Virus record (IMG/VR): IMGVR_UViG_3300045988_030968
Span: 1-44,150 of that record
Length of the DNA stretch: 44,150 bases
DNA from: a virus
Taxonomy: Duplodnaviria > Heunggongvirae > Uroviricota > Caudoviricetes
Direction: 5' to 3' (one strand)
Shown: in pieces, positions 1 to 44,150 of the stretch
Layout of the letters: each line of letters begins with the position of its first letter
How positions within the stretch are numbered: position 1 is the stretch's first letter
The notes under the pieces: generated by a model
What the model was told of the DNA's origin: nothing
Databases searched by the model: none
The model's input: the letters and a program-made list of their open reading frames with translations, nothing else
Translations under genes and position numbers: made by a program

Positions 1-55
1 AGGAAGCCACGACCGCGAAGTGATTATGCTCTCTGCACCGGAGGAGGCAATCTAC
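1..55. repeat. 55-bp direct repeat identical to 44096-44150 (window ends overlap; circular assembly junction)
   Basis: Exact match of first 55 bases to last 55 bases; 55 is a common assembler k-mer size. Confidence 0.9.
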
Positions 56-265
56 ACGGGGAATAGCGCACTAAAAACTGAGTTTTCATTCGGCAACGAA
101 GCAAGGCATAATGCTCAGAAGATAGTTGTTTCTTCAATCGACCCAGGCGACGACCGCACGGTCAAGATTACTGGCTACAACTATGACGACAGATTCTACA
201 AATACGACGGCGTCGCGCCATACGGCAGCGGTTTCTCCGACGGATTCAGCAATGGTTTTAATTAA
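1..265 (+). CDS. 3' end of J-like central tail fibre / tail tip gene that begins at 41856 and crosses the window junction
   Basis: Reading frame is continuous from 41856 through 44150 into 1..265 (stop TAA 263-265); track ORF 20..265 is its tail. Confidence 0.6.
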   Translation, partial: GSHDREVIMLSAPEEAIYTGNSALKTEFSFGNEARHNAQKIVVSSIDPGDDRTVKITGYNYDDRFYKYDGVAPYGSGFSDGFSNGFN

Positions 266-277
266 AGAGGACTCTAT

Positions 278-2275
278 ATGTCAAGCGGATGCGGTGACGT
301 TTTAAGCCTGGCGGATTTACAAACCGCCAAGAAACATCAGATTTTCGAGGCCGAGGTTATCACTGGCAAATCCGGCGGTGTCGCCGGTGGTGCCGATATT
401 GATTACGCGACAAATCAGGTTACTGGACAGACGCAGAAGACACTCCCCGCCGTGTTGCGTGACACTGGTTTTTCTCCTGTAGCGTGGGACTTTTCTACCG
501 GCGGCACGCTAACTGTTAATGACCGCGACAAAGTTGTTTATGACCCGGTGAGTAAAACGTGGTACTCATACGCGGGTACGCTTCCGGTTGTTGTCCCTGC
601 ATCGTTTAACCCGGTCGGTAACGCTAACTGGAAGCCGCAGACCGACCCATATCTACGCGATGATTTAGCAAACACGGATGATGTGCAACTCGGCGACGCC
701 ATGGTCGGGGTTAAATCTGTACTGGCCGGAGCCGTTGGGAGAACCCTACATAGCAAAGTTAGCGACGTGGTTAGTATTTATGACTTTGGCGCCTCATGGG
801 ATGGTGCATTACACCCGTTAAGTGAACGATTCTCCACGCTAACCGCTGCTCAGATGGTCTATCCGTTTGTAACCAGTCTTGACCAGTCTACCGACTACGC
901 AGCTATCCAGGCAGCGTGCGACTCCAAAAAGACGGTACTAATCCCCAAAGGAACTGGCTTTGTAAATTCAACTATCTATTTCAATAATAGCGTCAGAATC
1001 GTCGGGGAGAACACCGACGGCATCAACCGTGCCCAGTCGTTTATATCCGTTGACGGGAACATATCCCTCTTTGCGCTCGCTCAGGGTAGCTCTTCCGGCG
1101 GGACGAAAATGATTCAACTGTTCATTGACGGACTGTATATCTTCTACAATCCAGGAGATACGCCAACCGTCACAACAGGAAATAGTGGGAAGATAGCATT
1201 TAATTTCTATTCCACTGAAGCCGGTACTACCGGGCTTGAAATGTCTGAGATTAAAAACTGCACCGTACACGGTGCATGGCGCTGTTTCTACGACGCCACC
1301 GGAACTTACCTTACTAAGCTGCAAAACGTATGGGCGCGGAATTGCCACGACGGCTTTATCAAGGCGCTTGGTACGACCATTTTGATGGAGACTTGTTACG
1401 CATCTGGGTGTGTCTCCCCTTATCAATTTGGTGCCGTCATGACGGTAACAATGCTTAATTGTGCGATGGACCAGTCAAGCATTACGACGGCTGGTGGTTC
1501 ATTCGGTGGAGCAGGTGTCCATTTCATTAACTCGCACAGCGTTAACATTGTGGGATTTGATGCGGAAGGAAATATAATTTCCACAGATGGTAGTGGGGAT
1601 GCAACTCTTTTCCATTTTGAGAATACTAATGGCAAAATATCTGGCCTAACGGCTCATCAAAACCAGATGAAAACCGTAGCCCCCGCAGCAAGTGGCACTG
1701 TTTCTTTTATAAAGGCGTCTGGAACAAGCCAGGTTATAATCGATTCTTCTGAGGATGACTTGTCGGAGAACGCAATCCCTTACTCCGGAACGGGAGGATA
1801 CCCTATTACGATATACGCTAAGGATGCAACATCCAGAATCGACGTGTACAGCGGACGTTGGCGCGCTCCTGCAGGCGGTTCACCGGCTTTATCAGTGGTT
1901 AGCCAGGGGAATGTTAACTGGTTCTGCCCGCCGATATCCGGTACTGTTTCTGGCGGGTACACCCAACAAGTATCATCCACTGGTCTACAGACACCTGGTT
2001 TCTACACAGCAAAGGGTGCGCAAGCCGTAAGTGCCAGTACGCAAACAACATTGTTTGCATTGCCAAATATGCAGGGGATGTATCTCATTAGTGTATGGGG
2101 TTCCGGCAGCGGCACAAACTACTCTTCTACACAACTAGCGATGTATGATGGCTCATTAACGCTAACGCCATTAAAAGCTGGGGCATTCATAACATTTTCT
2201 TCATCGGGAAGGAATGTAGCGATAACAAGTCAGGGCACGGGAACATTTAACTGGACGTATACAAAACTAGGATAA
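278..2275 (+). CDS. Tailspike / receptor-binding protein (possible polysaccharide depolymerase)
   Basis: 665 aa; RBS AAAGAGG then ATG 278; N-terminal motif YSYAGTLPVVVPASFNPVGNANWKP typical of tailspike anchor domains; Gly/Ser/Thr/Asn-rich C-terminal region; lower GC than genome. Confidence 0.65.
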   Translation: MSSGCGDVLSLADLQTAKKHQIFEAEVITGKSGGVAGGADIDYATNQVTGQTQKTLPAVLRDTGFSPVAWDFSTGGTLTVNDRDKVVYDPVSKTWYSYAGTLPVVVPASFNPVGNANWKPQTDPYLRDDLANTDDVQLGDAMVGVKSVLAGAVGRTLHSKVSDVVSIYDFGASWDGALHPLSERFSTLTAAQMVYPFVTSLDQSTDYAAIQAACDSKKTVLIPKGTGFVNSTIYFNNSVRIVGENTDGINRAQSFISVDGNISLFALAQGSSSGGTKMIQLFIDGLYIFYNPGDTPTVTTGNSGKIAFNFYSTEAGTTGLEMSEIKNCTVHGAWRCFYDATGTYLTKLQNVWARNCHDGFIKALGTTILMETCYASGCVSPYQFGAVMTVTMLNCAMDQSSITTAGGSFGGAGVHFINSHSVNIVGFDAEGNIISTDGSGDATLFHFENTNGKISGLTAHQNQMKTVAPAASGTVSFIKASGTSQVIIDSSEDDLSENAIPYSGTGGYPITIYAKDATSRIDVYSGRWRAPAGGSPALSVVSQGNVNWFCPPISGTVSGGYTQQVSSTGLQTPGFYTAKGAQAVSASTQTTLFALPNMQGMYLISVWGSGSGTNYSSTQLAMYDGSLTLTPLKAGAFITFSSSGRNVAITSQGTGTFNWTYTKLG

Positions 2276-2280
2276 AACTA

Positions 2281-2303
2281 AGGCCCCTAACGGGGCCTTT
2301 TCT
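2281..2303. terminator. Bidirectional rho-independent terminator between convergent tailspike and helicase operons
   Basis: AGGCCCC-TAAC-GGGGCCT hairpin flanked by T-run on plus and A-run (T-run on minus). Confidence 0.6.
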
Positions 2304-2441
2304 CTACTCTTCTGATAATTTCTCCAGAACAAACGCCAATTGCGCGTTAGCAGCATCTCTCTGTTGCCGTAGTCGTAGAACCTCCTCCTCAAGTTCCTTG
2401 ATACGTTTTTGCAATGCCGGAATCGGGGCTATGATGTTCAT
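2304..2441 (-). CDS. Small coiled-coil protein (45 aa), hypothetical
   Basis: ATG overlaps helicase stop (ATGA); translation MNIIAPIPALQKRIKELEEEVLRLRQQRDAANAQLAFVLEKLSEE; below track size cutoff. Confidence 0.3.
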   Translation of the reverse strand: MNIIAPIPALQKRIKELEEEVLRLRQQRDAANAQLAFVLEKLSEE

Positions 2442-3874
2442 TTCTTACCTCGTCTCTTCATGTAATTAAGCAACTCTTCCTGTACCGATTTCTTCTCGTC
2501 GGTACGCGCGGCAACAACCTCGTCCAGCGTGTCTTTAGCGACGATATGATAGAGGAACACCGGGCGCTCGTGGCCCGCCTGTTTCTGGCGAACCGGGCCA
2601 ATACGCTCGACAACCTGCAAATAGTGCTCAAGGTTCCAGCCTTGCGAAATAAACGCCAGATGATGCCCGCCATCCTGTAAATTCAAACCGTGGCCCGCTG
2701 ACGCAGGGTGTACGCATAAGATTTCTATTTCACCGCGGTTCCACGCTTCCATCTGCTTATTACCTTTAGCGCCTTTGGCGAACGCCTGTGCCTGCGGGAA
2801 TCGCTTAAGAATACGCTCCAGTTCATGCTTAAACTGATAGGCTACCAGTAACGGTGCACCCTGTAACTCCTCGACAATTGACTCAAGCGCGTCCAGTTTC
2901 GTGTCGTGTACTTTCTCCCAGTCTTTCGTTGCTTCTCCGTCTGGCCCTGATACGTATACGGCACCGGATGCAATCTGCAAGCACTTAGACGTCTTCGCCG
3001 CAGCGTTAGCCGCTTCAACCTCCCCGCTTTCCAGTTCCGCGAATAGCTTCTCCTCCATATCGATGTATGCCTGACGTGCTTTCTTCGGCAGGTCGATTTC
3101 GACCGGTACAATAATCGGCGCTTCGCAGCCGAACCACTCGGCGGCGTCAATCGTGAGACTAATGTCTTTCATCCTCTGATGAATCTCATTATCCGCGCCC
3201 GGGCGTACCCGATACCTTCGTGCCATCGCAGATTTGCCTTCCTGTACCGAGTTAAACCAGCGGTCAGTGAATGCTGTGTACGAGGAACCGAGGCGCTCTC
3301 CTGCGTCGATAAACCAGTTCTGACCCCACAAGTCTTTGAGGCCATTCGGCGACGGCGTACCTGTCAGGTTGATGAAACGCTTAACCTTTCCAAATGCCAC
3401 TTTACTAAGTGCCTTTGCTCGCTTGCTACCGCCTGAACGGCTGCGGAAGGATTTAAGCTTCGTGCTCTCGTCGGCAACGATAACAGTAAAAGGCCAGTCG
3501 TCTTTGCCGTAGTAGTCAATCAGCCATTCGATAACTTCATAGTTGGTGCATACCACGTTAGCGTCAGACTCCAGCGCCGCGATGCGGCGCTTCTCTGAGC
3601 CGGTTGCATCGACGACACGCAGACACGGGAAACCCCATTTCTCTTGTTCTGCGGGCCACGTACCAGACGCAACACGCAGTGGGGCGAGGATTAACACGCG
3701 GTCGTCATCATTAAGTTGACCGTTGCGGAACAGTCGGTTAAGCACCCACATTGTCGACGAGGTCTTGCCGCCGCCCATACCGCACCAGATATTGCAACGT
3801 GGGTGCTGTAGCATAAACGACGTCATTATTTTCTGGTATTCGCGCCTTTGAAACTTAGACATGATTGGCCTCAT
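2438..3874 (-). CDS. SNF2-family (SF2) DNA helicase
   Basis: 478 aa; Walker A GMGGGKT, DExx box VADEST, C-terminal helicase motif QVVERIGPVRQ. Confidence 0.85.
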   Translation of the reverse strand: MRPIMSKFQRREYQKIMTSFMLQHPRCNIWCGMGGGKTSSTMWVLNRLFRNGQLNDDDRVLILAPLRVASGTWPAEQEKWGFPCLRVVDATGSEKRRIAALESDANVVCTNYEVIEWLIDYYGKDDWPFTVIVADESTKLKSFRSRSGGSKRAKALSKVAFGKVKRFINLTGTPSPNGLKDLWGQNWFIDAGERLGSSYTAFTDRWFNSVQEGKSAMARRYRVRPGADNEIHQRMKDISLTIDAAEWFGCEAPIIVPVEIDLPKKARQAYIDMEEKLFAELESGEVEAANAAAKTSKCLQIASGAVYVSGPDGEATKDWEKVHDTKLDALESIVEELQGAPLLVAYQFKHELERILKRFPQAQAFAKGAKGNKQMEAWNRGEIEILCVHPASAGHGLNLQDGGHHLAFISQGWNLEHYLQVVERIGPVRQKQAGHERPVFLYHIVAKDTLDEVVAARTDEKKSVQEELLNYMKRRGKK

Positions 3875-4538
3875 AAACTGCTTTTGCGAAACCCCGCGGG
3901 GTAAGGCTGCGGATTGTTTTTGTCCTCACCGATTTACCGCCTAATTTATTGTGTTGGTCAGAGTAACCGCCAACCACGGCGACACATGATTTAACAGGCA
4001 TCACAAAACCGTTACCCGCCCAAATACATGTCTTCTTAGGGTACGCGTCCCGCGGTTTTATGTATTCAGGGAACATTGGATGCGTGTCGTCTTCCGGTAA
4101 ATAGCCACCGTATTCGTATGGATTGAACGAGTAGTCAGGCTTACGCCATAAAGACGAAAGAACGCTAACCGGGTTCTCAATCATATAAGGTACGTTGTAC
4201 TTTTTAGCCAGACGCGCCGCCACTTTGCATGTAATTACGGCCTCTACCTGAAACGTGGGGTTCCTTCTCCGCTTCGTTTCGAAATGCGCAGCACCACTAA
4301 CGGCTAAATCTGTGCAAGGAGGGAACGCGAAAATAATATCCGGCACAACGTCGAAGTCGAATTTATTATCAATCCACGCGTTTGTATAGTGGATGTTCTC
4401 GTGTTCAACTTTTGCGCCCAATCGTGCGTAGTCTCCGTGGTCAGCACCGTCGTAGTTGAAACAATAGCAAGTATGGCCTGCTTCCGCCCACGGTTGGGCC
4501 ATAAGGCCCGAACCGTCAAACAATGACCAGACAATCAT
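3855..4538 (-). CDS. Short C5-cytosine methyltransferase-like protein (catalytic-domain motifs only)
   Basis: 227 aa; motif I LFDGSG, motif IV FPPC, motif VI ENPV in canonical order and spacing; overlaps helicase start by 20 nt. Confidence 0.45.
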   Translation of the reverse strand: MIVWSLFDGSGLMAQPWAEAGHTCYCFNYDGADHGDYARLGAKVEHENIHYTNAWIDNKFDFDVVPDIIFAFPPCTDLAVSGAAHFETKRRRNPTFQVEAVITCKVAARLAKKYNVPYMIENPVSVLSSLWRKPDYSFNPYEYGGYLPEDDTHPMFPEYIKPRDAYPKKTCIWAGNGFVMPVKSCVAVVGGYSDQHNKLGGKSVRTKTIRSLTPRGFAKAVYEANHV

Positions 4539-4726
4539 TTCAGCACCAGAACTAACTCTTTACGTCCGAACGCCGTAACGTTACCAGTTACATCTTCGAT
4601 AACCAGTTTACCGTTTGACTCGACGAAAACAGTATCAACGGCAACAGGACGACGTGTCTTAACGTTGAAAATCATGTCACCCGGTACGATGTCACGTGCT
4701 GGTTTGCGGTCATATTCGTGTTTCAT
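4535..4726 (-). CDS. Hypothetical protein (63 aa)
   Basis: Stop overlaps next start (ATGA); co-oriented in early operon. Confidence 0.5.
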   Translation of the reverse strand: MKHEYDRKPARDIVPGDMIFNVKTRRPVAVDTVFVESNGKLVIEDVTGNVTAFGRKELVLVLK

Positions 4727-4765
4727 TTCTCAATTCCTTATAGTTAAGGCCCCGAAGGGCCTGTA

Positions 4766-5020
4766 TTAGTTAGATAATTTGGCTTGAACTTGCTTAATAA
4801 GTTCTCCAGCCGTTGTGAAGTCTACAGACAGCCCTTTAGCGACGTCTTCCGCCAGCACCTTGCGGCCAACTGACCCGAAACCCAGGATACGGTTTACTTC
4901 CGAAACCTTCATAGACCATGAGTAATTGACTGACGCACCAGTGTATTTACAGATACGAACAGATGAATCGATTGAACCCATAACCATGGTGTTTACTGAC
5001 AGTTGAAGTTCGATAGCCAT
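4766..5020 (-). CDS. Hypothetical protein (84 aa)
   Basis: ATG 5020 preceded by AAGGAA; downstream of internal promoter at 5055-5083. Confidence 0.5.
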   Translation of the reverse strand: MAIELQLSVNTMVMGSIDSSVRICKYTGASVNYSWSMKVSEVNRILGFGSVGRKVLAEDVAKGLSVDFTTAGELIKQVQAKLSN

Positions 5021-5021
5021 T

Positions 5022-5336
5022 TTATAATTCCTTATATTGTTGGGGTATGTGCTTACTATAATAGTCCGCTATTAAGGTGTCAACCTGTTTAAACGAACCA
5101 ACGACAAAAACATCCGCACCGCGTTTACGCATCCGCTCGTGCTCTCGTAACTGGTGCGGGTCAGGCTTCGTATTTTCGTCTTTCTTAACTTCGACAAACC
5201 ATATGATGCCGCCGGGGAGAATTACCAGCAGGTCGGGAGCGCCGGAGCGCCCCTCGTACGACAGCTTACGAACTAGGCCCCCCAGGGCCTCGAACCTCTC
5301 TTTTGCATATTTCTGTACGCGGCCCTCTTTAGTCAT
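5022..5336 (-). CDS. VRR-NUC domain nuclease (PD-(D/E)xK)
   Basis: Motifs GAPDLLVILPGG and FVEVKKDENTKPDPHQLREHE; start set at ATG 5336 which overlaps upstream stop (ATGA). Confidence 0.7.
   Translation of the reverse strand: MTKEGRVQKYAKERFEALGGLVRKLSYEGRSGAPDLLVILPGGIIWFVEVKKDENTKPDPHQLREHERMRKRGADVFVVGSFKQVDTLIADYYSKHIPQQYKEL
5055..5083 (-). promoter_or_regulatory. Sigma70-type promoter with palindromic operator, embedded in 3' end of VRR-NUC CDS
   Basis: Minus strand TTGACA, 17-bp spacer, TATAGT; spacer contains TAATAG-N4-CTATTA. Confidence 0.5.
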
Positions 5337-5479
5337 GAGCGTAGGACCCAAGTAAGGAAAGCCCCTCCTAGAACGGCAACACCGACAAACTTAAAGAACA
5401 GGCCATAACAGAACATCGCGGCTATCCCCGCACCGAGCAACAGTGCGGACATGGTTACTATCGTCCAAAATACAAACAT
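5333..5479 (-). CDS. Small membrane protein (48 aa, two hydrophobic segments)
   Basis: MFVFWTIVTMSALLLGAGIAAMFCYGLFFKFVGVAVLGGAFLTWVLRS; stop overlaps VRR-NUC ATG. Confidence 0.4.
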   Translation of the reverse strand: MFVFWTIVTMSALLLGAGIAAMFCYGLFFKFVGVAVLGGAFLTWVLRS

Positions 5480-5481
5480 TG

Positions 5482-5676
5482 TCACAGCAAAGGCTCCGCG
5501 TCCGGGTTACGTAGGAAGTACGCTTGATAGATGTCGTGTTCTGAGTAGTAAACGCCTTTGTGTGTACACCCGGCGCAAGCATCACTAAAGAATCCATCGC
5601 CCATTACCATGATAAATTCCCATTCTGGCATATCCACCAACGCAGCTAGTTTCTTACTAAATGGTTTGTTACTCAT
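5482..5676 (-). CDS. Hypothetical protein (64 aa)
   Basis: Track ORF 5482..5685 trimmed to ATG 5676, which overlaps upstream stop (ATGA). Confidence 0.45.
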   Translation of the reverse strand: MSNKPFSKKLAALVDMPEWEFIMVMGDGFFSDACAGCTHKGVYYSEHDIYQAYFLRNPDAEPLL

Positions 5677-5762
5677 AACACGCACCCCTCACGTTTCGTA
5701 TGTTCAATACCGCAGCGCGGGCAGATTCGGCAGTCTTCTTCATAGAACCAGTAAATTTTCAT
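5673..5762 (-). CDS. Micro-ORF, zinc-ribbon-like (29 aa)
   Basis: MKIYWFYEEDCRICPRCGIEHTKREGCVL; ATGA overlaps on both sides. Confidence 0.3.
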   Translation of the reverse strand: MKIYWFYEEDCRICPRCGIEHTKREGCVL

Positions 5763-5890
5763 TCCAGAACCCACAGATAAATTGCGATGAACATGCCCAA
5801 TAAGGCAACCATCATGCCGTATTGACCCTCATGACAGTAGACACCAGCGGCGAATCCCGCCAGTACCGCAATAATCAGTTTACTTAGCAT
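5759..5890 (-). CDS. Small hydrophobic protein (43 aa)
   Basis: MLSKLIIAVLAGFAAGVYCHEGQYGMMVALLGMFIAIYLWVLE; start overlaps end of polymerase gene. Confidence 0.35.
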   Translation of the reverse strand: MLSKLIIAVLAGFAAGVYCHEGQYGMMVALLGMFIAIYLWVLE

Positions 5891-8153
5891 AACGGTACAC
5901 CTCTTCCCCAGCCCACGTTAACGGGAACCCTTCAGCCCATTCAGGTAATGAGCATAGCAGGTCGCCCATCTCTTTAACCGTGTACTCCGGCGTGTCTGGC
6001 GTTTCGGCGACACATTCGTCGTGTACGTGAAGCACAATTGGGTAGCCCGCTGCCTCGACCGTCAGCAGTCCGTTAACCAGTAAATCACGGCACAACGCCT
6101 GGATAATGTTTTCACACAATTTTCCGCCGTGTGTGTACAAAGTTGTCCACTGGCGGGTGGTCTGATTTTCGCCCTGGTATTTAATGCGAACGTTAGTTGT
6201 TACACGCCCGTCCTCGTCGGTCTCTTTAGTGACGCTTAAGCCTATACCAGGGTAGGACATGATGCGCCCCGACGGCAGCTCCACGCACAGCCACCAACCT
6301 GGCACAAAGTTACCCTGTCTGTCTTTCTCTTTAGTACGCCAGATGCGAATAGCTCTGTCGCCGTTGAGGCGGACTCTGGCCCCCGCCCAAAACTCTCGTC
6401 CTGGATTTCTGATTGCAGCAATCACCGAATCTTTAAGGTCGTTCCAGAATTTCACTGTTTCCGGATGGGCCTCACGCCACATGCGCTTGATAGCATCGCA
6501 AGTGCGCCAGACTTCTTTAGGCAGCACATAAGAGGCCCGTTCATCCTTTTTACCGGGTTTTGGAGGTCGCTTAGCCTCCTGGATCCGCGCCCATTCATAA
6601 CCTCGGGCAGTGGCGGCCCATATATGGTCAGGGAACGTTCCCCGCATTGTCTCCGTCATTTTAAAGAGGTCCAGCCCGTAAGTTTTAGCCATAGTCATGA
6701 AAGCTCCTACGCCGCCTTCGTAGCCGAGGCCAAGCTCGCAACATTTCCCGACCTGACGTAGGTCCTTACGGGTGGCTTTAAGCTCAATAGGATCCATACC
6801 AAACATCTCGCCCGCAGTGGCGCAATAAATATCAATCCCAGCGCGGAACGTCTCAAGGGCGGACGTCTCCCCCGCCGTCCAGGCTAACCCGCGCCCTTCC
6901 ACGTTTGAGTAGTCGGCAACGAGCAACTTATTGCCTTTTTCCGGGATGATGCAACTGCGGACAGTCGAGGCCGTTAGTTTAGATACATCGAAACGGCGAT
7001 GCGCCCGGCCCTTTAAAAGCAAATTGATGCCAAATGATAGCGGATTAAGCCTGCGGTTCCAGTCTTCATCGGACTCCCACGGCTGGCGTACAAGTTTCTT
7101 TTCCTCGTTAGTCGGGTCGTCGTGGTAGTACCCGCGCGACAGGTTCTGCGGTTGGAACCCTTTACCCGCAAATCGTAAAGTGCGCTTTGCCCCGCCGTAC
7201 TGGATGCAACCACGGCGTCGTCCGTCTTTGGACCGTCCTAGCAGGAGCGGTTTGTATTTTGTCGACGCCGTGGAGGCCGCGCCGAGGCGCATCTCAATGA
7301 TTGTGCGCGCATCGTCAGGTAAGTCGTCGTCCTCTAACAAACCTTCGAGCGTTGCTTTCTGCGCATTATAAATATTGTAGGCCGGTGCCAGTTCCCGAAG
7401 GATTGGCAGGAAATCTTTGCCCGTTAGTTTCCCGCCGAATTTCGCGCGGGCCTCGTTTTTTAGCTCTTGCTTGTGGCGTTCAACTGCCGCTACCGCCGCT
7501 TCAGCAAGCGCCGTGTCAACAAAGAAGCCTCGGTCGTTGATTAACTGGTCCAGTTCCAGTACACGGTCTTCGAACTCGGAGTTACCCCAACGCGGCAGCT
7601 TATGGAAGACTTCACGCATCGATGTGATGTCGCTAATACCGTACTTAATAAACCAGGCCCACTCGTCCGGGTGAGTTTCAGCAGTGTAACGGCGGATTTT
7701 GTAGTTCTTTGGCGTCGGTTTAGAAAAACGCTTAATCAGCGCCTTGCCGCGCTTATCCTTCGCATTGTCAGCAGACACGCCCAACACTTCGCACAATGCG
7801 TCAAGTGACCCTGGCAACGCGTGACGAAACGCCCAAATCATCGTATCAATGGTGTTGCTTACCGGGATATCAAAACCCCAGCAGTGCTTCATGATGAGCC
7901 TGTCGAACATTGAGCCGTTGTGCCACACCATCTTAATGCGACTGTTTGGCTTCACCAGACGGCGTAGTGCTCGGTGTAAACCCCCCGGCATGTCGCTGCC
8001 GTCGGTGCAATCCCACACCTGAACAGGCTCGTCGTCAAAAGCATAGGTACAGATAAGCACTTCGGTAGTAGGGTGTTCGGCGTAAGCGTAGGAACCGACT
8101 TTCTTTAAATCGGCTTCGGAGAATGTTTCAAAGTCTAAGAACAGGTAACTCAT
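5880..8153 (-). CDS. Family-A DNA polymerase with 3'-5' exonuclease domain
   Basis: 757 aa; exo motif FLDFETFS; pol motif A VADYSNVEGR, motif B RKDLRQVGKCCELGLGYEGG, motif C LHVHDE. Confidence 0.9.
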   Translation of the reverse strand: MSYLFLDFETFSEADLKKVGSYAYAEHPTTEVLICTYAFDDEPVQVWDCTDGSDMPGGLHRALRRLVKPNSRIKMVWHNGSMFDRLIMKHCWGFDIPVSNTIDTMIWAFRHALPGSLDALCEVLGVSADNAKDKRGKALIKRFSKPTPKNYKIRRYTAETHPDEWAWFIKYGISDITSMREVFHKLPRWGNSEFEDRVLELDQLINDRGFFVDTALAEAAVAAVERHKQELKNEARAKFGGKLTGKDFLPILRELAPAYNIYNAQKATLEGLLEDDDLPDDARTIIEMRLGAASTASTKYKPLLLGRSKDGRRRGCIQYGGAKRTLRFAGKGFQPQNLSRGYYHDDPTNEEKKLVRQPWESDEDWNRRLNPLSFGINLLLKGRAHRRFDVSKLTASTVRSCIIPEKGNKLLVADYSNVEGRGLAWTAGETSALETFRAGIDIYCATAGEMFGMDPIELKATRKDLRQVGKCCELGLGYEGGVGAFMTMAKTYGLDLFKMTETMRGTFPDHIWAATARGYEWARIQEAKRPPKPGKKDERASYVLPKEVWRTCDAIKRMWREAHPETVKFWNDLKDSVIAAIRNPGREFWAGARVRLNGDRAIRIWRTKEKDRQGNFVPGWWLCVELPSGRIMSYPGIGLSVTKETDEDGRVTTNVRIKYQGENQTTRQWTTLYTHGGKLCENIIQALCRDLLVNGLLTVEAAGYPIVLHVHDECVAETPDTPEYTVKEMGDLLCSLPEWAEGFPLTWAGEEVYRYAK

Positions 8154-8173
8154 TATTTTTGACCCTTAGTAAA

Positions 8174-8195
8174 AAGGCCCAATGAAGGGCCTTAG
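8174..8195 (-). terminator. Terminator/attenuator between SSB-like gene and DNA polymerase gene
   Basis: AAGGCCC-N5-GGGCCTT hairpin followed by T-run on minus strand. Confidence 0.4.
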
Positions 8196-8212
8196 TTAAA
8201 TTGATTCAGATA

Positions 8213-8839
8213 TTAACGGCGACGACGTTCGCGGCGCGGTGCTTCATCTTCTTCGTCGTCTTCCAGGTCATCGACACTTGCGGCAACTTTAGAACCGCCG
8301 AACGCTTTACCCTCGCCAACGTATTTAATTGCCAACAGGTTAACGCCGAGGACTTTATATTTCTGGCTGAACCAGATTTCAACGCTTACGTTAGCGACGC
8401 ATCCGCTGTAAACCTGTTCACCTTCAATCTGTTCGCCGTCTACGTTGAAGTCCTGCTCTACCTGAGTCTCACCTTTTTTAGAGGTTACAATCAGCGGCTG
8501 TTTCTGTGCCTTCGCTTTGAAGTAGAAGCCTTCCGGGAAGTCTTCAAACGGATTGTCGCGCTCAGCAATGTCTTTAATAGCGCATTTATCCATATGCTTG
8601 CCTTCGCCGTAGTTTGACTTCATCCACTTCTCGGCAGCGGCTGCACCTAATGCTTCTTCAACTACCGCGTAAACAGTGTCGTAGAGTGCATCGATTTGAG
8701 CGTGGTCAGACGGCAGGATAATCGTTGCGCTGTACTGACCTTTAGTGATTGAGCCATCATCGTTTTCACGGTCTTTTTCGCGTTCAAATACGTTAACCCA
8801 TGCAGTGTTTACTTTACGCAGATTCAGTTTAATACCCAT
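8213..8839 (-). CDS. DUF2815-type single-stranded DNA-binding protein
   Basis: 208 aa; pattern NPFEDFPEGFYFKAKAQKQPLIV and YSGCVANVSVEIWFSQKY; acidic DDLEDDEEDE segment near C-terminus. Confidence 0.65.
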   Translation of the reverse strand: MGIKLNLRKVNTAWVNVFEREKDRENDDGSITKGQYSATIILPSDHAQIDALYDTVYAVVEEALGAAAAEKWMKSNYGEGKHMDKCAIKDIAERDNPFEDFPEGFYFKAKAQKQPLIVTSKKGETQVEQDFNVDGEQIEGEQVYSGCVANVSVEIWFSQKYKVLGVNLLAIKYVGEGKAFGGSKVAASVDDLEDDEEDEAPRRERRRR

Positions 8840-8892
8840 CGTGATTTCTCGCTTTTCAGTTTACTCCGGGAAGCTGCCCGGCCAGTGATTTA

Positions 8893-8922
8893 ACTATAAT
8901 AGTTTGCTATTCAGGATGTCAA
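8893..8922 (-). promoter_or_regulatory. Sigma70-type promoter with palindromic operator, upstream of SSB-like gene
   Basis: Minus strand TTGACA, 17-18 bp spacer, TATAGT; spacer contains TGAATAG-N4-CTATTA. Confidence 0.5.
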
Positions 8923-8926
8923 CACT

Positions 8927-10174
8927 TTATTCCAAATCTTCTTCACTAACCTGATTCCACTCAGGACGTTTGTCATCTGCTGTTGTTACGCATGGCGCGC
9001 CTGGCTTACGGGTAATGAAGTCTTTCAGTTCTTCTTCCGGCACAACTTTAACAGCTTCGGTCGGCGTCATGAGCACTTCTTTAGTCAGCTTGTCGCCGTA
9101 GAGTTCTGCTACTTTCTCCGCATCTTTCCACGCACGATTTCCAGGACGACCCTCAACCAGCTTGTACCCAGGAACTTTCTTACCGGAATGCAATGCGGTA
9201 GCCATCGCTTTCTCAACCTTATCGATGTGCTGGCGCAACAACGGCAACTTCTCATACTCGGCTACAAGTTGCTCTGGTGTCAGTTCCAGTGCAAAATCGT
9301 CCTCCAGTTCTTCCGCCAGTACCGCGTTAACGGTTTTTGTACGCGCGGCGCACTGTTCGGAGAACCGACACCACTGGCAACCATCTACTGACGGCTTGAA
9401 GTCCGACGCTTTCAGGTTCTTCTTGCCACGGAAATACGCATCAAGGGCCATCAGTGCCCGTTTCTGCGCGAACTTAGCGAACAGTTCCAGACCTTCAACC
9501 GAGATGTCCCACTCCGATGCACTGCCAGCGTACGGCTGGAAGATGACAAGACGCACAACTGTGATGTTATAGCGTCTCTTGAGTCGGCGATAAACACCAA
9601 GAGCGTAAAGCATAAGCTGCTTGTTTTCTTTCGCTTCGACACGATGTCGTCCTGTTTTCAGGTCGCCGATGATAAGCATCGCTGAGTTACTTTCGCCCGT
9701 AAAGCCTTCTATAACAGCCACTAAGTCGGCGGTTCCGAACGTCTCAACACCTTCATAGCCAGGATGCAATACCTCAGTAAGATTGACGCGCATTTCCAGC
9801 TTAGCGTAAGTCGCTACGTCGATAATCGCTTTGCAGTAGTCGGTATATTTGCGCACCTGTTCAATCATGTCCGCCGTAATCAGTACCGCACCTTTCATCG
9901 GGCTTATTAGCGCCTTAATCTGACCTTTACCCTCATCCAGAACATACGCACCTACTTCACGTTCTAACGGCAGCGCAGTGCCTTTGATGTACTGGTTAAG
10001 GTGCACCTCCGCTATGGTGTGCATAGCTGTACCCAATACGGCGGCTTTACCCGACGTATTAGGGATATCTTTTTCACAAGCCAGTGATGCCGCACAGCTT
10101 AGCCACTTTTTAGCGCCTGACGGCGACAGTAAGGCGTGCACATCGTTATTGCCACCGCGTTCCTTTAAAATCAT
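8927..10174 (-). CDS. DUF2800 / Cas4-like PD-(D/E)xK exonuclease
   Basis: Motifs IGDLKTGR and QLMLYA; C-terminal Cys cluster CQWCRFSEQC; start set at ATG 10174 (ATGA overlap). Confidence 0.7.
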   Translation of the reverse strand: MILKERGGNNDVHALLSPSGAKKWLSCAASLACEKDIPNTSGKAAVLGTAMHTIAEVHLNQYIKGTALPLEREVGAYVLDEGKGQIKALISPMKGAVLITADMIEQVRKYTDYCKAIIDVATYAKLEMRVNLTEVLHPGYEGVETFGTADLVAVIEGFTGESNSAMLIIGDLKTGRHRVEAKENKQLMLYALGVYRRLKRRYNITVVRLVIFQPYAGSASEWDISVEGLELFAKFAQKRALMALDAYFRGKKNLKASDFKPSVDGCQWCRFSEQCAARTKTVNAVLAEELEDDFALELTPEQLVAEYEKLPLLRQHIDKVEKAMATALHSGKKVPGYKLVEGRPGNRAWKDAEKVAELYGDKLTKEVLMTPTEAVKVVPEEELKDFITRKPGAPCVTTADDKRPEWNQVSEEDLE

Positions 10175-10443
10175 ACCCTGTTCTCCCACTGGTCAATTAA
10201 ATGTCGTGTCTGGTGATGGCAATGCATAGCCCACCCATACATCGACTCGAAGACATAAAAGTCGGGTTTGGCGAAAGTTGTGCGCTTAATATGCGACACG
10301 TGACGGCCTATATCTTTAGGCCGCGGTACTTTTCCTAAGTACGCCATCTCTTCCATCTGATGCGCACCGGACGGCGCACGTAACAGCCATAGCGCCTCTG
10401 TGTTATCTCGCCTGTCTACAGCGCGGTAGAGTTGGTAAATCAT
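10171..10443 (-). CDS. Hypothetical protein (90 aa)
   Basis: ATG 10443 overlaps upstream stop (ATGA); track ORF 10171..10560 trimmed. Confidence 0.45.
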   Translation of the reverse strand: MIYQLYRAVDRRDNTEALWLLRAPSGAHQMEEMAYLGKVPRPKDIGRHVSHIKRTTFAKPDFYVFESMYGWAMHCHHQTRHLIDQWENRV

Positions 10444-10817
10444 TGCGCCTTCTCCTGCATTTTCAGAAAGACAATCATAGCGGCGTGAAGGGGGTTTTCG
10501 TGCGTACTTTCGGTGAAAGATGCAGAGTGATACGCGCGATATGTTAACGTACGCCGGCATTCAATTGATATATGATTGCGGGTGATAATTCGCCACGCAA
10601 TGTCTATGTTGTTGCACGGGTTAAATAAATTACCATTAGAAGGCCTAAAACCTTTAACAAAAGGCATTCTTGTTTGCCACACTGGACCCATGTCCGAATC
10701 ATCAGTATCACTATCAAAGTCATCGACGCCAGATGGAAAGAACAAATGCTCATTCAAATCTAATGCGACTGCCACCGCACAATTAATTTCAAAATCGCTC
10801 ATATCTTCATATTTCAT
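10440..10817 (-). CDS. Hypothetical protein (125 aa)
   Basis: ORF with ATG start downstream of acidic-protein gene terminator. Confidence 0.5.
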   Translation of the reverse strand: MKYEDMSDFEINCAVAVALDLNEHLFFPSGVDDFDSDTDDSDMGPVWQTRMPFVKGFRPSNGNLFNPCNNIDIAWRIITRNHISIECRRTLTYRAYHSASFTESTHENPLHAAMIVFLKMQEKAQ

Positions 10818-10837
10818 ATTTCCGACCCTCAGTTAAA

Positions 10838-10856
10838 GCGGCCCGAAGGCCGCGGG
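10838..10856 (-). terminator. Terminator-like hairpin after acidic-protein gene
   Basis: GCGGCC-CGAA-GGCCGC hairpin followed by TTTAACT on minus strand. Confidence 0.4.
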
Positions 10857-10860
10857 ATAG

Positions 10861-11328
10861 TTATTCTTCCTCGAAATATTTATTCTTGATTGCCGTCAGG
10901 CGTTCCAGGTACTCAGCCAGGTCTTCGTCTTTAATTGCGGCAATCTTCATCTTCTTACCGGTGAACTCTTCCAGCAGTTCATCGGAATCATCGCACGCGG
11001 CATCGCTCGGACCTTCGTTAATCGCATCATCAATAGCCTGAATCTGGTCACGAAGAGACTGATAATCGACTTCTTCTTCCTTCGCTTCTTCCGGTTCTGG
11101 CGTCGGTTCCTCTACTTTAGCTTTACGCGGCTTGCGTTTCGGCTTCTCTTCTTCTTCTGCCGGTTTGGTGTCAACGATGTCTTCACCTTCAACCGGGATT
11201 TCTTTTGTTGCAACAGTAGGTGTGATTGTTGCAGTTTCAGCAACGACAACTTGTTTCGCGCTGTTCGCAGCAATCAGTTCGTGCGCAACTACGAAACGTT
11301 CCAGTAATTTTAAGAATTGGTCTAACAT
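10861..11328 (-). CDS. Highly acidic protein with central basic patch, hypothetical
   Basis: 155 aa; long Glu/Asp runs around KPKRKPRKAK. Confidence 0.55.
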   Translation of the reverse strand: MLDQFLKLLERFVVAHELIAANSAKQVVVAETATITPTVATKEIPVEGEDIVDTKPAEEEEKPKRKPRKAKVEEPTPEPEEAKEEEVDYQSLRDQIQAIDDAINEGPSDAACDDSDELLEEFTGKKMKIAAIKDEDLAEYLERLTAIKNKYFEEE

Positions 11329-11352
11329 TATTTGTTCTCCTGTTTATTTAGG

Positions 11353-11580
11353 TTACTCGCCGTCGCCTTCTGTAAGGCTATCATCTATTAATTCAAATTT
11401 ACCGTTTTGGTGTTGAATTGCTTCTTGCCCACAATGGTCGCAAACCACCAGTTTATCGAATCCGTCAAACTCGTCTCCGACTACACAAGAAAGTACAAAC
11501 TTATGTTTTGTGCACACTTCCTGCGATTCACCGAAAATTGCTCGAAAACCTTTAGCTATGACTCCAGTGATTGTGTTCAT
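11353..11580 (-). CDS. Small Cys-containing protein (possible zinc binding), hypothetical
   Basis: 75 aa; CDHCGQ plus upstream Cys; first gene after promoter 11609-11638. Confidence 0.5.
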   Translation of the reverse strand: MNTITGVIAKGFRAIFGESQEVCTKHKFVLSCVVGDEFDGFDKLVVCDHCGQEAIQHQNGKFELIDDSLTEGDGE

Positions 11581-11608
11581 ATCTGCCTCTCTCGTTTGGT
11601 ATGTGCTA

Positions 11609-11638
11609 ACTATAATAGCGAACTATTCATGATGTCAA
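11609..11638 (-). promoter_or_regulatory. Sigma70-type promoter with palindromic operator, divergent from HTH gene
   Basis: Minus strand TTGACA, 17-18 bp spacer, TATAGT; spacer contains TGAATAG-N4-CTATTA. Confidence 0.5.
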
Positions 11639-11702
11639 TGGGCTTTTATTAAATAATTAATATGGTACTATTCACATATCAACTGACTAAGGAGTAATTG
11701 AC

Positions 11703-11918
11703 ATGCAACCATCTGAACTAGGCATCCGTGTAGAACAACGCCGTAAAGAACTTGGCATCTCACAGCGCCGTCTGGCTGTCCTTGCCGGCGTTTCTCAGGG
11801 CGCGATTAACCAGCTGGCACTTGGGGTAACTCAGGACGTCCGACCGGCGACGCTGTTTAAACTGGCGGAGGTGCTTGAAGTAGATGCCAAGTGGCTGGCG
11901 TTCGGTGAAGGGGCTTAA
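11703..11918 (+). CDS. Cro/XRE-family helix-turn-helix transcriptional regulator
   Basis: 71 aa; LGISQRRLAVLAGVSQGAINQLALG HTH; AAGGAG 8 nt before ATG; preceded by TGgTACTAT extended -10. Confidence 0.8.
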   Translation: MQPSELGIRVEQRRKELGISQRRLAVLAGVSQGAINQLALGVTQDVRPATLFKLAEVLEVDAKWLAFGEGA

Positions 11919-11933
11919 CGCCCCTTTCTTTTT
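11908..11933 (+). terminator. Rho-independent terminator after HTH gene
   Basis: GGGGC-TTAAC-GCCCC hairpin (stop codon in loop) followed by TTTCTTTTT. Confidence 0.6.
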
Positions 11934-11935
11934 AC

Positions 11936-14197
11936 CTATTCCAAATCCTCCTCTGTCACCGTTAGCATTTCATTCGGTTCATATATTGTCTTCGGAATCT
12001 TGTTATCGTTTATACCCCACGGCAACCGGTATTGCTTAGGGATCGGCCTGTTGTTGTTATCCAGCCCCGAGACTATAACCCCAGCCTCGTGCATCTCTTC
12101 CAGTTTCTTTCGAAGGTCGTTATTAGCGTTAATCGGCACACCATAACTATCTTCTTTCGCCGCTTTGACGATAGCGGACATAGAAAACCCTCGCTTGTCG
12201 TCGCCCTGCTCCTGCAATTTACCTAATGCGTAAATAACCGTAGCCTCTTTGGTGTCCAGTTTCTCGAACTGGCCTACCTTTTCTTTAACGGCTTCCTTCT
12301 GTTCGTCGGTCATACCTTCTACTTTCTTCACGAAGACAGAGAAGGCGTTAAAGTTAACAAAGACATCGATGTGCGGATTTCCCGCGTCAAAATCACGGAC
12401 ATCATCACTACTATACCCTTCCGGAAGCCCCATGAAGTTGTGAGTTGGTTCTTTCTTTTCCGGTGGCTCCGCTATCTGAATCTTCTGTATTACGAATCCT
12501 CTGGCTTTCTGCCGTTCTCCGTTTCTGTTCTTTATGTGGTACAGGTTTATCTCTAAGTTATTGTCGTTGTCCGGCTTATGGAGAAACATCCCGTTATCGA
12601 TGGAGTTGTGAAAATCGCTACCACCCTTCGGCATCATGCCGTTTTCAGATGGCACAGTTTCGTCGATGTTTTTAGTCGGGTGCACCATAGCGCCTACCGC
12701 AGCGTTAAGCGTCGACGCTATTTCGTTAAGCGCCTGTGCCGCTTCTTTCATCGACCTGTTGTCGTTCTCATCGAAGCCTGGTATGCAAGTTTGCAGGGTA
12801 TCAAACGTAACCTTTACAATTTTCTCTTCACCGGCAACACGGCGCATCATTCTCACCGCCTGGCGTCGCCATGCTTCATCAAGTAAATTACACCCATCGG
12901 CGACACAATCGATAATGTGCAAGCGGTCAAGGTTATCACCGAGGGCGATTTGCAAAGACTTTTTATGTCGTTCGAACGACTGTGCGCCTTCGCCGGCGAA
13001 AATGAACGCGTGTCCTTCTGCGACCTCTGCCCCGCCGAACGCATATCTTTTTTCAGCGGCTATAGCAGCATCAATAGCCATACTAAATGTTGACTTACCG
13101 GTATGTGACTTTGCGCAAATATAAAACGATTCATTAGTCTGCATAAGGCCATCTACGACGGAGTAAGCAGGTTCTTTTTCAACTTCCGGCTCGTCTTCAA
13201 GGTCTTCCAGCGTGCAAGTTACGGGCTCTTCGTTCTCTGTGCGGTGCAATTCCTCAATCTCTTCGTCAGGTAAATCAGGCAGAGCCGCGCGAATGCTGTT
13301 AATACTGATAGGTTGCTTGTCTACGTTAAGCTCGTCCGGAAGACCGCACATACGCAGGGCCAAATGTTGTCGGCGGTTAAGCTCGGTACAAGCACCGTTG
13401 TTTGTGTGCTGGCACACGAAGCGCACTTCTTTACCATCAAGCATGATGCTGGTGGAGCCTTTGCCTGTGTGCAGGTGTTCGTTAGGGCAAGGCACTTCAT
13501 ACCCGCGCCCAGAAGATAAAGCGTCAAGTCCGAGCTCGGCTTCGCAGAAATGCGCTATATCTGCGTTAAGCCCGTGCTCATCGGCGGCAAGCGTCTTAGC
13601 TTCGCGTTTACGCAACCCCATCTCTTCGGCTTTCTTGATGTATCGCTCGGCACGGATAACATGCCCTTCTGTAACCGTTATCTTCGACTCTTTATGTGGC
13701 AGGTAGATAAGGCGGTTGCCGTCTTCTGTGCAGTGGTCACGCAATGCCTCGTCTATTTCTAACTCAGCACAAATAGCACGTTGCACCATCCACGCGTCGT
13801 TAGAGTTAAACGGCGTGCGAGCTGGAACCAGAACGCGGAATGCGTAATCCCCGTTTTTACACGCGTGCTGGTGCGACGCCGTTGTGTGCAGGATATTGAA
13901 GAACGGCGCATTCTTGAATTTGCGTGTCAGGTCGCGATACTGTGTACGGTTGAGATGGTCGAAGTCGAACTTAACCACACTGTCTTCCAGAATCGCGTTT
14001 TTACGGCGACCGCCAACGGGGGCAATAGCCTTCTGCTTAATCTTGGCTGCGTCGTACTCTTCCTTAGTCCATGACGGGTCCACGGATAAACGCTTCGATG
14101 TATCGCAGACATACTCTACAAACTGCTCCAGCGGCATTTCACGCGCTACAGGGTTTTTATCGAATGTGTTACGCAGCGTTGCAAAAACAATATTCAT
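11936..14197 (-). CDS. Primase-helicase (AEP-type primase domain, zinc-binding region, P-loop NTPase)
   Basis: 753 aa; KFDFDHL acidic motif; Cys/His cluster CPNEHLH...CQHTNNGAC; Walker A AKSHTGKST. Confidence 0.65.
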   Translation of the reverse strand: MNIVFATLRNTFDKNPVAREMPLEQFVEYVCDTSKRLSVDPSWTKEEYDAAKIKQKAIAPVGGRRKNAILEDSVVKFDFDHLNRTQYRDLTRKFKNAPFFNILHTTASHQHACKNGDYAFRVLVPARTPFNSNDAWMVQRAICAELEIDEALRDHCTEDGNRLIYLPHKESKITVTEGHVIRAERYIKKAEEMGLRKREAKTLAADEHGLNADIAHFCEAELGLDALSSGRGYEVPCPNEHLHTGKGSTSIMLDGKEVRFVCQHTNNGACTELNRRQHLALRMCGLPDELNVDKQPISINSIRAALPDLPDEEIEELHRTENEEPVTCTLEDLEDEPEVEKEPAYSVVDGLMQTNESFYICAKSHTGKSTFSMAIDAAIAAEKRYAFGGAEVAEGHAFIFAGEGAQSFERHKKSLQIALGDNLDRLHIIDCVADGCNLLDEAWRRQAVRMMRRVAGEEKIVKVTFDTLQTCIPGFDENDNRSMKEAAQALNEIASTLNAAVGAMVHPTKNIDETVPSENGMMPKGGSDFHNSIDNGMFLHKPDNDNNLEINLYHIKNRNGERQKARGFVIQKIQIAEPPEKKEPTHNFMGLPEGYSSDDVRDFDAGNPHIDVFVNFNAFSVFVKKVEGMTDEQKEAVKEKVGQFEKLDTKEATVIYALGKLQEQGDDKRGFSMSAIVKAAKEDSYGVPINANNDLRKKLEEMHEAGVIVSGLDNNNRPIPKQYRLPWGINDNKIPKTIYEPNEMLTVTEEDLE

Positions 14198-14322
14198 TTC
14201 TTTTTCTCCGCACGTGCTAAGGCTTCCTGCATACGGCGCATTGCGCGGTTCATCTTTACCGGTGCGAAGAAATCAGCGCCGTGTTTCTGGCGGCGTAGCT
14301 GTGGAACTATTAACTTTGTCAT
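14194..14322 (-). CDS. Small basic protein (42 aa), hypothetical
   Basis: MTKLIVPQLRRQKHGADFFAPVKMNRAMRRMQEALARAEKKK; stop overlaps primase ATG (ATGA). Confidence 0.3.
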   Translation of the reverse strand: MTKLIVPQLRRQKHGADFFAPVKMNRAMRRMQEALARAEKKK

Positions 14323-14390
14323 TGTATAATCCTTGCGCTTACTTTGATGGTTTGTACTTTAGCCCCGACGTTCTGGCGTTGGGGTTTCTT

Positions 14391-14603
14391 TTACTTAACG
14401 CCAGCAATCCACGCACGCTCTGAAGTGTAGAAACGACACTTACTTAACGACTCGATTGGCATCTTAATAATCCGTGTTGTCCCTGAAAAATAATCAGGTT
14501 TGCATATTTCTGCGTAGAAACCGCTGTCAGTAATTTCTGATGCAAACTTAAACCGGTATTTAACTTTACCGTTTTCAAAGTAACAACCCATACGTCCAAT
14601 CAT
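14391..14603 (-). CDS. Hypothetical protein (70 aa)
   Basis: ORF with ATG start, overlaps upstream gene stop. Confidence 0.5.
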   Translation of the reverse strand: MIGRMGCYFENGKVKYRFKFASEITDSGFYAEICKPDYFSGTTRIIKMPIESLSKCRFYTSERAWIAGVK

Positions 14604-14782
14604 TTCACGTTCTCCTTAATCCACGCTTCAACTTTATTACGGTCAAATGTACCAGGTAAACGGCGACCCATAACCTTAATACAACAGTCAGGGAATTTAC
14701 CACTGCGTAACCAGTTATTAATTGTCTGACGTGTCACCCCGATACGCTCGGCTACTTCATTCTGCGTCATGTAATGTTGCAT
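14600..14782 (-). CDS. Small HTH DNA-binding protein (AlpA/excisionase-like fold)
   Basis: Start set at ATG 14782 with AGGAG upstream; MTQNEVAERIGVTRQTINNWLRSGKFP. Confidence 0.55.
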   Translation of the reverse strand: MQHYMTQNEVAERIGVTRQTINNWLRSGKFPDCCIKVMGRRLPGTFDRNKVEAWIKENVK

Positions 14783-14889
14783 TTTTATATCTCCTGTTTG
14801 TTTGGTGAAGCTGAGTATAGGATAGCTGGAATGTAAAAGCAACCAAAACACCACACAAAGTTACTAAGATACAAAAGATGCTACCGGTA

Positions 14890-14918
14890 TTGACTTTTAC
14901 TAAGAAATATGGTAAGCT
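14890..14918 (+). promoter_or_regulatory. Conserved promoter core, copy 1 (TTGACT-17-TAAGCT with TGg extended -10)
   Basis: Near-identical to 27337-27365. Confidence 0.45.
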
Positions 14919-15140
14919 CAGCCTGAGCTTGTGAAGTATGAACGAGCGACCGCGGCGCGCGGCAGGCGAAACGAGCACGTGTAGCGTGTGGAGTGAGGCT
15001 CGCTAGCGCGTTTGGGAGGCCCAAAGTCTATTGTAATTCCCACCTAAATATCTAAGTTACTGATTCGCCGTAAGTTATATCCGCAAGCTCACTCACTCAC
15101 TCTTGGTGCCTTCGGCACCACGTTCGTTTCGTTTCGCTCG
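14919..15140 (+). ncRNA. Candidate conserved leader / structured non-coding element, copy 1
   Basis: ORF-free; first ~60 nt conserved with 27366-27425; inverted repeat AGCTCAG-C-CTGAGCT, (CTCA)3, hairpin GGTGCC-TTCG-GCACC at 15105-15119. Confidence 0.25.
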
Positions 15141-15186
15141 CTATATCATTAAACGAAAGAATCACAACGGCAACGTAACTATTCTC

Positions 15187-15215
15187 TTGCACACCCCAAC
15201 ATAATAGGATACTAT
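15187..15215 (+). promoter_or_regulatory. Conserved promoter, copy D1 (TTGCAC-17-TACTAT with AATAG-N4-CTATT operator)
   Basis: 33-bp element repeated at 16599, 27238(-) and 36138(-); about 35 nt upstream of ATG 15250. Confidence 0.5.
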
Positions 15216-15249
15216 TCACTTATTGAAACAAGACAGAGGGGTGAGGGTT

Positions 15250-15438
15250 ATGTTTAAGAAGGGTCAGTTGGTCCGTAGTAAAAAGTCGGGATGTTTGTAC
15301 TCCGTATTTTCCACCAACAACAGAGGCAGTGCCGCCATTTGTAAACTTCGCAACGTATTTACTGGCGGCCATGCAACTGTAAGCGCGGAATATTTAAAAC
15401 TCATCGGCAACAATTTTAAATTCAAAGGGGCGAAGTGA
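15250..15438 (+). CDS. Hypothetical small protein
   Basis: ATG with GAGGGG upstream; first gene of rightward unit. Confidence 0.5.
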   Translation: MFKKGQLVRSKKSGCLYSVFSTNNRGSAAICKLRNVFTGGHATVSAEYLKLIGNNFKFKGAK

Positions 15439-15644
15439 TGGAAGAATTATTTGAAGAACTGAAACATCATAGACTGGAGAAAGTGCATTTCCAGGTAAAC
15501 AGATACGAAGTTATTTTATTCGACGGCCCAACTATTTCTTCCGGGGTATGGAAGGACCCGCTAAAAGTTTACGTGCACTCCGAACGGCATCGAATCATGA
15601 TGCTCGTGCCGACGACTCTGAGGGAGGTTGCCGTAAATGAATAA
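15438..15644 (+). CDS. Hypothetical small protein
   Basis: ATG overlaps upstream stop. Confidence 0.5.
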   Translation: MEELFEELKHHRLEKVHFQVNRYEVILFDGPTISSGVWKDPLKVYVHSERHRIMMLVPTTLREVAVNE

Positions 15645-15903
15645 CGCTGAACTGGAAAAAGTCTCTGACACCCTTCATAAGGTACGGGTCATGCGCCGGG
15701 GTGCCGGGCTGGAGCAGTTTTATAACATGTGGCGCACAGCGACGCGCGACCCTGAGTTTCTGCGGACAGGTTATTATTTCATTAAAGGCGTTATTCCGAT
15801 TCGCGCCCGCGGGGATTACGGTTGGGTGCGCGAGACACCTAATCTTATGTGGTGTTGGTACTGCGGTGAGTTTTGGGTGCGCGTTAAAGAGAAGATGGGG
15901 TGA
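15637..15903 (+). CDS. Hypothetical small protein
   Basis: Overlapping start/stop with neighbours. Confidence 0.5.
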   Translation: MNNAELEKVSDTLHKVRVMRRGAGLEQFYNMWRTATRDPEFLRTGYYFIKGVIPIRARGDYGWVRETPNLMWCWYCGEFWVRVKEKMG

Positions 15904-15906
15904 GTT

Positions 15907-16050
15907 ATGAGAGAAGCATTCGAACGGTGGGCCGTCGTCGAGGGTCTGCCCGTTAATAAGGGTTCAAAGAAAGAGTACCTGAACGTTAGGACGCGTCTCG
16001 CGTGGCGGGCGTGGAAAGCCGGTGTGCGGTATGCGATGAATACGAGGTGA
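15907..16050 (+). CDS. Hypothetical micro-protein (47 aa)
   Basis: MREAFERWAVVEGLP...; fills gap between flanking ORFs. Confidence 0.35.
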   Translation: MREAFERWAVVEGLPVNKGSKKEYLNVRTRLAWRAWKAGVRYAMNTR

Positions 16051-16053
16051 GAT

Positions 16054-16266
16054 ATGGGCGAGTGGATTAAGTGCAGCTCGAGGCTGCCGGAAGAATTCGC
16101 AGACATTCTTGTTTGCACAGAAGACAGTCAGGTGCATGAGGGTTACTACTTCGTGTATGCCGACAACACTCCTGTTTGGAAAATATATTGTTACAGCAAG
16201 CTGTATGCGAATGATGCGGGGATTGTAACTCACTGGATGCCCTTACCCGAGCCGCCGGAAGCGTGA
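16054..16266 (+). CDS. DUF551-like protein
   Basis: 70 aa; C-terminal VTHWMPLPEPP signature. Confidence 0.55.
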   Translation: MGEWIKCSSRLPEEFADILVCTEDSQVHEGYYFVYADNTPVWKIYCYSKLYANDAGIVTHWMPLPEPPEA

Positions 16267-16307
16267 TGTTATATTGTAACAATAGTTTGGGATTTTACTG
16301 AGTGACT

Positions 16308-16366
16308 TACGCTGCTACACAGCAGCGTACAACTTTAACTTAGTGTCGTCAAAAAGCGACACTTTC
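16308..16366 (+). terminator. Tandem hairpins, terminator-like
   Basis: TACGCTGCT-ACAC-AGCAGCGTA (9-bp stem) and AGTGTCG-N8-CGACACT followed by TTTC. Confidence 0.35.
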
Positions 16367-16409
16367 ACCAAACGCAACAATCGAAGCGGCTATTGCAGGA
16401 GATGCAACA

Positions 16410-16619
16410 ATGATTACTAGAGAACAGGCTGAACGACTAATCGCGTTAATCGACACGATGGTTGATGTAAAAACCGATTCAGCAACGGCAACAGAGGAAC
16501 TCGCTACTTGGTCGCTTGAAGAAAGAGAAGCAGAAGCGGAGCGCGAGTTACTGGCGTTCATCGACTCTATCACACACACACACACAAATAAAATTTACTT
16601 GCACGCTAAGATAGAATAG
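16410..16619 (+). CDS. Hypothetical small protein
   Basis: 69 aa; contains (CA)8 tract near 3' end. Confidence 0.5.
   Translation: MITREQAERLIALIDTMVDVKTDSATATEELATWSLEEREAEAERELLAFIDSITHTHTNKIYLHAKIE
16571..16586. repeat. (CA)8 dinucleotide microsatellite
   Basis: CACACACACACACACA encoding THTHT at the C-terminus of ORF 16410..16619. Confidence 0.9.
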
Positions 16620-16627
16620 GCTACTAT
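16599..16627 (+). promoter_or_regulatory. Conserved promoter, copy D2 (TTGCAC-17-TACTAT)
   Basis: TTGCACgctaagATAGAATAGGcTACTATTCA matches D1 pattern; about 32 nt upstream of ATG 16659. Confidence 0.45.
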
Positions 16628-16658
16628 TCATTTACACAAACGAGAGGAGAGACAGAAG

Positions 16659-16787
16659 ATGAAAGACTATAGCGAAGTAACTTTGGGTGAGTTGCAGGAC
16701 GAGTACGAAGATATGCTCTACCCGTTCATCTGCGACGGAGATTACAACGGCGTCTATAACGGAGTGAGCGAAGAATATGAACAGTAA
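16659..16787 (+). CDS. Hypothetical micro-protein (42 aa)
   Basis: GAGGAGAGA RBS then ATG; overlaps next start. Confidence 0.35.
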   Translation: MKDYSEVTLGELQDEYEDMLYPFICDGDYNGVYNGVSEEYEQ

Positions 16788-17433
16788 AAACGAAGTATTC
16801 GAGTACCTGATTGGCCAGCTACGGCAACACGTAAATAAGAAAGATGTGACATCTTTCAATGTGTCTGTACAGATATCCGACCTTGATGAGGTCAAGCAGG
16901 TAATCCACAATCTACAGCAGCATATCGCTGGTAAGGACGACGAAATACGTATGCTGAAAGACAGTTTACAGAAGCAGCTACCCGTCGTAGATGTAATGGG
17001 CGAAATCAAACGGTGGAGTATTGACCGTAGTATTGCTGACCGCGGCAACTATACCGACGAGGAAAACGCCATAATCGATGCTTGCATCGGCCTGGAGCAC
17101 AACCCCTACAAGCAACAGTGCGAAGACCTGGCGCATGAGGTGCAGTCACTTAAGAATCAGTTACGTGATGCATCGGCGCAGATTAAGGAGTTGCATATGG
17201 CGCTGGTTCGGGCTACTGGCGATGCAGAGGCTTACAAACTTGTGTGCAAACAGGAGCAATCCGGTTGCCGTAAGGAAGACACTCAGGAATGCTGTCACGA
17301 GTTTGTGCACAGCAAACATAAAAGCGGTTTAGTTTGCTTTAAGTGTGGGGCGCGCAAAGAGTGTGAGCACGAATGGCAATTTTACGGAGTCGGGTTTCCA
17401 TGTATGTGCCTTAAATGCGGGCTAAAGAAATGA
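16777..17433 (+). CDS. Coiled-coil protein with C-terminal Cys/His zinc-ribbon-like cluster
   Basis: 218 aa; heptad-rich middle; C-terminus CCHEF...CFKCG...CMCLKCG. Confidence 0.55.
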   Translation: MNSKNEVFEYLIGQLRQHVNKKDVTSFNVSVQISDLDEVKQVIHNLQQHIAGKDDEIRMLKDSLQKQLPVVDVMGEIKRWSIDRSIADRGNYTDEENAIIDACIGLEHNPYKQQCEDLAHEVQSLKNQLRDASAQIKELHMALVRATGDAEAYKLVCKQEQSGCRKEDTQECCHEFVHSKHKSGLVCFKCGARKECEHEWQFYGVGFPCMCLKCGLKK

Positions 17434-17633
17434 CCAGCATCTTATTTATCTGGGTATTGTCCGCAGGCCAGATGCAACTAGCGGCATCAGAAACGTTTTA
17501 CTCGATGGAGGCGTGCCAGTCAGCGGCACGCGCCGCAGAGAACGCGCACTTCCTGTTTCAGGGTGACAAGCCTAATGATTCAGAGGTACGCGCTATCTGC
17601 GCACCTAAGCGACTTGGTAAACAGGAGAAATAA
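17430..17633 (+). CDS. Small protein with N-terminal signal-peptide-like segment
   Basis: MTSILFIWVLSAGQMQLAASE; ATG overlaps upstream stop (ATGA). Confidence 0.45.
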   Translation: MTSILFIWVLSAGQMQLAASETFYSMEACQSAARAAENAHFLFQGDKPNDSEVRAICAPKRLGKQEK

Positions 17634-17926
17634 TGACTCTTGCAACTGACATCCTGAAACGAAGCGGCCTTGCGCCGCTGTCGCCGAGAGCTAAAACACA
17701 GATATACAAGCGTCGAGGTAACGCGCTGTACCCTGAGATTCAGGCCAGACGTAAGGCGGTACGCGCCTGTGGATTCCAGAACGGGAAGGCCGTGAATCTC
17801 GGTGAGTTTAAAACACAGGAACGCGCCGCTATCGCTAATCGGTTATTTAATTACTGGAAATCGCTGGGGTATGAAGATATTCCGACTAAACCACAGAGAC
17901 GACAATACATCTGGAGGCACAAATGA
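17633..17926 (+). CDS. Hypothetical basic protein
   Basis: 97 aa; ATG overlaps upstream stop. Confidence 0.5.
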   Translation: MTLATDILKRSGLAPLSPRAKTQIYKRRGNALYPEIQARRKAVRACGFQNGKAVNLGEFKTQERAAIANRLFNYWKSLGYEDIPTKPQRRQYIWRHK

Positions 17927-18363
17927 CTACTATCGCGTTCGACGGAAAGACAATGGCCTGTGACACGCGTGTTGTGTGCGGAAGTAACTGTTACAACACA
18001 GACACGAAGATATACGAGAATGATTTTGTTGTTATCGGGGCGGCTGGTGATGCCGGAGTAGGGGATATTCTCGTTGGTGATCGAGGAATTTTAGTACCTA
18101 AGCACTATGACTTCGATTTCGAAGCTCTGGTATTCGTGAAAGACACAGAAAAGGTGTATAAAGTCGCGTTCTACAAATCGTGGGATTGCGCACTTAGTTC
18201 AGTTATTCCAATCGCTGATAGCTTTGCTGCCGTAGGCTCCGGTTCTCCTTATGCATTAGCGGCTATGGAGTGCGAATATTCGGCGCATGGCGGAGTGGCC
18301 GTTGCATCGAAGTTTGACACTAACACCGGCGGCAAGATTATTACCAAACAACTATTAGGATAA
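17923..18363 (+). CDS. HslV / proteasome-beta-like Ntn-hydrolase (T1 peptidase fold)
   Basis: 146 aa; N-terminal MTTIAFDG (Thr nucleophile after Met), KIYENDFVVIGAAGDAG, and AVGSGSPYALAA matching HslV GSGGPYA region; GGAGG RBS. Confidence 0.6.
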   Translation: MTTIAFDGKTMACDTRVVCGSNCYNTDTKIYENDFVVIGAAGDAGVGDILVGDRGILVPKHYDFDFEALVFVKDTEKVYKVAFYKSWDCALSSVIPIADSFAAVGSGSPYALAAMECEYSAHGGVAVASKFDTNTGGKIITKQLLG

Positions 18364-18422
18364 TTCCTACCCGTGGTATCCTCCAGTTACTGCATACTTA
18401 ATACGCACCTGGAGGATTCATC

Positions 18423-18731
18423 TTGGATAAATTTACTGAAACAGTGACAGGCTGGCTTCTCGCTGCCGCACTCGCCGGAGGGGTAATCGGACTACGGCAG
18501 CATAAGTCCGTTATTTCTGGCCCTATCGACGGCTTCTGCTTTATCGCAACTGGCTTCACTTGCGCCGTATTTGGGGCACCTCTCGCGGCTCAATGGTTCG
18601 GTATCACTGGCGACCGTGAAATCGCTGGTCTGGGCTTTATCATCGCTATTCTCTGGATGCCTATCTATTCCCGTCTCTCCGGTATCGTCGCCGGAGAATA
18701 CATCGCACGTCGAGGAGGCCCAGATGAATGA
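18423..18731 (+). CDS. Membrane protein, putative holin
   Basis: 102 aa, three hydrophobic segments; TTG start 6 nt after GGAGGA; immediately upstream of endolysin. Confidence 0.5.
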   Translation: MDKFTETVTGWLLAAALAGGVIGLRQHKSVISGPIDGFCFIATGFTCAVFGAPLAAQWFGITGDREIAGLGFIIAILWMPIYSRLSGIVAGEYIARRGGPDE

Positions 18732-18996
18732 GTTATTCTGGTTCGGCGGTATGCTGGCAATCGGAGGCACATCGCTGTTTAACGTGTATCACCCCCGCGT
18801 TGACGATGGGCTATTTGGCCGGGTGCTCTATATCCTGACCGCTATTGTCTGCGCTGCCGGATGTATCCACCTGTTACAGGGCAGCATGTCACCTACGTTG
18901 CCTGAGACATTAATCACATTAGTTGCGCTGCGTCAGATTCGTCAGGCGTGGCTATCGTACGGAGGACATAAGCGTGTCTCGAAACATTTCAGATAA
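18724..18996 (+). CDS. Second small membrane protein (holin/antiholin candidate)
   Basis: 90 aa from internal ATG of track ORF 18571..18996; two hydrophobic segments; ATG overlaps upstream stop. Confidence 0.45.
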   Translation: MNELFWFGGMLAIGGTSLFNVYHPRVDDGLFGRVLYILTAIVCAAGCIHLLQGSMSPTLPETLITLVALRQIRQAWLSYGGHKRVSKHFR

Positions 18997-19480
18997 TGGG
19001 CTGCATTTCACCGCTGCGTTCGAGGGTTTCCGTGGAACTGCATACAAAGCAACAAAGAACGAAAAACACTGGACTATAGGCTGGGGCCATACCGGGCCTG
19101 ATGTGTACGAAGGGCAGAAGATTACCGAAGGTCAGGGGTTGCTGTTGCTGAACCGCGATATGCAGTGGGCTGTGAAAGCAGTCGATGAAGTCGCGCACCC
19201 ATCGCTGACACAGGCTCAGTTTGACGCCGTTGTTGACCTGGTGTTCAACGCAGGGACTGGCGTGATTGCGGCTACGACAGGGACGGGTAAGGCACTACGG
19301 CGGGGAGACATCCCTACATTACGGCACAAGATGAGTCAGTTCATCAACCAGCGCAACCCGAAAACCGGTAAACTTGAGCCTGTGCTCGGCCTTCGTCGCC
19401 GTACCGCCGGGCGTCTGGCACTGTTCGACGGCAAACCGTGGCGGGAGGCTGAGGCTATCGGGCGCGCGGTGAAAGGTTGA
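18974..19480 (+). CDS. Endolysin, GH24-type lysozyme (muramidase)
   Basis: GLHFTAAFEGFRGTAYKATKNEKHWTIGWGHT catalytic region; GTG 18974 preceded by GGAGGA; track ORF begins 18923. Confidence 0.75.
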   Translation: MSRNISDNGLHFTAAFEGFRGTAYKATKNEKHWTIGWGHTGPDVYEGQKITEGQGLLLLNRDMQWAVKAVDEVAHPSLTQAQFDAVVDLVFNAGTGVIAATTGTGKALRRGDIPTLRHKMSQFINQRNPKTGKLEPVLGLRRRTAGRLALFDGKPWREAEAIGRAVKG

Positions 19481-19545
19481 CACCTAAGACTAATCCGACG
19501 ATACTTAAATCACCTCCTGTTCCATCCCTATGCGCTCCAGTTTTA

Positions 19546-19579
19546 TCCCGGCCCTGACCCAGCCGGGATTTTTTTTTAT
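19546..19579 (+). terminator. Strong rho-independent terminator after lysis genes
   Basis: TCCCGGC-N9-GCCGGGA hairpin followed by a 9-T run. Confidence 0.7.
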
Positions 19580-19599
19580 CTATCCTATGTAATGACTAG

Positions 19600-19628
19600 T
19601 TGACTATTACTTACGACCCTACTATATT
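19600..19628 (+). promoter_or_regulatory. Sigma70-type promoter
   Basis: TTGACT, 17-bp spacer, TATATT; about 34 nt upstream of ATG 19662. Confidence 0.5.
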
Positions 19629-19661
19629 TACTCCATCGACAACGAGAACGGAGTAGAGAAG

Positions 19662-19895
19662 ATGGTTACAGATAAAAGCACCCTTAAACTAAAACTACGA
19701 GACGCGGTTAATTGCTCTTTGTATTCATGTACAGATGCCGAGCAGCGTGAACTTGTAAAACTAACTATAGTAGAGTTCTTCTCTGCAATAGGCATGGAGG
19801 ACAGCGATTACGTCGAAGTGCTTTCTAACTGTGGCGGATTAGATGCAGATACGGACGACGCGGTAGACGAGCTGATTAAGGAATTTGACCAATGA
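19662..19895 (+). CDS. Hypothetical small acidic protein
   Basis: 77 aa; first ORF after promoter 19600. Confidence 0.5.
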   Translation: MVTDKSTLKLKLRDAVNCSLYSCTDAEQRELVKLTIVEFFSAIGMEDSDYVEVLSNCGGLDADTDDAVDELIKEFDQ

Positions 19896-20041
19896 AAATC
19901 ACTGATATCGAAGCATTCAAAGACGCACAACTGATGGCACGCATCGCCGTTGGCAACCTGGGTGGAAGCATTCCTGCGGACTCGTTCTGGGCCGCCGCGA
20001 TGCAGGCACTGAAAGCAGCTTATGCAGGAGAGAAGAAATGA
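19892..20041 (+). CDS. Hypothetical micro-protein (49 aa)
   Basis: ATGA overlaps at both ends; ends ...AYAGEKK. Confidence 0.4.
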   Translation: MKITDIEAFKDAQLMARIAVGNLGGSIPADSFWAAAMQALKAAYAGEKK

Positions 20042-20232
20042 AAAATATAATCCCGGAAGTTGGTGAAGGTTGTTTCGTTGTTTCTTATTTAGACGGAGAT
20101 GAGTACGTTGATTGCGGCCAGTTTCAGCAATCTGAGGATGCAGGGGCTTACGCCGCGAAGCTAGTAGGTACTACGCCACTAGAAGATGTTCGTATCGTAT
20201 TCAATATAGAACTCGCAGGAGAGAAGAAATGA
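20038..20232 (+). CDS. Hypothetical small protein
   Basis: 64 aa; ends ...ELAGEKK using same 18-bp junction sequence as the preceding gene. Confidence 0.5.
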   Translation: MKNIIPEVGEGCFVVSYLDGDEYVDCGQFQQSEDAGAYAAKLVGTTPLEDVRIVFNIELAGEKK

Positions 20233-20387
20233 GCGAACAAGGTCCAGCAAACCAGCCATTACGAGTAGGCCGTAAAGTCAGTCACACCCCGTTCCCGACA
20301 CGCGAGGAACTGATGAAACGCAACAGTTTCCCGGGGCCGGACAAGAACAAGTATCTCAATCGCATGTGGGGAGAGCGTAAAGAATGA
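20229..20387 (+). CDS. Hypothetical micro-protein (52 aa)
   Basis: ATGA overlaps at both ends. Confidence 0.4.
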   Translation: MSEQGPANQPLRVGRKVSHTPFPTREELMKRNSFPGPDKNKYLNRMWGERKE

Positions 20388-20554
20388 AAAAGTTAATTGC
20401 AGATGTTGAGCTTGGTGATGTTATCCGTATTGATGACGCCTACGGCGGCTACGACGTAGTGGTGAAGTGCATCAAGTGGGATTCTATGCTGCCGTTAGTC
20501 ACGATTAACCGTGAAGTCATGTTCGCTAAAACTGATTGGGTAGAGGTTCGATAA
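20384..20554 (+). CDS. Hypothetical micro-protein (56 aa)
   Basis: ATGA overlap upstream; TAATG overlap downstream. Confidence 0.4.
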   Translation: MKKLIADVELGDVIRIDDAYGGYDVVVKCIKWDSMLPLVTINREVMFAKTDWVEVR

Positions 20555-20727
20555 TGACTAACAACGAATACGAGAAACTTAGCGTAGAAGCGGCGACCGG
20601 TGAATCTGAAATAGCGTGGATTGACGCCAACATCGAGCACTACCTACGGCAAGTAGACATCCTTATGGAACGCCGCCGCGAACTTATCAATCGCTTCAAC
20701 CTTAACAAAGGTGATACCAATGCCTAA
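20554..20727 (+). CDS. Hypothetical small protein
   Basis: Internal ATG of track ORF 20536..20727. Confidence 0.45.
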   Translation: MTNNEYEKLSVEAATGESEIAWIDANIEHYLRQVDILMERRRELINRFNLNKGDTNA

Positions 20728-20959
20728 AATCACAATCGCATCACTCGAGCGTCGTATTCTGGTGCTTGAGTCGGAGAGACAGACGTTAGGCGGGCAACTG
20801 TCAATTAACGGTGAGTTTCAACTGGAGGCGTTTAAGTTGCTTCTTGATAAGTTGAAGGCGGACGAGACGCCTTGCGAGCACGATTACTGCCTACATGTGG
20901 TCGGTGGATTACATCGAGTCACGTGCATTAAATGTGGTAAAGCGTATGGAGTCGCCTAA
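20720..20959 (+). CDS. Hypothetical small protein with C-terminal Cys/His cluster
   Basis: CEHDYCLH...CIKCG. Confidence 0.5.
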   Translation: MPKITIASLERRILVLESERQTLGGQLSINGEFQLEAFKLLLDKLKADETPCEHDYCLHVVGGLHRVTCIKCGKAYGVA

Positions 20960-21128
20960 ACCAGTAGTTATCGATGGCGTCCTGTGGAAACCCTACTCGG
21001 TTAACCACATCGACGCCGACGGGAAGAAGTTCAGCTTCTACATTTTTGCAATTAGCCGTGAGCACGCCGCTTGTGTGGTTGACGATATACGTGAAACGGC
21101 GTGGCTTGGCGATGAGATAGTGGGGTGA
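20946..21128 (+). CDS. Hypothetical small protein
   Basis: Internal ATG of track ORF 20895..21128. Confidence 0.4.
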   Translation: MESPKPVVIDGVLWKPYSVNHIDADGKKFSFYIFAISREHAACVVDDIRETAWLGDEIVG

Positions 21129-21130
21129 GT

Positions 21131-21361
21131 ATGTTTCACGAACTAAAGATATTACCTGAGCATTTTGAGCCTGTTCTGGCTGGCATTAAACTGGCGGAAC
21201 TGCGGTTAAACGACCGCGACTTCAAGGAAGATGACACTCTGTGCCTGCGAGAATACGAAAACGGTGAATACACAGGCCGTATCGTTTACCGCCGCGTTAT
21301 TCATGTTGCTGACGTAGGGGCTTACCTACCAGGGTACGTGCTATTAAGTATGGAGGATTGA
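21131..21361 (+). CDS. DUF3850 / ASCH-like small protein
   Basis: MFHELKILPEHFEPVLAGIK...LRLNDRDF...LREYENGEYTGR pattern. Confidence 0.6.
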   Translation: MFHELKILPEHFEPVLAGIKLAELRLNDRDFKEDDTLCLREYENGEYTGRIVYRRVIHVADVGAYLPGYVLLSMED

Positions 21362-21363
21362 TT

Positions 21364-21534
21364 ATGTTCAGTGACATCAACGCGGCAATCGAAGAAGCAA
21401 TCTGGCGTCGCTACAATGGCGAGCAGCAACGGCACTTCTGCCTGGTGCAACGCGGTAACATGATTGCCGTAGTGCAGGACCGCAATAACAAATATCCGAA
21501 TGCGATGTGGACAACGAGGAATTTCTTAGGATGA
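21364..21534 (+). CDS. Hypothetical micro-protein (56 aa)
   Basis: ATG 3 nt after upstream stop; ATGA overlap downstream. Confidence 0.4.
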   Translation: MFSDINAAIEEAIWRRYNGEQQRHFCLVQRGNMIAVVQDRNNKYPNAMWTTRNFLG

Positions 21535-21767
21535 TTACCAGCATTCCGAACCTGATTAAAGAATACGGCACGATGGCCGAGACTTGCCGACAAACCGGTA
21601 TCAACGAAATGACGATTGCGAAGTACAGCAAAGACGTTAACTGTGAGCGCCACGTAATTTATAACAACCGTCTGATGACGCACGTTAAGACCAGCCCGAT
21701 GTTATTTACGCGCCGTGGTATCACTAAAACTGAGCAACGCATTGCGCGAGAGTGGAGCGTGGAATGA
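21531..21767 (+). CDS. Hypothetical small protein (possible HTH regulator)
   Basis: TMAETCRQTGINEMTIAKYSKD helix-turn-helix-like segment; last but one gene before late operon. Confidence 0.4.
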   Translation: MITSIPNLIKEYGTMAETCRQTGINEMTIAKYSKDVNCERHVIYNNRLMTHVKTSPMLFTRRGITKTEQRIAREWSVE

Positions 21768-21913
21768 TTGAATTCGATGACGTTTCATTCACGGAGAACG
21801 TAGACAGGGTTGTTTTAATTGTTTCCTGGGGCCATTACGCGAAAGCATTCGAAGGCGACACGAAAGCCGATTGTATAAATCAATTACTGCAATGGGTGGC
21901 AAGCCGAAAATAA
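21764..21913 (+). CDS. Hypothetical micro-protein (49 aa)
   Basis: ATGA overlap; followed by terminator. Confidence 0.4.
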   Translation: MIEFDDVSFTENVDRVVLIVSWGHYAKAFEGDTKADCINQLLQWVASRK

Positions 21914-21923
21914 CCACACCACA

Positions 21924-21946
21924 AGCCCTCTACGGAGGGCTTTTCT
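21924..21946 (+). terminator. Rho-independent terminator ending the small-ORF unit
   Basis: AGCCCTC-TACG-GAGGGCT followed by TTTTCT. Confidence 0.65.
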
Positions 21947-22040
21947 GTACATCCCGCCCAATCCCCTTATATAATCCAATTAGACGCGTAGGGCGCGTCT
22001 GGTGCGCTCTGATGGTCAGACGCATATGCAAGGGGATTCT

Positions 22041-22586
22041 ATGAAGCTGAAACTTAAGCAGCCATCGCCAGAGGTGGTGCAAGCTGCACATGAAGAAGCT
22101 GTTAGCGCAAACCGTCGCCGTAAACGACCGCGCGGTAAACAGAGCCTTTATCAATCATCCCGTAATTCCGCCGCGTTGTGGGACCCGGACTATTGCGACG
22201 AATTGATTCGATTCTTCGACCGCACGTCATGGGAACTTGTACCCACGTCCAAAGGCGACGAACGCCCGCTGATTCAGGATAAACCACCGTCACTGGCCCG
22301 CTTTGCCTTACACATCGGCGTCACTATCCCGATTATCAAGCTGTGGCTGCGTGAGATTCCCGCATTTGCAGAAGCATATGAAACAGCACAGGCGCTGGAA
22401 GAGGCGTACTTCACTGAGACCGGGGCGGCAGGCATCTCTGCCACATTTGCCGCGGCTAAGTTGGGCCTCGGAAAAGAGAAACCGGTTGAATCAACCGAAG
22501 AAACGGCGCCGACTGAGATTATTTTCAGTGTTGCAGAGCCTGTAGGTAAAATCGTAACAACGAACATGGGCGAGGTAGAGGAATGA
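22041..22586 (+). CDS. Terminase small subunit
   Basis: Position immediately upstream of large terminase; HTH-like PSLARFALHIGVTIPIIKLWLREIP; AAGGGGA RBS. Confidence 0.6.
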   Translation: MKLKLKQPSPEVVQAAHEEAVSANRRRKRPRGKQSLYQSSRNSAALWDPDYCDELIRFFDRTSWELVPTSKGDERPLIQDKPPSLARFALHIGVTIPIIKLWLREIPAFAEAYETAQALEEAYFTETGAAGISATFAAAKLGLGKEKPVESTEETAPTEIIFSVAEPVGKIVTTNMGEVEE

Positions 22587-23833
22587 GTATCCAGCTATCC
22601 GCACCCCAGGCGCTGTTCCTGAATTGCGATAACAAGTACAAGGCCTACGTCGGCGGCTTCGGTAGCGGCAAGACGTTTGTCGGCTGTCTGGACCTGCTTA
22701 CGTTTATGCTCAAGCATCCAGGTACGCGCCTGGGATACTTTGGGCCGACGTACCCAGCTATACGCGACATCTTCTACCCAACATTTGAAGAAGCGGCTAA
22801 CCTCCTCGGCCTCGATGTTCTGGTTAAATCTGGAGACAAAGAAGTCGTTGTCACTCGCGGTAAGACGGTGCTGGGAACTGTTATCTGCCGCTCGATGGAT
22901 AACCCTGGTTCGATTGTGGGCTTCAAAATCGCGGCTGCGGTCGTCGACGAGTTGGACGTATTGAGCCGTGAAAAGGCGGAGCTGGCGTGGAACAAAATAG
23001 TAGCCCGTATGCGTCTGGTTATTCCTGGCGTAACCAACCACATCTCCGTCACCACAACGCCGGAAGGGTTCAAGTTCGTCTTTGCCAAGTTCAAAGATAA
23101 CCCGACACCGAGTTACTCAATGGTGCAGGCTTCAACACACGAGAATGCGCGGTTCCTGCCGCCGGATTACATTAGCTCGCTGACCGAGACCTACCCGGCG
23201 CAACTGATTAACGCATACCTTAACGGTGAGTTCGTTAACCTGACATCCGGCAGCGTGTATTACGCCTACGACCGCCACAAGCACCGCAGCAAAGAGACAA
23301 TCCAGCCAGGCGACACACTGTACATCGGGCAGGACTTCAACGTTACGAAGAACGCCAGCGCTGTGTATGTGCAACGTAAGGATGGCTGGCACGCGGTAGC
23401 GGAACTGAAAGGCCTGTTCGATACGCCAGATACTGTGCGCGTCATTACCGAGAAGTGGAAGTCACAGGGGCACCGCATCGTCGTTTACCCCGACGCCAGC
23501 GGCAAGAACCGTAAAACCAACTCGGCGTCAATATCTGATATAGCGTTACTCCAGCAGGCGGGGTTTGATGTTCGCGCTAAATCTGCCAACCCCCCGGTTA
23601 AAGACCGTGTTTTAGCCGTGAATACCGCACTGGAAAAAGGTAAGCTGTGGGTTAATGACCACTTATGCCCTGAGATAGCGAAGACGCTGGAGCAGCAGGC
23701 ATACGACGATAACGGGGAGCCATCCAAAGACGGCATCATCGACCATATGGCGGATGCTCTCGGCTATCCTGTAGTCTACGAGATGCCGGTGGTTAAACCA
23801 GTAATCAACATCCCGGTGACTTTCGCACTTTAA
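22583..23833 (+). CDS. Terminase large subunit
   Basis: 416 aa; Walker A GGFGSGKT; ATGA overlap with small subunit. Confidence 0.85.
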   Translation: MSIQLSAPQALFLNCDNKYKAYVGGFGSGKTFVGCLDLLTFMLKHPGTRLGYFGPTYPAIRDIFYPTFEEAANLLGLDVLVKSGDKEVVVTRGKTVLGTVICRSMDNPGSIVGFKIAAAVVDELDVLSREKAELAWNKIVARMRLVIPGVTNHISVTTTPEGFKFVFAKFKDNPTPSYSMVQASTHENARFLPPDYISSLTETYPAQLINAYLNGEFVNLTSGSVYYAYDRHKHRSKETIQPGDTLYIGQDFNVTKNASAVYVQRKDGWHAVAELKGLFDTPDTVRVITEKWKSQGHRIVVYPDASGKNRKTNSASISDIALLQQAGFDVRAKSANPPVKDRVLAVNTALEKGKLWVNDHLCPEIAKTLEQQAYDDNGEPSKDGIIDHMADALGYPVVYEMPVVKPVINIPVTFAL

Positions 23834-23845
23834 GAGGATTATTCA

Positions 23846-25327
23846 ATGTTAACTATGAACGGTCAGAATCAGGGTGTTAAGACAAAACACCGGGAATGGC
23901 TGCATCACTTCGATAAATGGCAGAAGGTACGCCACGCTCTGGAAGGCGACCTTATCCGTTATCTGCGCAATGTCGGGAAGAACGAACCCGACCCGACCTA
24001 CGCGGCGCAGCGCCAGGAAGAATATGAGAACGGCGCTATCTGCTACAACTTCACTAAACGTACCCTGGCGGGGATGGTCGGCAGTGTCATGCGCAAAGAC
24101 CCCGAGCAGATTATTCCGCCTGAACTGGAATACCTGTTACGTAATGCGGACGGTTCGGGTGTCGGTCTGTGGCAGCACGCGCAGGATACGTTAATGGAGA
24201 TTGACTCGGTGGGCCGTGGTGCGTTGCTGGTTGACGCGCCGGAGACCGCCGCGGCAACGGCGGCAGAGCAGAACGCAGGGTTATTAAACCCGGTCATCGC
24301 ATTCTACACCGCAGAGAACATCATCAACTGGCGACTGACCCGCATCGGTTCGGTTAACCGTGTGACAATGGTCGTGCTGCGGGAGATGTGGGAATACTCA
24401 GAACCGGGTGCAGAGTTTGAAACCAAGTTCGGTGAGCAATACCGCGTTCTCGATTTGATTGACGGTCGTTACCGTCAGCGCATTTACCGCTTCGATGCCG
24501 AAGGTGGCGCGCAGGATGAAGTAATCGAAATCTTCCCGGAACTCGGCGAACAGTTACGCGGCAAAATCCCGTTCACGTTCATCGGGGCAAGCAACAACGA
24601 TGCGACCATCGACGACGCCCCTTTGCTGCCGTTGGCTGAGCTAAATATCGGGCATTTCCGTAACAGCGCGGACAATGAGGAGTCCAGTTTCGTTGTGGGC
24701 CAGCCCACTCTGTTCATCGCCCCGGGCGAGAACATGAGCATGGAACAGTGGAAAGAAGCCAACCCTCACGGCGTGCACATGGGGTCACGTTCAGGTCATA
24801 ACATCGGCTACGGCGGCAATGCGTTTCTGATTCAGGCGGGAGAGAATAATCTCGCTAAGCAGAACATGCTGGATAAAGAGAATCAGGCCATCCAGATTGG
24901 TGCACAACTTATCACTCCGACGCAGCAAATCACCGCCGAATCTGCCCGCCTGCAACGCGGCGCGGATACGTCAGTTATGGCAACAATTGCTCGTAACGTA
25001 AGCATGGCGTATACAGATGCTTTGCGCTGGGTGGCGGCGATGCTTGGGCTGCGTGAAGCCACAGAGATTGAGTTCAAACTGAACATGGAGTTCTTCCTGC
25101 AACCGATGACCGCTCAGGACCGCGCTCAGTGGATGGCCGATATTAACGCGGGCCTGTTACCCGCTACGGCATATTACGCGGCATTGCGTAAGGCGGGTGT
25201 AACTGACTGGACTGACGAGGACATTCAGAACGCTATTGAGGACGCGCCGCTGCCGTTGGGCGCGGTTACTCAGGTAGCGGGAGAAATTCCACAGTCAGCA
25301 CAGCAACAAAACACCGCTCAGCAGTAA
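23846..25327 (+). CDS. Portal protein
   Basis: 493 aa directly after terminase; AAGAGGA RBS. Confidence 0.65.
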   Translation: MLTMNGQNQGVKTKHREWLHHFDKWQKVRHALEGDLIRYLRNVGKNEPDPTYAAQRQEEYENGAICYNFTKRTLAGMVGSVMRKDPEQIIPPELEYLLRNADGSGVGLWQHAQDTLMEIDSVGRGALLVDAPETAAATAAEQNAGLLNPVIAFYTAENIINWRLTRIGSVNRVTMVVLREMWEYSEPGAEFETKFGEQYRVLDLIDGRYRQRIYRFDAEGGAQDEVIEIFPELGEQLRGKIPFTFIGASNNDATIDDAPLLPLAELNIGHFRNSADNEESSFVVGQPTLFIAPGENMSMEQWKEANPHGVHMGSRSGHNIGYGGNAFLIQAGENNLAKQNMLDKENQAIQIGAQLITPTQQITAESARLQRGADTSVMATIARNVSMAYTDALRWVAAMLGLREATEIEFKLNMEFFLQPMTAQDRAQWMADINAGLLPATAYYAALRKAGVTDWTDEDIQNAIEDAPLPLGAVTQVAGEIPQSAQQQNTAQQ

Positions 25328-25363
25328 GTTCACATATAGCCCCGAAAGGGGCTTTCTTATAGT

Positions 25364-26440
25364 ATGCTATTAACTTTAGCACCACAGGGTTTATCTATGA
25401 GCTTACTTACATCCCTAATCAGCCACCAGATATGGCTGCAACGCACCGCATCCGGTGAAGTGAAAGACCTCGCGCCGTTTCTTCAGGAAATGAGGGGCGA
25501 AATAAAACGGCAGGTGCTGTTATTCGGCGACGACGGGCGAAGCACTGCGCGTCTGAATAAACTGTTACGCGACCTTGAAGAAGCACTAACCGGGCTTACA
25601 GGTGACTGGCAAGCAAAACTGGCAGAAGACCTCAAGGAACTGGCAGCGTATGAGGCCGAGTGGAACACAAAGACACTGGCAGCCAACGTTAACGCGGAAT
25701 TTGTTACGCCTACCGCTGAACAGGTGTGGGCCGCCGCCGAGTTTCAACCCTTATCATTAAGCGACAAGCCGGTCGATTTCACTAAGCTGATGTCTGGCTG
25801 GGGTGAAACGGAGGTCGCGCGCCTGGTAACTGGCGTTAAGATGGGTTTCGTTCAAGGCCAAACCACACGGCAGATTGTTAAGAATGTCGTAGGCGCTGGC
25901 GGACTGGCCGACATCTCTGAGCGCAACGCCGCTACGGTAATCCGCACCGCGCTATCTCACGTGTCCAACGAAGCCCGCAACGAGACGTACCGCCAGAACG
26001 ACGACATCATCGAGAAATATGAATGGGTGTCTACGCTTGATAGCCGTACCAGCACGATTTGCAGAGCCAGAGACGGAATGACATGGGAAATTGGTAAAGG
26101 GCCGATGCCCCCAGCCCATCCGAATTGTCGGTCGTGCACGGCTCCGGTAATCAGTTCCGAGTTCGACTTCCTCGATAAAGGCGCAAAACGCGCGGCTAAG
26201 GGCGCGAACGGCGGTACTCAGGTAAGCGCGGACACCACTTACTACGAGTTCCTGAAACAACAACCGGCATGGTTTCAGGATGAAGCACTCGGTCCTGTTC
26301 GCGGTAAGATTTTCCGTAACAGCGGTATATCGCCGGAAGAGTTTCGCGTAATATCTGTAGATGGTTTCGGGAATCCGCTCACGCTTAAGCAGATGGCGGA
26401 ACTCGATAAACGTGTTGCTGATTATCTGAAAGGGGATTAA
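25364..26440 (+). CDS. Head morphogenesis protein (Mu F / SPP1 gp7-like minor head protein)
   Basis: Conserved C-terminal region STLDSRTSTICRARDGMTW...HPNCRSC. Confidence 0.7.
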   Translation: MLLTLAPQGLSMSLLTSLISHQIWLQRTASGEVKDLAPFLQEMRGEIKRQVLLFGDDGRSTARLNKLLRDLEEALTGLTGDWQAKLAEDLKELAAYEAEWNTKTLAANVNAEFVTPTAEQVWAAAEFQPLSLSDKPVDFTKLMSGWGETEVARLVTGVKMGFVQGQTTRQIVKNVVGAGGLADISERNAATVIRTALSHVSNEARNETYRQNDDIIEKYEWVSTLDSRTSTICRARDGMTWEIGKGPMPPAHPNCRSCTAPVISSEFDFLDKGAKRAAKGANGGTQVSADTTYYEFLKQQPAWFQDEALGPVRGKIFRNSGISPEEFRVISVDGFGNPLTLKQMAELDKRVADYLKGD

Positions 26441-26901
26441 TGATGGGCTTTTTCAAAGTAACTGACGTACCGTCGCGTCGCGTAGTCCAGTACGCCCGCG
26501 TGTCTGGCTCTGGTGAGAATGTGGTGTTTATTGAAGATGAAAGTGTACTAGGTACACCGGTAGACGATATGCCGTTTGCGGATAAGACCGGTATTGCGCT
26601 ACCAGCGGCGGGCATGCTTTATGAGATTCCGTATCTGGCTGATGCTGGCGACGTGTATTTCTCTGAGCAACCGCAGGACACCGAACTGACAGACGGCAGT
26701 GCAACTCTCACTGTCGAAGTTAAAGCTGGTAAAGCACCATATGCGCTGACCTGGTACAAAGATGGTAAGGAAGTGGTCAACGCCCCAGAAGAGGCTTTGT
26801 CTCTGACGGTTAATGCGGTAGGGGAATACTTCGTTAAAGTTACCGATGCCGGTGGTGTGGAGGCTGTCAGCAAAGCGGCGAAGGTCACTAAGCCAGAATG
26901 A
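26440..26901 (+). CDS. Ig-like domain protein
   Basis: C-terminal TLTVEVKAGKAPYALTWYKDGKEV; paralogous motif in 29983..30324. Confidence 0.5.
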   Translation: MMGFFKVTDVPSRRVVQYARVSGSGENVVFIEDESVLGTPVDDMPFADKTGIALPAAGMLYEIPYLADAGDVYFSEQPQDTELTDGSATLTVEVKAGKAPYALTWYKDGKEVVNAPEEALSLTVNAVGEYFVKVTDAGGVEAVSKAAKVTKPE

Positions 26902-26904
26902 TAA

Positions 26905-26933
26905 AAGGCCCCTTCCGGGGCCTTAGTTTTATT
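26905..26933. terminator. Bidirectional terminator
   Basis: AAGGCCCC-TTCC-GGGGCCTT with T-runs on both strands; overlaps stop of minus-strand gene. Confidence 0.6.
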
Positions 26934-27213
26934 GCTTTCCTAATGCTTTCTTGATCGCGCTGTTTGCCAGATTTAATGGATGGTCTTCATGGCAATCCTC
27001 GGGAGATACCGCGCAAACATCCTCAACGTAATCGCGAAGCTGGCGAAGTGCTTCAAGTAACTCTGGTGCAGAGGAAATAAGTTTTGTGTTAGCCAATTTT
27101 ACTGAGTCCTTTTCCCTCATACTCATTACCTCCGCCACATAAACATCACCCGCCCAGATAGCAGTTCCGCGATTAACCCATGCACCGTCTGTACCTTTAA
27201 ATTCGTGTGTCAT
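26929..27213 (-). CDS. Reverse-oriented accessory (moron) gene, hypothetical 94-aa protein
   Basis: ATG 27213 with AGGAG upstream; own promoter (27238-27270) and terminator; opposite to flanking structural genes. Confidence 0.6.
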   Translation of the reverse strand: MTHEFKGTDGAWVNRGTAIWAGDVYVAEVMSMREKDSVKLANTKLISSAPELLEALRQLRDYVEDVCAVSPEDCHEDHPLNLANSAIKKALGKQ

Positions 27214-27237
27214 TTTTTCATCTCCTGTTCAAGTTAA

Positions 27238-27270
27238 CTGAATAGTACCCTATTATGTTGGGGTGTGCAA
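27238..27270 (-). promoter_or_regulatory. Conserved promoter, copy E (minus-strand TTGCAC-17-TACTAT)
   Basis: Reverse complement matches D1 at about 30 of 33 positions. Confidence 0.5.
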
Positions 27271-27336
27271 ACTATTTGTTTATGTATTCCAGTTATTCCA
27301 CTCAATTGTAAATGTTGGAATAAACTATTCGAATAG

Positions 27337-27365
27337 TTGACTTTTCACTGAAAATATGGTAAGCT
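27337..27365 (+). promoter_or_regulatory. Conserved promoter core, copy 2 (TTGACT-17-TAAGCT with TGg)
   Basis: Near-identical to 14890-14918. Confidence 0.45.
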
Positions 27366-27573
27366 CCACCTGAGCTTGTGAAGTATGAACAAGCGACCGC
27401 GGCGCGGGCAGGTAACGGAGCGGGACGTAAGTCCTGAGTGTAGTTACGCTGACGCGTTCGGAAGGGCCATAGGCTATTGCTTGTGTAAAAAGTAACTGGT
27501 TTACTGAGATTACGCCGTTTCTGTGTTTAAATGATAAGGACTAACGCCCCGCTTTATGGCGGGGCTTTACTTA
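27366..27573 (+). ncRNA. Candidate conserved leader, copy 2, ending in terminator-like hairpin
   Basis: ORF-free; 5' part conserved with copy 1; GCCCCGC-TTTATG-GCGGGGC plus TTTACTTAT at 27545-27573, just before the spanin RBS. Confidence 0.25.
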
Positions 27574-27589
27574 TCGAGAAAGGAGAAAC

Positions 27590-27976
27590 ATGAATCTTAA
27601 AGCAACTGTCGTAGCGGGAGCATGTTTCATCATCCTGGCTTACGCACACGGCATCTACCAGTATCGCAGCGGCTGGAACGAAGGCCGGGCGAATCTCGTT
27701 TCCCAGCAACAGCAGAAAGCACAGGCGGAGTTAGCGAAGAAAACACAACGGCAGCAGCAGGACGAATCAAAGGCCGCAGCCGCTGACAACGAAGGTAAGA
27801 CGAAATCAGAGGTGATTACCCGTGAAGTCGTTAAGTACATTAAAACGCCTGGTCGCAGCGTGTGCACTTTCGACGATGCTCGCGTCCTGCTCAAGTCCCG
27901 CTCCGTCGCAAACGCCAATTCCATCCCCGGATATGACAATGATGCAGCCGCCGTGCAAACTGGCGCTACCAAGTAG
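27590..27976 (+). CDS. Rz-like inner-membrane spanin (i-spanin)
   Basis: N-terminal TM VVAGACFIILAYAHGIY then Gln/Ala-rich coiled coil; AAGGAG RBS. Confidence 0.65.
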   Translation: MNLKATVVAGACFIILAYAHGIYQYRSGWNEGRANLVSQQQQKAQAELAKKTQRQQQDESKAAAADNEGKTKSEVITREVVKYIKTPGRSVCTFDDARVLLKSRSVANANSIPGYDNDAAAVQTGATK

Positions 27977-28085
27977 CGACGCGGACGAGGATTTAACTAT
28001 CGACGTCCAGAACGCCGAATGTGTACGGCAACTGAGGTTGAAAGTGTTCATGTTGCAGGATTACGTGAGGAATATTCTGGAATAG
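27822..28085 (+). CDS. Rz1-like outer-membrane lipoprotein spanin (o-spanin), overlapping Rz in another frame
   Basis: Lipobox LSTMLASC; Pro-rich mature region; starts inside Rz and extends beyond it. Confidence 0.55.
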   Translation: MKSLSTLKRLVAACALSTMLASCSSPAPSQTPIPSPDMTMMQPPCKLALPSSDADEDLTIDVQNAECVRQLRLKVFMLQDYVRNILE

Positions 28086-28167
28086 TTGCCTTGCATGTTG
28101 GAATAATTTATTCTTGACATGTAAATCCGGGTGGCCCGGATTCCAACGTCCAGGGGACATACTGACT

Positions 28168-28869
28168 ATGAATCGTTTTTTACGTTATCCGTTCCAGGAA
28201 GAAGCTGGGGCAGAAGATAAATCCGGCGGTGGTGACGCACCGAAAATGTTCACCGCTGAAGAAGTTCAGGCGATGATTGAGAAAGAAGTTGCCGGGCTTA
28301 AAGCCAATCAGGAAGCATTGCTGGCGGAGAAGAAAGAAGCCGCCCGCAAAGCAAAAGAGGCCGAAGAAGAACGGCAGCGCGCACACCAGGAGGCGTTAAA
28401 AGCCGCTGGTAAGATGGACGAGTTCGAAAAAACGATTCGTAGCCAGTATGACCCGGTGTTAGCCGAGAAAGATGGTCGCATCTCCAGAATGGCAGAGCGC
28501 ATCCTCGGCAGCGAACGTAAAGCGGTGTTAGGCTCTTTCGCTGGTGACTTCATTACCCCGGAAGCAGTAGACATTCTTGCACCGTTCGTTAAGACTGAGT
28601 TCGAAGGCGATGATGTGGTTACTAAGTTTGTCGGTGCAGATGGCAACGTAATCACGACTGACCCGGAACAGTTCCGCAAATACCTGCGTGAACACAAAGC
28701 GTTTTCGCATTTGATTAAAGCAAATGCAGCTTCCGGCGGCGGGGCTTCCGGTGGCAAAGGCGGCGGGGCCGCACCAGCGTTTAAAGACATGAGTGAAGCG
28801 GAGCGTTTAGCTCTGTATAAATCGAACCCTGCCGAATTTGAACGGCAACTTAAAGCCCTGAGGAAATAA
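28168..28869 (+). CDS. Scaffolding protein
   Basis: Ala/Glu/Lys-rich coiled coil; immediately upstream of major capsid gene; start at internal ATG of track ORF. Confidence 0.6.
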   Translation: MNRFLRYPFQEEAGAEDKSGGGDAPKMFTAEEVQAMIEKEVAGLKANQEALLAEKKEAARKAKEAEEERQRAHQEALKAAGKMDEFEKTIRSQYDPVLAEKDGRISRMAERILGSERKAVLGSFAGDFITPEAVDILAPFVKTEFEGDDVVTKFVGADGNVITTDPEQFRKYLREHKAFSHLIKANAASGGGASGGKGGGAAPAFKDMSEAERLALYKSNPAEFERQLKALRK

Positions 28870-28871
28870 TA

Positions 28872-29921
28872 ATGGCAATTACCACTATCGGCGATATCGT
28901 AACTGGCAACATCCCGGTCCTGGCGTCTTATATGACCGAGGACCCGGTAGAAAAAACCGCGTTCTTCCAGTCTGGTATTCTGACCCCTACTCCGTACGCT
29001 GCCGAGATTGCTCGTGGCCCGTCCAACATCGCTAATATTCCTTTCTGGAAAGCGATTGATACTTCTATTGAGCCGAACTACTCGAACGACGTGTATCAGG
29101 ACATCGCTACCCCGCGTAACGTGCAGACCGGCGAGATGATGGCGCGCGTTGCGTACCTGAACGAAGGTTTTGGTCAGGCGGACCTGACTGTCGAACTGAC
29201 CAGCCAGAATCCGCTGCAATCCGTGGCGTCCCGTCTGGATAACTTCTGGCAACGTCAGGCACAACGCCGTCTGATTGCCACCGCGCTCGGTCTGTACAAC
29301 GACAACGTAGCTGCTACCGATGCTTACCACGAGCAGAACGACATGGTTATCGACGTGTCCGCCACTCTTGGCTTCGATTCCGGCGCATTCATTGACGCTA
29401 CCCAGACTATGGGTGATGCTCTGATGGGTAACAGCGGTGAAGTGCTGGGCGCTATCGCGATGCACAGCTTTGTTTATGCGCAGGCGCGTAAGCAGCAGCT
29501 TATCGACTACATCCGTGATGCTGACAACAACACCATGTTCGCCACCTACCAGGGCTACCGTGTGATTGTTGACGACAGCATGACCGTAGTTGGTACTGGC
29601 GGTGGTCGTAAGTTCATCTCCATCATCTTCGGAAACGGCGCTATCGGTTACGGTGAAGGCAATCCGTCCAACCCGCTGGAATACGAACGCGAAGCGTCTC
29701 GTGGTAACGGCGGCGGCGTTGAAACTCTGTGGACTCGTAAGACCTGGCTGTTGCATCCGTTGGGCTACAGCTTCACCAGCGCGGTAACCACCGGCAACGG
29801 CACCGAGACTGTCGCACGTTCTGCTTCCTGGCAGGACCTGGCGAACGCCTCCAACTGGAACCGTGTGGTTGAGCGTAAGCACGTACCGATTGCCTTCCTG
29901 GTAACTGGTGTCGGGGCTTAA
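28872..29921 (+). CDS. Major capsid protein
   Basis: 349 aa after scaffold; strongly biased codon usage; followed by terminator. Confidence 0.7.
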   Translation: MAITTIGDIVTGNIPVLASYMTEDPVEKTAFFQSGILTPTPYAAEIARGPSNIANIPFWKAIDTSIEPNYSNDVYQDIATPRNVQTGEMMARVAYLNEGFGQADLTVELTSQNPLQSVASRLDNFWQRQAQRRLIATALGLYNDNVAATDAYHEQNDMVIDVSATLGFDSGAFIDATQTMGDALMGNSGEVLGAIAMHSFVYAQARKQQLIDYIRDADNNTMFATYQGYRVIVDDSMTVVGTGGGRKFISIIFGNGAIGYGEGNPSNPLEYEREASRGNGGGVETLWTRKTWLLHPLGYSFTSAVTTGNGTETVARSASWQDLANASNWNRVVERKHVPIAFLVTGVGA

Positions 29922-29936
29922 GGTTAAGCTATAATC

Positions 29937-29964
29937 GAGAGGGACTTCGGTCCCTCTTTTCATT
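29937..29964 (+). terminator. Rho-independent terminator after capsid gene
   Basis: GAGAGGGAC-TTCG-GTCCCTCTT followed by TTTTCATTT. Confidence 0.65.
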
Positions 29965-29982
29965 TACTAAGAGGATTCCTAA

Positions 29983-30324
29983 ATGGCAGACGTATTGAAG
30001 CGACGCATCACCGGCGTCTCCGCTGACGCCCCGGGTGCTAAGATTGACATGGCGACTATTTCTCCTGCGTCTTTCTCTACGGCACTTAACGCTACTACCG
30101 CAGTAACCGCAAGTGAAACTATGACGCTGACCGTAACGGTAGCTGGTGGTCTGGAGCCATATTCTTACCAGTGGTACAAGAATAACAACGCCATCGCGGG
30201 GGCCAACGCTGCTACCTACGCTAAAGCGTCAACCACTACCGCTGATTCTGGCACGTATAAAGTGGTTGTTCACGATGCGTATGGTAATATTATCTCCAGC
30301 AGCACCGTAGCAACTGTGTCTTAA
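29983..30324 (+). CDS. Ig-like domain protein (possible capsid decoration)
   Basis: TLTVTVAGGLEPYSYQWYKNNNAI...DSGTYKVVVHDAYGN. Confidence 0.5.
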   Translation: MADVLKRRITGVSADAPGAKIDMATISPASFSTALNATTAVTASETMTLTVTVAGGLEPYSYQWYKNNNAIAGANAATYAKASTTTADSGTYKVVVHDAYGNIISSSTVATVS

Positions 30325-30328
30325 TGAA

Positions 30329-30350
30329 ACGGCCCTTCGGGGCCTTAATA
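30329..30350 (+). terminator. Terminator-like hairpin
   Basis: GGCCC-TTCG-GGGCC; weak T-run. Confidence 0.35.
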
Positions 30351-30366
30351 AGGAAAGGTCATAATT

Positions 30367-30756
30367 ATGAACGACCAGCAAATCGAAAAAGAAATCGTTG
30401 AGAAAGGATTAACAGCGCCACGCATCACTCCACGGCACATTCAGTCACTCATTGCGGGTGAGTATTATTTTACGGCGGCAGACGGCGTACAGCAGTCGAT
30501 GCACAAGCAGGATGAGCTAACCAGGCTCGTTGGTCCACACAGAGAAATTGAATTTCTTACCTTTTGTGTCTTGGTATTGAAAAATGGATTCACAGTCACA
30601 GGTGAAAGCGCATGTGCCAGCCCTGAAAATTTCGATGCTGAAATTGGTCGGAAGATTGCCCGGCAGAATGCCGTAAACAAAATCTGGATGCTCGAAGGCT
30701 ACTTGCTGAAGCAGAAGTTGCTGGAGCAAAACAGCGAGGCCAATCATGGCAGATAA
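30367..30756 (+). CDS. Gp49/Gp66-family phage protein (function unknown)
   Basis: LTFCVLVLKNGFTVTGESACASPENFDAEIGRKIARQNAVNKIW signature. Confidence 0.55.
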   Translation: MNDQQIEKEIVEKGLTAPRITPRHIQSLIAGEYYFTAADGVQQSMHKQDELTRLVGPHREIEFLTFCVLVLKNGFTVTGESACASPENFDAEIGRKIARQNAVNKIWMLEGYLLKQKLLEQNSEANHGR

Positions 30757-30925
30757 TTACGTAATCCGCGAAAAGTACACACACGTCGACGTTGTTGGCG
30801 GTCAGGTGATGCCGGTTCGCGGTGTGGTAGAAGCGGATGAACTGGTAGCGGTTCAACCGGACAACGAAGAAGCGCACAACAACGGCGGTGGTACTAAGCG
30901 CCGTCGCCGTAAGTCAGAGGAATAA
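30746..30925 (+). CDS. Hypothetical small protein (59 aa)
   Basis: MADNYVIREKYTHVDVVGG...; basic KRRRRK C-terminus; below track cutoff. Confidence 0.4.
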   Translation: MADNYVIREKYTHVDVVGGQVMPVRGVVEADELVAVQPDNEEAHNNGGGTKRRRRKSEE

Positions 30926-30928
30926 TTT

Positions 30929-31441
30929 ATGCCGCTAATCGTGGAAGATGGGTCAATAGTACCTGGCGCTGACAGTTACATTAGTCTGGCTGACGCCCGC
31001 GCGTTAGCGGCTAATTATGGCCTTGAGCTACCGGAAGACGATACCGCCGCCGAAGTAGCCTTACGCAACGGAGCTACTTATGTTGGGCTTGCAGAACCGC
31101 AGATGTGCGGTCGTCGCGTATCCGCCGAACAGTCTCTGGCGTACCCTCGCACCGGAGTTACGTTAAATGGGTTCCCGGTGTCGAACAACGCCATCCCGAA
31201 ACAGGTAATTCTTGCGCAGGTAATCGCCTCCGCTACATATGGCGCGGGTACTGAGGTGCGGGCCAACTCAGACGGTCGCTCAGTGCAGACTGAGCGTGTA
31301 GAAGGTGCGGTGACCGTGACATACTTCAACAACGGCAACAGTGGCGCTACTACATCAATCACCGCAGCCGATGACGCCTTGCGCCAGTTACTGTGTGGCG
31401 GTCTTAACAATGGCTTCTCATTTAACGTGTATCGGGGATAA
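30929..31441 (+). CDS. Putative head-tail connector / head completion protein
   Basis: 170 aa; position between capsid and tail genes. Confidence 0.45.
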   Translation: MPLIVEDGSIVPGADSYISLADARALAANYGLELPEDDTAAEVALRNGATYVGLAEPQMCGRRVSAEQSLAYPRTGVTLNGFPVSNNAIPKQVILAQVIASATYGAGTEVRANSDGRSVQTERVEGAVTVTYFNNGNSGATTSITAADDALRQLLCGGLNNGFSFNVYRG

Positions 31442-31443
31442 AA

Positions 31444-32058
31444 ATGGCGAAGACCAAAACAGAGATGTTTACCCTTATCGGTGCAAATCTTCCCGATAAC
31501 ACTACCGGTCTTATTACCCCCGCGAAGCTACGCGAAGTAATGACCCAGATGGCGGATTCGCCTATTTACGCCACTCCCGGTGTTAAAGAGGTTGAAGTTC
31601 TCCGTGCCGCGTCGACCGTGGCACAAGCGCCTTCCGCAGTAGATACAGCATTGCAGGTATCGTTCGGCTCTGCTCAGGGAAGCGCATCTGACCCGGTAAT
31701 GATTAATGCCGCCGGGCTGGTTACATTCAACACCGCGGGTAACTACGCCGTTCGCATCAAGTTACAGGCTGGGCGCACGGGTGCTAGCGGTACCTCAATC
31801 CTTTTATCGCGCATTCTTCTTAACGGCGCTCAGTATGGTTCGCCCGCCGCCACGAAACTGGTTAGCGCCGACATAACAATCCCGATTGAGTCCCGCGTCG
31901 TTATTAACCCGACCGCAGGCCAGACGTTTGCCGTTCAGATTATGCGGGATAGTGCCGGGAGTGACTTCGGCGGCGTATACCCACAAGCGGCTACCGTAAC
32001 TGCATGGGGGACCGCGCCATCCGCGCTACTGGTTATTTCGAGACTGGAGGCCGCCTGA
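31444..32058 (+). CDS. Structural protein, hypothetical
   Basis: 204 aa; position in head-tail joining region. Confidence 0.45.
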   Translation: MAKTKTEMFTLIGANLPDNTTGLITPAKLREVMTQMADSPIYATPGVKEVEVLRAASTVAQAPSAVDTALQVSFGSAQGSASDPVMINAAGLVTFNTAGNYAVRIKLQAGRTGASGTSILLSRILLNGAQYGSPAATKLVSADITIPIESRVVINPTAGQTFAVQIMRDSAGSDFGGVYPQAATVTAWGTAPSALLVISRLEAA

Positions 32059-32417
32059 TGAGCACCTCTTTCAGTAAACGTATGCAAGGCGTTGGCACAC
32101 GCCTGCTAACCAAATTCGGTAGCACGGTATCCCTTGTTCGCGCTGGCTCGAAAGTATGGGATGAGGTTCTCGGTGAGTTCGTCTGGTCTGACGATGAAGT
32201 GTTGCCGTTGAAGGCCGTTCCGGTTCCGGTAAACGCGGGACTGGTAAACGGTACGACGATTCAGGCGGGAGACATGATTGTTAAAGCCGATTGCAGCGTC
32301 GTTCCTAAGATGGAAGACAAGGTGCAATTCGGCGGCGAGCAATGGTCTGTCGTATCCATCGAGAAGAAGATGGTTAATGATGATGTCGTGGCATACTTTA
32401 TTCAGGTGAGAAAATGA
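32058..32417 (+). CDS. Putative head-tail adaptor
   Basis: Internal ATG of track ORF; TGATG overlap with upstream stop. Confidence 0.45.
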   Translation: MSTSFSKRMQGVGTRLLTKFGSTVSLVRAGSKVWDEVLGEFVWSDDEVLPLKAVPVPVNAGLVNGTTIQAGDMIVKADCSVVPKMEDKVQFGGEQWSVVSIEKKMVNDDVVAYFIQVRK

Positions 32418-32914
32418 GTTTCGCTCTTGATGTCTCTAAGTTTGTGGAAAAGGCGAAGAAGAATCCCGAGAAGGTGATGCGTCAGGTGTCTATCAAGCTG
32501 TTTTCCGCTATCATAAAGGCGAGTCCGGTAGATACGGGCCGCTTTCGTATGAACTGGATGGCATCCGGCAGTGCTCCGGCTTCCGGTACAAGTCGCGGTA
32601 CCGACCCTAGCGGGGCGAACGCAATAAGTGCCATGGTTTCTACCGTGTCGGGTTTACCCGACTGGAGCGAGTTCACCCTGACAAATAACCTGCCGTATGC
32701 GGAAGTTATAGAGTTCGGGGGTTACGCTTCCGGCTTCCACGGCCCTAAGCGCCCTTCTAACTTAGGCTCTAAATTTGTTGGGCCATTAAGGCCGAAAGCG
32801 CCAAGCAGAACAACCACAGACGGGTATTCACTCCAGGCCCCGCAAGGTGTTGTCCGGGTTAACGTTCAGCGATTCAATAAACTGCTGGAAGAAGAAGCGA
32901 GGAAGTATAAATAA
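32414..32914 (+). CDS. HK97 gp10-like tail-completion / neck protein
   Basis: SPVDTGRFRMNW motif. Confidence 0.55.
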   Translation: MSFALDVSKFVEKAKKNPEKVMRQVSIKLFSAIIKASPVDTGRFRMNWMASGSAPASGTSRGTDPSGANAISAMVSTVSGLPDWSEFTLTNNLPYAEVIEFGGYASGFHGPKRPSNLGSKFVGPLRPKAPSRTTTDGYSLQAPQGVVRVNVQRFNKLLEEEARKYK

Positions 32915-33327
32915 TGGGCTACTTTGAGGACTTAACAAAAGCGTTCGATGTGCCGCTGGTAGCCTTCGGAACCGCCAACGGCATCAGGGTAGCGCTTGAA
33001 AATATCGACGCGCCGACGTCAACCGATACACCGTATCTGGCAAGTTACATGCTACTTGCGGATACGGAACAGGCTGATTTGTTCTTCACGGAACAACGCT
33101 CTGGCGTCTATCAGGTAGATATTAACTACGCGTCGGTGAAAGGTAGCGCACCAATCAATAAAATGGCAGACTTACTTAACACGGCGTTTAAAGCAGGTAA
33201 GTCATTTTCACGTAACGACATCTGCGCCGAGGTTCAATCGGTTAGCCTGGGGCCGCTGATTGTAGAAAACGGATGGGCCAAACGGCCATTGTCAATTAAC
33301 TTTATTGCATTCACCAAGAGGCTGTGA
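32914..33327 (+). CDS. Putative tail terminator protein
   Basis: 137 aa immediately upstream of major tail protein. Confidence 0.45.
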   Translation: MGYFEDLTKAFDVPLVAFGTANGIRVALENIDAPTSTDTPYLASYMLLADTEQADLFFTEQRSGVYQVDINYASVKGSAPINKMADLLNTAFKAGKSFSRNDICAEVQSVSLGPLIVENGWAKRPLSINFIAFTKRL

Positions 33328-34496
33328 ATATGGCTACAACTCCTTTTAAGGGCGCGACTACCGCGCAATTCTATGTGGCGGAAGTCACCCCGGGCGTAAC
33401 ACCGGCTAACCCTGTCTGGTCGCCGTTGCGTAACACTGGCGGTGTTCCTGCTATCACCCGCGACACGCTGACCTCCAACGAACTGGACGGCAGCCGTGAA
33501 ACTACATCCATCCGCACCGGTAACAAACAGGTTAGCGGTGAATACGCGATCGAGCTTAGCTCGAAAAGCCAGGACGACTGGCTGGCGGGTGCTTTAGGCT
33601 CTACGTGGCAATCAGGTGTATCCTTGACTGACCTGTCAATTACCGTCGCACCGGCGGGCAAGACGTTCACCCGTGCTGATGGCAGCTTTATTTCTGATGG
33701 CGTTGAAGTAGGCGACCTGATCGCGTTCACCGACTTAACGGGCGACAACGCTAAACCGTTCATCGTAACCGAGGTAAGTGCGACTGTTGTCACAGGCGCC
33801 GGCATCCAACATACTCTGACCACTGAGACCGTAACAACCGACGCTAAAACCGGCGACAAACTGGAAACTGGTAACGCGTGTAAGACGTTCTCTATCCTCA
33901 CCTGGTACAAAGGCCAGTGCGGCGGGGCCGACGCGTACACGCTAACCAAAGGCGTGGAAGTTTCCGGTTTTACCGTGGAGCAGGCCGTTAACGCGATGGT
34001 AACGGGCAGCTTCCCGTTCATCGGGCGCAGCCAGGAGATTCTCGCGACGCCGCCGTCTGGTTCTGACTTCTCCTCTGTTACGTTTACTGATGAGCCGTTC
34101 TCCTCGGTCGACGTTTCTGTGTTCGACGGTTCTACGCCGTTGCGTTGCGATAGCCTGACCATCACCAACGACAACAGTGCATCCGCGCAGTTCGAACTTG
34201 GCAACACTAACGTGGCCTTTGTGGAACGTAGCCGCGCGGCTAACACCTTCTCCATCTCTGGTAAACTGTACGACATGGCGATGATTCAGAAGTTTATCAA
34301 CGAGCAGCAGGTAGAGATTAACTCTATTCTGGCTGGGGTAAACGGGGCTATGTCTTTCAGTTTGAAACGTGCAGAGCTTACGGCGGTTACACCTGAGATT
34401 GGCGGGCCTGAGTCAATCACTCAGAGCATAGAAGGACAGTCCACAGGCAATCAATATCAATCCTCTATCGTAATTCAGCGTATCACCTACGCATAA
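33324..34496 (+). CDS. Major tail protein
   Basis: 390 aa, Thr/Ser/Gly-rich; upstream of chaperone and tape measure genes. Confidence 0.6.
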   Translation: MNMATTPFKGATTAQFYVAEVTPGVTPANPVWSPLRNTGGVPAITRDTLTSNELDGSRETTSIRTGNKQVSGEYAIELSSKSQDDWLAGALGSTWQSGVSLTDLSITVAPAGKTFTRADGSFISDGVEVGDLIAFTDLTGDNAKPFIVTEVSATVVTGAGIQHTLTTETVTTDAKTGDKLETGNACKTFSILTWYKGQCGGADAYTLTKGVEVSGFTVEQAVNAMVTGSFPFIGRSQEILATPPSGSDFSSVTFTDEPFSSVDVSVFDGSTPLRCDSLTITNDNSASAQFELGNTNVAFVERSRAANTFSISGKLYDMAMIQKFINEQQVEINSILAGVNGAMSFSLKRAELTAVTPEIGGPESITQSIEGQSTGNQYQSSIVIQRITYA

Positions 34497-34500
34497 AACT

Positions 34501-34525
34501 AAGGCCCCGAAAGGGGCCTTTTCTT
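34501..34525. terminator. Bidirectional terminator
   Basis: AAGGCCCC-GAAA-GGGGCCTT with T-runs on both strands. Confidence 0.65.
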
Positions 34526-34754
34526 ACTCATCAATATTGCTTCGATACTCCCGTAACTTCTCCAGACTTTCAATTGCTTCTGCTAAGTCGGTCCCGGTGT
34601 CCTTGTGGCCGCGCAAGCCCATACACAATAGCTTCTTCAATGCGTGCTGTAGCGCCGGGTCGCGGATATCGAAGGCGCGTAGCACGTCATAAACGTCTAC
34701 TGCCATAGTGCTGCCGTGAGTGTTTGTCATTGTGCGGTTATATTTTGAAGTCAT
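34524..34754 (-). CDS. Hypothetical small protein, last gene of reverse-oriented cassette
   Basis: 76 aa; ATG overlaps upstream stop (ATGA). Confidence 0.5.
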   Translation of the reverse strand: MTSKYNRTMTNTHGSTMAVDVYDVLRAFDIRDPALQHALKKLLCMGLRGHKDTGTDLAEAIESLEKLREYRSNIDE

Positions 34755-35881
34755 CCCAGCATCTCCGGTGAAATAGTTAAACGTGCGACCTCGCCGTATT
34801 CGGCGCTATAAGTAATTACGTTTGCACTGCGGCCTGACATCCATCCGCCGCGGGAGGCGTAGGCGTCTTTAGCCGCTAAGGTGCGGTGTTGCTCAACAAT
34901 CATGTTACGGCTTTCTACAATCTTCTGGTGATGCAGGTGGCCTACGTGAGCGTAGCTGTACTCGCTTTCCCCGAATGCTTTTCTGAACTTAGATATCATA
35001 ATTGGTTCGACCACCTCAAACCGACATTTATGACCATGTGTGAAGAACAGCGTCGTTTTGCCGTGGCGCACCATCTTGTACACATCCGGCGACGTATCAA
35101 CGAACACACGCGGCTCGTTGTCATACAGCGTACTGAACATCTCCGCTAACCAAATCATACCCGATTCGTCGTGGTTTCCTTGCACGATAAGCAAGCGAAC
35201 ATTTTTATGCTTAACCAGAGCCATATCAACAACACGGCGCACCATACGAATCATGTAGCGCACCAGTTTCTGATAGCGGGTGTCCGCATCAAGAATATGA
35301 CCACTCGCTGGCGTAACGGCATCAAGACTATCGAAGTGCGCGAGGTCGCCAAGCAGGTTAATAACCCCAGTTCCCGCGTCCGGTGCTTTCTGAAATGCAG
35401 CATCGAACCAGCGAGAAAACAGGTCTTCAGCAATCTTCATATCCCAGTCGTCGCCGCTTTCATCGGCCCAGGCCAGCATACCGAGATGGAAATCAGATAC
35501 CGTGTAAAGATTGAGTAGTTTATCGTCGCGTTTAGCCCGAATGGCTTTAACAGGAGCAACGGGGGTAATCTCCGACTTCATCCCTTCGATTACGGCTTTC
35601 ATCAACTCTACCTGACGTTCGGCATCGGTGTCGGTCTTAACCCATTGCAGCTTAGTGTTGCCGAACTCGTCCACAAGTGACGACGTGCCTTTAATCTTGT
35701 AGCCGTCTGGTACAAGGTGACTAACGTCGCGCCCGTGGCCCACGCCTTTCTTTGCCAGCTTCGCTTTACGGATACGAATAACGCGGTCTGAGATGCCGTA
35801 TTTACGGGCGATATCGATATTCTTCATCCCGGCGTTCAATTCTTCCTGTAACTGTTCGTCGGTTATTTTCTTCTGGGCCAT
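34751..35881 (-). CDS. HTH-containing calcineurin-like metallophosphoesterase
   Basis: 376 aa; N-terminal HTH KNIDIARKYGISDRVIRIRKAKL; phosphoesterase motifs DFH, GDLAHFD, GNHDE, THGH, GHLHH. Confidence 0.6.
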   Translation of the reverse strand: MAQKKITDEQLQEELNAGMKNIDIARKYGISDRVIRIRKAKLAKKGVGHGRDVSHLVPDGYKIKGTSSLVDEFGNTKLQWVKTDTDAERQVELMKAVIEGMKSEITPVAPVKAIRAKRDDKLLNLYTVSDFHLGMLAWADESGDDWDMKIAEDLFSRWFDAAFQKAPDAGTGVINLLGDLAHFDSLDAVTPASGHILDADTRYQKLVRYMIRMVRRVVDMALVKHKNVRLLIVQGNHDESGMIWLAEMFSTLYDNEPRVFVDTSPDVYKMVRHGKTTLFFTHGHKCRFEVVEPIMISKFRKAFGESEYSYAHVGHLHHQKIVESRNMIVEQHRTLAAKDAYASRGGWMSGRSANVITYSAEYGEVARLTISPEMLG

Positions 35882-35919
35882 GCTTACTTCCTCGTGTTTA
35901 GGATTTGTCCTATGCTAGC

Positions 35920-36111
35920 TCACTTCTCGTTAACATTCGAGTTGCACGCCCAGATTAAAATAAAGACCCACGGCAGCAGAACCCAACCAAGAAACAGATT
36001 AGCCGTGAATATCGCCAACTTCGCTTTATGGTTGCGGAAATACGCAACCAGGAAAGGCGCGAAATAAGCGAGAAGTGCAAACAGAATTAAGGAAACTGGT
36101 AAACTGGACAT
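35920..36111 (-). CDS. Superinfection immunity protein (T4 Imm-like small membrane protein)
   Basis: Start at ATG 36111 after AAGGGG; LILFALLAYFAPFLVAYFRNHKAKLAIFTANLFLGWVLLPWVFILIW matches Imm-family pattern. Confidence 0.6.
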   Translation of the reverse strand: MSSLPVSLILFALLAYFAPFLVAYFRNHKAKLAIFTANLFLGWVLLPWVFILIWACNSNVNEK

Positions 36112-36137
36112 TTTAAACCCCTTCATTGTTGGTGTAA

Positions 36138-36170
36138 GTGAATAGTACCCTATTATATTGGGGTGTGCAA
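36138..36170 (-). promoter_or_regulatory. Conserved promoter, copy F (minus-strand TTGCAC-17-TACTAT)
   Basis: Differs from copy E at 2 of 33 positions. Confidence 0.5.
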
Positions 36171-36277
36171 GTAGTGTGTTAGAATAAGTTTGCGCCTAGT
36201 GTCGCACACGAAAAGCGGGTGGTTCCCGTCTGGCGCATTTTCCTTAACCTGTAACCTCTTAACCAAAGGATTAAAGA

Positions 36278-36694
36278 ATGAAACTTTCTGATTTTTATTT
36301 CGAAGAGAAAGCACTGGTAGGCAAGAAGATGCCGATTCTGCTGCCGAATGGTGAAGACTCCGGTGAGTGGCTTAACGTTGTAAGCCCTGATGCTGATGCC
36401 GCTGTTAAAGCTGGTCGTGCTTTCATTATTGCGTACCGTCGCGGGTTGGCGCGTTTCGAAGAACTGGAAAAAGTCGCCAAAGAAACCGGCGACTATACTG
36501 AATATAACCTGGCGGTTAACGAACTGGCGGAAGACCTCAACCGACAACTCGCGGCAGAAGTCGTAAACGGCTGGAGCTTTGACGAGCCTTTCTCTAAGGA
36601 AGCGTTTAACAAATTGCTCGACCAGTTCAAGGCATTAGGTACACAGGTAGCAGCGTTCCATAACGCTGAGCGCAAAGCATTACAGGAAAAGTAG
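36278..36694 (+). CDS. Tail assembly chaperone (gpG-like)
   Basis: 138 aa directly upstream of tape measure gene; ends at slippery GGAAAAG. Confidence 0.65.
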   Translation: MKLSDFYFEEKALVGKKMPILLPNGEDSGEWLNVVSPDADAAVKAGRAFIIAYRRGLARFEELEKVAKETGDYTEYNLAVNELAEDLNRQLAAEVVNGWSFDEPFSKEAFNKLLDQFKALGTQVAAFHNAERKALQEK

Positions 36695-37059
36695 ACGCGC
36701 TGTACAGGTTCGCCACCTACGAGTTCGTTGATAAGCATAAAATCAGAGAGTTTGATTCTATAGCCGACGGACATGAACAGGCGCTTATCGCGATGGGTGT
36801 AATCGATAAGAAAAAACGTGCAGCGCGACGGGGTGGGCCGGAATGCCCGCCCCTTTTTATATCCACCTTTGAGACGTATTGCGACATTAAGTTTACGCGA
36901 CACGTGCGCGAGGACGCTGTAGTATTGTTTGCAAGAGAATCCGTTACGTGGCAAGACCTGAAAGCCTATCTCGATGTTACGCAAAAACAGCTTAGCCTGT
37001 TCGAGATAGACATTATCATGGGCTTAGAAGCAATCTTTGAAGGTAGAAATCATGGCTGA
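36278..37059 (+). CDS. Tail assembly chaperone frameshift product (gpGT-like, -1 shift at 36685-36691)
   Basis: -1 frame is open from 36670 to 37059; heptamer G GAA AAG immediately before G stop. Confidence 0.5.
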
Positions 37060-39475
37060 TACCGCTAGTTTGATAGTACGAGTATCATCGACCGGCGTCG
37101 ATAAAACCACATCACAACTGAACGGGCTTACTAAGGCGGCGGGGGCTGCCGCGGCAGCCGTCGTTAGTCTGGAAACCGCTAAGCAGGTGTTCAGTGCGCT
37201 GGTGGACTCCCAGCGCAACTTCGATAAGCTGAATTCCGGCCTCATCACGATGACCGGGAGCGCTGAGAACGCGGCTAAGGCTTTCAGCGTCCTGCAACAG
37301 TTCGCAAAAGAAACCCCATACGGGCTTAACCAGGCAGTGGAAGGCTTTACTAAGCTGGTGGCTCTGGGCCTGAACCCCAGCAAAGAAGCGTTAATCTCCT
37401 ACGGCAACACCGCCGCGGCTATGGGTAAAGACCTTAATCAAATGATTGAGGCTGTGGCGGACGCCAGTACCTTTGAATTTGAGCGCTTAAAAGAGTTCGG
37501 CATCAAGTCCTCCCAACAGGCAGATACAGTGTCGTTCACGTTCCGCGGCGTAACGACTACTGTTAAAAAGAACTCCGAAGAGATTCAGAAATACCTTCTG
37601 AACATCGGCAACACGGATTTCGCCGGGGCGATGGAGACGCGCTCTAAGACGTTAGACGGGCAGTTATCCAGCCTAGCGGACTCCTTTGACGGCCTTGTAC
37701 TCGCGGTGGCGCAATCAGGTTTCGGCGACGCCGTAGGCGAGCAAGCTGCGACCGCGGAAGATGCTATCACGGCGCTTACCGACGCCATCGCGTCTAATGA
37801 GATAGCCGCTACACTCCAGGATTGGGTGACACTGTTCAATGAATCGTTCAAGTTTATTTCTGATGCCTTGAACGACCTGGCATTTGACACCGAGGACAAA
37901 TCCGCGGATATGTCCGACTCGCTAGGGACTATACCGGACGCCATCCGTGAGTGGTTGCCTGACATCCAGCAGACATTCCACGAGGTTATTGCGTGGTTCC
38001 AGCGCATTGACGATTACGCGGTAGCGTTAGGCCAGACCCTTGCCGACGTGTTTGACCCGAGCAAAACGGCAGCGCTCACATTTAAAAACCTAACCGCAGA
38101 GGCTGACGCTGCGTACGCCGCCAGTATAAAACGTGCAGAGGCTGAATCACAGGCCATCACCAACAGGTCTAAGCAGCGTAAGAAAGAAATTGAGGAACAG
38201 CGCAAGCAGTATGACGAGCGCAAGAAGCAAGAAATTGACTTAGCCAGCCTTGTTAATAAAAAGGGCGGAACTGGCGGAACCGGAAATACCAACGACAAAG
38301 ACGCGAAAGCCGCTGCTAAGAAAGCGGAGCAATTGCGCAAACAGGCCCAGGATTATCTGGACACTTTGGCGCGTCAGAACAACGATGAGTTAAAGGCTAT
38401 TGACGCGCAGGAACAGCAGAAACTTAAAGAGGCCGCTAAATACCGAAAAGAAGGGGCGCTAACCGCTGAAGAGTATGAAAAGGCGAAAACCGCAATAGTT
38501 CTTCAATACGGACAAAAGCGCCAGGACGCTCTTGATAAAGAGTTAGCCGAGGAGCAGAAAAAACTGCAACAAGGCGTGGCTGTTCTGGCGTCAATCGACC
38601 CTATCGCAAACTTACAGCTCGAGCGGCAGAAGAGACTCGCAGTTATAGAGGAATACGAGGCCCAAGAAAACTCAGTACATGAAGTCGCGTTGCAAGCACG
38701 GGCAGAACTGGACAAGCAATACAACGAAGGGTTGGCCGCCGCAGCTGAGGAGCGTTTCCGCAGCCAATCCGAATGGAACAACATGTTAATGGACTCCCTC
38801 GATGCGGTTGGTGCATCCGCGTCCAGTTCCATAGTCGGTCTTATTAACGGCACACAGACCGCGAGTGAGGCAATGGCAAACTTGGGCAGCGCCATTCTAT
38901 CCTCAGTCGTTTCAGGGCTAACACAGATGGGGGTGGAGTACCTGAAAAACATGATTATCGGGCAAACGGCATCCGCGGCGACTATCGCGACCGCATCGGC
39001 TACCGGCGCGGCGATTGCTGCAGCGTATGCCCCCGCCGCAGCGATGGCGTCCCTGGCTACTCTCGGGACAAACAGCGCCCCAGCGATGGCGGGCATCACA
39101 TCAACGGTGGCGAGTACCCAAGCGTTGGCCCTAACTGGATTCCGTGAACAAGGCGGGCAAATGAACGCTGGCGGCAGCTATCTTGTCGGCGAGCGTGGCC
39201 CTGAGATTATCAAGATGGCGGGGGCAGGGCGTGCGGTAAACGCAAGCCAAACACGGCAACAGTTAAACGGTAATAATAACGGAAATAGTGGGCCAGCCAA
39301 TATCAGCATTATAAATAACACCAGCGCACAAATTGGAAATACCAGTGTTGAGCAGGATGATGAAGGCCGTTTGCGTATCATCATAGAGGAGCAAGTTGCC
39401 GCTTCGCTGCAGAATAGTAACAGCAAAATATCGAAAGCGAGGAAGGCTACAAGAAACGCCCCTGGCTTTAAGTGA
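37052..39475 (+). CDS. Tail tape measure protein
   Basis: About 808 aa, Ala/Gln/Glu-rich coiled coil; start at internal ATG of track ORF. Confidence 0.8.
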   Translation: MADTASLIVRVSSTGVDKTTSQLNGLTKAAGAAAAAVVSLETAKQVFSALVDSQRNFDKLNSGLITMTGSAENAAKAFSVLQQFAKETPYGLNQAVEGFTKLVALGLNPSKEALISYGNTAAAMGKDLNQMIEAVADASTFEFERLKEFGIKSSQQADTVSFTFRGVTTTVKKNSEEIQKYLLNIGNTDFAGAMETRSKTLDGQLSSLADSFDGLVLAVAQSGFGDAVGEQAATAEDAITALTDAIASNEIAATLQDWVTLFNESFKFISDALNDLAFDTEDKSADMSDSLGTIPDAIREWLPDIQQTFHEVIAWFQRIDDYAVALGQTLADVFDPSKTAALTFKNLTAEADAAYAASIKRAEAESQAITNRSKQRKKEIEEQRKQYDERKKQEIDLASLVNKKGGTGGTGNTNDKDAKAAAKKAEQLRKQAQDYLDTLARQNNDELKAIDAQEQQKLKEAAKYRKEGALTAEEYEKAKTAIVLQYGQKRQDALDKELAEEQKKLQQGVAVLASIDPIANLQLERQKRLAVIEEYEAQENSVHEVALQARAELDKQYNEGLAAAAEERFRSQSEWNNMLMDSLDAVGASASSSIVGLINGTQTASEAMANLGSAILSSVVSGLTQMGVEYLKNMIIGQTASAATIATASATGAAIAAAYAPAAAMASLATLGTNSAPAMAGITSTVASTQALALTGFREQGGQMNAGGSYLVGERGPEIIKMAGAGRAVNASQTRQQLNGNNNGNSGPANISIINNTSAQIGNTSVEQDDEGRLRIIIEEQVAASLQNSNSKISKARKATRNAPGFK

Positions 39476-39520
39476 TAATATGGATATTAGGTTAACATCC
39501 AATCTATCGAGGTTCAAATA

Positions 39521-40918
39521 ATGAGCGAAGTATATTTCCCACGTAGCCTTAAGCCGGTGGTATCGAAAGGCTACTCAATGACCAGACGTAACAACGTCTG
39601 GAGTGTTGATTTAGCCGGCGGCGGTGTACGTCAGGGGCGCGACACGTATTACGACGTGTTCCCTATAAGCGTAACCCTGGTTACATCGGCGCTGGGGCGG
39701 CAGGCGTTTCTGTCGTTCCTCGAAAAAGTCGATGGTGGTGCGTCAAGTTTCTGGATGGCGCATGACTTCGGCATGGGTATTCAGGATTACCAAGTAACAA
39801 TCACGTCAACCATCGCAGAGTCCACAGAAGACGGCATTAACTGGACGATTACTTTCACGGCAACCGCTGAGAAATCGCCGTTCCAGAACCTCGAGAACCA
39901 GTGCCTGATTAACAATCTGCCCGATTTGTACGGCTGCTATGGTGACTGCCTGGGTAGTTTCCTGAAAATATATGCTAACTATGAGACGACATTCCCGCGC
40001 ATTTGGAGTAACGAAGGCCCTGCTGGCTATCCGCCGATTAACCTTCTGGCATCTACACTGGATAGCCGAGTCATTTACGAAGGGCCGCAGATTTACTATA
40101 TCAACCGCAACGGCAATCTTGTGCAATCAGCGGTTAATCAATGGCCTCTTACGTTTATCGGTGGTGTTGCTGTTGGGCGCGTTCCCCCTGAAGCCGCAGC
40201 GGAAAACAGAATCAAATTTTCAGATGATTTCTCTAACGGTATATGGACCGGAAACAGGCGTGTCACAATAACAAAAGTATCTGATTCTGGGTATGAGAAT
40301 GCCTTTAGCTTAGTGGCTCCCAACTCTGAAAATAATAACCACCAACTTGGGCAAACTGTCGTCCTTGATGACTTTAGCTCAATAGTGCTTTCTGTGTTTG
40401 TGAAACCAGATGGGTATAACATCATTCGTTTACGCCTGACAGACCCCATATCGTTGTGGCGAGATGTAGTTATCAATATATCAACCGGCGACAAAATATC
40501 GGGAACTGGAGAATACCATCTGACAGAAGTTGGTAACGGATGGAAAAGATTGTCCCTTTATGTATCCCCGAGAGAGGAGGCTGGGTTATCACGCATTATA
40601 TACGGAATATGGATATATTCTAATGATGGGCAACCTGACTTTTCTGGCGATGGTGCGTCAGGAATACTCGCGTATGGGGCGCAGGTTGAAATCGGCGGTC
40701 AGCCTTCATCATTAATTGCAACAGAAAGCAATTATAGGGCCCGACCGTCGGCATCGGCAAAAGTAGCCATGAATGGTGCGACAAGCATCGACATTACATA
40801 CTCTGATGGTTCTACCGTAAACGTGCCCGCAGTAGATAACTACGCCACCATCCCCCAAGCCGATTCGGCGTGGGGCAGTAAATATATTACTCGTATCGAC
40901 TTTAATGTGGACGGTTAA
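39521..40918 (+). CDS. Minor tail protein, gpM-like N-terminus with large C-terminal extension
   Basis: N-terminal SKGYSM...AFLSFLEKVDGGASSFW resembles lambda M; residues ~240-410 encoded by low-GC DNA. Confidence 0.55.
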   Translation: MSEVYFPRSLKPVVSKGYSMTRRNNVWSVDLAGGGVRQGRDTYYDVFPISVTLVTSALGRQAFLSFLEKVDGGASSFWMAHDFGMGIQDYQVTITSTIAESTEDGINWTITFTATAEKSPFQNLENQCLINNLPDLYGCYGDCLGSFLKIYANYETTFPRIWSNEGPAGYPPINLLASTLDSRVIYEGPQIYYINRNGNLVQSAVNQWPLTFIGGVAVGRVPPEAAAENRIKFSDDFSNGIWTGNRRVTITKVSDSGYENAFSLVAPNSENNNHQLGQTVVLDDFSSIVLSVFVKPDGYNIIRLRLTDPISLWRDVVINISTGDKISGTGEYHLTEVGNGWKRLSLYVSPREEAGLSRIIYGIWIYSNDGQPDFSGDGASGILAYGAQVEIGGQPSSLIATESNYRARPSASAKVAMNGATSIDITYSDGSTVNVPAVDNYATIPQADSAWGSKYITRIDFNVDG

Positions 40919-40921
40919 TTT

Positions 40922-41437
40922 ATGAGCCAGGAATCAGTAGAAGCCGCCTATCGCCGTAAGCTGGCCTCAAATCCCGACGGCGAGATGGACTACATAACGT
41001 TGCAAATAAGCCACCCGTTGCTGTCAAAGACGTACTATCTTGTGCGCGGGCTGCAGGAACTTACGGCAACACTGGAGACAGGCGAAACAATCACGTTCGA
41101 GCCAACCCCGATGGAAGCGTCGGGAGCGGCCAACAACAGTGATATGGACCAGACGACGACGTTTACTTTACCGGATATTCTCAATCAACTGGATGATGAG
41201 ATGGGTAAAATCCCGATGAGTAACACCGAGTTGCCGAAGTTCGTCTTCCGCCGTTACGTCAGCTCCGACCTGTCTTATCCTGCTGACGGCCCTGTCGTGT
41301 ACGAGCTACAGGCCATCAACCAAGAGAAAGGTGAGTTCTCCGCTGATGTCGGTACGCCTATGCTGAACCAACGAAGCACTGGTATACTGATGACACCTAA
41401 AGAGATACCGTTATTACGCGGCCTGTTGACCACATGA
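40922..41437 (+). CDS. Minor tail protein (gpL-like position)
   Basis: 171 aa between gpM-like and gpK-like genes. Confidence 0.45.
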   Translation: MSQESVEAAYRRKLASNPDGEMDYITLQISHPLLSKTYYLVRGLQELTATLETGETITFEPTPMEASGAANNSDMDQTTTFTLPDILNQLDDEMGKIPMSNTELPKFVFRRYVSSDLSYPADGPVVYELQAINQEKGEFSADVGTPMLNQRSTGILMTPKEIPLLRGLLTT

Positions 41438-41799
41438 ATATTAACGACTACACGGGCATACCTTACGACTTTCGTAAACGCAATTGCTGGCATCACGTTC
41501 GCATTGTCCGCGCGGATGCCGGATTAGAGACCCCCGCGTTCGACGTTACAAGCCCAACGGCGATTAACGATGCGTTCGACGAAGGGCATCGCGATACAAA
41601 GGGGCTTACAAAAATCGATAGGCCTGAAAACTTCTGTGCCGTGCTTATGGGGTATCGCCGTGGTGGTCGTATCGTGTGGCACGCGGGAGTTTACTTTGAC
41701 GGGATGGTGAGTCATTGCGAACTTGCCTCACGTCAGGTACGGCTTGACAGGCTGGCGGACCTCAGAGACACGTACACGGAGATTGAATTTTGGCGATAA
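41434..41799 (+). CDS. Tail assembly protein, gpK-like NlpC/P60-type
   Basis: Cys/His signature NCWHHV and WHAGVY. Confidence 0.55.
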   Translation: MNINDYTGIPYDFRKRNCWHHVRIVRADAGLETPAFDVTSPTAINDAFDEGHRDTKGLTKIDRPENFCAVLMGYRRGGRIVWHAGVYFDGMVSHCELASRQVRLDRLADLRDTYTEIEFWR

Positions 41800-41855
41800 T
41801 CCTGCACTACACGCGAAACGCCGACGGGGCTTTCGACCGTACAAAACACGTCGGG

Positions 41856-44150
41856 ATGCCGATGGAGTTTGTCGTTAACCACATTCCCGACGGCGTACCT
41901 GTACGCGTCTACCTCGGCGAGATTGGCGATGATACTGATGTCACCGACGACTTCGACGCGCTTAAAGACGAAGACGCTGTGTACCACATTATTGAGGGTG
42001 CTGGTGGTGGCATCGGCGACGCTATCGGGAGTGTATTCAGTTTCATCCTTAAGCCAATTGCCAAGTTGTTCGGGCTTAACACCGCGGCTAACGCGAATTA
42101 TTCTGCTACCAACAACCAGGCTACGTCGCCTAACAACAGTCTCACCGACCGCTCAAACAAACCCCGTCCTTATGAGCGCTCCTATGATATATGCGGGACA
42201 GTGCAGACTATCCCCAATGACCTGATGCAGACGTATAAGGTGTTTAATGCCGCAGGGGCGCTTATTGAATACGCATACTATGACGCCGGTCGAGGGTATC
42301 TGCATATTGAGGAAGACGGTGTAACCGAGGCAGATACCAGAATCAGCGAGATAACTGGCTCGTCGGTGACGGTATATTCTCCTTACACTTCGCCGAATAA
42401 TACCAGCGCCCCACAATTGCATATCGGCGACCCGATAGACCAGAAGTTGTACATTACATTTAAAAATGCCGATGTCGATGGCGCTGTTCTTCCTGCGCCT
42501 AATGACATCGCGATAGACGTCGCTCTGTATACTGTACAACGGCAGGGCCCAACAGGCATTGTCGTTGGTAGTGATGCCGGTTTTGACGAAATAATTTCAG
42601 TAGGTGACTTGGTCTATTTTGACAACGTCTACGCAGATACGACTCCAACCTATCAAGGCGATGAAGTTAACCTGGATGGTCGCTATACGGTACTTTCAGT
42701 GAGCGAGACCACACTTATCGTTGATATAAGCCCAAATCAATCGGTATGGAACCAAATAGGAACCGCCCAATGGGAAATAGACGCCAACGTAGGTAATCAT
42801 CTTATCGGCCCGGCGGACACTTACGCGGCTTCTCTCTCTGAATGGGCGTACATCACCCGCGGTACTGTCGACCGTGTTGTAGCCAATGTCGCCGCCAGCA
42901 ACGGCATGTATAAATACAACGGCGATTATAATCGTGCCTCCGTAACGGTGGAACTGCAATACCAGATGGTGGACGAATTGAAACAGCCCGTTGGCGATAT
43001 ATTCACCGTGCAAGGCACTGTTACAGGGAGAAACACTGATTACACTGGTATCACCTTATATGGTAGTTTGCCTACTGCTTCCCGATTCCGCGCCCGTATG
43101 CGTCGTGTTTCTGACACCGATAAAGATTTTGAGGGTACTGTTAGTGACGAGGTTACTTTCACTAATCTGTACGGGCAGTCACTGGATACAACCCCGCACT
43201 ACGGCAACCGCACTACCGTACACTGCGCTCGTAAACAAACGCCACGTGCCGCGGAGGTGTCCGAACCGGAACTACGCATGATTGCTACCGAGATGTGCTA
43301 CAAATACCTCGGAAATGGCGTATTCGATACGGCAATGACACCGAACACTCAGGCCGTGCAGTCACTAATCCGCTTGGCTCGCGACCCCGCGGTGGGTAAT
43401 CTGGAACTGACAACGGCAAACATGGACAAGTTACTCGCCGTTCAGGAAGAAATTGAGTCTTATTTTGGTAGTAAATTAGCTGGACAATTCTGCTACACGT
43501 TCGACGATTACGACACAACTATGCAGGACATTGTTCAGACCATAGCGGAAGCCGTGTTCTGTACAGCGTACCGTAAAGGTGCAGATATTATGCTGCGATT
43601 CGACCGTCCGGTCGCGGGGCCGGAGATGGTGTTCACTCACCGCAGCAAAACGACCGGTACAGAGAAATGGACGCGCACGTTCAACGATTCGACAACCTAC
43701 GATAGCCTGTCGTTCTCGTACATCGACCCGGATACGAACGTACAGGAGACAATTTATATCCCGGAAGAACTCGGTGCAAATACCGAGGAGTACGAATCGA
43801 AGGGCGTGCGCAATTATCAGCAGGCTTACTGGCAGGCGTGGCGTCGATATCAGCGCAACACGTTAAGTAAAGTTGTCGTAGAGTTCGAAGCTACTGAAGA
43901 AGGGGCGCTCGCTACACCCGGCGGCGTAATCAGCGTGGTTAAAGGTTCACGTATTGCTCCGCAGGATGGTTATGTTGTTGCCGTTAATGGGCTTACGCTG
44001 ACGCTGTCGCAGCCGGTTATGTTCACCCCCGGCGACGACCACTCCATCATCCTCAAGAAGCGCGATGGCTCGGTGCAGAGTATCTCCGTTATCAAAGGAA
44101 GCCACGACCGCGAAGTGATTATGCTCTCTGCACCGGAGGAGGCAATCTAC
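41856..44150 (+). CDS. J-like central tail fibre / tail tip protein, 5' part (continues into 1..265)
   Basis: Frame open from ATG 41856 to window end and in phase with ORF 20..265; Gly-rich hydrophobic N-terminal segment; no stop in window so absent from ORF track. Confidence 0.6.
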   Translation, partial: MPMEFVVNHIPDGVPVRVYLGEIGDDTDVTDDFDALKDEDAVYHIIEGAGGGIGDAIGSVFSFILKPIAKLFGLNTAANANYSATNNQATSPNNSLTDRSNKPRPYERSYDICGTVQTIPNDLMQTYKVFNAAGALIEYAYYDAGRGYLHIEEDGVTEADTRISEITGSSVTVYSPYTSPNNTSAPQLHIGDPIDQKLYITFKNADVDGAVLPAPNDIAIDVALYTVQRQGPTGIVVGSDAGFDEIISVGDLVYFDNVYADTTPTYQGDEVNLDGRYTVLSVSETTLIVDISPNQSVWNQIGTAQWEIDANVGNHLIGPADTYAASLSEWAYITRGTVDRVVANVAASNGMYKYNGDYNRASVTVELQYQMVDELKQPVGDIFTVQGTVTGRNTDYTGITLYGSLPTASRFRARMRRVSDTDKDFEGTVSDEVTFTNLYGQSLDTTPHYGNRTTVHCARKQTPRAAEVSEPELRMIATEMCYKYLGNGVFDTAMTPNTQAVQSLIRLARDPAVGNLELTTANMDKLLAVQEEIESYFGSKLAGQFCYTFDDYDTTMQDIVQTIAEAVFCTAYRKGADIMLRFDRPVAGPEMVFTHRSKTTGTEKWTRTFNDSTTYDSLSFSYIDPDTNVQETIYIPEELGANTEEYESKGVRNYQQAYWQAWRRYQRNTLSKVVVEFEATEEGALATPGGVISVVKGSRIAPQDGYVVAVNGLTLTLSQPVMFTPGDDHSIILKKRDGSVQSISVIKGSHDREVIMLSAPEEAIY
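44096..44150. repeat. 55-bp direct repeat identical to 1-55
   Basis: Exact identity. Confidence 0.9.

Follow-up and report, generated by a model that had tools for sequence, protein, structure and literature searches.

Within a 44,150-nt stretch of viral DNA (IMGVR_UViG_3300045988_030968:1-44150, in the following termed the window), a single small gene, ORF94, is oriented in reverse between plus-strand genes for head morphogenesis and for lysis and virion structure. This arrangement raises the question of what kind of gene ORF94 is, how it came to reside at this place, and what its product might do. An initial annotation had proposed an accessory gene that is expressed on the early schedule. 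When 1.8 kb around ORF94 were compared with phage records, 339 of them matched, the best being from Kagunavirus and Jerseyvirus (Guernseyvirinae) with 92-93% identity; by this similarity the window is the genome of a Kagunavirus-like phage. The phage is probably virulent, because no integrase is noted in the annotation of its close relative Bas70. The gene order is Mu-F, Hoc-like, ORF94 (reverse), an intergenic stretch, and the spanins (Table 1). The probable start of the Mu-F gene, as judged from the alignment, is 25397 (MSLLTSLI...), and not the first ATG at 25364. The surroundings had been described as an otherwise uniformly plus-strand block, which turned out to be incorrect: a second minus-strand cluster with the same promoter is located among the tail genes. 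This second cluster is kept in Bas70.

Table 1. Features of the ORF94 locus and of related elements in the window
Feature	Position	Strand	Details
HTH protein gene	14600-14782	-	leftward neighbor of the 15187(+) promoter copy
Sister promoter copy	15187..15218	+	heads rightward small-gene cluster, divergent control region
Portal/Mu-F gap	25328-25396		empty second cassette site, small hairpin AGCCCCGAAAGGGGCT
Mu-F-type head morphogenesis gene	25364/25397-26440		PF04233
Hoc-like decoration gene	26440-26901		PHROG 3945
Whole cassette (terminator, ORF, leader, promoter)	26901..27284	-	insertion relative to empty-site relatives
Two-way intrinsic terminator hairpin	26905..26924	both	AAGGCCCC-TTCC-GGGGCCTT, T-rich tails on both strands
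ORF94 coding sequence	26929..27213	-	ATG start, 94 aa, PF27050 / PHROG 1273 member
Shine-Dalgarno motif AGGAG	27222-27226	-	8 nt upstream of the ORF94 ATG
Predicted ORF94 promoter	27242..27270	-	-35 TTGCAC 27265-27270, 17-nt spacer, -10 TACTAT 27242-27247
Intergenic region	between ORF94 and spanin pair		377 bases
Perfect 16-bp palindrome	27323-27338		AACTATTCGAATAGTT, in the intergenic region
Promoter-like TTGACT	27337-27342		17-nt spacer, TAAGCT 27360-27365, preceded by TG, abuts palindrome
Strong terminator	27546-27565		just before spanin, scaffold, and capsid genes
Spanin pair	27590-27976, 27822-28085		PHROGs 2536, 5672
Second reverse cluster	~34524-36170	-	inside tail genes, 36170(-) promoter copy at its head
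76-aa protein	34524-34754	-	in second reverse cluster, no assigned family
376-aa protein	34751-35881	-	second in cluster, metallophosphoesterase matches just below Pfam cut-offs
Imm_superinfect membrane-type protein	35920-36111	-	first gene of cluster, PF14373, E=2.5e-12
Sister promoter copy	36139..36170	-	heads second reverse cluster among tail genes

The 94-aa minus-strand ORF was confirmed in the ORF list. For ORF94 and four close copies that stem from other phages and from contigs of metagenomes, the dN/dS values were between 0.10 and 0.25 in all ten pairs, and the differences of the four copies from ORF94 were mainly synonymous. On the basis of these dN/dS values, ORF94 is a real gene under purifying selection. 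Its product has a mass of 10.4 kDa and a pI of 5.3, and is predicted to be soluble and mildly acidic. The base composition of ORF94 is foreign to its surroundings, with a GC content of 45.6% and a GC3 of 40%, compared to 53-54% and 49-65%, respectively, in the flanking genes. The GC content of the whole cassette is 44.0%, versus 53% in the flanks.

Next, the expression signals were considered. The independent signals that had been proposed, namely a promoter, a ribosome binding site, and a terminator, were all recovered at the sequence level. The good ribosome binding site could be read directly from the sequence as an AGGAG 8 nt before the ATG. The claimed copy of a conserved TTGCAC-type promoter also stood up, as the window contains three matches to the promoter 32-mer TTGCACACCCCAACATAATAGGGTACTATTCA with no more than one mismatch (15187+, 27270-, 36170-), compared to none in 100 shuffles. 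A further copy, at 16599+, differs in its spacer, and the three promoter positions are retained in the relative Bas70. A generic sigma-70 scan did not list the ORF94 promoter, because TTGCAC is identical to TTGACA at only three of six positions. It is the repetition and the position of the element, and not its closeness to the consensus, that point to a promoter, and the transcript is predicted to start near 27235. Upstream of the copy at 16599, a (CA)8 run is present at about 16571-16586 (+), inside an ORF (16410-16619) in which it encodes THTHT; this tract could be prone to slippage.

A bidirectional terminator overlapping the stop codon of ORF94 had also been proposed. The two-way hairpin was verified: it has an 8-bp stem, yielded a terminator score on both strands, and has free energies of -16.9 and -16.3 kcal/mol (z = -3.1 and -2.6). 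The overlap, in contrast, was not found, as the stop codon (26929-26931) lies 4 nt off the stem, within the T-rich tail of the plus-strand terminator.

The edges of the cassette were mapped by alignment with EF2-1, which has an empty site, and with Bas70 and the Salmonella phage S100, which carry other genes at this site, in the following called cargo. The left edge is just past the stop codon of the Hoc-like gene and the right edge is at 27284/27285, so that the limits (about 26901-27284) are close to those of the initial annotation. The megablast breakpoints fell into three classes, at query positions 10, 18-37, and 81, the last of which corresponds to window position 27285. In relatives, the homology breaks off precisely at the start codon, within the first bases of the leader, or at 27285. 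The adjacent intergenic DNA is common to about 180 records with 94-97% identity. The only GenBank phage with ORF94 at the Hoc/spanin site is the Kagunavirus LM02P1. In EF2-1, K1G, K1ind, and others the site is empty, and the Hoc-like gene joins the region from 27285; a different small hairpin follows the Hoc-like stop codon in these phages, and then the sequence of window position 27285 onward.

At occupied sites, a variable reverse gene is bracketed by a common hairpin, AAAAGGCCCCnTTnnGGGGCCTTAGTTTTAT, and a common segment of about 70 nt (27214-27284) comprising promoter, leader, and ribosome binding site. Up to the start codon, unrelated cargo genes of relatives are preceded by a near-identical leader with a few substitutions, and the same type of hairpin flanks the other cargo genes at this site. 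Four types of alternative cargo were noted: a DNA methylase (Dam-type, 242 aa, PF01555) in the Salmonella Jerseyvirus S100 and its relatives, a protein annotated as beta-clamp-like in fEg-Eco19 (173 aa), with a beta-clamp-like protein also in fFiEco02, a RusA-like protein at the Hoc/spanin site of relatives, and a 67-aa protein without assigned function in Bas70. All of these share with ORF94 the orientation, the type of terminator, and a near-identical promoter, leader, and ribosome binding site as far as the ATG. Nevertheless, the encoded proteins are unrelated to the ORF94 product, and only the methylase has a clear family. The methylase could have an anti-restriction function. In the GenBank record of fEg-Eco19, the annotators labeled the cargo of this site "possible moron gene product". 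With the promoter-leader and the hairpin as shared flanks, entire reading frames can be exchanged with the start codon as the precise junction. The proposed accessory status of the cassette is strongly supported: many close relatives have an empty site, others have unrelated genes in it, four have the cassette at another site, and the GC content is atypical.

Several additional observations were made near the accessory sites. Genes for HNH homing endonucleases are present in the loci of fEg-Eco19 (L001, 3220-3726) and of swi2 (L014, 211-702). The HNH gene of fEg-Eco19 directly follows the i-spanin gene, and none is present at that place in the window. The beta-clamp-like cargo gene is located at 1980-2501 in the fEg-Eco19 locus. 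In genomes of the STGO-35-1-type Salmonella phages, a gene that was judged to be beta-clamp-like by eye from its N-terminus recurs three to four genes downstream of PF27050 members (L019, 4461-5039). Neither of the two proteins matched a Pfam family.

The other genomic locations of ORF94 were informative about its mobility. Close copies were found by tblastn in five related phages (84-93% identity), and among about 340 related genomes, only five have the gene. Its place in K-02 and EF2-1 is between the portal gene and the Mu-F gene, again in reverse orientation, and in two unannotated Kagunaviruses the same location was assigned by position. The K-02 and EF2-1 copies have a near-identical promoter and leader, TTGCAGACACCAATATAATAGGGTACTATTCAGTTAACTTAAACAGGAG, plus a terminator hairpin. 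The hairpins of the portal/Mu-F copies are comparable to that at 26905-26924 and differ from it in sequence. In the window, this second site is empty and contains a small hairpin of the same kind as that in the empty Hoc/spanin site of EF2-1. Genes of the Swiduovirus swi2 and the Cedarrivervirus Sf11 are highly similar to ORF94 in DNA, where alignable, while their promoters and flanks are unrelated to those of the ORF94 cassette. These comparisons show that the cassette is horizontally mobile between sites and phage genera.

The moron concept was reportedly introduced by Juhala, Hendrix, and colleagues around the year 2000. Classical morons are prophage genes that are expressed while the prophage is repressed. 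The ORF94 cassette shares with the morons of lambdoid phages that it is an extra gene between conserved genes and missing in close relatives, that it has its own promoter and terminator, and that its composition is atypical. Both kinds of signals were found at the sequence level, and both are also present at the second site. Judged by these features, the cassette appears to fit the classical moron definition. In contrast to a classical moron, its flanks are shared between different cargo genes and the flanked unit occurs at two sites, and therefore the cassette behaves as an exchangeable system. It provides a clean, sharply bounded example of the carriage of optional genes by virulent enterobacterial siphophages, with flanks that allow the unit to move between sites and genera, although it is an element of a known kind, and the present evidence overturns nothing known.

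No family had been recognized for the ORF94 product initially. In fact, it belongs to PF27050 (Phage_P22_Y8K6) and to PHROG 1273, with an E-value of 2.2e-16 over residues 2-94 for the latter. The precomputed assignment PF27050.1 is attached to the identical database protein (P0001) as well as to each of the 120 homologues listed. When the six-frame ORFs of P22 were searched with a profile of ORF94 homologues, orf78 was the only match (E=1.8e-7, record positions 29076-29312). The matched part starts at about profile position 41 and contains the APELLEAL helix and the AIxKALG end; the N-terminal motif was not aligned. ORF94 and PF27050 have three motifs in common, the N-terminal FKGTxGxW, the central ANxxLIxxAPELLEAL, and the C-terminal AIxKALG, the ORF94 versions of which, within 94 aa, are FKGTDGAW, ANTKLISSAPELLEAL, and AIKKALG. 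Also the usual size of about 90-120 aa and the stand-alone organization without fused domains are the same. Two differences were observed. The close subfamily of ORF94 has an additional Cys/His-rich stretch, VCAVSxxDCHxDHPL, which distant PF27050 members lack, and ORF94 forms a single-gene cassette, whereas most PF27050 members lie inside early operons. The CxxxxxxCHxxH stretch could be a metal-binding site, which was rejected as a family feature because the stretch is not conserved in the wider family.

The family is very large: a threshold of E<=0.001 yielded 19,389 representative clusters, and the stricter one of E<=1e-10 yielded 159. Among the best 150 representatives, nearly all are single-domain proteins of 71-130 aa. 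The longer members were considered as possible informative fusions and contained no Pfam domain, and a PHROG scan placed all of 63 distant members in PHROG 1273, which is of unknown function. A homology and structure search had been suggested as a check. It yielded the family, but neither sequence nor fold yielded a function. ORF94 had no match in a Pfam set that lacks the PF27050 model, in NCBIfam, or in PADLOC, no enzyme family was matched in Pfam and NCBIfam, and no sequence or profile match was obtained in the PDB. The fold comparison with the first structural model gave nothing above noise, and no solved or predicted structure of known function was alike. Similarity in sequence or fold to known anti-restriction and anti-defence families (Ocr, ArdA, Ral, Abc2, and others) was not detected either. 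This makes it less likely that ORF94 encodes a known inhibitor, and does not affect the possibility that it acts as an inhibitor. A literature search for PF27050, phrog_1273, the APELLEAL motif, and P22 orf78 found nothing useful. The family is thus already known but uncharacterized, and membership by itself explains nothing mechanistic. However, if a partner of one PF27050 member were found, thousands of phage genes could be annotated.

The comparison of family members indicated a modular architecture. Conservation throughout the family is limited to three short segments, FKGTxGxW, the helix-kink-helix ANxxLIxxAPELLEAL, and AIxKALG. The middle part (ORF94 residues 13-41) occurs in 26 unrelated types among 95 close homologues. 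For pairs with C-terminal modules that are at least 90% identical, the middle modules have an identity of less than 35% in 59% of the cases. The reverse swap, the same middle with a different C-terminus, was found in one protein (P0025), and the swi2/Sf11 group contains both of the middle types seen in Kagunavirus. Within a single type, the middle module has been subject to purifying selection, and synonymous sites of the conserved C-terminal half have diverged to a normal extent (dS 0.26-0.50). The module pattern thus arises by recombination at the conserved stretches. Because of the purifying selection within one type, diversity is generated by recombination and not by fast point mutation, which weakens an arms-race reading.

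Two other explanations for this pattern were discarded. A target of a diversity-generating retroelement does not fit, because the middle modules differ in length, cannot be aligned, and are under purifying selection within a type. A constraint at the nucleotide level in the C-terminal half, i.e. an embedded RNA or DNA element, is not compatible with the normal dS. The AlphaFold2 model of the ORF94 product (pLDDT 80) contains a beta-meander at residues 12-28 and helices at residues 36-47, 49-66, and 79-90. A second AlphaFold2 model, of a variant with a different middle module (pLDDT 79), has the same plan. In both models, an unstructured conserved N-terminal peptide is followed by a small beta-meander and three helices.

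The genomic context of other family members bears on the time of expression. In P22, orf78 has 78 codons and is flanked by ral and gene 17 within the PL (early-left) operon, and in mEp213 a family member is located just after N. In lambdoid phages, family members are found in N-dependent early-left operons, and in a P22-like phage a member follows two DNA methylase genes. In swi2, Sf11, and IME207, the member is at or near the head of a reverse gene island among structural genes. Early expression of ORF94 is plausible, as the sister promoters head presumed early clusters and the family is found in the company of early-operon genes. In a coarse RNA-seq time course of a Kagunavirus with other cargo, only four genes were classed as early (PMC12645636).

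Accessory genes from variable regions of enterobacterial phages, about 200 in total, were screened in wild E. coli by Silas et al. (bioRxiv 10.1101/2023.04.06.535777). Like ORF94, these are variable, small genes without assigned function between conserved flanks. Kagunavirus and Guernseyvirinae are not mentioned in the main text of that study. However, its Suppl. File 3 contains UDP0110 (QBZ71465.1, Salmonella phage Akira) as an accessory gene picked by algorithm, which bears the same three family motifs and gave a tblastn match to ORF94 with 35% identity. No lethal or counter-defence phenotype is listed there for UDP0110, which amounts to a weak negative for a distant relative.

On this basis, we propose that the cassette is a self-contained mobile moron in a polymorphic intergenic site. 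Host RNA polymerase would read its promoter, which is of a class shared with presumed early genes, and produce a short mRNA. This mRNA would end at the two-way hairpin, at which the oncoming transcript of the head genes would be terminated as well. The soluble product would act early by binding a partner, and not by enzymatic activity. The swappable beta module would confer specificity, and the conserved parts would serve as a scaffold or contact a common partner. The likeliest role would be in early host takeover or in counter-defence. Even with its firmer parts counted in, we regard this reading as a whole as tentative. The lack of a reported phenotype for UDP0110 and the only moderate match of the promoter to sigma-70 weakly oppose it.

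One alternative is that ORF94 encodes an early protein for exclusion among phages, which would block superinfecting or co-resident phages instead of host immunity. The sister promoter at 36170(-) heads a gene of the Imm_superinfect family, P22 orf78 has gene 17 as its direct neighbor and sieB nearby, both of them exclusion-related according to the record annotation, and swappable specificity modules would suit diverse rival phages. However, among the known exclusion proteins of such a size, membrane proteins predominate. No membrane segment was found in the ORF94 product, and its maximum 19-residue hydropathy of 0.57 is well below that of a membrane helix. It thus lacks the transmembrane character of Imm-like superinfection immunity proteins, in contrast to the PF14373 protein encoded at 35920-36111(-). 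In addition, PADLOC gave no match, and members of the family abound in both virulent and temperate phages. We therefore consider exclusion unlikely.

Equally, the product might be an accessory of recombination or replication, e.g. a modulator of a host nuclease or of a phage annealing protein. In 45 of 67 IMG/VR loci, the family member lies within a same-strand operon, and ParB-HTH, Gp157, Rad52/22, RecT, and the lambda N peptide are recurrent neighbors; a Kil-like match of a neighbor was weak and below the cutoff. In swi2 and Sf11, the stop codon of the member overlaps the start of a ParB-like gene, which is followed by RusA, and genes for RusA-like and beta-clamp-like proteins are alternative cargo at the same Kagunavirus site. 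Yet no neighbor is constant, the commonest one was found in 11 of the 67 loci, and the early-operon neighbors do not point to a single partner. ORF94 itself stands alone and far from the replication genes, and a hypervariable middle part would not be expected for a partner of conserved recombination proteins. For these reasons, a role in recombination or replication is doubtful.

A transcription regulator, which would bind RNA polymerase or act like an anti-sigma factor and aid the switch from early to late expression, is very unlikely. The ORF94 product is small, acidic, and helical, the genes are promoter-proximal in several phages, and ORF94 is arranged back to back with a region that precedes the late head genes, is very conserved, and looks regulatory. 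Nonetheless, the gene is dispensable, as many close relatives lack it or have unrelated cargo, and its presence in only 5 of about 340 related genomes makes a core role improbable. Furthermore, a fold likeness to AsiA-like or Gp2-like proteins was not found above noise.

That the gene matters little, either as a selfish or neutral passenger or because its promoter and terminator modulate read-through into the late operon, would suit the rarity of the cassette among relatives, the replacement of another terminator of empty-site phages by its hairpin, and its convergent transcription toward the head operon, but is highly improbable in view of the purifying selection on the protein, the conservation of the family over thousands of sequence clusters, the strong two-way terminator that would limit antisense transcription into the head genes, and a site that works with or without the cassette. 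The idea that the cassette promoter controls the head operon through antisense transcription was likewise set aside as unlikely, because the two-way terminator is strong and the site can be empty.

The preferred reading of a mobile early binder can be extended to the whole family. PF27050 proteins might be combinatorial effectors, in which one conserved scaffold, made up of the N-terminal peptide and the three-helix module, presents any of dozens of interchangeable beta modules, each directed at a target of host immunity or of a rival phage, and which are delivered in Guernseyvirinae by a plug-and-play cassette at no fewer than two sites. We offer this extension as speculation that is probably wrong in at least some of its parts. 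If true, PF27050 would be a large unrecognized class of modular counter-defence or decoy proteins.

Lastly, the intergenic region on the right side of the cassette had conspicuous features of its own. The region from 27285 to 27589 (+) is more conserved than the flanking genes, with 94-97% identity in about 180 Escherichia and Salmonella phages, and positions from about 27340 to 27575 are nearly invariant among four aligned phages. A 36-aa ORF annotated in relatives (window positions 27385-27495) belonged to no family, and Rfam revealed no known RNA families over 26800-27700. About 200 nt of the region form a structured sequence with a minimum free energy of -75.9 kcal/mol (z = -2.65). Together with the palindrome, the promoter-like element, and the strong terminator (Table 1), this layout recalls the late promoter, the 6S leader, and tR' of lambda, and the region could mediate antitermination or leader control or encode a small RNA.

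What the first reader, a model, noticed from the sequence alone, without database searches (positions are those of the whole stretch)
27545..27592. Terminator-like hairpin sits between the conserved promoter and the first gene of the late unit
GCCCCGC-TTTATG-GCGGGGC followed by TTTACTTAT ends about 17 nt before the Rz start (27590; AGGAG at 27581-27585). A terminator-like structure placed after a promoter and just ahead of the spanin, scaffold and capsid genes implies that read-through is conditional (attenuation or antitermination), which would time late lysis and structural gene expression.
Basis: inference. Interest (0 to 1): 0.5.

Follow-up and report, generated by a model that had tools for sequence, protein, structure and literature searches.

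The report
Conserved leader RNA ending in terminator hairpin
The hairpin is real and evolutionarily maintained, and it closes a roughly 200-base, highly conserved, structured non-coding leader RNA (with a second copy elsewhere in the phage genome) that all transcription of the phage's spanin, scaffold and capsid genes must pass through, which suggests but does not prove regulated read-through.

Summary
The window is a Kagunavirus (Guernseyvirinae) phage genome. The hairpin GCCCCGC-TTTATG-GCGGGGC (27546-27565) with tail TTTACTTAT is confirmed. At -16.5 kcal/mol it is as terminator-like as the phage's operon-end terminators. Relatives keep the stem through compensatory changes.

The hairpin is not isolated. 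It ends a ~200-nt untranslated leader that starts at a predicted extended -10 sigma-70 promoter (TTGACT-17-TGgTAAGCT, 27337-27365). The leader's 5' half folds into a covariation-supported structure (P1 plus a long P2-P3-P4 stem). It matches no Rfam family and is more conserved than the capsid gene. A paralogue lies at 14919-15120, ahead of the early operon.

Only 24 nt separate hairpin and start codon, so late-operon transcription must read through. Conditionality is unproven:
- The U-tract is lost in Jerseyvirus and Cornellvirus orthologues.
- No conserved competing antiterminator fold exists.
- The leader ORF is not conserved.
- No Q/N-type protein was found.

The repeated "conserved promoter" motif at 27239-27270 points leftward, away from Rz.

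Best reading: a lambda PR'/tR'-like or put-like leader-terminator module whose structured RNA promotes read-through (confidence about 0.4). Rivals are a stand-alone small RNA with a leaky terminator, or an RNA-stability hairpin.

The parts
27285..27338 (.). Operator-like repeats upstream of the promoter. TATTCCA occurs twice (27285-27291 and 27294-27300) and faces an inverted copy TGGAATAA (27316-27323). A perfect 16-bp palindrome AACTATTCGAATAGTT (27323-27338) abuts the -35.
   Evidence: 92-98% identical in Kaguna-type relatives, about 75% in the Jersey type
27337..27365 (+). Predicted extended -10 sigma-70 promoter (called P_B here): TTGACT, 17-nt spacer, TGg, TAAGCT. Inferred transcription start about 27372.
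   Evidence: Read from the sequence. The -35, the TGn and the TAnnCT -10 are kept in Kaguna (TAAGCT), Jersey (TACGCT) and Cornell (TAACCT) types while the spacer sequence varies. A nearly identical copy lies at 14890-14918. No experimental mapping exists.
27371..27376 (+). TGAGCT, a near-duplicate of the promoter's own -10 hexamer at about -1 to +5. It also forms the inverted repeat AAGCTC-N5-GAGCTT (27361-27377) across the start site.
   Evidence: Sequence. The Jersey type has an exact duplicate, TACGCT-AAC-TACGCT. A sigma-dependent pause role is inference only.
27372..27574 (+). Predicted ~200-nt untranslated leader RNA, from the inferred start to the tail of the hairpin.
   Evidence: 94-98% identical across E. 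coli and Salmonella phages whose capsid genes are 83-88% identical. No Rfam family matches.
27374..27394 (+). P1 hairpin: GCUUGU, 9-nt loop, ACAAGC.
   Evidence: 100% paired in the Kaguna-type rows that have letters in these columns (24 of 31), with U-A to U-G changes. The Jersey-type rows are gapped there; read from the sequence, they carry an unrelated hairpin ACGCU-UUC-AGCGU at the same place.
27397..27461 (+). Long irregular stem: P2 (27397-27405 with 27454-27461), P3 (27409-27416 with 27443-27451) and P4 (27422-27426 with 27431-27435, GUAA loop). The P3/P4 internal loop is conserved (ACGGAGC / GAGUGUAG).
   Evidence: RNAalifold and pair counts: 91.9% of cells paired, covariation score 0.218 against 0.108 in shuffles (0 of 500 reach it) and at most 0.059 for slid controls. 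One P2 pair occurs as C-G 18, U-A 11 and A-U 2. P4 folds as a hairpin in 14 different sequence variants. The G-U pairs work only in the + strand RNA.
27459..27468 (+). Conserved motif CGGAAGGGCC. Its first three bases close P2 and the rest are predicted single-stranded.
   Evidence: Nearly invariant in Kaguna and Jersey types and in the paralogue. Present as CGGAAGGGUC in Cornellvirus FSL SP-031.
27469..27545 (+). A/U-rich linker with conserved blocks: CUAUUG, AAGUAACUG, and GCCGU at 27514-27518.
   Evidence: The same blocks recur in otherwise unrelated locus-2 leaders of Bas70 and SETP3.
27546..27565 (+). The finding itself: a G+C-rich stem-loop, GCCCCGC / UUUAUG / GCGGGGC. It can extend to UAAC...UUUA (27542-27569).
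27566..27574 (+). Interrupted U-tract UUUACUUAU.
   Evidence: Invariant within the Kaguna type but not kept in Jersey or Cornell types.
27580..27976 (+). Shine-Dalgarno AAGGAG (27580-27585) and the i-spanin gene (27590-27976), first gene of the spanin-scaffold-capsid-connector-tail unit. The unit runs to about 34496 and ends at the bidirectional terminator 34501-34520.
27385..27495 (+). 36-aa ORF inside the leader, annotated as a hypothetical protein in several GenBank records. Probably not a gene.
   Evidence: There is no ATG at this place in Jersey-type or L025 leaders, and the paralogue has a frameshift. It overlaps the covarying stems.
14890..15120 (+). Paralogous unit: promoter TTGACT-17-TGgTAAGCT (14890-14918), a structured RNA core (14919-15041), a linker, and its own G+C hairpin GGUGCC-UUC-GGCACC (15105-15119) with a poor U-tract.
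   Evidence: BLAST gives 94.5% over 55 nt and about 78% over 145 nt. The covariance model scores 84 bits, E 3e-21. Sequence.
15187..15218 (+). Class-A promoter TTGCAC-17-TACTAT directly after the paralogue's hairpin. It drives the early operon from 15250.
27239..27270 (-). Copy of the same class-A promoter motif, oriented leftward. It drives the 94-aa gene (27213-26929), not Rz.
   Evidence: the orientation rule was derived from all three copies

Best explanation
The hairpin is the 3' stem-loop of a promoter-proximal leader module. Host RNA polymerase starts at the extended -10 promoter (27337-27365) and makes a ~200-nt untranslated RNA. The first ~100 nt fold into a conserved two-part structure: P1 plus the long P2-P3-P4 stem. 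An A/U-rich linker follows, and then the G+C hairpin with the tail UUUACUUAU.

In this phage the hairpin most likely works as a partial intrinsic terminator. Some transcripts end there as a discrete leader RNA. The rest continue into the spanin, scaffold, capsid and tail genes.

I propose that the structured 5' domain, possibly helped by a pause at the duplicated -10-like hexamer, makes the polymerase that synthesised it resistant to this hairpin and to the further terminator-like hairpins inside the operon (for example 29937-29958, after the capsid gene). This is the logic of lambda PR'-6S RNA-tR' with Q, or of HK022 put RNA.

Shown:
- the hairpin, its compensatory conservation, the structured RNA, the paralogue, and the lack of room for another promoter.

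Inferred:
- the promoter and start site;
- that the hairpin terminates;
- that read-through is promoted by the leader RNA or by an unknown factor.
For: 1. The hairpin is real, strong and kept by compensatory changes.
2. Its stem and tail match the phage's own terminator style, including the bidirectional terminators between convergent genes.
3. Only 24 nt separate the stem from the ATG, and no internal promoter is conserved, so read-through is obligatory for capsid expression.
4. The leader is a structured RNA with covariation in P2, P3 and P4, and its G-U pairs place it on the + strand.
5. It is more conserved (94-98%) than the neighbouring spanin (72-78%) and capsid (83-88%) genes in LSPA1-like phages.
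6. A paralogue with the same promoter and core sits at the head of the other long rightward operon, which runs from early genes through lysis genes and terminase to portal and contains the terminator-like hairpin 25338-25353. The L002 locus-1 core is the same variant as the L048 locus-2 core, so the cores are interchangeable between loci.
7. The promoter's -10 hexamer is duplicated at about -1 to +5: TAAGCT/TGAGCT here, and an exact TACGCT/TACGCT in the Jersey type. This is where Q- and AlpA-type systems place their sigma-dependent pause element (PMC9371919). putL has a similar element further downstream, at +23 to +28 (PMC9378689).
8. No recognisable antiterminator protein was found, which is compatible with an RNA-only, put-like mechanism.
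Against: 1. No transcript data exist. Promoter, start site and termination are all predictions.
2. The U-tract is short and interrupted here and is not conserved in Jerseyvirus or Cornellvirus orthologues. They keep only the hairpin and its 24-25 nt spacing to the ATG. The conserved function may therefore not be termination.
3. At the paralogous locus a good promoter follows the hairpin directly (15187-15218). That looks more like a separate small-RNA gene with its own stop.
4. The 5' domain at locus 2 is of unrelated types in Bas70 and in Jerseyviruses. This is unexpected for an essential polymerase-binding element.
5. The covariance model finds nothing at the HK022 put sites. No boxA is kept between the paralogues, and no Q/N/AlpA family protein was found.
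6. TGAGCT lacks the critical A at position 2 of a -10 element.
7. Palindromes at the -35 could supply timing without antitermination.
Confidence: 0.4

Rival explanations
1. Stand-alone small RNA gene with a constitutively leaky terminator. The promoter, structured RNA and hairpin form a small-RNA gene (two per genome) whose product acts in trans, on host or phage targets or as a protein-binding RNA. The late genes are simply expressed from the unregulated fraction of polymerases that read through. Timing, if any, comes from control of initiation at the palindromes next to the -35.
For: - At locus 2 the same kind of unit is followed directly by an independent promoter for the downstream genes.
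- Locus-2 5' domains are mosaic and swap among phages, as accessory genes do.
- Conservation is extreme and exceeds that of the flanking genes.
- Operator-like repeats lie upstream of the -35 at locus 1.
- All terminators of this phage have weak U-tracts, and several sit inside operons, so leakiness is the norm.
Against: - No target or seed could be identified. The only complementarity found (27415-27426 with 27895-27906) is at chance level.
- The 3' end lacks the long U tail typical of Hfq-type small RNAs.
- At locus 1 no separate promoter serves the most highly needed structural genes. That is an odd design if the RNA gene were unrelated to them.
Confidence: 0.25
2. The hairpin is an RNA-stability or processing element, not a terminator. 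A stable stem-loop at a fixed distance upstream of the ribosome-binding site protects the 5' end of the processed late mRNA after cleavage in the A/U-rich linker. It may also protect the 3' end of the released leader RNA from exonucleases.
For: - Across three genera the conserved features are a G+C hairpin of unrelated sequence and a 24-25 nt spacing to the start codon, not the U-tract.
- The linker upstream is A/U-rich and single-stranded in predictions.
- Locus-2 hairpins also lack good U-tracts.
Against: - Within the Kaguna type the tail UUUACUUAU is invariant and resembles the tails of the phage's genuine operon-end terminators.
- At locus 2 the hairpin is not followed by a ribosome-binding site.
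- No RNase site can be demonstrated computationally.
Confidence: 0.2
3. Classical attenuation or a riboswitch. A ligand, or translation of a leader peptide, switches the leader between an antiterminator fold and the terminator fold.
For: A long structured leader precedes a terminator-like hairpin. A 36-aa ORF lies in the leader.
Against: - No Rfam family matches, even at E <= 10.
- The hairpin forms with probability 0.98 in the full leader. The best competitor requires unfolding the covarying P2-P4 stem and costs 8 kcal/mol.
- No competing pairing is conserved between Kaguna and Jersey types.
- The ORF is absent from the Jersey type and L025 and is frameshifted in the paralogue.
Confidence: 0.03
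4. DNA-level element, either a replication origin activated or primed by transcription, or a pure protein-binding operator. Under this reading the hairpin is incidental.
For: - The paralogue lies at the cumulative GC-skew minimum, beside the helicase-primase module.
- Several palindromes are present.
Against: - The skew minimum coincides with the switch of gene orientation, and there is no skew signal at 27.4 kb.
- Covariation preserves G-U pairs, which make sense only in + strand RNA.
- Compensatory changes in the hairpin preserve pairing, not sequence.
Confidence: 0.04

Closest known systems
Lambdoid late control: PR' promoter, 6S leader RNA, tR' terminator, Q antiterminator (also P. aeruginosa AlpA/PalpB-tB)
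   Same: A sigma-70 promoter is followed within about 200 nt by a terminator hairpin that lies ahead of lysis and head genes. A short leader RNA is the default product. A -10-like hexamer sits at about -1 to +5, where Q and AlpA systems place their sigma-dependent pause element (PMC9371919). HK022 itself shows promoter, short RNA, terminator and then lysis genes after Q.
   Different: No Q, 21Q, 82Q or AlpA family protein was recognised among 30 small ORFs. The neighbouring 60-aa HTH_17 protein is too small for the ring-plus-HTH fold that AlpA has (its contact residues run to at least 142, PMC9371919). The leader here is a conserved structured RNA, which lambda 6S RNA is not known to require. 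The U-tract is much weaker than that of tR'. This phage is a virulent siphovirus, not a lambdoid one.
HK022 put RNAs (putL, putR)
   Same: A cis-encoded structured RNA of two stem-loop units lies directly downstream of a sigma-70 promoter. There are two related copies per genome, at the heads of two long operons that contain terminators. No dedicated protein factor is recognisable (PMC9378689).
   Different: There is no sequence or structure homology: the covariance model gives no hit at the put sites. This RNA is about 100 nt, with one small hairpin and one long three-part stem, rather than two ~35-nt stems with a triplex. Binding to the beta' zinc-binding domain is untested. The locus-2 copy is replaced by unrelated structures in many relatives.
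Canonical intrinsic (Rho-independent) terminator
   Same: A G+C-rich 7-8 bp stem with a short loop is followed directly by UUU. A complementary A-rich flank lies upstream (UAAC...UUUA).
   Different: The U-tract is interrupted after three U. The element lies in a 5' leader, not at the end of a unit. The U-tract is not conserved in orthologues.
Phage or bacterial small RNA genes with their own promoter and terminator
   Same: A compact unit of promoter, structured RNA and hairpin. It is highly conserved, and its 5' domains are exchangeable.
   Different: At locus 1 the unit is the only route to the downstream structural genes. There is no long U tail, no identified target and no Rfam family.

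Membership tests
Intrinsic terminator | Stable G+C-rich stem-loop | tested here: met
   8 pairs, 7 of them G-C, -16.5 kcal/mol; pair probability >= 0.98 in the full leader
Intrinsic terminator | Run of U immediately 3' of the stem | tested here: inconclusive
   UUUACUUAU: three U, then interrupted; 5 of the first 8 are U. This equals the phage's other terminators. It falls to 3 of 8 in Jersey and Cornell orthologues.
Intrinsic terminator | Releases transcripts at the U-tract | not testable with these tools
   Needs in vitro transcription or 3'-end mapping.
Q/AlpA-type late-promoter antitermination | Promoter followed by a terminator upstream of late or lysis genes | tested here: met
Q/AlpA-type late-promoter antitermination | -10-like pause element in the initially transcribed region | tested here: inconclusive
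   TGAGCT at 27371-27376 copies the promoter's TAAGCT but lacks the A at position 2. The Jersey type has an exact TACGCT duplicate. The Cornell type has none that is obvious.
Q/AlpA-type late-promoter antitermination | A Q, 21Q, 82Q or AlpA family protein encoded by the phage | tested here: not met
   No such Pfam family at E <= 0.01 in 30 small ORFs, and no such PHROG annotation in the 10 of them also scanned against PHROGs. These families are highly divergent, so a fold-level relative cannot be excluded.
HK022 put RNA | Structured cis RNA just downstream of the promoter, in two copies per genome | tested here: met
HK022 put RNA | Homology to putL/putR in sequence and structure | tested here: not met
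   Model R1 run with filters off on HK022 finds nothing on the expected strand near the PL/PR early region, whose position I inferred because the put sites are not annotated in the record. The only weak hit is a P1-like hairpin at PR' (13.8 bits).
HK022 put RNA | Binds the RNAP beta' zinc-binding domain and suppresses termination without protein factors | not testable with these tools
   Needs biochemistry or rpoC mutants.
Lambda N / nut | boxA (CGCUCUUA-like) plus a boxB hairpin, and an N protein | tested here: not met
   I recognised no boxA-like sequence shared by the two paralogous leaders when reading the sequences. No N-like family was found.
Riboswitch or leader-peptide attenuator | Conserved mutually exclusive antiterminator pairing, or a conserved leader ORF | tested here: not met
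   the ORF is not conserved
Rfam-curated RNA families | Match to any covariance model | tested here: not met
   No hit at gathering scores in the whole window. Only sub-threshold hits that match little more than the hairpin and its flanks appear at E <= 10.

The most novel reading that the evidence does not exclude
The ~100-nt P1/P2-P3-P4 domain is a new class of cis-acting processive antitermination RNA in virulent Guernseyvirinae phages. It would be functionally put-like but unrelated to put in sequence. It would load onto the polymerase that makes it, perhaps during a sigma-dependent pause at the duplicated -10 hexamer, and carry that polymerase through the leader hairpin and the internal terminators of the late and early-to-packaging operons. 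Interchangeable structural variants would exist between loci and between phages.
Probability: 0.2. Interest if true: 0.8.

Novelty: new variant of a known kind. Interest (0 to 1): 0.55.

Why it matters
Guernseyvirinae (Kagunavirus, Jerseyvirus, Cornellvirus) are among the phages most often isolated as E. coli and Salmonella therapy candidates. They encode no RNA polymerase and no recognised late regulator, and how they time gene expression is unknown.

A ~200-nt non-coding leader is more conserved than the capsid gene, is duplicated in the genome, and physically gates all transcription of the capsid operon. It is therefore the best available handle on that question.

If the RNA promotes read-through, it would be only the second factor-independent antitermination RNA class after put. 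If it is a trans-acting RNA, it is an abundant and universally conserved phage small RNA of unknown target.

On the practical side, many GenBank records annotate a spurious 36-aa protein inside it, and phage engineers should avoid disrupting this region.

Tried and rejected
- **Rfam:** searched at gathering scores on the whole window and at E <= 10 on 27300-27620. Nothing beyond sub-threshold hits that match little more than the hairpin and its flanks. No tRNA or tmRNA.
- **Leader peptide:** rejected because the ORF is not conserved.
- **Alternative antiterminator fold:** rejected. A GCCGGGC repeat that could pair with the 5' arm exists only in one Jersey-type sequence (L037).
- **Internal promoter:** the candidate TG-T-TTAAAT at 27524-27532 has a poor -35 and is not kept in the Jersey type.
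- **Minus-strand terminator reading:** the tail is poor (GTTAGTCC) and no gene converges there.
- **Co-varying protein partner:** a whole-genome identity profile against LSPA1, SETP3 and Bas70 shows the leader as an island of high identity, with no gene sharing its pattern.
- **HTH_17 protein beside locus 2 as an AlpA-like antiterminator:** too small, and it has no PDB sequence match to AlpA (PMC9371919).
- **RfaH ops and boxA look-alikes:** I recognised no such sequence conserved between paralogues when reading the sequences.
- **Distribution:** loose and stricter DNA patterns scanned against viral, genome and metagenome collections gave mostly chance matches in G+C-rich DNA. The covariance model confirmed only Guernseyvirinae-like contigs. 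There is no match in 5,426 E. coli genomes. The one 'plasmid' hit is a phage genome.
- **Nearest outgroup:** Providencia phage Kokobel2 lacks the whole intergenic region and spanin insertion.
- **Literature:** no transcript mapping of any Guernseyvirinae phage was found. One coarse RNA-seq time course exists and does not analyse intergenic RNA.
Full report
**What the window is.** Megablast of 26900-28200 against GenBank phages finds 335 records of Escherichia and Salmonella siphoviruses of the subfamily Guernseyvirinae, and the best is a Kagunavirus. In annotated relatives the gene at 27590 is the i-spanin, with an embedded o-spanin, and it is followed by the scaffold, major capsid, decoration, connector and tail genes. 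Upstream, the Hoc-like gene ends at 26901 at a bidirectional terminator (26905-26924). A 94-aa gene then runs leftward from 27213. The finding therefore lies in a 376-bp divergent intergenic region, 27214-27589.

**The observation.**
- The sequence, coordinates, ribosome-binding site and start codon are as described.
- The consensus scan ranks the hairpin first among terminator-like sites in 24000-32000: 8 pairs, 7 G-C, 5 U in the first 8 tail bases. That region has 18 sites against 8.1 +/- 2.8 expected.
- It folds at -16.5 kcal/mol. It is as strong, and as U-rich in its tail, as the hairpins that end this phage's operons. All of those also have short, interrupted U-tracts.
- In 39 distinct orthologous leaders, 99.6% of stem cells pair and two stem positions show changes on both sides, while the loop varies freely.

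**Which promoter.** Two conserved promoter types occur here.
- The first is a 32-nt motif, TGAATAGTACCCTATTATGTTGGGGTGTGCAA, found at 27239-27270 (+), 36139-36170 (+) and 15218-15187 (reverse).
  - It is the PHIRE motif reported as a 'phage promoter' in Kagunavirus fBC-Eco01 (PMC9825357).
  - Its reverse complement reads TTGCAC-17-TACTAT.
  - In all three copies a gene starts 26-32 nt beyond the TGAATAG end.
  - The copy at 27239-27270 therefore drives the leftward 94-aa gene, not Rz.
- The promoter that faces Rz is TTGACT-17-TGgTAAGCT at 27337-27365.
  - It scores only 8 of 12 hexamer matches, and the scan did not list it.
  - However, its -35, TGn and TAnnCT elements are kept in Kaguna, Jersey and Cornell types while the spacer sequence varies.
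  - A near-identical copy lies at 14890-14918.
- The start site of about 27372 is an inference.

**What lies between promoter and hairpin.**
- The ~175 nt are not a spacer. The region 27285-27589 is 94-98% identical in 177 phage records, including Salmonella phages.
- In LSPA1-like phages the leader is 94-98% identical, while the spanin gene is 72-78% and the capsid gene 83-88% identical. A genome-wide profile shows the leader as an island of identity.
- The 5' half folds into P1 (27374-27394) and a long irregular stem P2-P3-P4 (27397-27461).
  - 91.9% of cells pair. The covariation score is 0.218 against 0.108 in column shuffles (0 of 500 reach it) and at most 0.059 for slid partners.
  - One P2 pair occurs as C-G, U-A and A-U.
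  - P4 is a hairpin in 14 different sequence variants.
  - The G-U pairs assign the structure to the + strand RNA.
- After the stem come the conserved motif CGGAAGGGCC, an A/U-rich linker with conserved blocks, and then the hairpin.
- No Rfam family matches.
- The 36-aa ORF that several records annotate inside the leader is not conserved.

**A paralogue.**
- The window holds a second unit at 14890-15120, with the same promoter and a core scoring 84 bits with the covariance model. It is 94.5% identical over the first 55 nt. It has its own G+C hairpin (15105-15119) with a poor U-tract.
- This unit is followed by a class-A promoter (15187-15218) and the long rightward operon: early genes, holins and endolysin, terminase, portal and head morphogenesis.
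- In other Kagunaviruses the locus-2 core is a covarying variant. One locus-1 variant (L002) equals a locus-2 variant (L048), so the cores move between loci.
- In Bas70 and in Jerseyviruses the locus-2 5' domain is unrelated. The architecture is nevertheless kept: promoter, stable stem-loop domain, A/U-rich linker with GCCGUA, G+C hairpin, class-A promoter.

**Distribution.**
- The model finds the RNA only in Guernseyvirinae-like genomes and contigs.
- It is absent from E. coli genomes.
- Cornellvirus FSL SP-031 has a third leader type. The model does not detect it, but it shares CGGAAGGGUC, GCCGUAA and a hairpin 24 nt before the ATG.
- The nearest outgroup, Kokobel2, has a continuous portal-scaffold-capsid operon with no such region.

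**Does the hairpin terminate, and is read-through conditional?**

*For a terminator:*
- its shape and tail match those of the phage's own terminators;
- the tail is invariant within the Kaguna type.

*Against a conserved terminator role:*
- the Jersey type has UUAGCGUAU and the Cornell type UGUUACGAU after their hairpins;
- what is conserved across the three genera is a stable hairpin and its 24-25 nt distance to the start codon.

*For obligatory read-through:* there is no room for a promoter and no conserved internal one.

*On conditionality:*
- no conserved alternative fold exists. The hairpin has probability 0.98, and the best competitor costs 8 kcal/mol and would unfold the covarying stem;
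- there is no leader peptide;
- no Q, N or AlpA family protein appears among 30 small ORFs;
- the neighbouring early 60-aa HTH_17 protein is too small for a Q/AlpA-type fold (PMC9371919).

*Suggestive features:*
- the promoter's -10 hexamer is duplicated at about -1 to +5 (TAAGCT/TGAGCT; exactly TACGCT/TACGCT in the Jersey type). This is the position of the sigma-dependent pause element in Q and AlpA systems (PMC9371919). putL has a comparable element at +23 to +28 (PMC9378689);
- both operons headed by the RNA contain further terminator-like hairpins, at 25338-25353 and 29937-29958.

*Alternative route to timing:* a perfect 16-bp palindrome abuts the -35, and TATTCCA/TGGAATA repeats lie upstream.

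**Verdict.**
- The finding is real, and its core logic holds: a terminator-like hairpin that late transcription must cross.
- Its significance lies in the unrecognised structured leader RNA that it terminates.
- I rank the readings as follows:
  - leader-promoted read-through of a partial terminator, put-like or PR'/tR'-like: 0.4;
  - a stand-alone small RNA with a leaky terminator: 0.25;
  - an RNA-stability hairpin: 0.2;
  - attenuation by a riboswitch or leader peptide: 0.03, effectively excluded;
  - a DNA-level element: 0.04, effectively excluded.
- No study in the searched library maps transcripts for this subfamily.
- One public RNA-seq time course could test the model directly.

Noticed in passing
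window 14890-15120: Paralogue of the leader unit, with the same extended -10 promoter, a covarying core and its own G+C hairpin. It lies ahead of the early operon and is followed by a class-A promoter at 15187-15218.
   Followed up: yes
window 27239-27270, 15187-15218, 36139-36170; partial copies at 11658-11674 and 16615-16630: A 32-nt repeated promoter motif whose reverse complement reads TTGCAC-17-TACTAT. A gene starts 26-32 nt beyond the TGAATAG end in each full copy. The literature calls it a phage-RNA-polymerase promoter (PMC9825357), yet I saw no RNA polymerase gene in the annotated relatives, and it reads as a sigma-70 promoter.
   Followed up: partly
window 27285-27338: Operator-like elements upstream of the late promoter: TATTCCA twice, an inverted copy TGGAATAA, and a perfect 16-bp palindrome AACTATTCGAATAGTT abutting the -35. 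They are absent from the paralogous promoter at 14890.
   Followed up: partly
window 27360-27377 and 14913-14930; L037 about 2297-2311: The -10 hexamer is duplicated just downstream: TAAGCT-CCACC-TGAGCT here, and TACGCT-AAC-TACGCT in the Jersey type. The pair also forms an inverted repeat across the start site, which is a perfect 8+1+8 palindrome at the paralogue. It could be a sigma-dependent pause element or an operator.
   Followed up: partly
window 27382-27353 and 14935-14906 (minus strand): A promoter-like site, TTCACA-18-CATATT, lies back-to-back with the leader promoter at both loci. At locus 2 it could be the promoter of the early HTH_17 gene (14782-14603). Its -35 lies inside P1 of the leader.
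   Followed up: no
window 36191-36237: The tail operon (ATG at 36278) also has a leader with a branched hairpin, GCGCC...GGCGC, followed by AUUUUCC. It is a second case of a terminator-like structure between a promoter region and the first gene. The fold z-score is not significant.
   Followed up: partly
window 36830-36853: A very strong terminator-like hairpin, GGGGTGGGCC-GGAAT-GCCCGCCCC plus TTTTTAT, lies inside the tail-assembly-chaperone region just upstream of the tape-measure gene. It could be an attenuator or a frameshift-associated structure.
   Followed up: no
window 25338-25353 and 29937-29958: Terminator-like hairpins inside operons, one between portal and head-morphogenesis genes and one directly after the major capsid gene. 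Genes continue downstream of each without an evident promoter.
   Followed up: no
window 27385-27495; L001 3164-3274; L053 5282-5392: A 36-aa 'hypothetical protein' annotated in several GenBank records (for example Schulenberg_008 and Bas70_0007) overlaps the covarying RNA stems and is not conserved as an ORF. It is probably a mis-annotation.
   Followed up: yes
L174 (LSPA1) 7375-7627; window 6001-8700: Mosaicism: Jerseyvirus LSPA1 carries the Kaguna-type leader at about 95% identity while the flanking genes are 72-88% identical. Its DNA polymerase region is also 93-97% identical to the window, whereas Kagunavirus Bas70 is about 72% there. Modules are exchanged across genera.
   Followed up: partly
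window 27415-27426 versus 27895-27906: A 12-nt perfect complementarity between the P4 5' strand of the leader and the spanin coding region. It is at chance level (BLAST E 0.79).
   Followed up: no
window about 15000: The cumulative GC-skew minimum coincides with the paralogous leader and with the switch from leftward replication genes to rightward genes. Replication and transcription effects cannot be separated.
   Followed up: no
L048 (OR594183.1); H191 (CP088689.1): Likely database errors. Phage SHAK7858 is filed under Autographiviridae/Kayfunavirus, but in the locus-2 stretch I fetched it has the gene order and leader of a Kagunavirus. The 44-kb E. coli 'plasmid' CP088689.1 is probably a Kagunavirus genome, judged from its size and its two matches to the leader query.
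   Followed up: no

What the first reader, a model, noticed from the sequence alone, without database searches (positions are those of the whole stretch)
34501..36170. Reverse-oriented three-gene accessory cassette inside the tail module: Imm-like protein, HTH-metallophosphoesterase, small protein
Between the major tail gene and the tail chaperone genes, three minus-strand genes are bracketed by their own promoter (36138-36170) and a bidirectional terminator (34501-34525). The first matches the T4 Imm-like superinfection immunity pattern. The second joins an N-terminal HTH to a complete calcineurin-like phosphoesterase motif set (DFH, GDLAHFD, GNHDE, GHLHH); the substrate cannot be read from sequence and could be DNA or RNA ends, phosphoproteins or nucleotide second messengers. 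The third (76 aa) is uncharacterised. The arrangement is typical of morons, and pairing an exclusion protein with a phosphoesterase may be an uncharacterised exclusion or counter-defence module.
Basis: partly seen in the sequence, partly recalled or inferred. Interest (0 to 1): 0.7.

Follow-up and report, generated by a model that had tools for sequence, protein, structure and literature searches.

The report
Conserved reverse gene cassette in tail module
A three-gene unit that reads backwards inside the tail genes of this E. coli phage is real and has its own promoter and terminator, but it is a long-standing, already annotated feature of the whole phage subfamily, and its central DNA-binding phosphoesterase is probably a DNA nuclease, not a partner of the exclusion protein next to it.

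Summary
The window is a complete Kagunavirus (Guernseyvirinae) genome. In detail: three minus-strand genes lie between the major tail gene and the tail chaperone genes. They are Imm (63 aa, PF14373), an HTH-metallophosphoesterase (MPE, 376 aa) and a 76-aa protein (p76). A promoter conserved in position and a hairpin terminator bracket them.

The cassette sits at this place in Kagunavirus and Jerseyvirus. The MPE is the fixed anchor. The first slot holds Imm or a secreted 108-aa protein. The third slot holds either p76 or a HAD phosphatase plus dNMP-kinase-like pair. The two slots assort independently. Outside Guernseyvirinae, about 259 sampled MPE loci lack Imm. There the MPE lies beside DNA and nucleotide-metabolism genes or at the lysis/packaging border.

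The MPE keeps all catalytic residues. Its best fold matches are Mre11 and PolD-DP1. Of three phage MPEs tested, it scores best, weakly, against T5 A1, the host-DNA-degrading enzyme. The most likely role is a DNA-tethered nuclease for host-DNA breakdown or end processing. Imm is a separate exclusion gene. p76 has a confidently predicted structure without a Pfam family or a match among solved PDB structures.

No function has been tested. Interest is moderate to low.

The parts
36142..36170 (-). Sigma-70-type promoter of the cassette: -35 TTGCAC (36170..36165), 17-nt spacer, -10 TACTAT (36147..36142)
   Evidence: Read directly from the sequence. It is a weak consensus match (7 of 12) and did not pass the scan thresholds. 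The position, spacing and core bases are conserved in Jerseyvirus (TTGCGC, 17 nt, TATTAT), whereas the adjacent TATAAT is not. Function is inferred, not shown.
35920..36111 (-). Imm-family superinfection immunity protein, 63 aa, two transmembrane helices (the ORF is open up to ATG 36126, but the second ATG is the likely start)
   Evidence: PF14373 at E 3e-12; phrog_1039 'immunity to superinfection' at E 2.5e-22; 30% identity over 46 residues to T4 Imm. The Shine-Dalgarno sequence AAGGGG lies before ATG 36111, and that start aligns with the Jerseyvirus start.
34751..35881 (-). HTH-metallophosphoesterase, 376 aa. HTH at residues 1-45 (nt 35747-35881), beta-hairpin plus helix at residues 61-104, MPE core at residues 119-376 (nt 34754-35527)
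   Evidence: phrog_704 at E 1.7e-166. Pfam Metallophos_2 and Metallophos hits lie just below the cut-offs. All metal-binding and catalytic residues are invariant. AlphaFold pLDDT is 90. Best PDB fold matches are Mre11, PolD DP1 and Rv0805. The HTH is seen across the family. Shine-Dalgarno sequence GAGGAAG.
34524..34754 (-). p76: a 76-aa protein of a widespread family without a Pfam family, with its start codon overlapping the MPE stop codon (ATGA)
   Evidence: phrog_2452 at E 8e-36; 782 phage records; 3547 clusters, none among the 120 listed carrying a Pfam domain. AlphaFold pLDDT is 88, with a beta-hairpin plus three helices. No match among solved PDB structures (best E 1.1). ATGA overlap confirmed.
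34501..34520 (.). Hairpin terminator shared by the converging tail-tube gene and the cassette (AAGGCCCC GAAA GGGGCCTT, with T-rich tails on both strands)
   Evidence: Passes the terminator scan on both strands. It lies in the 27-nt gap between the two stop codons. It is retained in K1G although the neighbouring gene is replaced there.
33324..34496 (+). Major tail (tube) protein gene; left flank of the cassette
   Evidence: Annotated as tail tube or tail protein in relatives.
36278..36694 (+). Tail assembly chaperone gene; right flank of the cassette
   Evidence: Annotated as tail assembly chaperone in K1G and Bas74.

Best explanation
The cassette is one transcription unit. It runs from the promoter at about 36170-36142, through Imm, HTH-MPE and p76, to the terminator at 34520-34501. 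It was already present in the common ancestor of Kagunavirus and Jerseyvirus. It combines two unrelated kinds of gene.

The fixed core is the HTH-MPE. I infer that it is a Mn2+-type dinuclear phosphodiesterase held on DNA by its N-terminal HTH, and that it acts as a DNA nuclease of the phage's nucleic-acid and nucleotide metabolism. The most likely role is breakdown of host (or other non-phage) DNA into nucleotides, as the metallophosphatase A1 does in T5 and gp47 (with gp46) does in T4. DNA-end resection or end cleaning for recombination and repair is the close second.

Around this core are two exchangeable slots. Slot 1 holds an envelope protein. Here it is Imm, which by homology to T4 Imm would block DNA entry of superinfecting phage at the inner membrane. 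Slot 3 holds either p76 or a HAD phosphatase plus a dNMP-kinase-like protein. p76 is co-translated with the MPE, has no predictable activity, and may be an accessory or adaptor protein.

Shown here: gene structure, family memberships, invariant catalytic residues, fold, conservation and neighbourhood statistics. Inferred: the substrate (DNA), the physiological role, and every function proposed for p76.
For: Anatomy and conservation.

Subfamily-wide position with variable slots: in 46 loci that hold the tail-tube gene, the MPE and the chaperone gene, 30 carry Imm and 12 the secreted 108-aa protein. In slot 3, 26 carry p76 and 17 the HAD plus P-loop pair, and the two never occur together. All four combinations of slot 1 and slot 3 occur.

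The swap of p76 for HAD plus P-loop is precise: it runs from the MPE stop codon to the terminator.

The MPE is widespread and is not tied to Imm: 2061 phage records, 4668 clusters at 50% identity, and no Imm in about 259 loci outside Guernseyvirinae.

The enzyme is under selection: nine active-site positions are invariant, and H182 in GDxxH is at least 90% conserved. GDxxH is the motif II form seen in Mre11 and SbcD (from my own knowledge of those families).

Fold: the top PDB matches are the nucleases Mre11 and PolD DP1 (E 4e-8 to 1e-7).

A DNA-binding HTH is present across the family.

Neighbours in other lineages: HAD phosphatase, P-loop protein and DNA ligase in Era103-type phages; DNA ligase in a Campylobacter phage; HAD plus P-loop protein in Webervirus; endonuclease VII and dGTP_diPhyd_N proteins.

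Profile comparison: T5 A1 scores best of the three phage MPEs tested (family profile score 40.3, E 3e-4; T4 gp47 25.8; lambda NinI 19.9). The N-terminal HTH of an A1 homologue aligns with the window HTH. A1-family genes also sit next to nucleotide-processing genes: Dmp, dGTP_diPhyd_N and MazG-like.

T5 A1 is a predicted metallophosphatase that is necessary and sufficient for host DNA degradation (bioRxiv 10.64898/2026.04.02.716235). [quoted passage not shown]

In a Kagunavirus transcriptome the Imm gene falls in a different temporal class from the tail genes and in the same class as the DNA methylases and the DNA polymerase (PMC12645636).
Against: No biochemical or genetic data exist for any member of this MPE family. 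The link to T5 A1 is weak (hhalign probability 40%, local matches around motifs III to V). Foldseek TM-scores to all PDB MPEs are low (0.3-0.4). A cyclic-nucleotide phosphodiesterase (Rv0805) ranks among the top hits, so the fold does not fix the substrate. No Rad50/SbcC-type partner is encoded nearby. I did not find any evidence on whether Guernseyvirinae degrade host DNA. In several lineages the gene sits at the lysis/terminase border rather than in a replication module, so other roles remain possible. The promoter is weak by consensus. The transcriptome study is coarse and did not report the MPE gene itself.
Confidence: 0.5

Rival explanations
1. Nucleic-acid end-healing and repair enzyme. 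The MPE cleans damaged 3' ends (3'-phosphate, 2',3'-cyclic phosphate or adducts) of nicked DNA or cleaved tRNA. It would work with a 3'-phosphatase, a 5'-kinase and a ligase, as T4 Pnkp with ligase and bacterial Pnkp do. Such a role could also counter host nucleases.
For: In K1G, Webervirus and Era103-type phages the gene just downstream is a PF25109 HAD_PNKP phosphatase followed by a P-loop protein. In Era103 a DNA ligase follows, and in Campylobacter phage NCTC12673 the ligase is adjacent. The p76 domain is fused to a BRCT protein close to a PNK-like gene in Aeromonas phage LAh_7. Bacterial Pnkp uses an MPE-type phosphatase for 2',3'-cyclic phosphate ends (PMC2190708 and PMC3675462, abstracts listed).
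Against: The P-loop neighbour matches the dNMP-kinase family phrog_139, not a polynucleotide kinase. The HAD neighbour is about as similar to T5 Dmp-type dNMP phosphatases as its name suggests it is to PNK. The window phage has neither a HAD phosphatase nor a kinase in the cassette, and its close relative Bas74 has no annotated ligase. The motifs are of the Mre11 type (GDxxH), not the lambda-phosphatase or CthPnkp type (GDxVDRG; from my own knowledge).
Confidence: 0.2
2. Counter-defence enzyme for small molecules. The MPE would hydrolyse a nucleotide-derived immune signal or cofactor, such as cyclic oligonucleotides, cyclic mononucleotides or NAD-related dinucleotides.
For: The MPE superfamily includes cyclic-nucleotide phosphodiesterases, and Rv0805 is among the top fold hits. 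An MPE domain of the Metis defence system cleaves NAD+ (bioRxiv 10.1101/2025.11.05.686725). The cassette also carries a host-interaction gene.
Against: A conserved DNA-binding HTH is hard to reconcile with a soluble small-molecule hydrolase. The recurring neighbours are DNA and nucleotide-metabolism genes, not known anti-defence genes. There is no PADLOC similarity. The literature searches run here found no paper linking this family to anti-defence.
Confidence: 0.1
3. Imm and the MPE (with or without p76) act together as a superinfection-exclusion module. Imm would stop DNA entry, and the nuclease would destroy any DNA that gets in.
For: The genes are adjacent and share one transcription unit in this phage and in about two thirds of sampled Guernseyvirinae. 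A DNA nuclease could in principle attack incoming DNA.
Against: Imm is replaced by unrelated envelope proteins in 12 of 46 loci and is absent in 4, while the MPE stays. The MPE occurs without Imm in all of about 259 sampled loci outside the subfamily. Slot 1 and slot 3 assort independently. The small two-transmembrane gene next to T5 A1 is not conserved in other T5-like phages.
Confidence: 0.07
4. The HTH-MPE is mainly a transcription or packaging regulator. Its sigma-region-4-like HTH would bind late-promoter or pac-proximal DNA, and the MPE domain would be secondary.
For: The HTH matches Sigma70_r4_2, GerE and Fis-type models. There is a weak hit to a 'late transcriptional activator' PHROG. 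In Dhillonvirus, Drexlerviridae, and Vibrio and Rhodobacter phages the gene lies next to lysis genes or just upstream of the terminase genes.
Against: All catalytic residues are invariant over deep divergence, so catalysis is the selected function. Campylobacter-phage homologues lack the N-terminal region altogether (the match starts at residue 65; the gene is about 317 aa). In Guernseyvirinae the gene is nowhere near the lysis or packaging genes.
Confidence: 0.08

Closest known systems
T4 Imm (superinfection immunity protein, PF14373)
   Same: A small inner-membrane protein with two transmembrane helices. The Pfam match is above the gathering score. Direct identity is 30% over both helices and the connecting loop. 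It is encoded by a virulent phage.
   Different: It is 63 aa against 83 aa in T4, and it lies in a siphovirus tail module. Exclusion activity and its target phages are untested. In relatives the slot is exchangeable with a secreted 108-aa protein.
Phage T5 A1 (predicted metallophosphatase that drives host DNA degradation; works with the DNA-binding protein A2 and lies near the dNMP phosphatase Dmp)
   Same: Both have an MPE catalytic core. A1 is the best-scoring of the three phage MPEs in profile comparison, with shared residues beyond the metal ligands (NHDxxxSxWL, and a C-terminal ...S....ITY). A1 homologues are annotated as homeodomain-like or align to the window HTH at the N-terminus. Both families are encoded beside nucleotide-processing genes such as Dmp-like HAD phosphatases and dGTP_diPhyd_N proteins.
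   Different: The window protein is 376 aa against 556 aa. The hhalign probability is only 40%, so homology closer than the shared superfamily is not established. A1 is a pre-early gene on first-step-transfer DNA and is needed for second-step transfer; no such process is known for this phage group. In T5 DNA binding is supplied by a separate protein (A2), whereas here the HTH is fused.
Mre11/SbcD nucleases (T4 gp47, bacterial SbcD, archaeal Mre11)
   Same: Top PDB fold match (T. maritima Mre11, E 4e-8). Motif II has the GDxxH form and motif III is GNHD. [quoted passage not shown]
   Different: There is no capping domain after the core, because the protein ends with the MPE fold. No Rad50/SbcC ATPase partner gene is nearby. 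An N-terminal HTH is present. Sequence similarity is not significant (E 0.39 against PDB; hhalign score 25.8).
Phage morons (lambda-type accessory genes with their own promoter and terminator inside late operons)
   Same: Reverse orientation, its own promoter-like site, and a terminator, all embedded in the tail operon. The first slot carries exchangeable envelope-directed genes. Imm has a lower GC content (0.448).
   Different: The unit is ancestral to at least two genera. Its core gene has genome-typical GC content and is a widely conserved phage enzyme, not a sporadic accessory gene.

Membership tests
Imm_superinfect (PF14373, T4 Imm family) | Match to the family profile above the curated cut-off | tested here: met
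   46.6 bits against a cut-off of 27.9, E 3e-12; phrog_1039 at E 2.5e-22.
Imm_superinfect (PF14373, T4 Imm family) | Two transmembrane helices joined by a short basic loop, alignable to T4 Imm itself | tested here: met
   Pairwise alignment to T4 Imm: 14 of 46 residues identical across both hydrophobic helices and the R/K loop. The E-value is inflated by transmembrane composition.
Imm_superinfect (PF14373, T4 Imm family) | Blocks DNA entry of superinfecting phage | not testable with these tools
   This needs expression in E. coli and plating or DNA-injection assays.
Calcineurin-like metallophosphoesterase superfamily | Five-motif signature DxH / GDxx(D/H) / GNH(D/E) / H / GxH with conserved metal ligands | tested here: met
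   All motifs are present and invariant in 54 homologues. Pfam PF12850 scores 24.0 bits (cut-off 27) and PF00149 scores 20.2 bits (cut-off 21.5), both just below the cut-offs. 16 of 54 family members hit PF00149 at E up to 0.01.
Calcineurin-like metallophosphoesterase superfamily | Beta-sandwich MPE fold | tested here: met
   AlphaFold model with pLDDT 90. 119 PDB matches at E up to 0.001; the 50 listed are all MPE-fold proteins.
Mre11/SbcD nuclease family | Significant sequence or profile match to Mre11/SbcD | tested here: not met
   The family profile against PDB SbcD/Mre11 gives E 0.39-0.76. hhalign against T4 gp47 gives score 25.8 and probability 4%.
Mre11/SbcD nuclease family | C-terminal capping domain and a Rad50/SbcC partner | tested here: not met
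   The protein ends with the MPE core. No SMC-like ATPase gene lies in the cassette, and none is annotated in the close relative Bas74.
T5 A1 family (host-DNA-degrading metallophosphatase) | Profile-profile homology beyond the shared superfamily motifs | tested here: inconclusive
   hhalign gives score 40.3, E 3e-4 and probability 40% over 67 columns. This is better than gp47 or NinI but is not decisive.
T5 A1 family (host-DNA-degrading metallophosphatase) | Degrades the host chromosome when expressed | not testable with these tools
   This needs expression with DAPI or pulsed-field read-outs, as was done for A1.
Phage moron | Its own promoter and terminator, separable from the surrounding operon | tested here: met
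   The promoter-like site is conserved in position and the hairpin scores as a terminator on both strands. Transcription itself has not been shown for this phage.
Phage moron | Sporadic presence among close relatives and atypical base composition | tested here: not met
   The MPE is present, by the way the loci were selected, in all 46 loci that hold both flanking tail genes, and its GC equals the genome GC. Only the Imm slot and the third slot are sporadic.
Known anti-phage defence or exclusion proteins (PADLOC) | Match to any PADLOC model | tested here: not met
   No hit at E up to 1 for any of the three proteins.

The most novel reading that the evidence does not exclude
The HTH-MPE may not be a housekeeping nuclease. 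It could be a DNA-tethered hydrolase that removes a nucleotide-derived danger signal or immune messenger, for example products of genome degradation or cyclic or linear oligonucleotides. p76, with its unmatched predicted structure, would be its specificity or regulatory partner. The cassette, with Imm, would then be a combined exclusion and anti-defence island present in more than 2000 phage genomes.
Probability: 0.1. Interest if true: 0.7.

Novelty: new member of a known kind. Interest (0 to 1): 0.35.

Why it matters
The cassette itself is already annotated in hundreds of deposited Kagunavirus and Jerseyvirus genomes, as 'superinfection immunity protein', 'DNA repair exonuclease' or 'metallophosphoesterase', and 'hypothetical protein'. 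As a feature it is therefore not new.

Two things remain open and testable. First, the HTH-MPE family is very common: 2061 phage records, including T1-like, Dhillonvirus, Jersey-like and marine phages. None of the papers found in the searches run here reports a functional test of it. If it is a compact relative of T5 A1, it would identify the enzyme by which many non-T-even phages dismantle host DNA. That process is now known to be sensed by bacterial immunity through m6dAMP (Metis and PUA-Cal-HAD systems). Second, p76 defines a large phage protein family with a confidently predicted structure but no Pfam family and no match among solved PDB structures.

The site between the tail-tube gene and the chaperone gene is also a well-defined hot spot where genes are exchanged. 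This could be useful for phage engineering and for discovering accessory genes.

Tried and rejected
1. I suspected p76 was the C-terminal remnant of a deleted ATPase gene. BLAST against the K1G P-loop and HAD proteins found nothing. p76 is an independent domain that replaces those genes and is fused to other domains elsewhere.

2. I suspected from memory that p76 is a DUF3310/SaV-like, DUF6378 or dGTP_diPhyd_N relative. Pfam gave no hit for 18 members at E up to 10. hhalign against DUF6378 and dGTP_diPhyd_N proteins gave probability about 0.1%. DUF3310 itself could not be tested.

3. The 70-aa protein coupled to the MPE gene in Dhillonvirus is not related to p76.

4. In T5 and T4 a small membrane protein gene also lies directly upstream of the MPE nuclease gene (T5.005, T4 47.1), which could have been meaningful synteny with Imm. 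T5.005 has no PF14373 hit and only a 21-residue similarity. It is absent in other T5-like phages. I treat the resemblance as coincidence.

5. The perfect TATAAT at 36157..36152 (minus strand) is not conserved in Jerseyvirus and has a poor -35, so I do not take it as the cassette's -10.

6. An RNA element in the conserved intergenic block: no Rfam hit, and the fold energy is no better than shuffled sequence (z = -0.18).

7. Sequence search of the MPE against PDB found only weak HTH and motif-level hits.

9. The search for related loci with the diverse MPE alignment failed because no stretch was conserved enough, so single seed proteins were used instead.

10. The literature searches found nothing functional about the cassette. 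The search was poorly worded and returned nothing relevant.
Full report
**Identity of the window.** The 44,150-bp window is essentially a complete genome of a Kagunavirus (subfamily Guernseyvirinae). The region 33300-37100 is about 92% identical over its full length to Escherichia phage 26, DUEC01, JSSK01 and Bas74. It matches 440 phage records, mostly Salmonella Jerseyvirus and Escherichia Kagunavirus. The annotated relative Bas74 has structural and lysis genes on one strand and the replication genes (helicase, methylase, resolvase, endonuclease VII, DNA polymerase, annealing protein, exonuclease, primase-helicase) on the other. The cassette shares its strand with the replication genes but lies inside the tail module.

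**Check of the observation.** Three minus-strand ORFs lie at 35920-36126, 34751-35881 and 34524-34754. They sit between the tail-tube gene (33324-34496) and the tail assembly chaperone gene (36278-36694).

- The first protein is a true Imm-family member: PF14373 at E 3e-12, above the cut-off; phrog_1039; and 30% identity to T4 Imm across both transmembrane helices. Its start is most likely the second ATG (36111, 63 aa). That ATG has the Shine-Dalgarno sequence AAGGGG and aligns with the Jerseyvirus start, and K1G is annotated the same way.
Nine active-site positions are invariant in 54 homologues that share only 32-50% identity with it. It matches phrog_704 at E 1.7e-166. Its AlphaFold model (pLDDT 90) has a three-helix N-terminal domain, a beta-hairpin with a helix, and an MPE core that runs to the C-terminus. 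The HTH is a family trait: individual members hit Sigma70_r4_2, GerE and Fis-type HTH models (best E-values 1.5e-9, 2.4e-8 and 2.6e-7).
- The third protein belongs to a large family: 782 phage records and 3547 clusters.
- The hairpin at 34501-34520 passes the terminator scan on both strands and fills the gap between the converging stop codons.
Its -35 core, spacing and -10 are nevertheless conserved in Jerseyvirus, while the neighbouring perfect TATAAT is not.
- The MPE and p76 genes overlap by ATGA, so they are probably translationally coupled.
- A coarse transcriptome of the Kagunavirus K1B4 puts the Imm gene in a different temporal class from the tail genes, together with the methylases and the DNA polymerase (PMC12645636). 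This fits independent transcription.

**The cassette is ancestral, with a fixed core and two variable slots.** K1G has Imm and the MPE, then a HAD phosphatase (PF25109 HAD_PNKP) and a P-loop protein (phrog_139, dNMP-kinase family) in place of p76. Nucleotide homology with the window breaks exactly at the MPE stop codon and resumes at the terminator.

I collected 72 loci from IMG/VR with the window MPE, added the GenBank examples, and scored them by tblastn. Forty-six loci hold the tail-tube gene, the MPE and the chaperone gene. The counts are:

| Slot | Content | Loci (of 46) |
|---|---|---|
| 1 | Imm | 30 |
| 1 | secreted 108-aa protein | 12 |
| 1 | neither | 4 |
| 3 | p76 | 26 |
| 3 | HAD plus P-loop pair | 17 |
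| 3 | neither | 3 |

p76 and the HAD plus P-loop pair never occur together. HNH homing endonucleases or an Ant-like protein are sometimes added. All four combinations of slot 1 and slot 3 occur. Other proteins found in slot 1 also carry signal peptides or a transmembrane helix. Slot 1 therefore behaves like a moron slot for envelope-directed genes, while the MPE is constant and has the genome's GC content (0.508 against 0.506; Imm is 0.448).

**The MPE outside this subfamily.** tblastn finds the MPE in 2061 phage records: Drexlerviridae, Dhillonvirus (74% identity), Era103-type podoviruses, Vibrio, Rhodobacter, Roseobacter and Campylobacter phages. An exhaustive search finds 4668 clusters at 50% identity. 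Among about 259 further loci, gathered with five different seed proteins, none has Imm near the MPE. The gene contexts are:

| Phage group | Gene order around the MPE |
|---|---|
| Era103 type | exonuclease, endonuclease VII, MPE, HAD phosphatase, P-loop protein, DNA ligase |
| Webervirus | Dam methylase, three small hypothetical genes, MPE, HAD phosphatase, P-loop protein, holin |
| Campylobacter phage | RusA, two small hypothetical genes, DNA ligase, MPE |
| Warwickvirus | helicase, VRR-NUC, Dam methylase, three small hypothetical genes, MPE, holin, endolysin |
| Dhillonvirus | lysozyme, small hypothetical gene, MPE, 70-aa protein, TerS, TerL |

An unbiased clustering of neighbours over 58 MPE clusters (70% identity) gave these as the most widespread families: endolysin (17 clusters), dGTP_diPhyd_N proteins (7), HNH endonucleases (7), HAD phosphatase (6, nearly always at position +1) and Dam methylase (6). 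Terminase, ligase and endonuclease VII follow. The enzyme is thus a common phage gene. It usually lies at the end of the DNA-metabolism block or at the lysis/packaging border, and it is often co-translated with a nucleotide-processing enzyme.

**What the enzyme most likely does.** No solved structure is close by sequence. By fold, the best PDB matches are the nucleases Mre11 (E 4e-8) and PolD DP1 (E 1e-7), followed by the cyclic-nucleotide phosphodiesterase Rv0805. Motif II has the GDxxH form, with H182 at least 90% conserved. From my own knowledge, this form is typical of Mre11 and SbcD, and differs from the GDxVDRG of lambda-type protein phosphatases.

A recent preprint shows that T5 A1, a predicted metallophosphatase, is necessary and sufficient for host DNA degradation. 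It is encoded with the DNA-binding protein A2 and the dNMP phosphatase Dmp (bioRxiv 10.64898/2026.04.02.716235; T5 map). I compared the MPE family profile with three phage MPEs:

| Target | hhalign score | E-value | Probability |
|---|---|---|---|
| T5 A1, single sequence | 34.2 | 0.001 | 21% |
| T5 A1, seven-member alignment | 40.3 | 3e-4 | 40% |
| T4 gp47 | 25.8 | 0.01 | 4% |
| lambda NinI | 19.9 | 0.05 | 1% |

Shared residues extend beyond the metal ligands (NHDxxxSxWL, and a C-terminal S....ITY). The N-terminus of a Caulobacter-phage A1 homologue aligns with the window HTH. A Vibrio homologue is annotated as homeodomain-like. A1-family genes are followed by Dmp-like HAD phosphatases, a dGTP_diPhyd_N protein or a MazG-like protein. 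These are the same kinds of neighbour as for the HTH-MPE. T5 Dmp-type proteins show weak full-length similarity to the 'polynucleotide kinase' HAD proteins next to the HTH-MPE (24.7% over 162 residues, E 1e-4 in a 20-sequence database).

Together this favours a DNA-tethered nuclease whose products feed nucleotide metabolism, that is, host-DNA breakdown. End processing for recombination or repair is the close alternative. None of this has been shown experimentally, and the A1 link is suggestive only.

**p76.** The family has the conserved core KY.R...DVYDVL.AF....PA.QHALKK.L..G.RGHK...D..EAI.S. It has no Pfam family. The model is confident (pLDDT 88; a beta-hairpin plus three helices). It has no structural neighbour in the PDB (best E 1.1). 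The domain occurs at the C-terminus of an 'ATPase' in Pseudoalteromonas phage Pq0. It occurs at the N-terminus of a BRCT-containing protein near a PNK-like gene in Aeromonas phage LAh_7. In T1-like phages it is present but not next to the MPE. Its role is unknown. Its coupling to the MPE, and its exclusivity with the HAD plus kinase pair, suggest an accessory partner of the enzyme. This is inference only.

**Verdict.** The cassette is not a new or sporadic moron, and the data do not support a functional pairing of Imm and the phosphoesterase. The best reading is a conserved, independently transcribed unit that joins an exclusion gene (Imm) to a widespread, uncharacterised HTH-MPE nuclease and a small protein whose predicted structure has no PDB match. 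This is a new member of known kinds, of moderate to low interest. Two things are worth carrying forward: the hypothesis that the HTH-MPE is a compact analogue or relative of T5 A1, and p76 as a family without Pfam coverage.

Noticed in passing
window 36179-36277 (intergenic, between the cassette promoter and the tail chaperone start): This block is unusually well conserved between Kagunavirus and Jerseyvirus. It holds two small hairpins and an outer stem that show apparent compensatory changes (GTGT-CGC-ACAC against CGGT-CGC-ACCG; GCGCC...GGCGC against GCGTC...GACGC), followed by ATTTTCC on the + strand. There is no Rfam hit, and the fold energy is no better than shuffled sequence (z = -0.18). 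It may be a regulatory site or a 5'-UTR element for the chaperone and tape-measure operon.
   Followed up: partly
L025 3610-3936, L005 2609-2938 and other Guernseyvirinae loci (the position equivalent to window 35920-36111): In 12 of 46 relatives the Imm gene is replaced by a 108-109-aa protein with an N-terminal signal peptide. Other relatives carry a 120-aa secreted protein or a single-transmembrane protein there. This looks like a swap site for envelope-directed, possibly exclusion, genes.
   Followed up: partly
L008 2991-3491; L030, L037 and L067 (between the MPE and p76, or after p76): HNH homing endonuclease genes (phrog_99) are inserted inside the cassette in several relatives. An Ant/KilAC-like 223-aa gene follows p76 in many Jerseyviruses.
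   Followed up: partly
L313 3200-3829 (Vibrio phage D332), L317 3122-3769, L311 124-858 (T5 dmp): T5 Dmp (dNMP 5'-phosphatase) homologues are annotated as 'polynucleotide kinase' in some T5-like genomes. They show weak full-length similarity to the HAD 'polynucleotide kinase' genes next to the HTH-MPE in K1G, Webervirus and Era103. Some phage 'PNK' annotations may in fact be Dmp-like nucleotidases.
   Followed up: partly
L006 2859-3725 (Pseudoalteromonas phage Pq0); L007 3483-4943 (Aeromonas phage LAh_7): The p76 domain is fused to the C-terminus of a 288-aa 'ATPase' (phrog_17613). It is also fused to the N-terminus of a 486-aa protein that ends in a BRCT domain, two genes upstream of a PNK-like HAD gene.
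   Followed up: partly
window 26929-27213 (minus strand): A second reverse-oriented small ORF (94 aa here; a 67-aa hypothetical gene at the same place in Bas74) lies inside the head module, between the head-decoration gene and the spanin genes. It may be another moron-like insertion.
   Followed up: no
window 36278-37059 and 32004-32914: In K1G the tail assembly chaperone and the tail-completion protein are each annotated as two-piece (joined) products, which implies programmed frameshifts. The corresponding overlapping ORFs are present in the window.
   Followed up: no
L311 3473-3670 (T5.005) and L318 12445-12585 (T4 47.1): In T5 and in T4 a very small membrane-protein gene lies immediately upstream of the MPE nuclease gene (A1, gp47), as Imm does here. 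T5.005 is not an Imm-family member and is missing in other T5-like phages, so this is probably coincidence.
   Followed up: yes

What the first reader, a model, noticed from the sequence alone, without database searches (positions are those of the whole stretch)
40230..40740. Low-GC insert inside the gpM-like minor tail protein gene
Across roughly 40230-40740, 60-bp windows run about 40-43% GC against about 50-60% in the flanking parts of the same gene. The encoded segment is rich in Asn, Ser, Gly, Ile and Tyr and extends a gpM-like N-terminal domain to 465 aa. This composition break suggests a horizontally acquired domain at the tail tip, possibly a carbohydrate-binding or receptor-interacting module.
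Basis: seen in the sequence. Interest (0 to 1): 0.5.

Follow-up and report, generated by a model that had tools for sequence, protein, structure and literature searches.

The report
Swappable sugar-binding-like domain on tail tip
The low-GC stretch is real and encodes a highly variable domain with a sugar-binding fold on the phage's distal tail protein; this domain has been swapped between different phage groups, and it is probably an extra host-adhesion module whose function has never been tested.

Summary
Window 40230-40740 is 44.0% GC against 50.6% for the window. The dip lies almost entirely at third codon positions (GC3 0.38 against 0.61 in the N-terminal domain) and is the lowest GC3 of any 180-codon stretch in the window.

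The gene (39521-40918) is the distal tail protein of a Kagunavirus. It belongs to the same family as Shigella phage Sf11 gp17 (PDB 9occ). Residues 1-162 form the ring domain. Residues 163-465 are an appendage that many relatives lack (166-aa form).

The window's allele also occurs on two other N-domain backbones. A Skatevirus-like contig shares a 293-nt tract at 98.3% identity. The alleles assort independently of the tailspike type.

Lateral exchange is shown. Glycan binding is inferred. This is a new member of a known kind, and interest is moderate.

The parts
39521..40918 (+). Distal tail protein (DTP) gene, 465 aa, long form with a C-terminal appendage
   Evidence: ORF listed. It lies directly after the tape measure gene and before the DUF1833 hub gene. 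A profile of the family matches the full length of Sf11 gp17, PDB 9occ_C, with E 1.7e-179.
39521..40006 (+). N-terminal DTP ring domain plus a predicted tailspike-adaptor helix (aa 1-162)
   Evidence: Matches phrog_384 positions 127-303, E 8e-37. The Sf11/Bas79-type DTP N domain matches the same PHROG in the same register. The segment is conserved in 568 phage records, including the 166-aa Jerseyvirus proteins. Helices are predicted at aa 128-131 and 143-153, with low pLDDT.
40007..40195 (+). Conserved proximal part of the appendage (aa 163-225)
   Evidence: The long and short forms diverge right after W162. Identity to the query across 120 homologues is 75-96% per 15-aa bin. Modelled as beta strands with pLDDT 86-94 in the appendage-only model.
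40196..40735 (+). Hypervariable low-GC3 cassette (aa 226-405): GTA head-spike-fibre domain with a CBM4-like beta-sandwich fold
40736..40915 (+). Conserved distal part of the appendage (aa 406-465)
   Evidence: Identity across 120 homologues is 72-98%. Modelled as beta strands with pLDDT above 90.
40175..40467 (+). Tract recently shared with a Skatevirus-like phage contig (L029)
   Evidence: There are 5 mismatches in 293 nt (98.3% identity), with dense mismatches on both sides. dS is 0.05 for aa 235-320, against 1.2-2.0 in the flanking conserved parts.
37037..39475 (+). Tape measure protein gene (context)
   Evidence: Pfam TMP_3 matches at E 1.4e-9 but at 38.4 bits, below Pfam's gathering score of 41. 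The precomputed Pfam hits for this gene's product on the source contig also list TMP_3.
40922..41437 (+). DUF1833 minor tail / hub protein gene (context)
   Evidence: PF08875 at E 1.3e-15. phrog_396 at E 1.3e-50.
41434..41799 (+). 121-aa minor tail protein gene (context)
   Evidence: phrog_329 'minor tail protein' at E 5.8e-12. Annotated as peptidoglycan endopeptidase in phage XY1.
41790..44150 (+). J-like central tail protein gene; it runs over the window end and continues at window 56-265
   Evidence: The source-contig locus L090 shows an 856-aa gene, and the window ends overlap by 55 nt.
278..2275 (+). Tailspike gene (665 aa), the primary receptor-binding protein, used here for the co-variation test
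   Evidence: The N-terminus matches tail spike PHROGs and the C-terminus matches phrog_8649. The gene lies 12 nt after the J-like gene on the circular contig.

Best explanation
The gene encodes the distal tail protein. In the solved homologue Sf11 gp17, this protein forms a six-fold ring between the tail tube and the tail tip.

Anatomy. Residues 1-162 are the ring domain plus a helix that, in Sf11, docks the tailspike trimers. Residues 163-465 are an optional outward-pointing appendage. Within the appendage, a conserved two-part beta region (aa 163-225 and 406-465) flanks a roughly 180-residue beta-sandwich (aa 226-405). That sandwich belongs to the 'GTA head-spike-fibre' domain family and has the fold of CBM4/16/22/61 carbohydrate-binding modules.

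Genetics. The low-GC span is this sandwich. It exists as many deeply diverged alleles. The alleles are exchanged between phages, and even between Kagunavirus and Skatevirus-like genera, by recombination in or near the conserved flanks and also inside the domain. All alleles share low GC at synonymous sites, which marks a common mobile gene pool.

Proposed function. By analogy with Sf11, six copies per virion would bind a host surface polysaccharide reversibly. That glycan would differ from the one the tailspike cleaves. The binding would raise adsorption or widen the range of usable hosts.

Shown: the anatomy, the family membership, the fold, the presence/absence polymorphism, the hypervariability, the lateral exchange, purifying selection within an allele, and independence from tailspike type.
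Inferred: the hexameric display and the glycan binding.
For: Composition. GC3 of aa 226-405 is 0.383 against 0.611 in the N domain, the lowest in the window. All 14 other long-form loci show the same dip, with GC3 0.40-0.46 against 0.61-0.70. Skatevirus-like loci show it too.

Variability. In 120 homologues, aa 136-225 and aa 421-465 are 75-98% identical to the query per 15-aa bin, and aa 406-420 are 72%. In aa 226-405 the per-bin identity is 14-42% in 11 of 12 bins, with one bin (aa 376-390) at 59%.

Presence/absence. The 166-aa form in Jerseyvirus and some Kagunavirus ends just after W162. 66 of 568 phage records have the long form.

Shuffling. There are 3 N-domain types and 8 V types, and the window's V type occurs with all three N types. 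On Skatevirus-like contig L029 the N domain is about 17% identical in amino acids, while window 40175-40467 is 98.3% identical in nucleotides.

Constraint. dN/dS within the window's V type is 0.06-0.14.

Identity. PDB 9occ_C (Sf11 gp17) matches over its full length. RcGTA head-spike fibre Rcc01080 matches aa 222-429 at E 4e-25. NCBIfam GTA_spike_fiber scores 78.2 bits against a cut-off of 36.

Functional precedents. Rcc01080 binds the R. capsulatus capsule (PMC7296036, PMC10218006). Evolved Dit CBMs promote adsorption to EPS-positive lactococci (PMC10688798). In Sf11 the appendage points away from the tail (PMC12724387).

Distribution. The domain recurs singly or in tandem in thousands of phage tail and virion proteins.
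Against: 1. No binding data exist for this protein or for Sf11 gp17. The Sf11 authors call the appendage's function unknown (PMC12724387).
2. Pfam's CBM_4_9 model does not match the window protein. One distant relative reaches only 24.1 bits, below the 25.9-bit cut-off.
3. V type does not co-vary with tailspike receptor-binding domain in 15 loci. If the module binds a glycan, it is therefore not simply the tailspike's substrate.
4. Variation is spread over strands as well as loops (1.20 against 1.38 bits). This is not the pattern of a fixed scaffold with a hypervariable binding loop.
5. The jelly-roll fold also occurs in some enzymes and in purely structural domains.
6. Natural short forms show that the appendage is not needed to build an infective virion.
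Confidence: 0.62

Rival explanations
1. The appendage has a purely architectural role. It acts as a spacer or collar that shields or positions the six tailspikes, or helps bridge the six-fold to three-fold symmetry change, and has no ligand of its own. Its variability reflects weak constraint plus hitch-hiking with recombination in the neighbouring host-range genes.
For: In Sf11 the same protein's helix docks the tailspikes and the ring bridges the C6/C3 mismatch (PMC12724387). The closest solved homologues of the domain sit in myophage baseplate wedge proteins, which are structural (PMC10329688). V type is independent of tailspike type.
Against: Close relatives with the same N domain and the same adaptor segment lack the appendage entirely, so it is not needed for assembly. 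dN/dS of 0.06-0.14 within an allele shows strong constraint, not drift. Deep allelic diversity with cross-genus exchange is the pattern seen in host-interaction modules. The nearest functionally tested homologue binds capsule (PMC10218006).
Confidence: 0.13
2. The domain binds something other than the host receptor layer. It could bind environmental or animal glycans such as mucus, keeping virions where hosts live. Alternatively, it could be a surface that diversifies to escape recognition by host or animal immunity.
For: V type is uncoupled from tailspike specificity. The domain also decorates capsids in RcGTA (PMC7296036) and occurs in giant virion proteins. The same genome carries a Hoc-like head decoration protein.
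Against: The module sits at the tail tip beside the tailspikes, which is the site of first host contact. The tested homologue (Rcc01080) and the positional analogue (evolved Dit CBMs) bind host polysaccharides (PMC10218006, PMC10688798). No evidence for immune targeting of this protein was found.
Confidence: 0.12
3. The domain is catalytic, for example a small polysaccharide lyase or esterase that helps the phage cross a glycan layer.
Against: The best non-phage matches are non-catalytic CBMs, with the lowest rmsd (2.2 A over 131 residues for CBM4-2). No enzyme family matched in Pfam or NCBIfam.
Confidence: 0.05
4. The GC dip is a chance fluctuation or a by-product of amino-acid composition and has no evolutionary meaning.
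For: On raw GC the span is only at the 4.4th percentile, and seven other troughs in the window are as deep or deeper.
Against: GC1 and GC2 equal those of the N domain. Only GC3 drops, to the lowest value of 4788 windows of 180 codons. The dip recurs in every allele in every relative examined, and its edges coincide with the hypervariable cassette.
Confidence: 0.02

Closest known systems
Shigella siphophage Sf11 gp17, distal tail protein (PDB 9occ; Subramanian, Dover & Parent, J Virol 2025, PMC12724387)
   Same: The gene sits in the same place, after the tape measure gene. The length is similar (457 against 465 aa). The architecture is the same: a ring domain plus a C-terminal appendage. The conserved parts of the appendage are nearly identical to the Kagunavirus consensus. 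Both N domains match phrog_384 in the same register.
   Different: The N domains are not detectably similar by direct BLASTP or hhalign. Sf11-type N domains are about 17% identical to the window's. The V allele differs. In Sf11 only residues 3-165 were modelled, and the appendage was left as 'unknown function'.
RcGTA head-spike fibre Rcc01080 (PDB 6tb9 and others; NCBIfam NF048003 GTA_spike_fiber)
   Same: The V domain is homologous by sequence: E 4e-25 for the family profile, and 78.2 bits against a 36-bit cut-off for the window protein. Rcc01080 binds capsular polysaccharide in experiments (PMC7296036, PMC10218006).
   Different: Rcc01080 is a separate 325-aa protein anchored to capsid vertices by an N-terminal peptide. 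Here the domain is fused to the distal tail protein at the tail tip. Only residues 2-10 of Rcc01080 are resolved, so no experimental structure of the homologous part exists.
'Evolved Dit' proteins of siphophages that infect Gram-positive hosts (for example J-1 Dit CBM2, PDB 5ly8; Skunavirus evoDit, PMC10688798)
   Different: No sequence relationship was found. In evolved Dits the CBM is an insertion inside the Dit C-terminal domain. Here it is part of an appendage added after the last shared residue, W162. The hosts here are Gram-negative, and the phage also carries enzymatic tailspikes.
Baseplate wedge proteins of Pseudomonas myophages: E217 gp45 (8env) and Pa193 gp46 (9b45)
   Different: They are contractile-tail baseplate components of about 500 aa with a different N-terminal part. 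No ligand binding has been reported for the homologous domain.
Lambda gpM (Pfam Phage_min_tail)
   Same: It holds the same position in the gene order and plays the same general role as the ring protein between tube and tip (this rests on my own knowledge of lambda tail-tip structures).
   Different: No Pfam match of any kind was found. gpM is about 109 aa and has no appendage.

Membership tests
Distal tail protein of the Sf11 gp17 / phrog_384 kind | Gene lies immediately downstream of the tape measure gene and upstream of the hub and J-like genes | tested here: met
   TMP 37037-39475, this gene 39521-40918, DUF1833 gene 40922-41437, 121-aa gene, then the J-like gene. The order is the same in Ent1, ZCEC5, XY1, Bas79 and AB4P2.
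Distal tail protein of the Sf11 gp17 / phrog_384 kind | N-terminal domain homologous to the experimentally modelled ring domain (Sf11 gp17 residues 3-165) | tested here: inconclusive
   Both match phrog_384 in the same register: window aa 1-163 to profile 127-303 (E 8e-37), and Bas79/Sf11-type aa 1-156 to profile 127-285 (E 4e-48). Direct BLASTP (E 0.10) and hhalign (probability 0.3%) are not significant. Foldseek of the poorly modelled N part against 9occ_D gives only E 7e-4.
Distal tail protein of the Sf11 gp17 / phrog_384 kind | C-terminal appendage homologous to that of Sf11 gp17 | tested here: met
   The family profile aligns to 9occ_C over 1-457 at E 1.7e-179, and the conserved segments are nearly identical.
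Distal tail protein of the Sf11 gp17 / phrog_384 kind | Forms a hexameric ring and docks tailspike trimers through an adaptor helix | not testable with these tools
   Only a low-confidence helix prediction is available, at aa 143-153. This needs cryo-EM of a Kagunavirus tail tip.
GTA head-spike-fibre domain (NCBIfam NF048003) | Score above the curated cut-off over most of the model | tested here: met
   78.2 bits against a cut-off of 36, E 1.1e-21, aa 224-403 against model positions 3-175 of 182.
GTA head-spike-fibre domain (NCBIfam NF048003) | Binds host capsular polysaccharide, as shown for Rcc01080 | not testable with these tools
   The precedent comes from the literature only (PMC7296036, PMC10218006).
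Carbohydrate-binding module, beta-sandwich of the CBM4/9/16/22/61 type | Jelly-roll beta-sandwich fold that superposes on solved CBMs | tested here: met
Carbohydrate-binding module, beta-sandwich of the CBM4/9/16/22/61 type | Matches a CBM sequence family model (for example Pfam CBM_4_9) | tested here: not met
   No Pfam family matches at E up to 0.1. A distant multi-repeat relative reaches 24.1 bits against a cut-off of 25.9. A few relatives carry a precomputed PF02018 hit.
Carbohydrate-binding module, beta-sandwich of the CBM4/9/16/22/61 type | Demonstrated sugar binding | not testable with these tools
   Needs glycan arrays, ITC or cell-binding assays.
Evolved Dit (Gram-positive siphophages) | CBM inserted within the Dit C-terminal (galectin-like) domain | tested here: not met
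Lambda gpM (Pfam PF05939 Phage_min_tail) | Match to the family model | tested here: not met
   No Pfam family matches at E up to 0.1.
Diversity-generating retroelement target | A template repeat of the variable region elsewhere in the genome | tested here: not met
   The V region has no second DNA or protein copy in the window. A reverse transcriptase gene was not searched for.

The most novel reading that the evidence does not exclude
The V cassette is a second specificity determinant that assorts independently of the tailspike. Kagunavirus and Skatevirus-like phages would then carry a two-key host-recognition system: a tailspike for one glycan and the distal-tail-protein cassette for another, such as capsule, colanic acid, ECA or LPS core. 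Either key can be replaced separately by sub-genic exchange across genera. On this reading, V type predicts host range as much as tailspike type does, and the appendage is a natural plug-in site for retargeting phages.
Probability: 0.35. Interest if true: 0.6.

Novelty: new member of a known kind. Interest (0 to 1): 0.42.

Why it matters
Kagunavirus and related small siphophages are being collected as therapeutic and model phages. Their host range is currently explained by the tailspike alone (PMC11990801). The only structural study of this protein family left the large appendage of the distal tail protein as 'function unknown' (PMC12724387).

The analysis here gives that appendage a specific, testable assignment:
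- Its core is a hypervariable domain of the capsule-binding GTA head-spike-fibre family with a CBM-like fold.
- Individual alleles are under purifying selection.
- Alleles are exchanged across genera.
- Allele type is uncoupled from tailspike type.

If the domain binds a second surface glycan, V type would be needed to predict or engineer host range. The natural long/short polymorphism and the conserved flanks would make it an easy site for cassette swapping.

It also shows that a GC3 dip inside a structural gene can flag a mobile sub-genic module.

Tried and rejected
1. Amino-acid composition as the cause of the dip: rejected. GC1 and GC2 are unchanged and only GC3 falls. The enrichment of Ser, Gly and Ile is small, and Asn and Tyr are not enriched.

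2. Diversity-generating retroelement: rejected. No template repeat and no second copy of the domain occur in the window.

3. Embedded or antisense genes, or regulatory or RNA elements, in the low-GC span: rejected. The ORFs at 39972-40271 (+), 40138-40494 (-) and 40530-40715 (+) lie inside a gene whose own reading frame is under purifying selection, so I regard them as spurious; they were not themselves searched against any family library. Promoter-like and terminator-like sites are not above shuffled expectation, and there is no Rfam hit.

4. Co-variation of V type with the tailspike receptor-binding domain: tested and not found.

5. Conserved flanks as specially conserved DNA 'recombination arms': not supported. 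Their synonymous divergence is high (dS 0.2-2.0), so their conservation is at the protein level.

6. Skatevirus-like genomes as the low-GC donor: not supported as a simple story. Their backbone GC3 is 0.46-0.56, and their own V segments are lower still at 0.38-0.44.

7. A word-index protein search with aa 222-409 alone returned nothing, although a 95%-identical protein is in the database. I treat this as a tool artefact, and one search was lost.

8. The full-length AlphaFold model was poor (pLDDT 58). Only the appendage-only model built on a more diverse alignment was used for the fold assignment.

9. A direct link between the N domain and Sf11 gp17 or any PDB entry by pairwise or profile search failed.

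Full report
**1. The observation**

The gene is a single ORF, 39521-40918 (+), of 465 aa. The whole window is 50.6%, the 5' part of the gene 50.6% and the 3' end 50.0%. The 60-nt windows are 0.40-0.47 from 40181 to 40660 and rise to 0.52-0.53 after that.

Taken as raw GC, the dip is unremarkable. It lies at the 4.4th percentile of 511-nt windows, and seven other troughs are as deep or deeper.

The picture changes when the codon positions are separated. For aa 226-405, GC1/GC2/GC3 are 0.483/0.428/0.383. For aa 1-162 they are 0.488/0.438/0.611. The drop is therefore almost wholly synonymous. Only 11 of 4788 windows of 180 codons, taken from 39 ORFs, have GC3 of 0.383 or less, and all 11 lie in this gene.

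Amino-acid composition does not explain it.

**2. Whose gene this is**

The window is a circular metagenomic contig of 44,150 nt (ENA ERZ28575005). Its ends overlap by 55 nt. It is a Kagunavirus (Guernseyvirinae) by DNA and protein similarity.

The gene follows the tape measure gene. After it come a DUF1833 minor tail gene, a 121-aa gene, a J-like gene and the tailspike gene, which lies at window 278-2275 across the circular junction.

A profile of the family matches PDB 9occ chain C, Shigella siphophage Sf11 gp17, over its full length at E 1.7e-179. In Sf11, residues 3-165 form the distal-tail-protein (DTP) hexamer and a helix that binds the N-terminal helices of the tailspike trimers. A 'large extra appendage' in the C-terminal part points away from the tail. 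It was not modelled, and its function is stated to be unknown (PMC12724387).

The window's N domain (aa 1-162) is not detectably similar to the Sf11-type N domain by BLASTP or hhalign. However, both match phrog_384 in the same register. Pfam has no match, so the protein is a positional analogue of lambda gpM rather than a member of that family.

**3. The extension is optional**

In Jerseyvirus (Ent1 gp28) and in part of Kagunavirus (for example ZCEC5 and ten IMG/VR contigs), the protein is 166 aa. The long and short forms share ...TFPRIW (W162).
- The short form ends DPMQ*, overlapping the start of the next gene.
- The long form continues for 303 residues.

Of 568 phage records with a match, 66 carry the long form.

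**4. The low-GC span is a hypervariable cassette**

In an alignment of the query with 120 homologues, aa 136-225 and aa 421-465 are 75-98% identical to the query per 15-aa bin, and aa 406-420 are 72%. In aa 226-405 (nt 40196-40735), 11 of the 12 bins are only 14-42% identical (one, aa 376-390, is 59%), with entropies of 0.7-1.6 bits.

Every allele in 14 other long-form loci has the same signature. GC3 is 0.40-0.46 in the variable part and 0.61-0.70 in the N domain, although these alleles share only 18-32% amino-acid identity with the window's. The same holds in Skatevirus-like loci, where tailspike genes are also low in GC3. The dip is therefore a property of a shared pool of exchangeable modules. 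It is not the mark of a single recent capture.

**5. Lateral exchange is shown directly**

Clustering at 70% identity gives 3 N-domain types and 8 V types among 121 proteins. The window's V type occurs with all three N types:

| Protein | N-domain identity to window | V identity to window |
|---|---|---|
| P0001 | 92% | 95% |
| P0002 | 59% | 93% |
| P0003-P0006 | 16-18% | 92-94% |

P0005 lies on a Skatevirus-like contig with the gene order of Bas79 and AB4P2. Against that contig, window 40175-40467 has 5 mismatches in 293 nt, with dense mismatches on both sides. Synonymous divergence is 0.05 in aa 235-320 and 1.2-2.0 in the conserved flanks. Breakpoints therefore occur near the left flank and also inside the domain.

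No record in the GenBank phage collection carries the window's V allele at megablast level.

Within the allele, dN/dS is 0.06-0.14. The domain is under purifying selection and is not decaying.

There is no template repeat, so this is not a diversity-generating retroelement target.

**6. What the cassette is**

- NCBIfam NF048003 (GTA_spike_fiber domain) matches aa 224-403 at 78.2 bits, against a cut-off of 36.
- The family profile matches the RcGTA head-spike fibre Rcc01080 at E 4e-25. It also matches the baseplate wedge proteins E217 gp45 and Pa193 gp46 at E 3e-8.
- The full-length model was poor (pLDDT 58). The appendage alone, modelled with a more diverse alignment, gave pLDDT 89.6 and pTM 0.86, and it is all-beta.
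- An exhaustive search finds 6168 cluster representatives. Many carry 2-12 tandem copies in proteins of up to 3693 aa, and the ten I scanned all match PHROG 'tail protein' families and most also 'virion structural protein' families.
- The whole appendage also occurs on its own (291 aa) and fused to the N-terminus of lambda-type gpL.

**7. How it most likely works**

Rcc01080 binds the Rhodobacter capsule (PMC7296036, PMC10218006). CBM-bearing 'evolved' distal tail proteins of lactococcal phages promote adsorption to EPS-positive hosts. As here, long and short forms coexist there (PMC10688798).

The best-supported model is that six copies of the appendage, displayed on the DTP ring beside the tailspikes, bind a host surface glycan reversibly.

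I tested whether that glycan is the tailspike's substrate. In 15 loci (105 pairs):
- 9 pairs share V but have unrelated tailspike receptor-binding domains;
- 5 pairs share the tailspike domain (at least 94% identity) but have unrelated V;
- only 2 near-identical genomes share both (Spearman rho 0.07, p 0.48).

The four phages that carry the window's V type have four different tailspikes. Any ligand is therefore probably a different glycan, or the module serves another purpose.

Variation is spread over strands and loops. The alleles are old lineages rather than loop variants on one scaffold.

Binding itself is inferred, not shown. The rivals are listed with their tests: a structural role, non-host ligands or immune escape, and catalysis.

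**8. Comparison and novelty**

The protein is a member of the Sf11 gp17 type of DTP, and the variable domain is a member of a curated family. The concept of a DTP carrying a CBM is established for Gram-positive phages.

In the papers I could search, I did not find four points described:
- the assignment of the 'unknown' appendage to the head-spike-fibre / CBM4-like family;
- its cassette-like hypervariability and its GC3 signature;
- sub-genic exchange between Kagunavirus and Skatevirus-like phages;
- its independence from the tailspike.

I rate this as a new member of a known kind, of moderate interest.

Noticed in passing
window 1-55 and 44096-44150: The first 55 nt of the window repeat the last 55 nt, which is an assembly overlap of a circular or terminally redundant genome. 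The J-like tail gene (41790 onward) crosses this junction and ends at about window 265. The tailspike gene follows at 278-2275.
   Followed up: yes
window 278-2275 (tailspike), compared with L043, L089, L031 and L029: The tailspike has a conserved N-terminal anchor of about 160-180 aa and a swappable C-terminal part (phrog_8649). Its receptor-binding part is 94% identical to that of IMG/VR contig L043, whose DTP cassette is unrelated (26% identity). Phages that share the window's cassette have unrelated tailspikes.
   Followed up: yes
P0146, P0275-P0297 (Rahnella and other genomes; not in the window): The whole appendage, conserved flanks plus variable domain, also occurs fused to the N-terminus of lambda-type minor tail protein L (Pfam PF05100; 550-560 aa). 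It also occurs as a stand-alone 291-aa protein. It is therefore a portable decoration for different tail-tip proteins.
   Followed up: partly
window 34751-35881 (-) and the neighbouring small minus-strand genes: A DNA repair exonuclease gene (phrog_704) and a superinfection-immunity gene (Pfam Imm_superinfect) lie on the opposite strand, in the middle of the tail module between the tail tube and tail chaperone genes. Jerseyvirus has the same arrangement.
   Followed up: no
window 26440-26901; GC trough at window starts 26818-27172: A Hoc-like head decoration protein gene (phrog_3945) ends in another low-GC trough (minimum 41.9%). This may be a second surface-decoration module with deviant composition.
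   Followed up: no
window about 10376-11890 and about 14082-15690: These are the two deepest raw-GC troughs of the window (38.7% and 39.1% in 511-nt windows), deeper than the one under study. The first overlaps a 155-aa gene of unknown function (phrog_3127). The second was not examined.
   Followed up: no
tool behaviour: A word-index protein search with the variable domain alone (aa 222-409) returned no hit, although a 95%-identical protein (P0001) had been returned by the same database. A negative result from that tool should not be read as absence.
   Followed up: partly
H33, Escherichia phage vB_Eco_AMO_3701M (PQ474795.1), 19252-20638: The long-form gene matches in three pieces and is annotated as two hypothetical proteins. 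This suggests a split or frameshifted distal tail protein gene in that record.
   Followed up: no

Follow-up and report, generated by a model that had tools for sequence, protein, structure and literature searches.

A tail-tip hub gene divided by the contig ends and a putatively exchangeable tailspike downstream of it in a Kagunavirus genome

Introduction

Which protein of a glycan-dependent siphovirus reads the host surface, the hub at the tail tip or the spike encoded beside it? Kagunavirus phages depend on O-antigen or capsule and encode their spike directly 3' of J (PMC11990801), and in one Jerseyvirus adaptation of the host range has been traced to the tailspike gene (PMC13054033). That an exchangeable spike takes over receptor recognition has already been published for Kagunavirus (PMC11990801, PMC10408124) and for Jersey (PMC13243795). 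Here we address this question at a locus where the hub gene is cut by the ends of the assembled contig. The window, that is, the whole stretch of DNA analysed, comprises the 44,150 nt of IMG/VR record IMGVR_UViG_3300045988_030968; all features below lie on its plus strand, except the terminal duplicate and a hairpin, which have no strand. A sequence-only reading of the window had proposed a J-like gene that leaves the window at one end and finishes at the other, followed directly by a tailspike to which receptor recognition is delegated.

Results

The last 55 bp of the window (44096..44150) were an exact copy of positions 1-55. Alignment with Escherichia phage VB_EcoS-Golestan (Kagunavirus golestan; hereafter Golestan) over the junction was colinear only without these 55 bp, and retaining them produced 55 gap columns. 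The duplicate stems from overlap in the assembly of a contig that closes to a circle and is no biological repeat within the gene, because relatives are colinear only with a single copy. De Bruijn assemblers commonly finish with a standard k-mer of 55; the assembler would have closed the genome to a circle, cut it inside the tail-tip gene and left the 55-bp k-mer overlap. Once the overlap is removed, the genome is whole, circularly assembled and 44,095 bp long. It might be objected that the junction-spanning ORF is a product of a chimeric join or a misassembled repeat, and that the real genes are two shorter or truncated ones. Nothing favours this beyond the fact that the contig ends split the gene and bear a repeat. 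Against it, the join was intact and colinear in Golestan and in 52 related loci carrying a full-length J ORF, 51 phage records covered at least 80% of the window part of the gene, and the IMG/VR contig L002 aligned without a gap from window position 40922 through the junction to 667 (3841 bp, 96.1% identity). Moreover, removal of exactly 55 bp restored both frame and colinearity. The chance that the gene is an artefact is therefore negligible, and we regard this objection as effectively refuted already: as the Golestan and L002 alignments indicate, the window ends, on whose contiguity the sequence-only reading had staked its claim, do adjoin each other in real genomes.

Once one copy of the duplicate was taken out, the reading frame that begins at ATG 41856 stayed open for 834 codons and closed at a stop at 263-265. 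This bears out the proposals that the J-like gene leaves the window end and ends at 265, that no in-frame stop interrupts it, and that ORF lists on the linear window miss it, the list in hand containing just an 81-aa fragment (20..265). The start proposed earlier, ATG 41856, has to be revised, since it is codon 23 of a frame whose conserved start is TTG 41790. TTG 41790, giving 856 aa, is on comparative grounds the more likely start. It overlaps the stop of the upstream gene by 10 nt and stands 8 nt downstream of a GGAG Shine-Dalgarno sequence (41778..41781), whose flank is conserved in relatives. The 22 N-terminal residues thus gained are conserved throughout the subfamily, even in relatives without Met at the position equivalent to 41856, and their variable sites are distributed 3/3/10 over the three codon positions. 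In addition, the PHROG 469 alignment begins at residue 1, and Golestan gp29 is annotated from the same TTG-type start. The gene thus delimited consists of a 5' part with codons 1-787 (41790..44150) and a 3' part that continues from 44150 with codons 788-856 and TAA 263-265 (56..265).

By sequence comparison the source genome is a complete Kagunavirus (Guernseyvirinae) coliphage. The J-like gene was 88-89% identical in nucleotides to 51 full-length Kagunavirus records, and the backbone comparison (24.7 kb) gave up to 82% coverage at about 88% identity, with the synteny and similarity expected within the genus. Identity to the best record lies below the 95% species threshold, and therefore a separate species within Kagunavirus is suggested. 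Golestan, with a backbone about 88% identical, is accordingly a different species-level lineage. Its pair of gp29 (tail protein) and gp30 (tail fibre/tailspike) nevertheless shows the same gene order, the same 12-nt spacer and the same TTG-type start overlapping the upstream gene. The J-like protein of Golestan is 95% identical to that of the window, but its variable domain is just 74% identical; over its first 389 nt the spike anchor matches at about 87% DNA identity, whereas the receptor module is unrelated (similarity score 0.04).

The genes upstream of the J-like gene form a typical tail-tip series. The tape measure protein gene (37037..39475, start approximate) is followed by a 465-aa distal tail protein (39521..40918), which matched Sf11 gp17 (9occ_C, E=1.8e-86) and NF048003, by a 171-aa DUF1833 minor tail protein (40922..41437), which occupies the place that gp30, a hub partner resembling lambda gpL, has in Jersey (PMC13243795), and by a 121-aa minor tail protein (41434..41799), the stop of which overlaps the J-like start by 10 nt. 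This order of tape measure, distal tail protein, DUF1833/gpL-like, 121-aa and J-like proteins was identical in Golestan and parallel in lambda and Sf11, and the J-like gene is the last large gene of the tail module, the position expected of TipJ. BLASTP found no match of the 171-aa protein to lambda gpL or Sf11 gp16, and no PDB sequence relatives were found for the 171-aa and 121-aa proteins. In the distal tail protein, a ring domain (residues 1-162) is followed by an accessory appendage (about residues 163-465; about 40007-40918) that resembles the head spike fibre of RcGTA. The protein occurs in short and long forms, the appendage being found in 16 of 53 loci; L002 has none at all, and neither have the Jersey-type loci sampled, all of which carry the short form. 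BLASTP against Sf11 gp17 gave 42% identity over 424 residues (E=2e-95), so that the Sf11 appendage is well conserved in the window over these aligned columns.

In order to place the junction-spanning protein, we compared it with profiles and solved hubs. It matched NCBIfam NF040662 (attach_TipJ_rel) at 393.8 bits, above the cut-off of 140, its residues 360-836 aligning with positions 5-477 of the 477-position profile, and it matched Sf11 gp14 (PDB 9occ_E) at E=7.5e-26, with homology at both ends of gp14; the Pfam FNIII-A_GpJ match was below threshold (16.8 vs 27). These homologies make the protein a TipJ-family member and a relative of the solved hub gp14 of Shigella phage Sf11. Lambda J is of the same family and is likewise encoded where the tail gene cluster ends. 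Alignment to it was confined to J residues about 86-533 of 1132, ending near 515-533, beyond which about 95-110 residues of the window protein remained; hhalign gave E=7e-4 with a probability of 27%. Because the alignment stops at about residue 515, there is no counterpart of the J fibre and receptor domain. Relative to lambda J, the window protein is without the last 500 or so residues (FNIII repeats, central fibre and LamB-binding domain) and is extended at its N-terminus by about 250 residues, among them a hypervariable domain; homologues of gpK and gpI are absent, and recognition would proceed via a separate spike. By homology, then, the J-like protein is equivalent to lambda J reduced to its hub part, without the C-terminal central fibre and LamB-binding domain. 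In agreement with this, published HHpred analysis of the Jersey homologue gave E=5.7e-49 to gpJ and placed the C-terminal antireceptor domain among the parts that are absent (PMC13243795). The protein is indeed shorter than lambda J, as had been stated (lambda J has 1132 aa, 15505..18903), but short length alone is evidence of nothing.

Conservation pointed in the same direction. [quoted passage not shown] With the variable domain excluded, dN/dS against the closest relatives was 0.02-0.03. A structure model (AF2), built on P0003, which is 97-98% identical to the window protein, had a mean pLDDT of 39 and was confident solely at residues about 239-454, probably due to an alignment of close homologues only (72-98% identity). 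A Foldseek search with this model returned first T1 (9l9p_S) and lambda J (8xcg_J, 8k35_A, 9e7m_Ja) at E 5e-5 to 5e-3, matches that, given the low-confidence model, lend no support to domain-level claims. Because the model is poor, we base the hub architecture on homology at the sequence and profile levels, together with the published models of relatives.

Only one part of the J-like protein, otherwise 90-98% conserved, was hypervariable, namely residues about 241-340 (42510..42809), delimited by the conservation profile and predicted as a small beta-domain. Synonymous divergence was saturated in this domain, making its dN/dS incomputable, and was 0.26-0.37 in the flanks. The domain was identical in the window and L002 despite differing flanks, and it differed widely among three carriers of the spike found here, with a mutual identity of just 25%. 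This pattern indicates cassette replacement, not selection on point mutations. The model was confident only over this domain (pLDDT 61-92) and the following FNIII-like sheet, and Foldseek detected weak similarity of the domain to carbohydrate-binding modules and the receptor domain of the PM2 spike (E 0.01-0.1). We considered a coupling between this domain and spike type, for which Spearman coefficients of 0.39 raw and 0.22 partial (J-core identity controlled) were obtained, and rejected it because of counter-examples in both directions.

The second proposal, a 665-aa gene starting 13 nt past the J-like stop, was recovered as ORF 278..2275. The 12-nt spacer AGAGGACTCTAT (266..277) contains the Shine-Dalgarno sequence AGAGGA, and the same J-spike spacing was kept in 43 of the 59 related loci listed. 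An N-terminal anchor (residues 1-130; 278..667) is conserved across the lineage; within it, residues 1-62 were nearly invariant across Guernseyvirinae regardless of receptor module, and a small beta-domain at residues 66-120 gave a weak PF18668 match. The anchor is followed by a predicted receptor-binding and enzymatic cassette (residues about 131-662; 668..2264), delimited by the L002 breakpoints and by fold and modelled as a neck, a right-handed beta-helix (about 219-545) and a C-terminal beta-sandwich (578-664). Mean pLDDT of the spike model (AF2, monomer) was 83, with low confidence in the N-terminal 60 residues. Homology and structure searches, which the sequence-only reading had called for, returned parallel beta-helix tailspikes: Foldseek gave a probability of 1.00 to those of phi297, Sf6, CBA120 (TSP3), LKA1 and HK620, phmmer matched 4ru4 and 4ru5, and the sequence match to LKA1 gp49 and phi297 sat at the start of the helix. 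The downstream protein is thus modelled as a right-handed parallel beta-helix tailspike, with the combination of anchor and beta-helix receptor module known from P22, Sf6, HK620, CBA120 TSP1-4 and LKA1 gp49.

A GC content of 38-45% had been reported for the C-terminal half of the spike, and this did not hold. We measured 47.9% for that half, 48.5% for the cassette and 50.6% for the genome; 200-nt windows ranged over 42.5-55.5%, and a single 100-nt window reached 38%. About 20% of same-size genome windows were lower (about the 20th percentile), so the dip is statistically unremarkable and low GC was discarded as a mark of foreign origin. Downstream of the spike, a GC-rich hairpin, AAGGCCCC-GTTA-GGGGCCTT (2280..2299), with T-runs on both sides, probably terminates transcription in both directions where the tail module meets the convergent replication genes.

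Exchange of the spike module was evident from the comparison of loci. L002 has a J protein 99% identical to that of the window, yet an unrelated spike module, and its DNA similarity ends at 667 and returns at 2265. Conversely, L025 and L058 have J proteins just 73% identical and the same spike module at 91-94%. Kagunavirus DNA similarity to the spike was limited to the first 389-434 nt. Linkage at 90% identity or more placed 22 Kagunavirus loci in one J-core cluster, and these 22 carried 17 types of tailspike receptor module; over 52 loci there were 34 receptor-module clusters as against 10 J-core and 6 anchor clusters. The same receptor module was also found on a P22-type head-binding anchor (P0182, PF09008), in 842-aa lateral tail fibres of Veterinaerplatzvirus (JeanPiccard), and in E. 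coli tail proteins of 751 aa, presumably prophage-borne, whose genes lie on large contigs and chromosomes of that species. A search of the phage collection found no such module type in cultured Kagunavirus records; the best matches there (JeanPiccard, Veterinaerplatzvirus records and SU57) had 59-60% amino-acid identity, the 91-94% identical copies came from metagenome-derived contigs only, and a DNA search with the module returned nothing beyond 65-71% identical matches outside the genus. In alignments of this kind the receptor module is directly visible as an exchangeable, apparently horizontally swapped cassette. According to Pas et al. 2023, the anchor of Kagunavirus tailspikes follows taxonomy, the module follows the host glycan and a DNA motif marks the boundary (PMC10408124). 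The window holds a corresponding segment at 607..660 (motif one/two of that study, PMC10408124), a candidate recombination hotspot, which matches a Klebsiella phage with a 39-kb genome, Yersinia CAU_YEP3 and Salmonella/Escherichia phages of 150-160 kb at 73-90% identity. For receptor prediction, SU57, JeanPiccard and O2 were looked for in Pas et al. and not found. E. coli O2 was considered as the receptor and set aside as too weak a candidate, O2 appearing in one source name, that of a 61% identical and presumably prophage-borne E. coli tail protein (P0166).

Discussion

Taken together, these findings make it highly probable that the locus is a Kagunavirus hub gene cut by the contig start and followed by a swappable tailspike that would mainly set host range. 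The delegation of receptor recognition put forward in the sequence-only reading is upheld by a J-like protein lacking the fibre domain, a beta-helix spike and visible module exchange. As a possible mechanism, a J trimer would close the tail tube below the distal tail protein ring; the tailspike would act as a homotrimer, six such trimers attaching with their N-terminal helices to the adaptor helix which the distal tail protein provides. The spike would bind and cleave E. coli O-antigen or capsule, so that host range would be set mainly by the spike cassette present, and glycan cleavage would bring the hub to the outer membrane, where it would open and the DNA be ejected.

The docking step is modelled on Sf11, whose cryo-EM structure (PDB 9OCC) has six trimeric spikes seated on the adaptor helix of its distal tail protein (PMC12724387). 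Sf11 orders its module in the same way (tape measure, distal tail protein bearing a large appendage, small and then large hub protein, tailspike); it differs in its genus (Cedarrivervirus), in lacking the 121-aa gene and in its Sf6-like spike module. The spike anchor is colinear with Sf11 gp13 (residues 53-135 vs 51-135, 31% identity), and both spike residues 1-62 and distal tail protein residues 120-162 are conserved across the subfamily. Docking on the distal tail protein is an inference, because the spike N-terminus lacks similarity to gp13 and the adaptor helix region is weakly similar to that of Sf11. In sequence comparison neither the first 50 spike residues nor the small hub proteins resembled those of Sf11, and spike residues 1-52 showed no detectable similarity to the gp13 helix. 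The spike could accordingly be anchored on the J-like hub, as might be read from the 12-nt J-spike spacing in most loci, from a J N-terminal domain that is conserved in the subfamily (PMC13243795), and from Sf11-type helix contacts that are unrecognisable here at the sequence level. We consider this unlikely: in the solved Sf11 tip it is the distal tail protein that bears the spikes, three Sf11 components have homologues here in the same order (the gp16 counterpart lacking detectable similarity), and six-fold attachment is easier to reconcile with the hexameric ring of the distal tail protein than with a hub that is trimeric. By analogy with Sf11, it is thus the distal tail protein (ring domain, residues 1-162), not J, to which the spike probably attaches.

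The role of the spike itself may be read in other ways. In a two-step scheme the spike would serve a reversible glycan step, and the J variable domain or the appendage would bind a terminal receptor, LPS core or an outer-membrane protein, and trigger ejection; delegation would then be partial. The J cassette could still contact the cell, being the sole hypervariable part of its protein, exchanged like a cassette and confidently modelled as a beta-domain with weak similarity to carbohydrate-binding modules. Salmonella phage Jersey, with gp32 as its J-like hub and gp33 as its P22-like tailspike, offers a parallel: it belongs to the same subfamily and has a minimal hub, a truncated gpL-like partner and a spike directly downstream, and its hub combines a conserved N-terminal domain with an Ig-like domain inserted on the hub finger (PMC13243795), this insertion at the hub tip having been proposed as a possible antireceptor (PMC13243795). 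The N-terminal J extension and spike N-terminus of Jersey are conserved in the window; its J is about 60-65% identical, and its spike module is of P22 type, directed against Salmonella O-antigen. The likeness of the appendage to the RcGTA head spike, and its presence in some loci, fit the same scheme. What makes it fairly doubtful is that the 22 Kagunavirus loci with their 17 spike types have 2 types of J variable domain, and that neither this domain nor the appendage tracks spike type (for the appendage, Spearman -0.06, a crude value with one HSP identity for both halves). L002, moreover, has the same J protein and no appendage, and BASEL Kagunavirus isolates depend fully on O-antigen, from which their authors conclude that the spike is the terminal recognition element (PMC11990801). 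Alternatively, the downstream protein might be a beta-helical adhesin that binds without cleaving, since no catalytic residues and no Pfam enzyme domain were identified in the spike, the closest module PHROG (phrog_8649) is of 'unknown function', and the same module is named 'lateral tail fiber' in JeanPiccard. This appears very unlikely, as the top structural matches are all active enzymes (Sf6 endorhamnosidase, LKA1 gp49 O-antigen lyase, CBA120 TSP2-4), the LKA1 gp49/phi297 sequence match lies at the helix start, and related modules match PF12708 (pectate lyase 3). We retain a putative glycan-cleaving spike as the probable main determinant of host range.

A bolder proposal is that the tail tip carries three independently exchangeable host-contact modules, the spike cassette, the J cassette and the optional distal tail protein appendage. 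We hold this to be improbable; if true, the J cassette, the appendage or both would be a second, slower-evolving adhesin or ejection trigger, and glycan-dependent siphoviruses regarded as 'single-receptor' would read more than one surface cue. The architecture, spike delegation and modular exchange have all been described previously, and our data add nothing unexpected to them. The spike module type is new to cultured Kagunavirus isolates, and the locus provides clean natural cassette boundaries (667/668 and 2264/2265) for host-range engineering, on the backbone of a siphovirus that is small and tractable. Any annotation of the unmodified contig will miss or truncate the tail-tip gene, which calls for re-linearising the genome and for reading the gene from the conserved TTG. 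Separately, we observed that many database homologues of the J-like protein are called 22-32 residues short, from an internal ATG.

Results and discussion

A direct end-to-end comparison showed that window bases 1-55 are identical to the final 55. De Bruijn assemblers whose last k-mer is 55 leave an overlap of 55 bases on circular contigs. As the sequence-only reading had supposed, the two ends adjoin in the real genome: Escherichia phage VB_EcoS-Golestan (Kagunavirus) was colinear with the joined sequence at 88.9% identity, retention of the second copy gave exactly 55 extra gap columns, and the related IMG/VR contig L002 matched from 40922 across the junction to 667 in one gap-free alignment (3841 bp, 96.1% identity). 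In public genomes, the homologous gene is uninterrupted and lies mid-genome. A DNA search of phage records with the J-like gene returned 82 matches, all to Escherichia phages or Kagunavirus, 51 of them full length at 87-89% identity, and a backbone stretch of 24.7 kb was about 88% identical to Kagunavirus genomes, with coverage up to 82%. From these comparisons we read the window as the complete, 44,095-bp genome of a Kagunavirus (Guernseyvirinae) and, because identity to known records is well below 95%, probably as a separate species.

Once one 55-bp copy is dropped, the frame from ATG 41856 stays open for 834 codons to a TAA at 263-265, and the J-like gene thus crosses the window end and finishes at 265, as proposed. 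It was also correctly foreseen that linear ORF finding would miss it: only an 81-aa fragment at 20..265 was listed and the 5' part was absent, since ORFs running off an end go unlisted. The proposed start at ATG 41856, however, did not hold. A TTG in the same frame, at 41790, lies 8 nt downstream of a GGAG and gives a 10-nt overlap with the stop of the preceding gene. The resulting 22-residue extension (LAIILHYTRNADGAF...) is conserved at the protein level across the subfamily, including Jersey-type loci without Met at the position equivalent to 41856, and variable sites in the start region fell at codon positions 1, 2 and 3 in the numbers 3, 3 and 10 (23 same-length loci). The PHROG 469 alignment begins at residue 1 of this long form, and the RefSeq annotation of Golestan gp29 is of the same TTG type. 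Because these lines agree, we place the gene at 41790..44150 plus 56..265 on the plus strand, encoding 856 aa; the earlier length of 834 codons describes the frame open from the ATG, not the gene itself. For many public homologues (P0003, P0004, P0040-P0108), the annotation begins at an internal ATG and gives 824-832 aa; judged by the conserved TTG that lies 66 nt further upstream and the 22 conserved residues that it adds, such annotations appear to be truncated at the N-terminus. For annotation, the genome should be re-linearised and the TTG start used.

The J-like protein passed the NCBIfam TipJ-family model over residues 360-836 (394 bits against a cut-off of 140) and falls in PHROG 469 ('tail protein'). 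Both of its ends are homologous to gp14, a hub protein of the Shigella siphophage Sf11 (cryo-EM entry 9OCC, E=7.5e-26). The match of a profile from 44 homologues to lambda J was weak (E=0.013) and covered J residues 150-533, and hhalign paired window residues 335-747 with lambda J residues 86-515 (E=7e-4, probability 27%). The AlphaFold model was poor, with a mean pLDDT of 39, and its top Foldseek matches were still the T1 and lambda tail-tip J chains. The Jersey homologue matched gpJ by HHpred at E=5.7e-49 and was described in 2026 as a hub without any C-terminal antireceptor domain (PMC13243795). On the TipJ, gp14 and lambda J matches together with the Jersey study, we equate the window protein with the hub part of J, preceded by about 250 additional residues at the N-terminus; it has no counterpart of the C-terminal stretch of lambda J, roughly 500 residues long. 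The C-terminal half (residues 460-856) is 91-98% conserved among 43 homologues, and dN/dS against the closest relatives is 0.02-0.03 outside a single variable segment, a pattern that we read as the signature of a structural core and not of a host-range domain. Window 41994..42077 (residues 69-96) encodes a Gly-rich, partly hydrophobic segment (EGAGGGIGDAIGSVFSFILKPIAKLFGL), conserved with Sf11 gp14 and helical by low-confidence prediction; one possibility is that this part of the N-terminal domain, a domain which published models do not place, acts as a tether or is membrane-active.

Downstream, an ORF of 665 aa occupies 278..2275 behind a 12-nt spacer that contains an AGAGGA ribosome-binding site, in agreement with the gene described as starting 13 bp past the J-like stop. 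Its AlphaFold model was confident (pLDDT 83). After a helical, low-confidence N-terminus (residues 1-62) and a small beta-domain (66-120) come a neck, then a long parallel beta-helix (about 219-545) and, at the C-terminus, a beta-sandwich (578-664). Foldseek matched the model to the phi297, Sf6, CBA120, LKA1, HK620 and other tailspikes with probability 1.0, and phmmer aligned LKA1 gp49 and the phi297 spike at the helix start; the predicted fold thus upholds the assignment as a tailspike. A reduced GC content of about 38-45% had also been pointed out in the C-terminal half of the spike. The dip exists but is unremarkable: GC is 47.9% in the second half of the gene and 48.5% in the receptor cassette (window 668-2264), compared with a genome value of 50.6%; roughly a fifth of windows of equal length lie lower, and 38% is reached by one 100-nt window only. 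As it lies within the ordinary range of the genome, low GC carries no weight as an argument for an exchanged spike.

DNA likeness to other Kagunavirus spikes was limited to the first 389-434 nt of the gene, and no close relative of the remainder beyond the N-terminal anchor was found in the phage collection. The best matches there to the spike module were 'lateral tail fibre' or tailspike proteins of JeanPiccard, Veterinaerplatzvirus records and SU57 (59-60% amino-acid identity); phage vB_EcoP-611R6 reached 47%. A large protein database held full-length copies at 91-94% identity on metagenomic contigs of ~44 kb. The same module stands behind other N-termini, namely a P22-type head-binding domain, 842-aa fibres, and 751-aa tail proteins encoded on large contigs and chromosomes of E. 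coli (presumably prophage-borne), and the window-type anchor is also joined to unrelated modules of the Beta_helix, Pectate_lyase_3 and Peptidase_S74 types. We fetched 61 related IMG/VR loci and compared their modules pairwise; 52 loci fell into 34 clusters by spike module, 6 by anchor and 10 by J core, and within one J-core cluster of 22 Kagunavirus loci (linked at at least 90% identity) there were 17 spike types. L002 has a J protein 99% identical to that of the window and an unrelated spike module, with similarity ending at 667 and returning at 2265, just ahead of the stop codon and a hairpin at 2280-2299. In contrast, loci L025 and L058 carry the window's spike at 91-94% identity and have J proteins only 73% identical to that of the window. 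[quoted passage not shown] The 17 spike types and the opposite behaviour of L002 and L025/L058 bear out the idea of an exchangeable tailspike and indicate that the module moves as a cassette between lineages.

Two further variable modules lie in the tail tip, which is why recognition in two steps, beyond the spike alone, keeps a modest probability. One is window 42510..42809 (J residues about 241-340), hypervariable within an otherwise highly conserved gene, with 20-46% identity to the query against 70-98% in most other segments, and saturated synonymous divergence from Golestan-type relatives against 0.26-0.37 in the flanks. It is identical in L002 although the flanks differ, and therefore behaves as a cassette exchanged by recombination. 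No other part of the protein is modelled as well, and this segment probably corresponds to the Ig-like insertion proposed as a possible cell contact in the study of Jersey (PMC13243795). The other is an optional appendage (about 40007..40918, residues about 163-465) of the distal tail protein (39521..40918). This appendage has relatives in the RcGTA head spike fibre and Sf11 gp17 and might act as a second adhesin for glycans. The preceding part, residues 1-162, is conserved throughout Guernseyvirinae, and 37 of 53 loci, among them L002 and all Jersey-type loci, have the short form of 162-167 aa. However, the genus has just two types of the J segment, which share about 20-25% identity, and neither this segment nor the appendage follows spike type. 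The spike as receptor binder is not overturned by either module. In L025 (IMG/VR 3300045988_013393), the long-form distal tail protein has 363 aa against 470 aa in the near-identical L058, which may reflect a frameshift, truncation or sequencing error.

The Sf11 tail tip is syntenic with the window: tape measure, distal tail protein with large appendage, small hub protein, large hub protein and tailspike. In its structure, the hexameric distal tail protein has an adaptor helix to which six spike trimers are joined by their N-terminal helices (PMC12724387). Sf11 gp17 is a clear homologue of the 465-aa distal tail protein (E=1.8e-86), and from residue 53 onward the anchor of the spike aligns colinearly with Sf11 gp13 at 31% identity; no sequence similarity was detected between the Sf11 docking helices and their presumed counterparts here. 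Across Guernseyvirinae, spike residues 1-62 and distal tail protein residues about 120-162 are nearly invariant whatever the spike module. From this paired conservation and the Sf11 homology, we take the distal tail protein, and not the J-like protein, as the probable docking site of the spike. The spike would then bind and cleave O-antigen or capsule before the hub opens at the membrane, as suggested by the fold, by the strict dependence of Kagunavirus isolates on glycans (PMC11990801) and by the mapping of Jerseyvirus host-range adaptation to the spike gene (PMC13054033). Between the genes for a DUF1833 protein and the J-like protein, 41434..41799 encodes a minor tail protein of 121 aa; the Sf11 module lacks an equivalent, and the PDB contains no sequence relative.

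The reading that recognition is delegated to an exchangeable tailspike was correct, given the hub without antireceptor domain, the spike fold and the cassette exchange, and it is already published for Kagunavirus. The BASEL extension paper explicitly described for this genus a J-like protein directly followed by a tailspike as terminal receptor-binding protein (PMC11990801); anchor/module exchange with boundary motifs (PMC10408124), the truncated Jersey hub (PMC13243795) and the homologous Sf11 tail tip (PMC12724387) have likewise been reported. The architecture is therefore ordinary and already explained, here in a new member of a known genus, and the value of the locus is mainly in annotation and as a clean example of cassette boundaries. 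The right boundary is also marked by the GC-rich hairpin at 2280..2299, which has T-runs on both strands, lies between the tailspike gene and convergent minus-strand replication genes, and is likely a bidirectional terminator.
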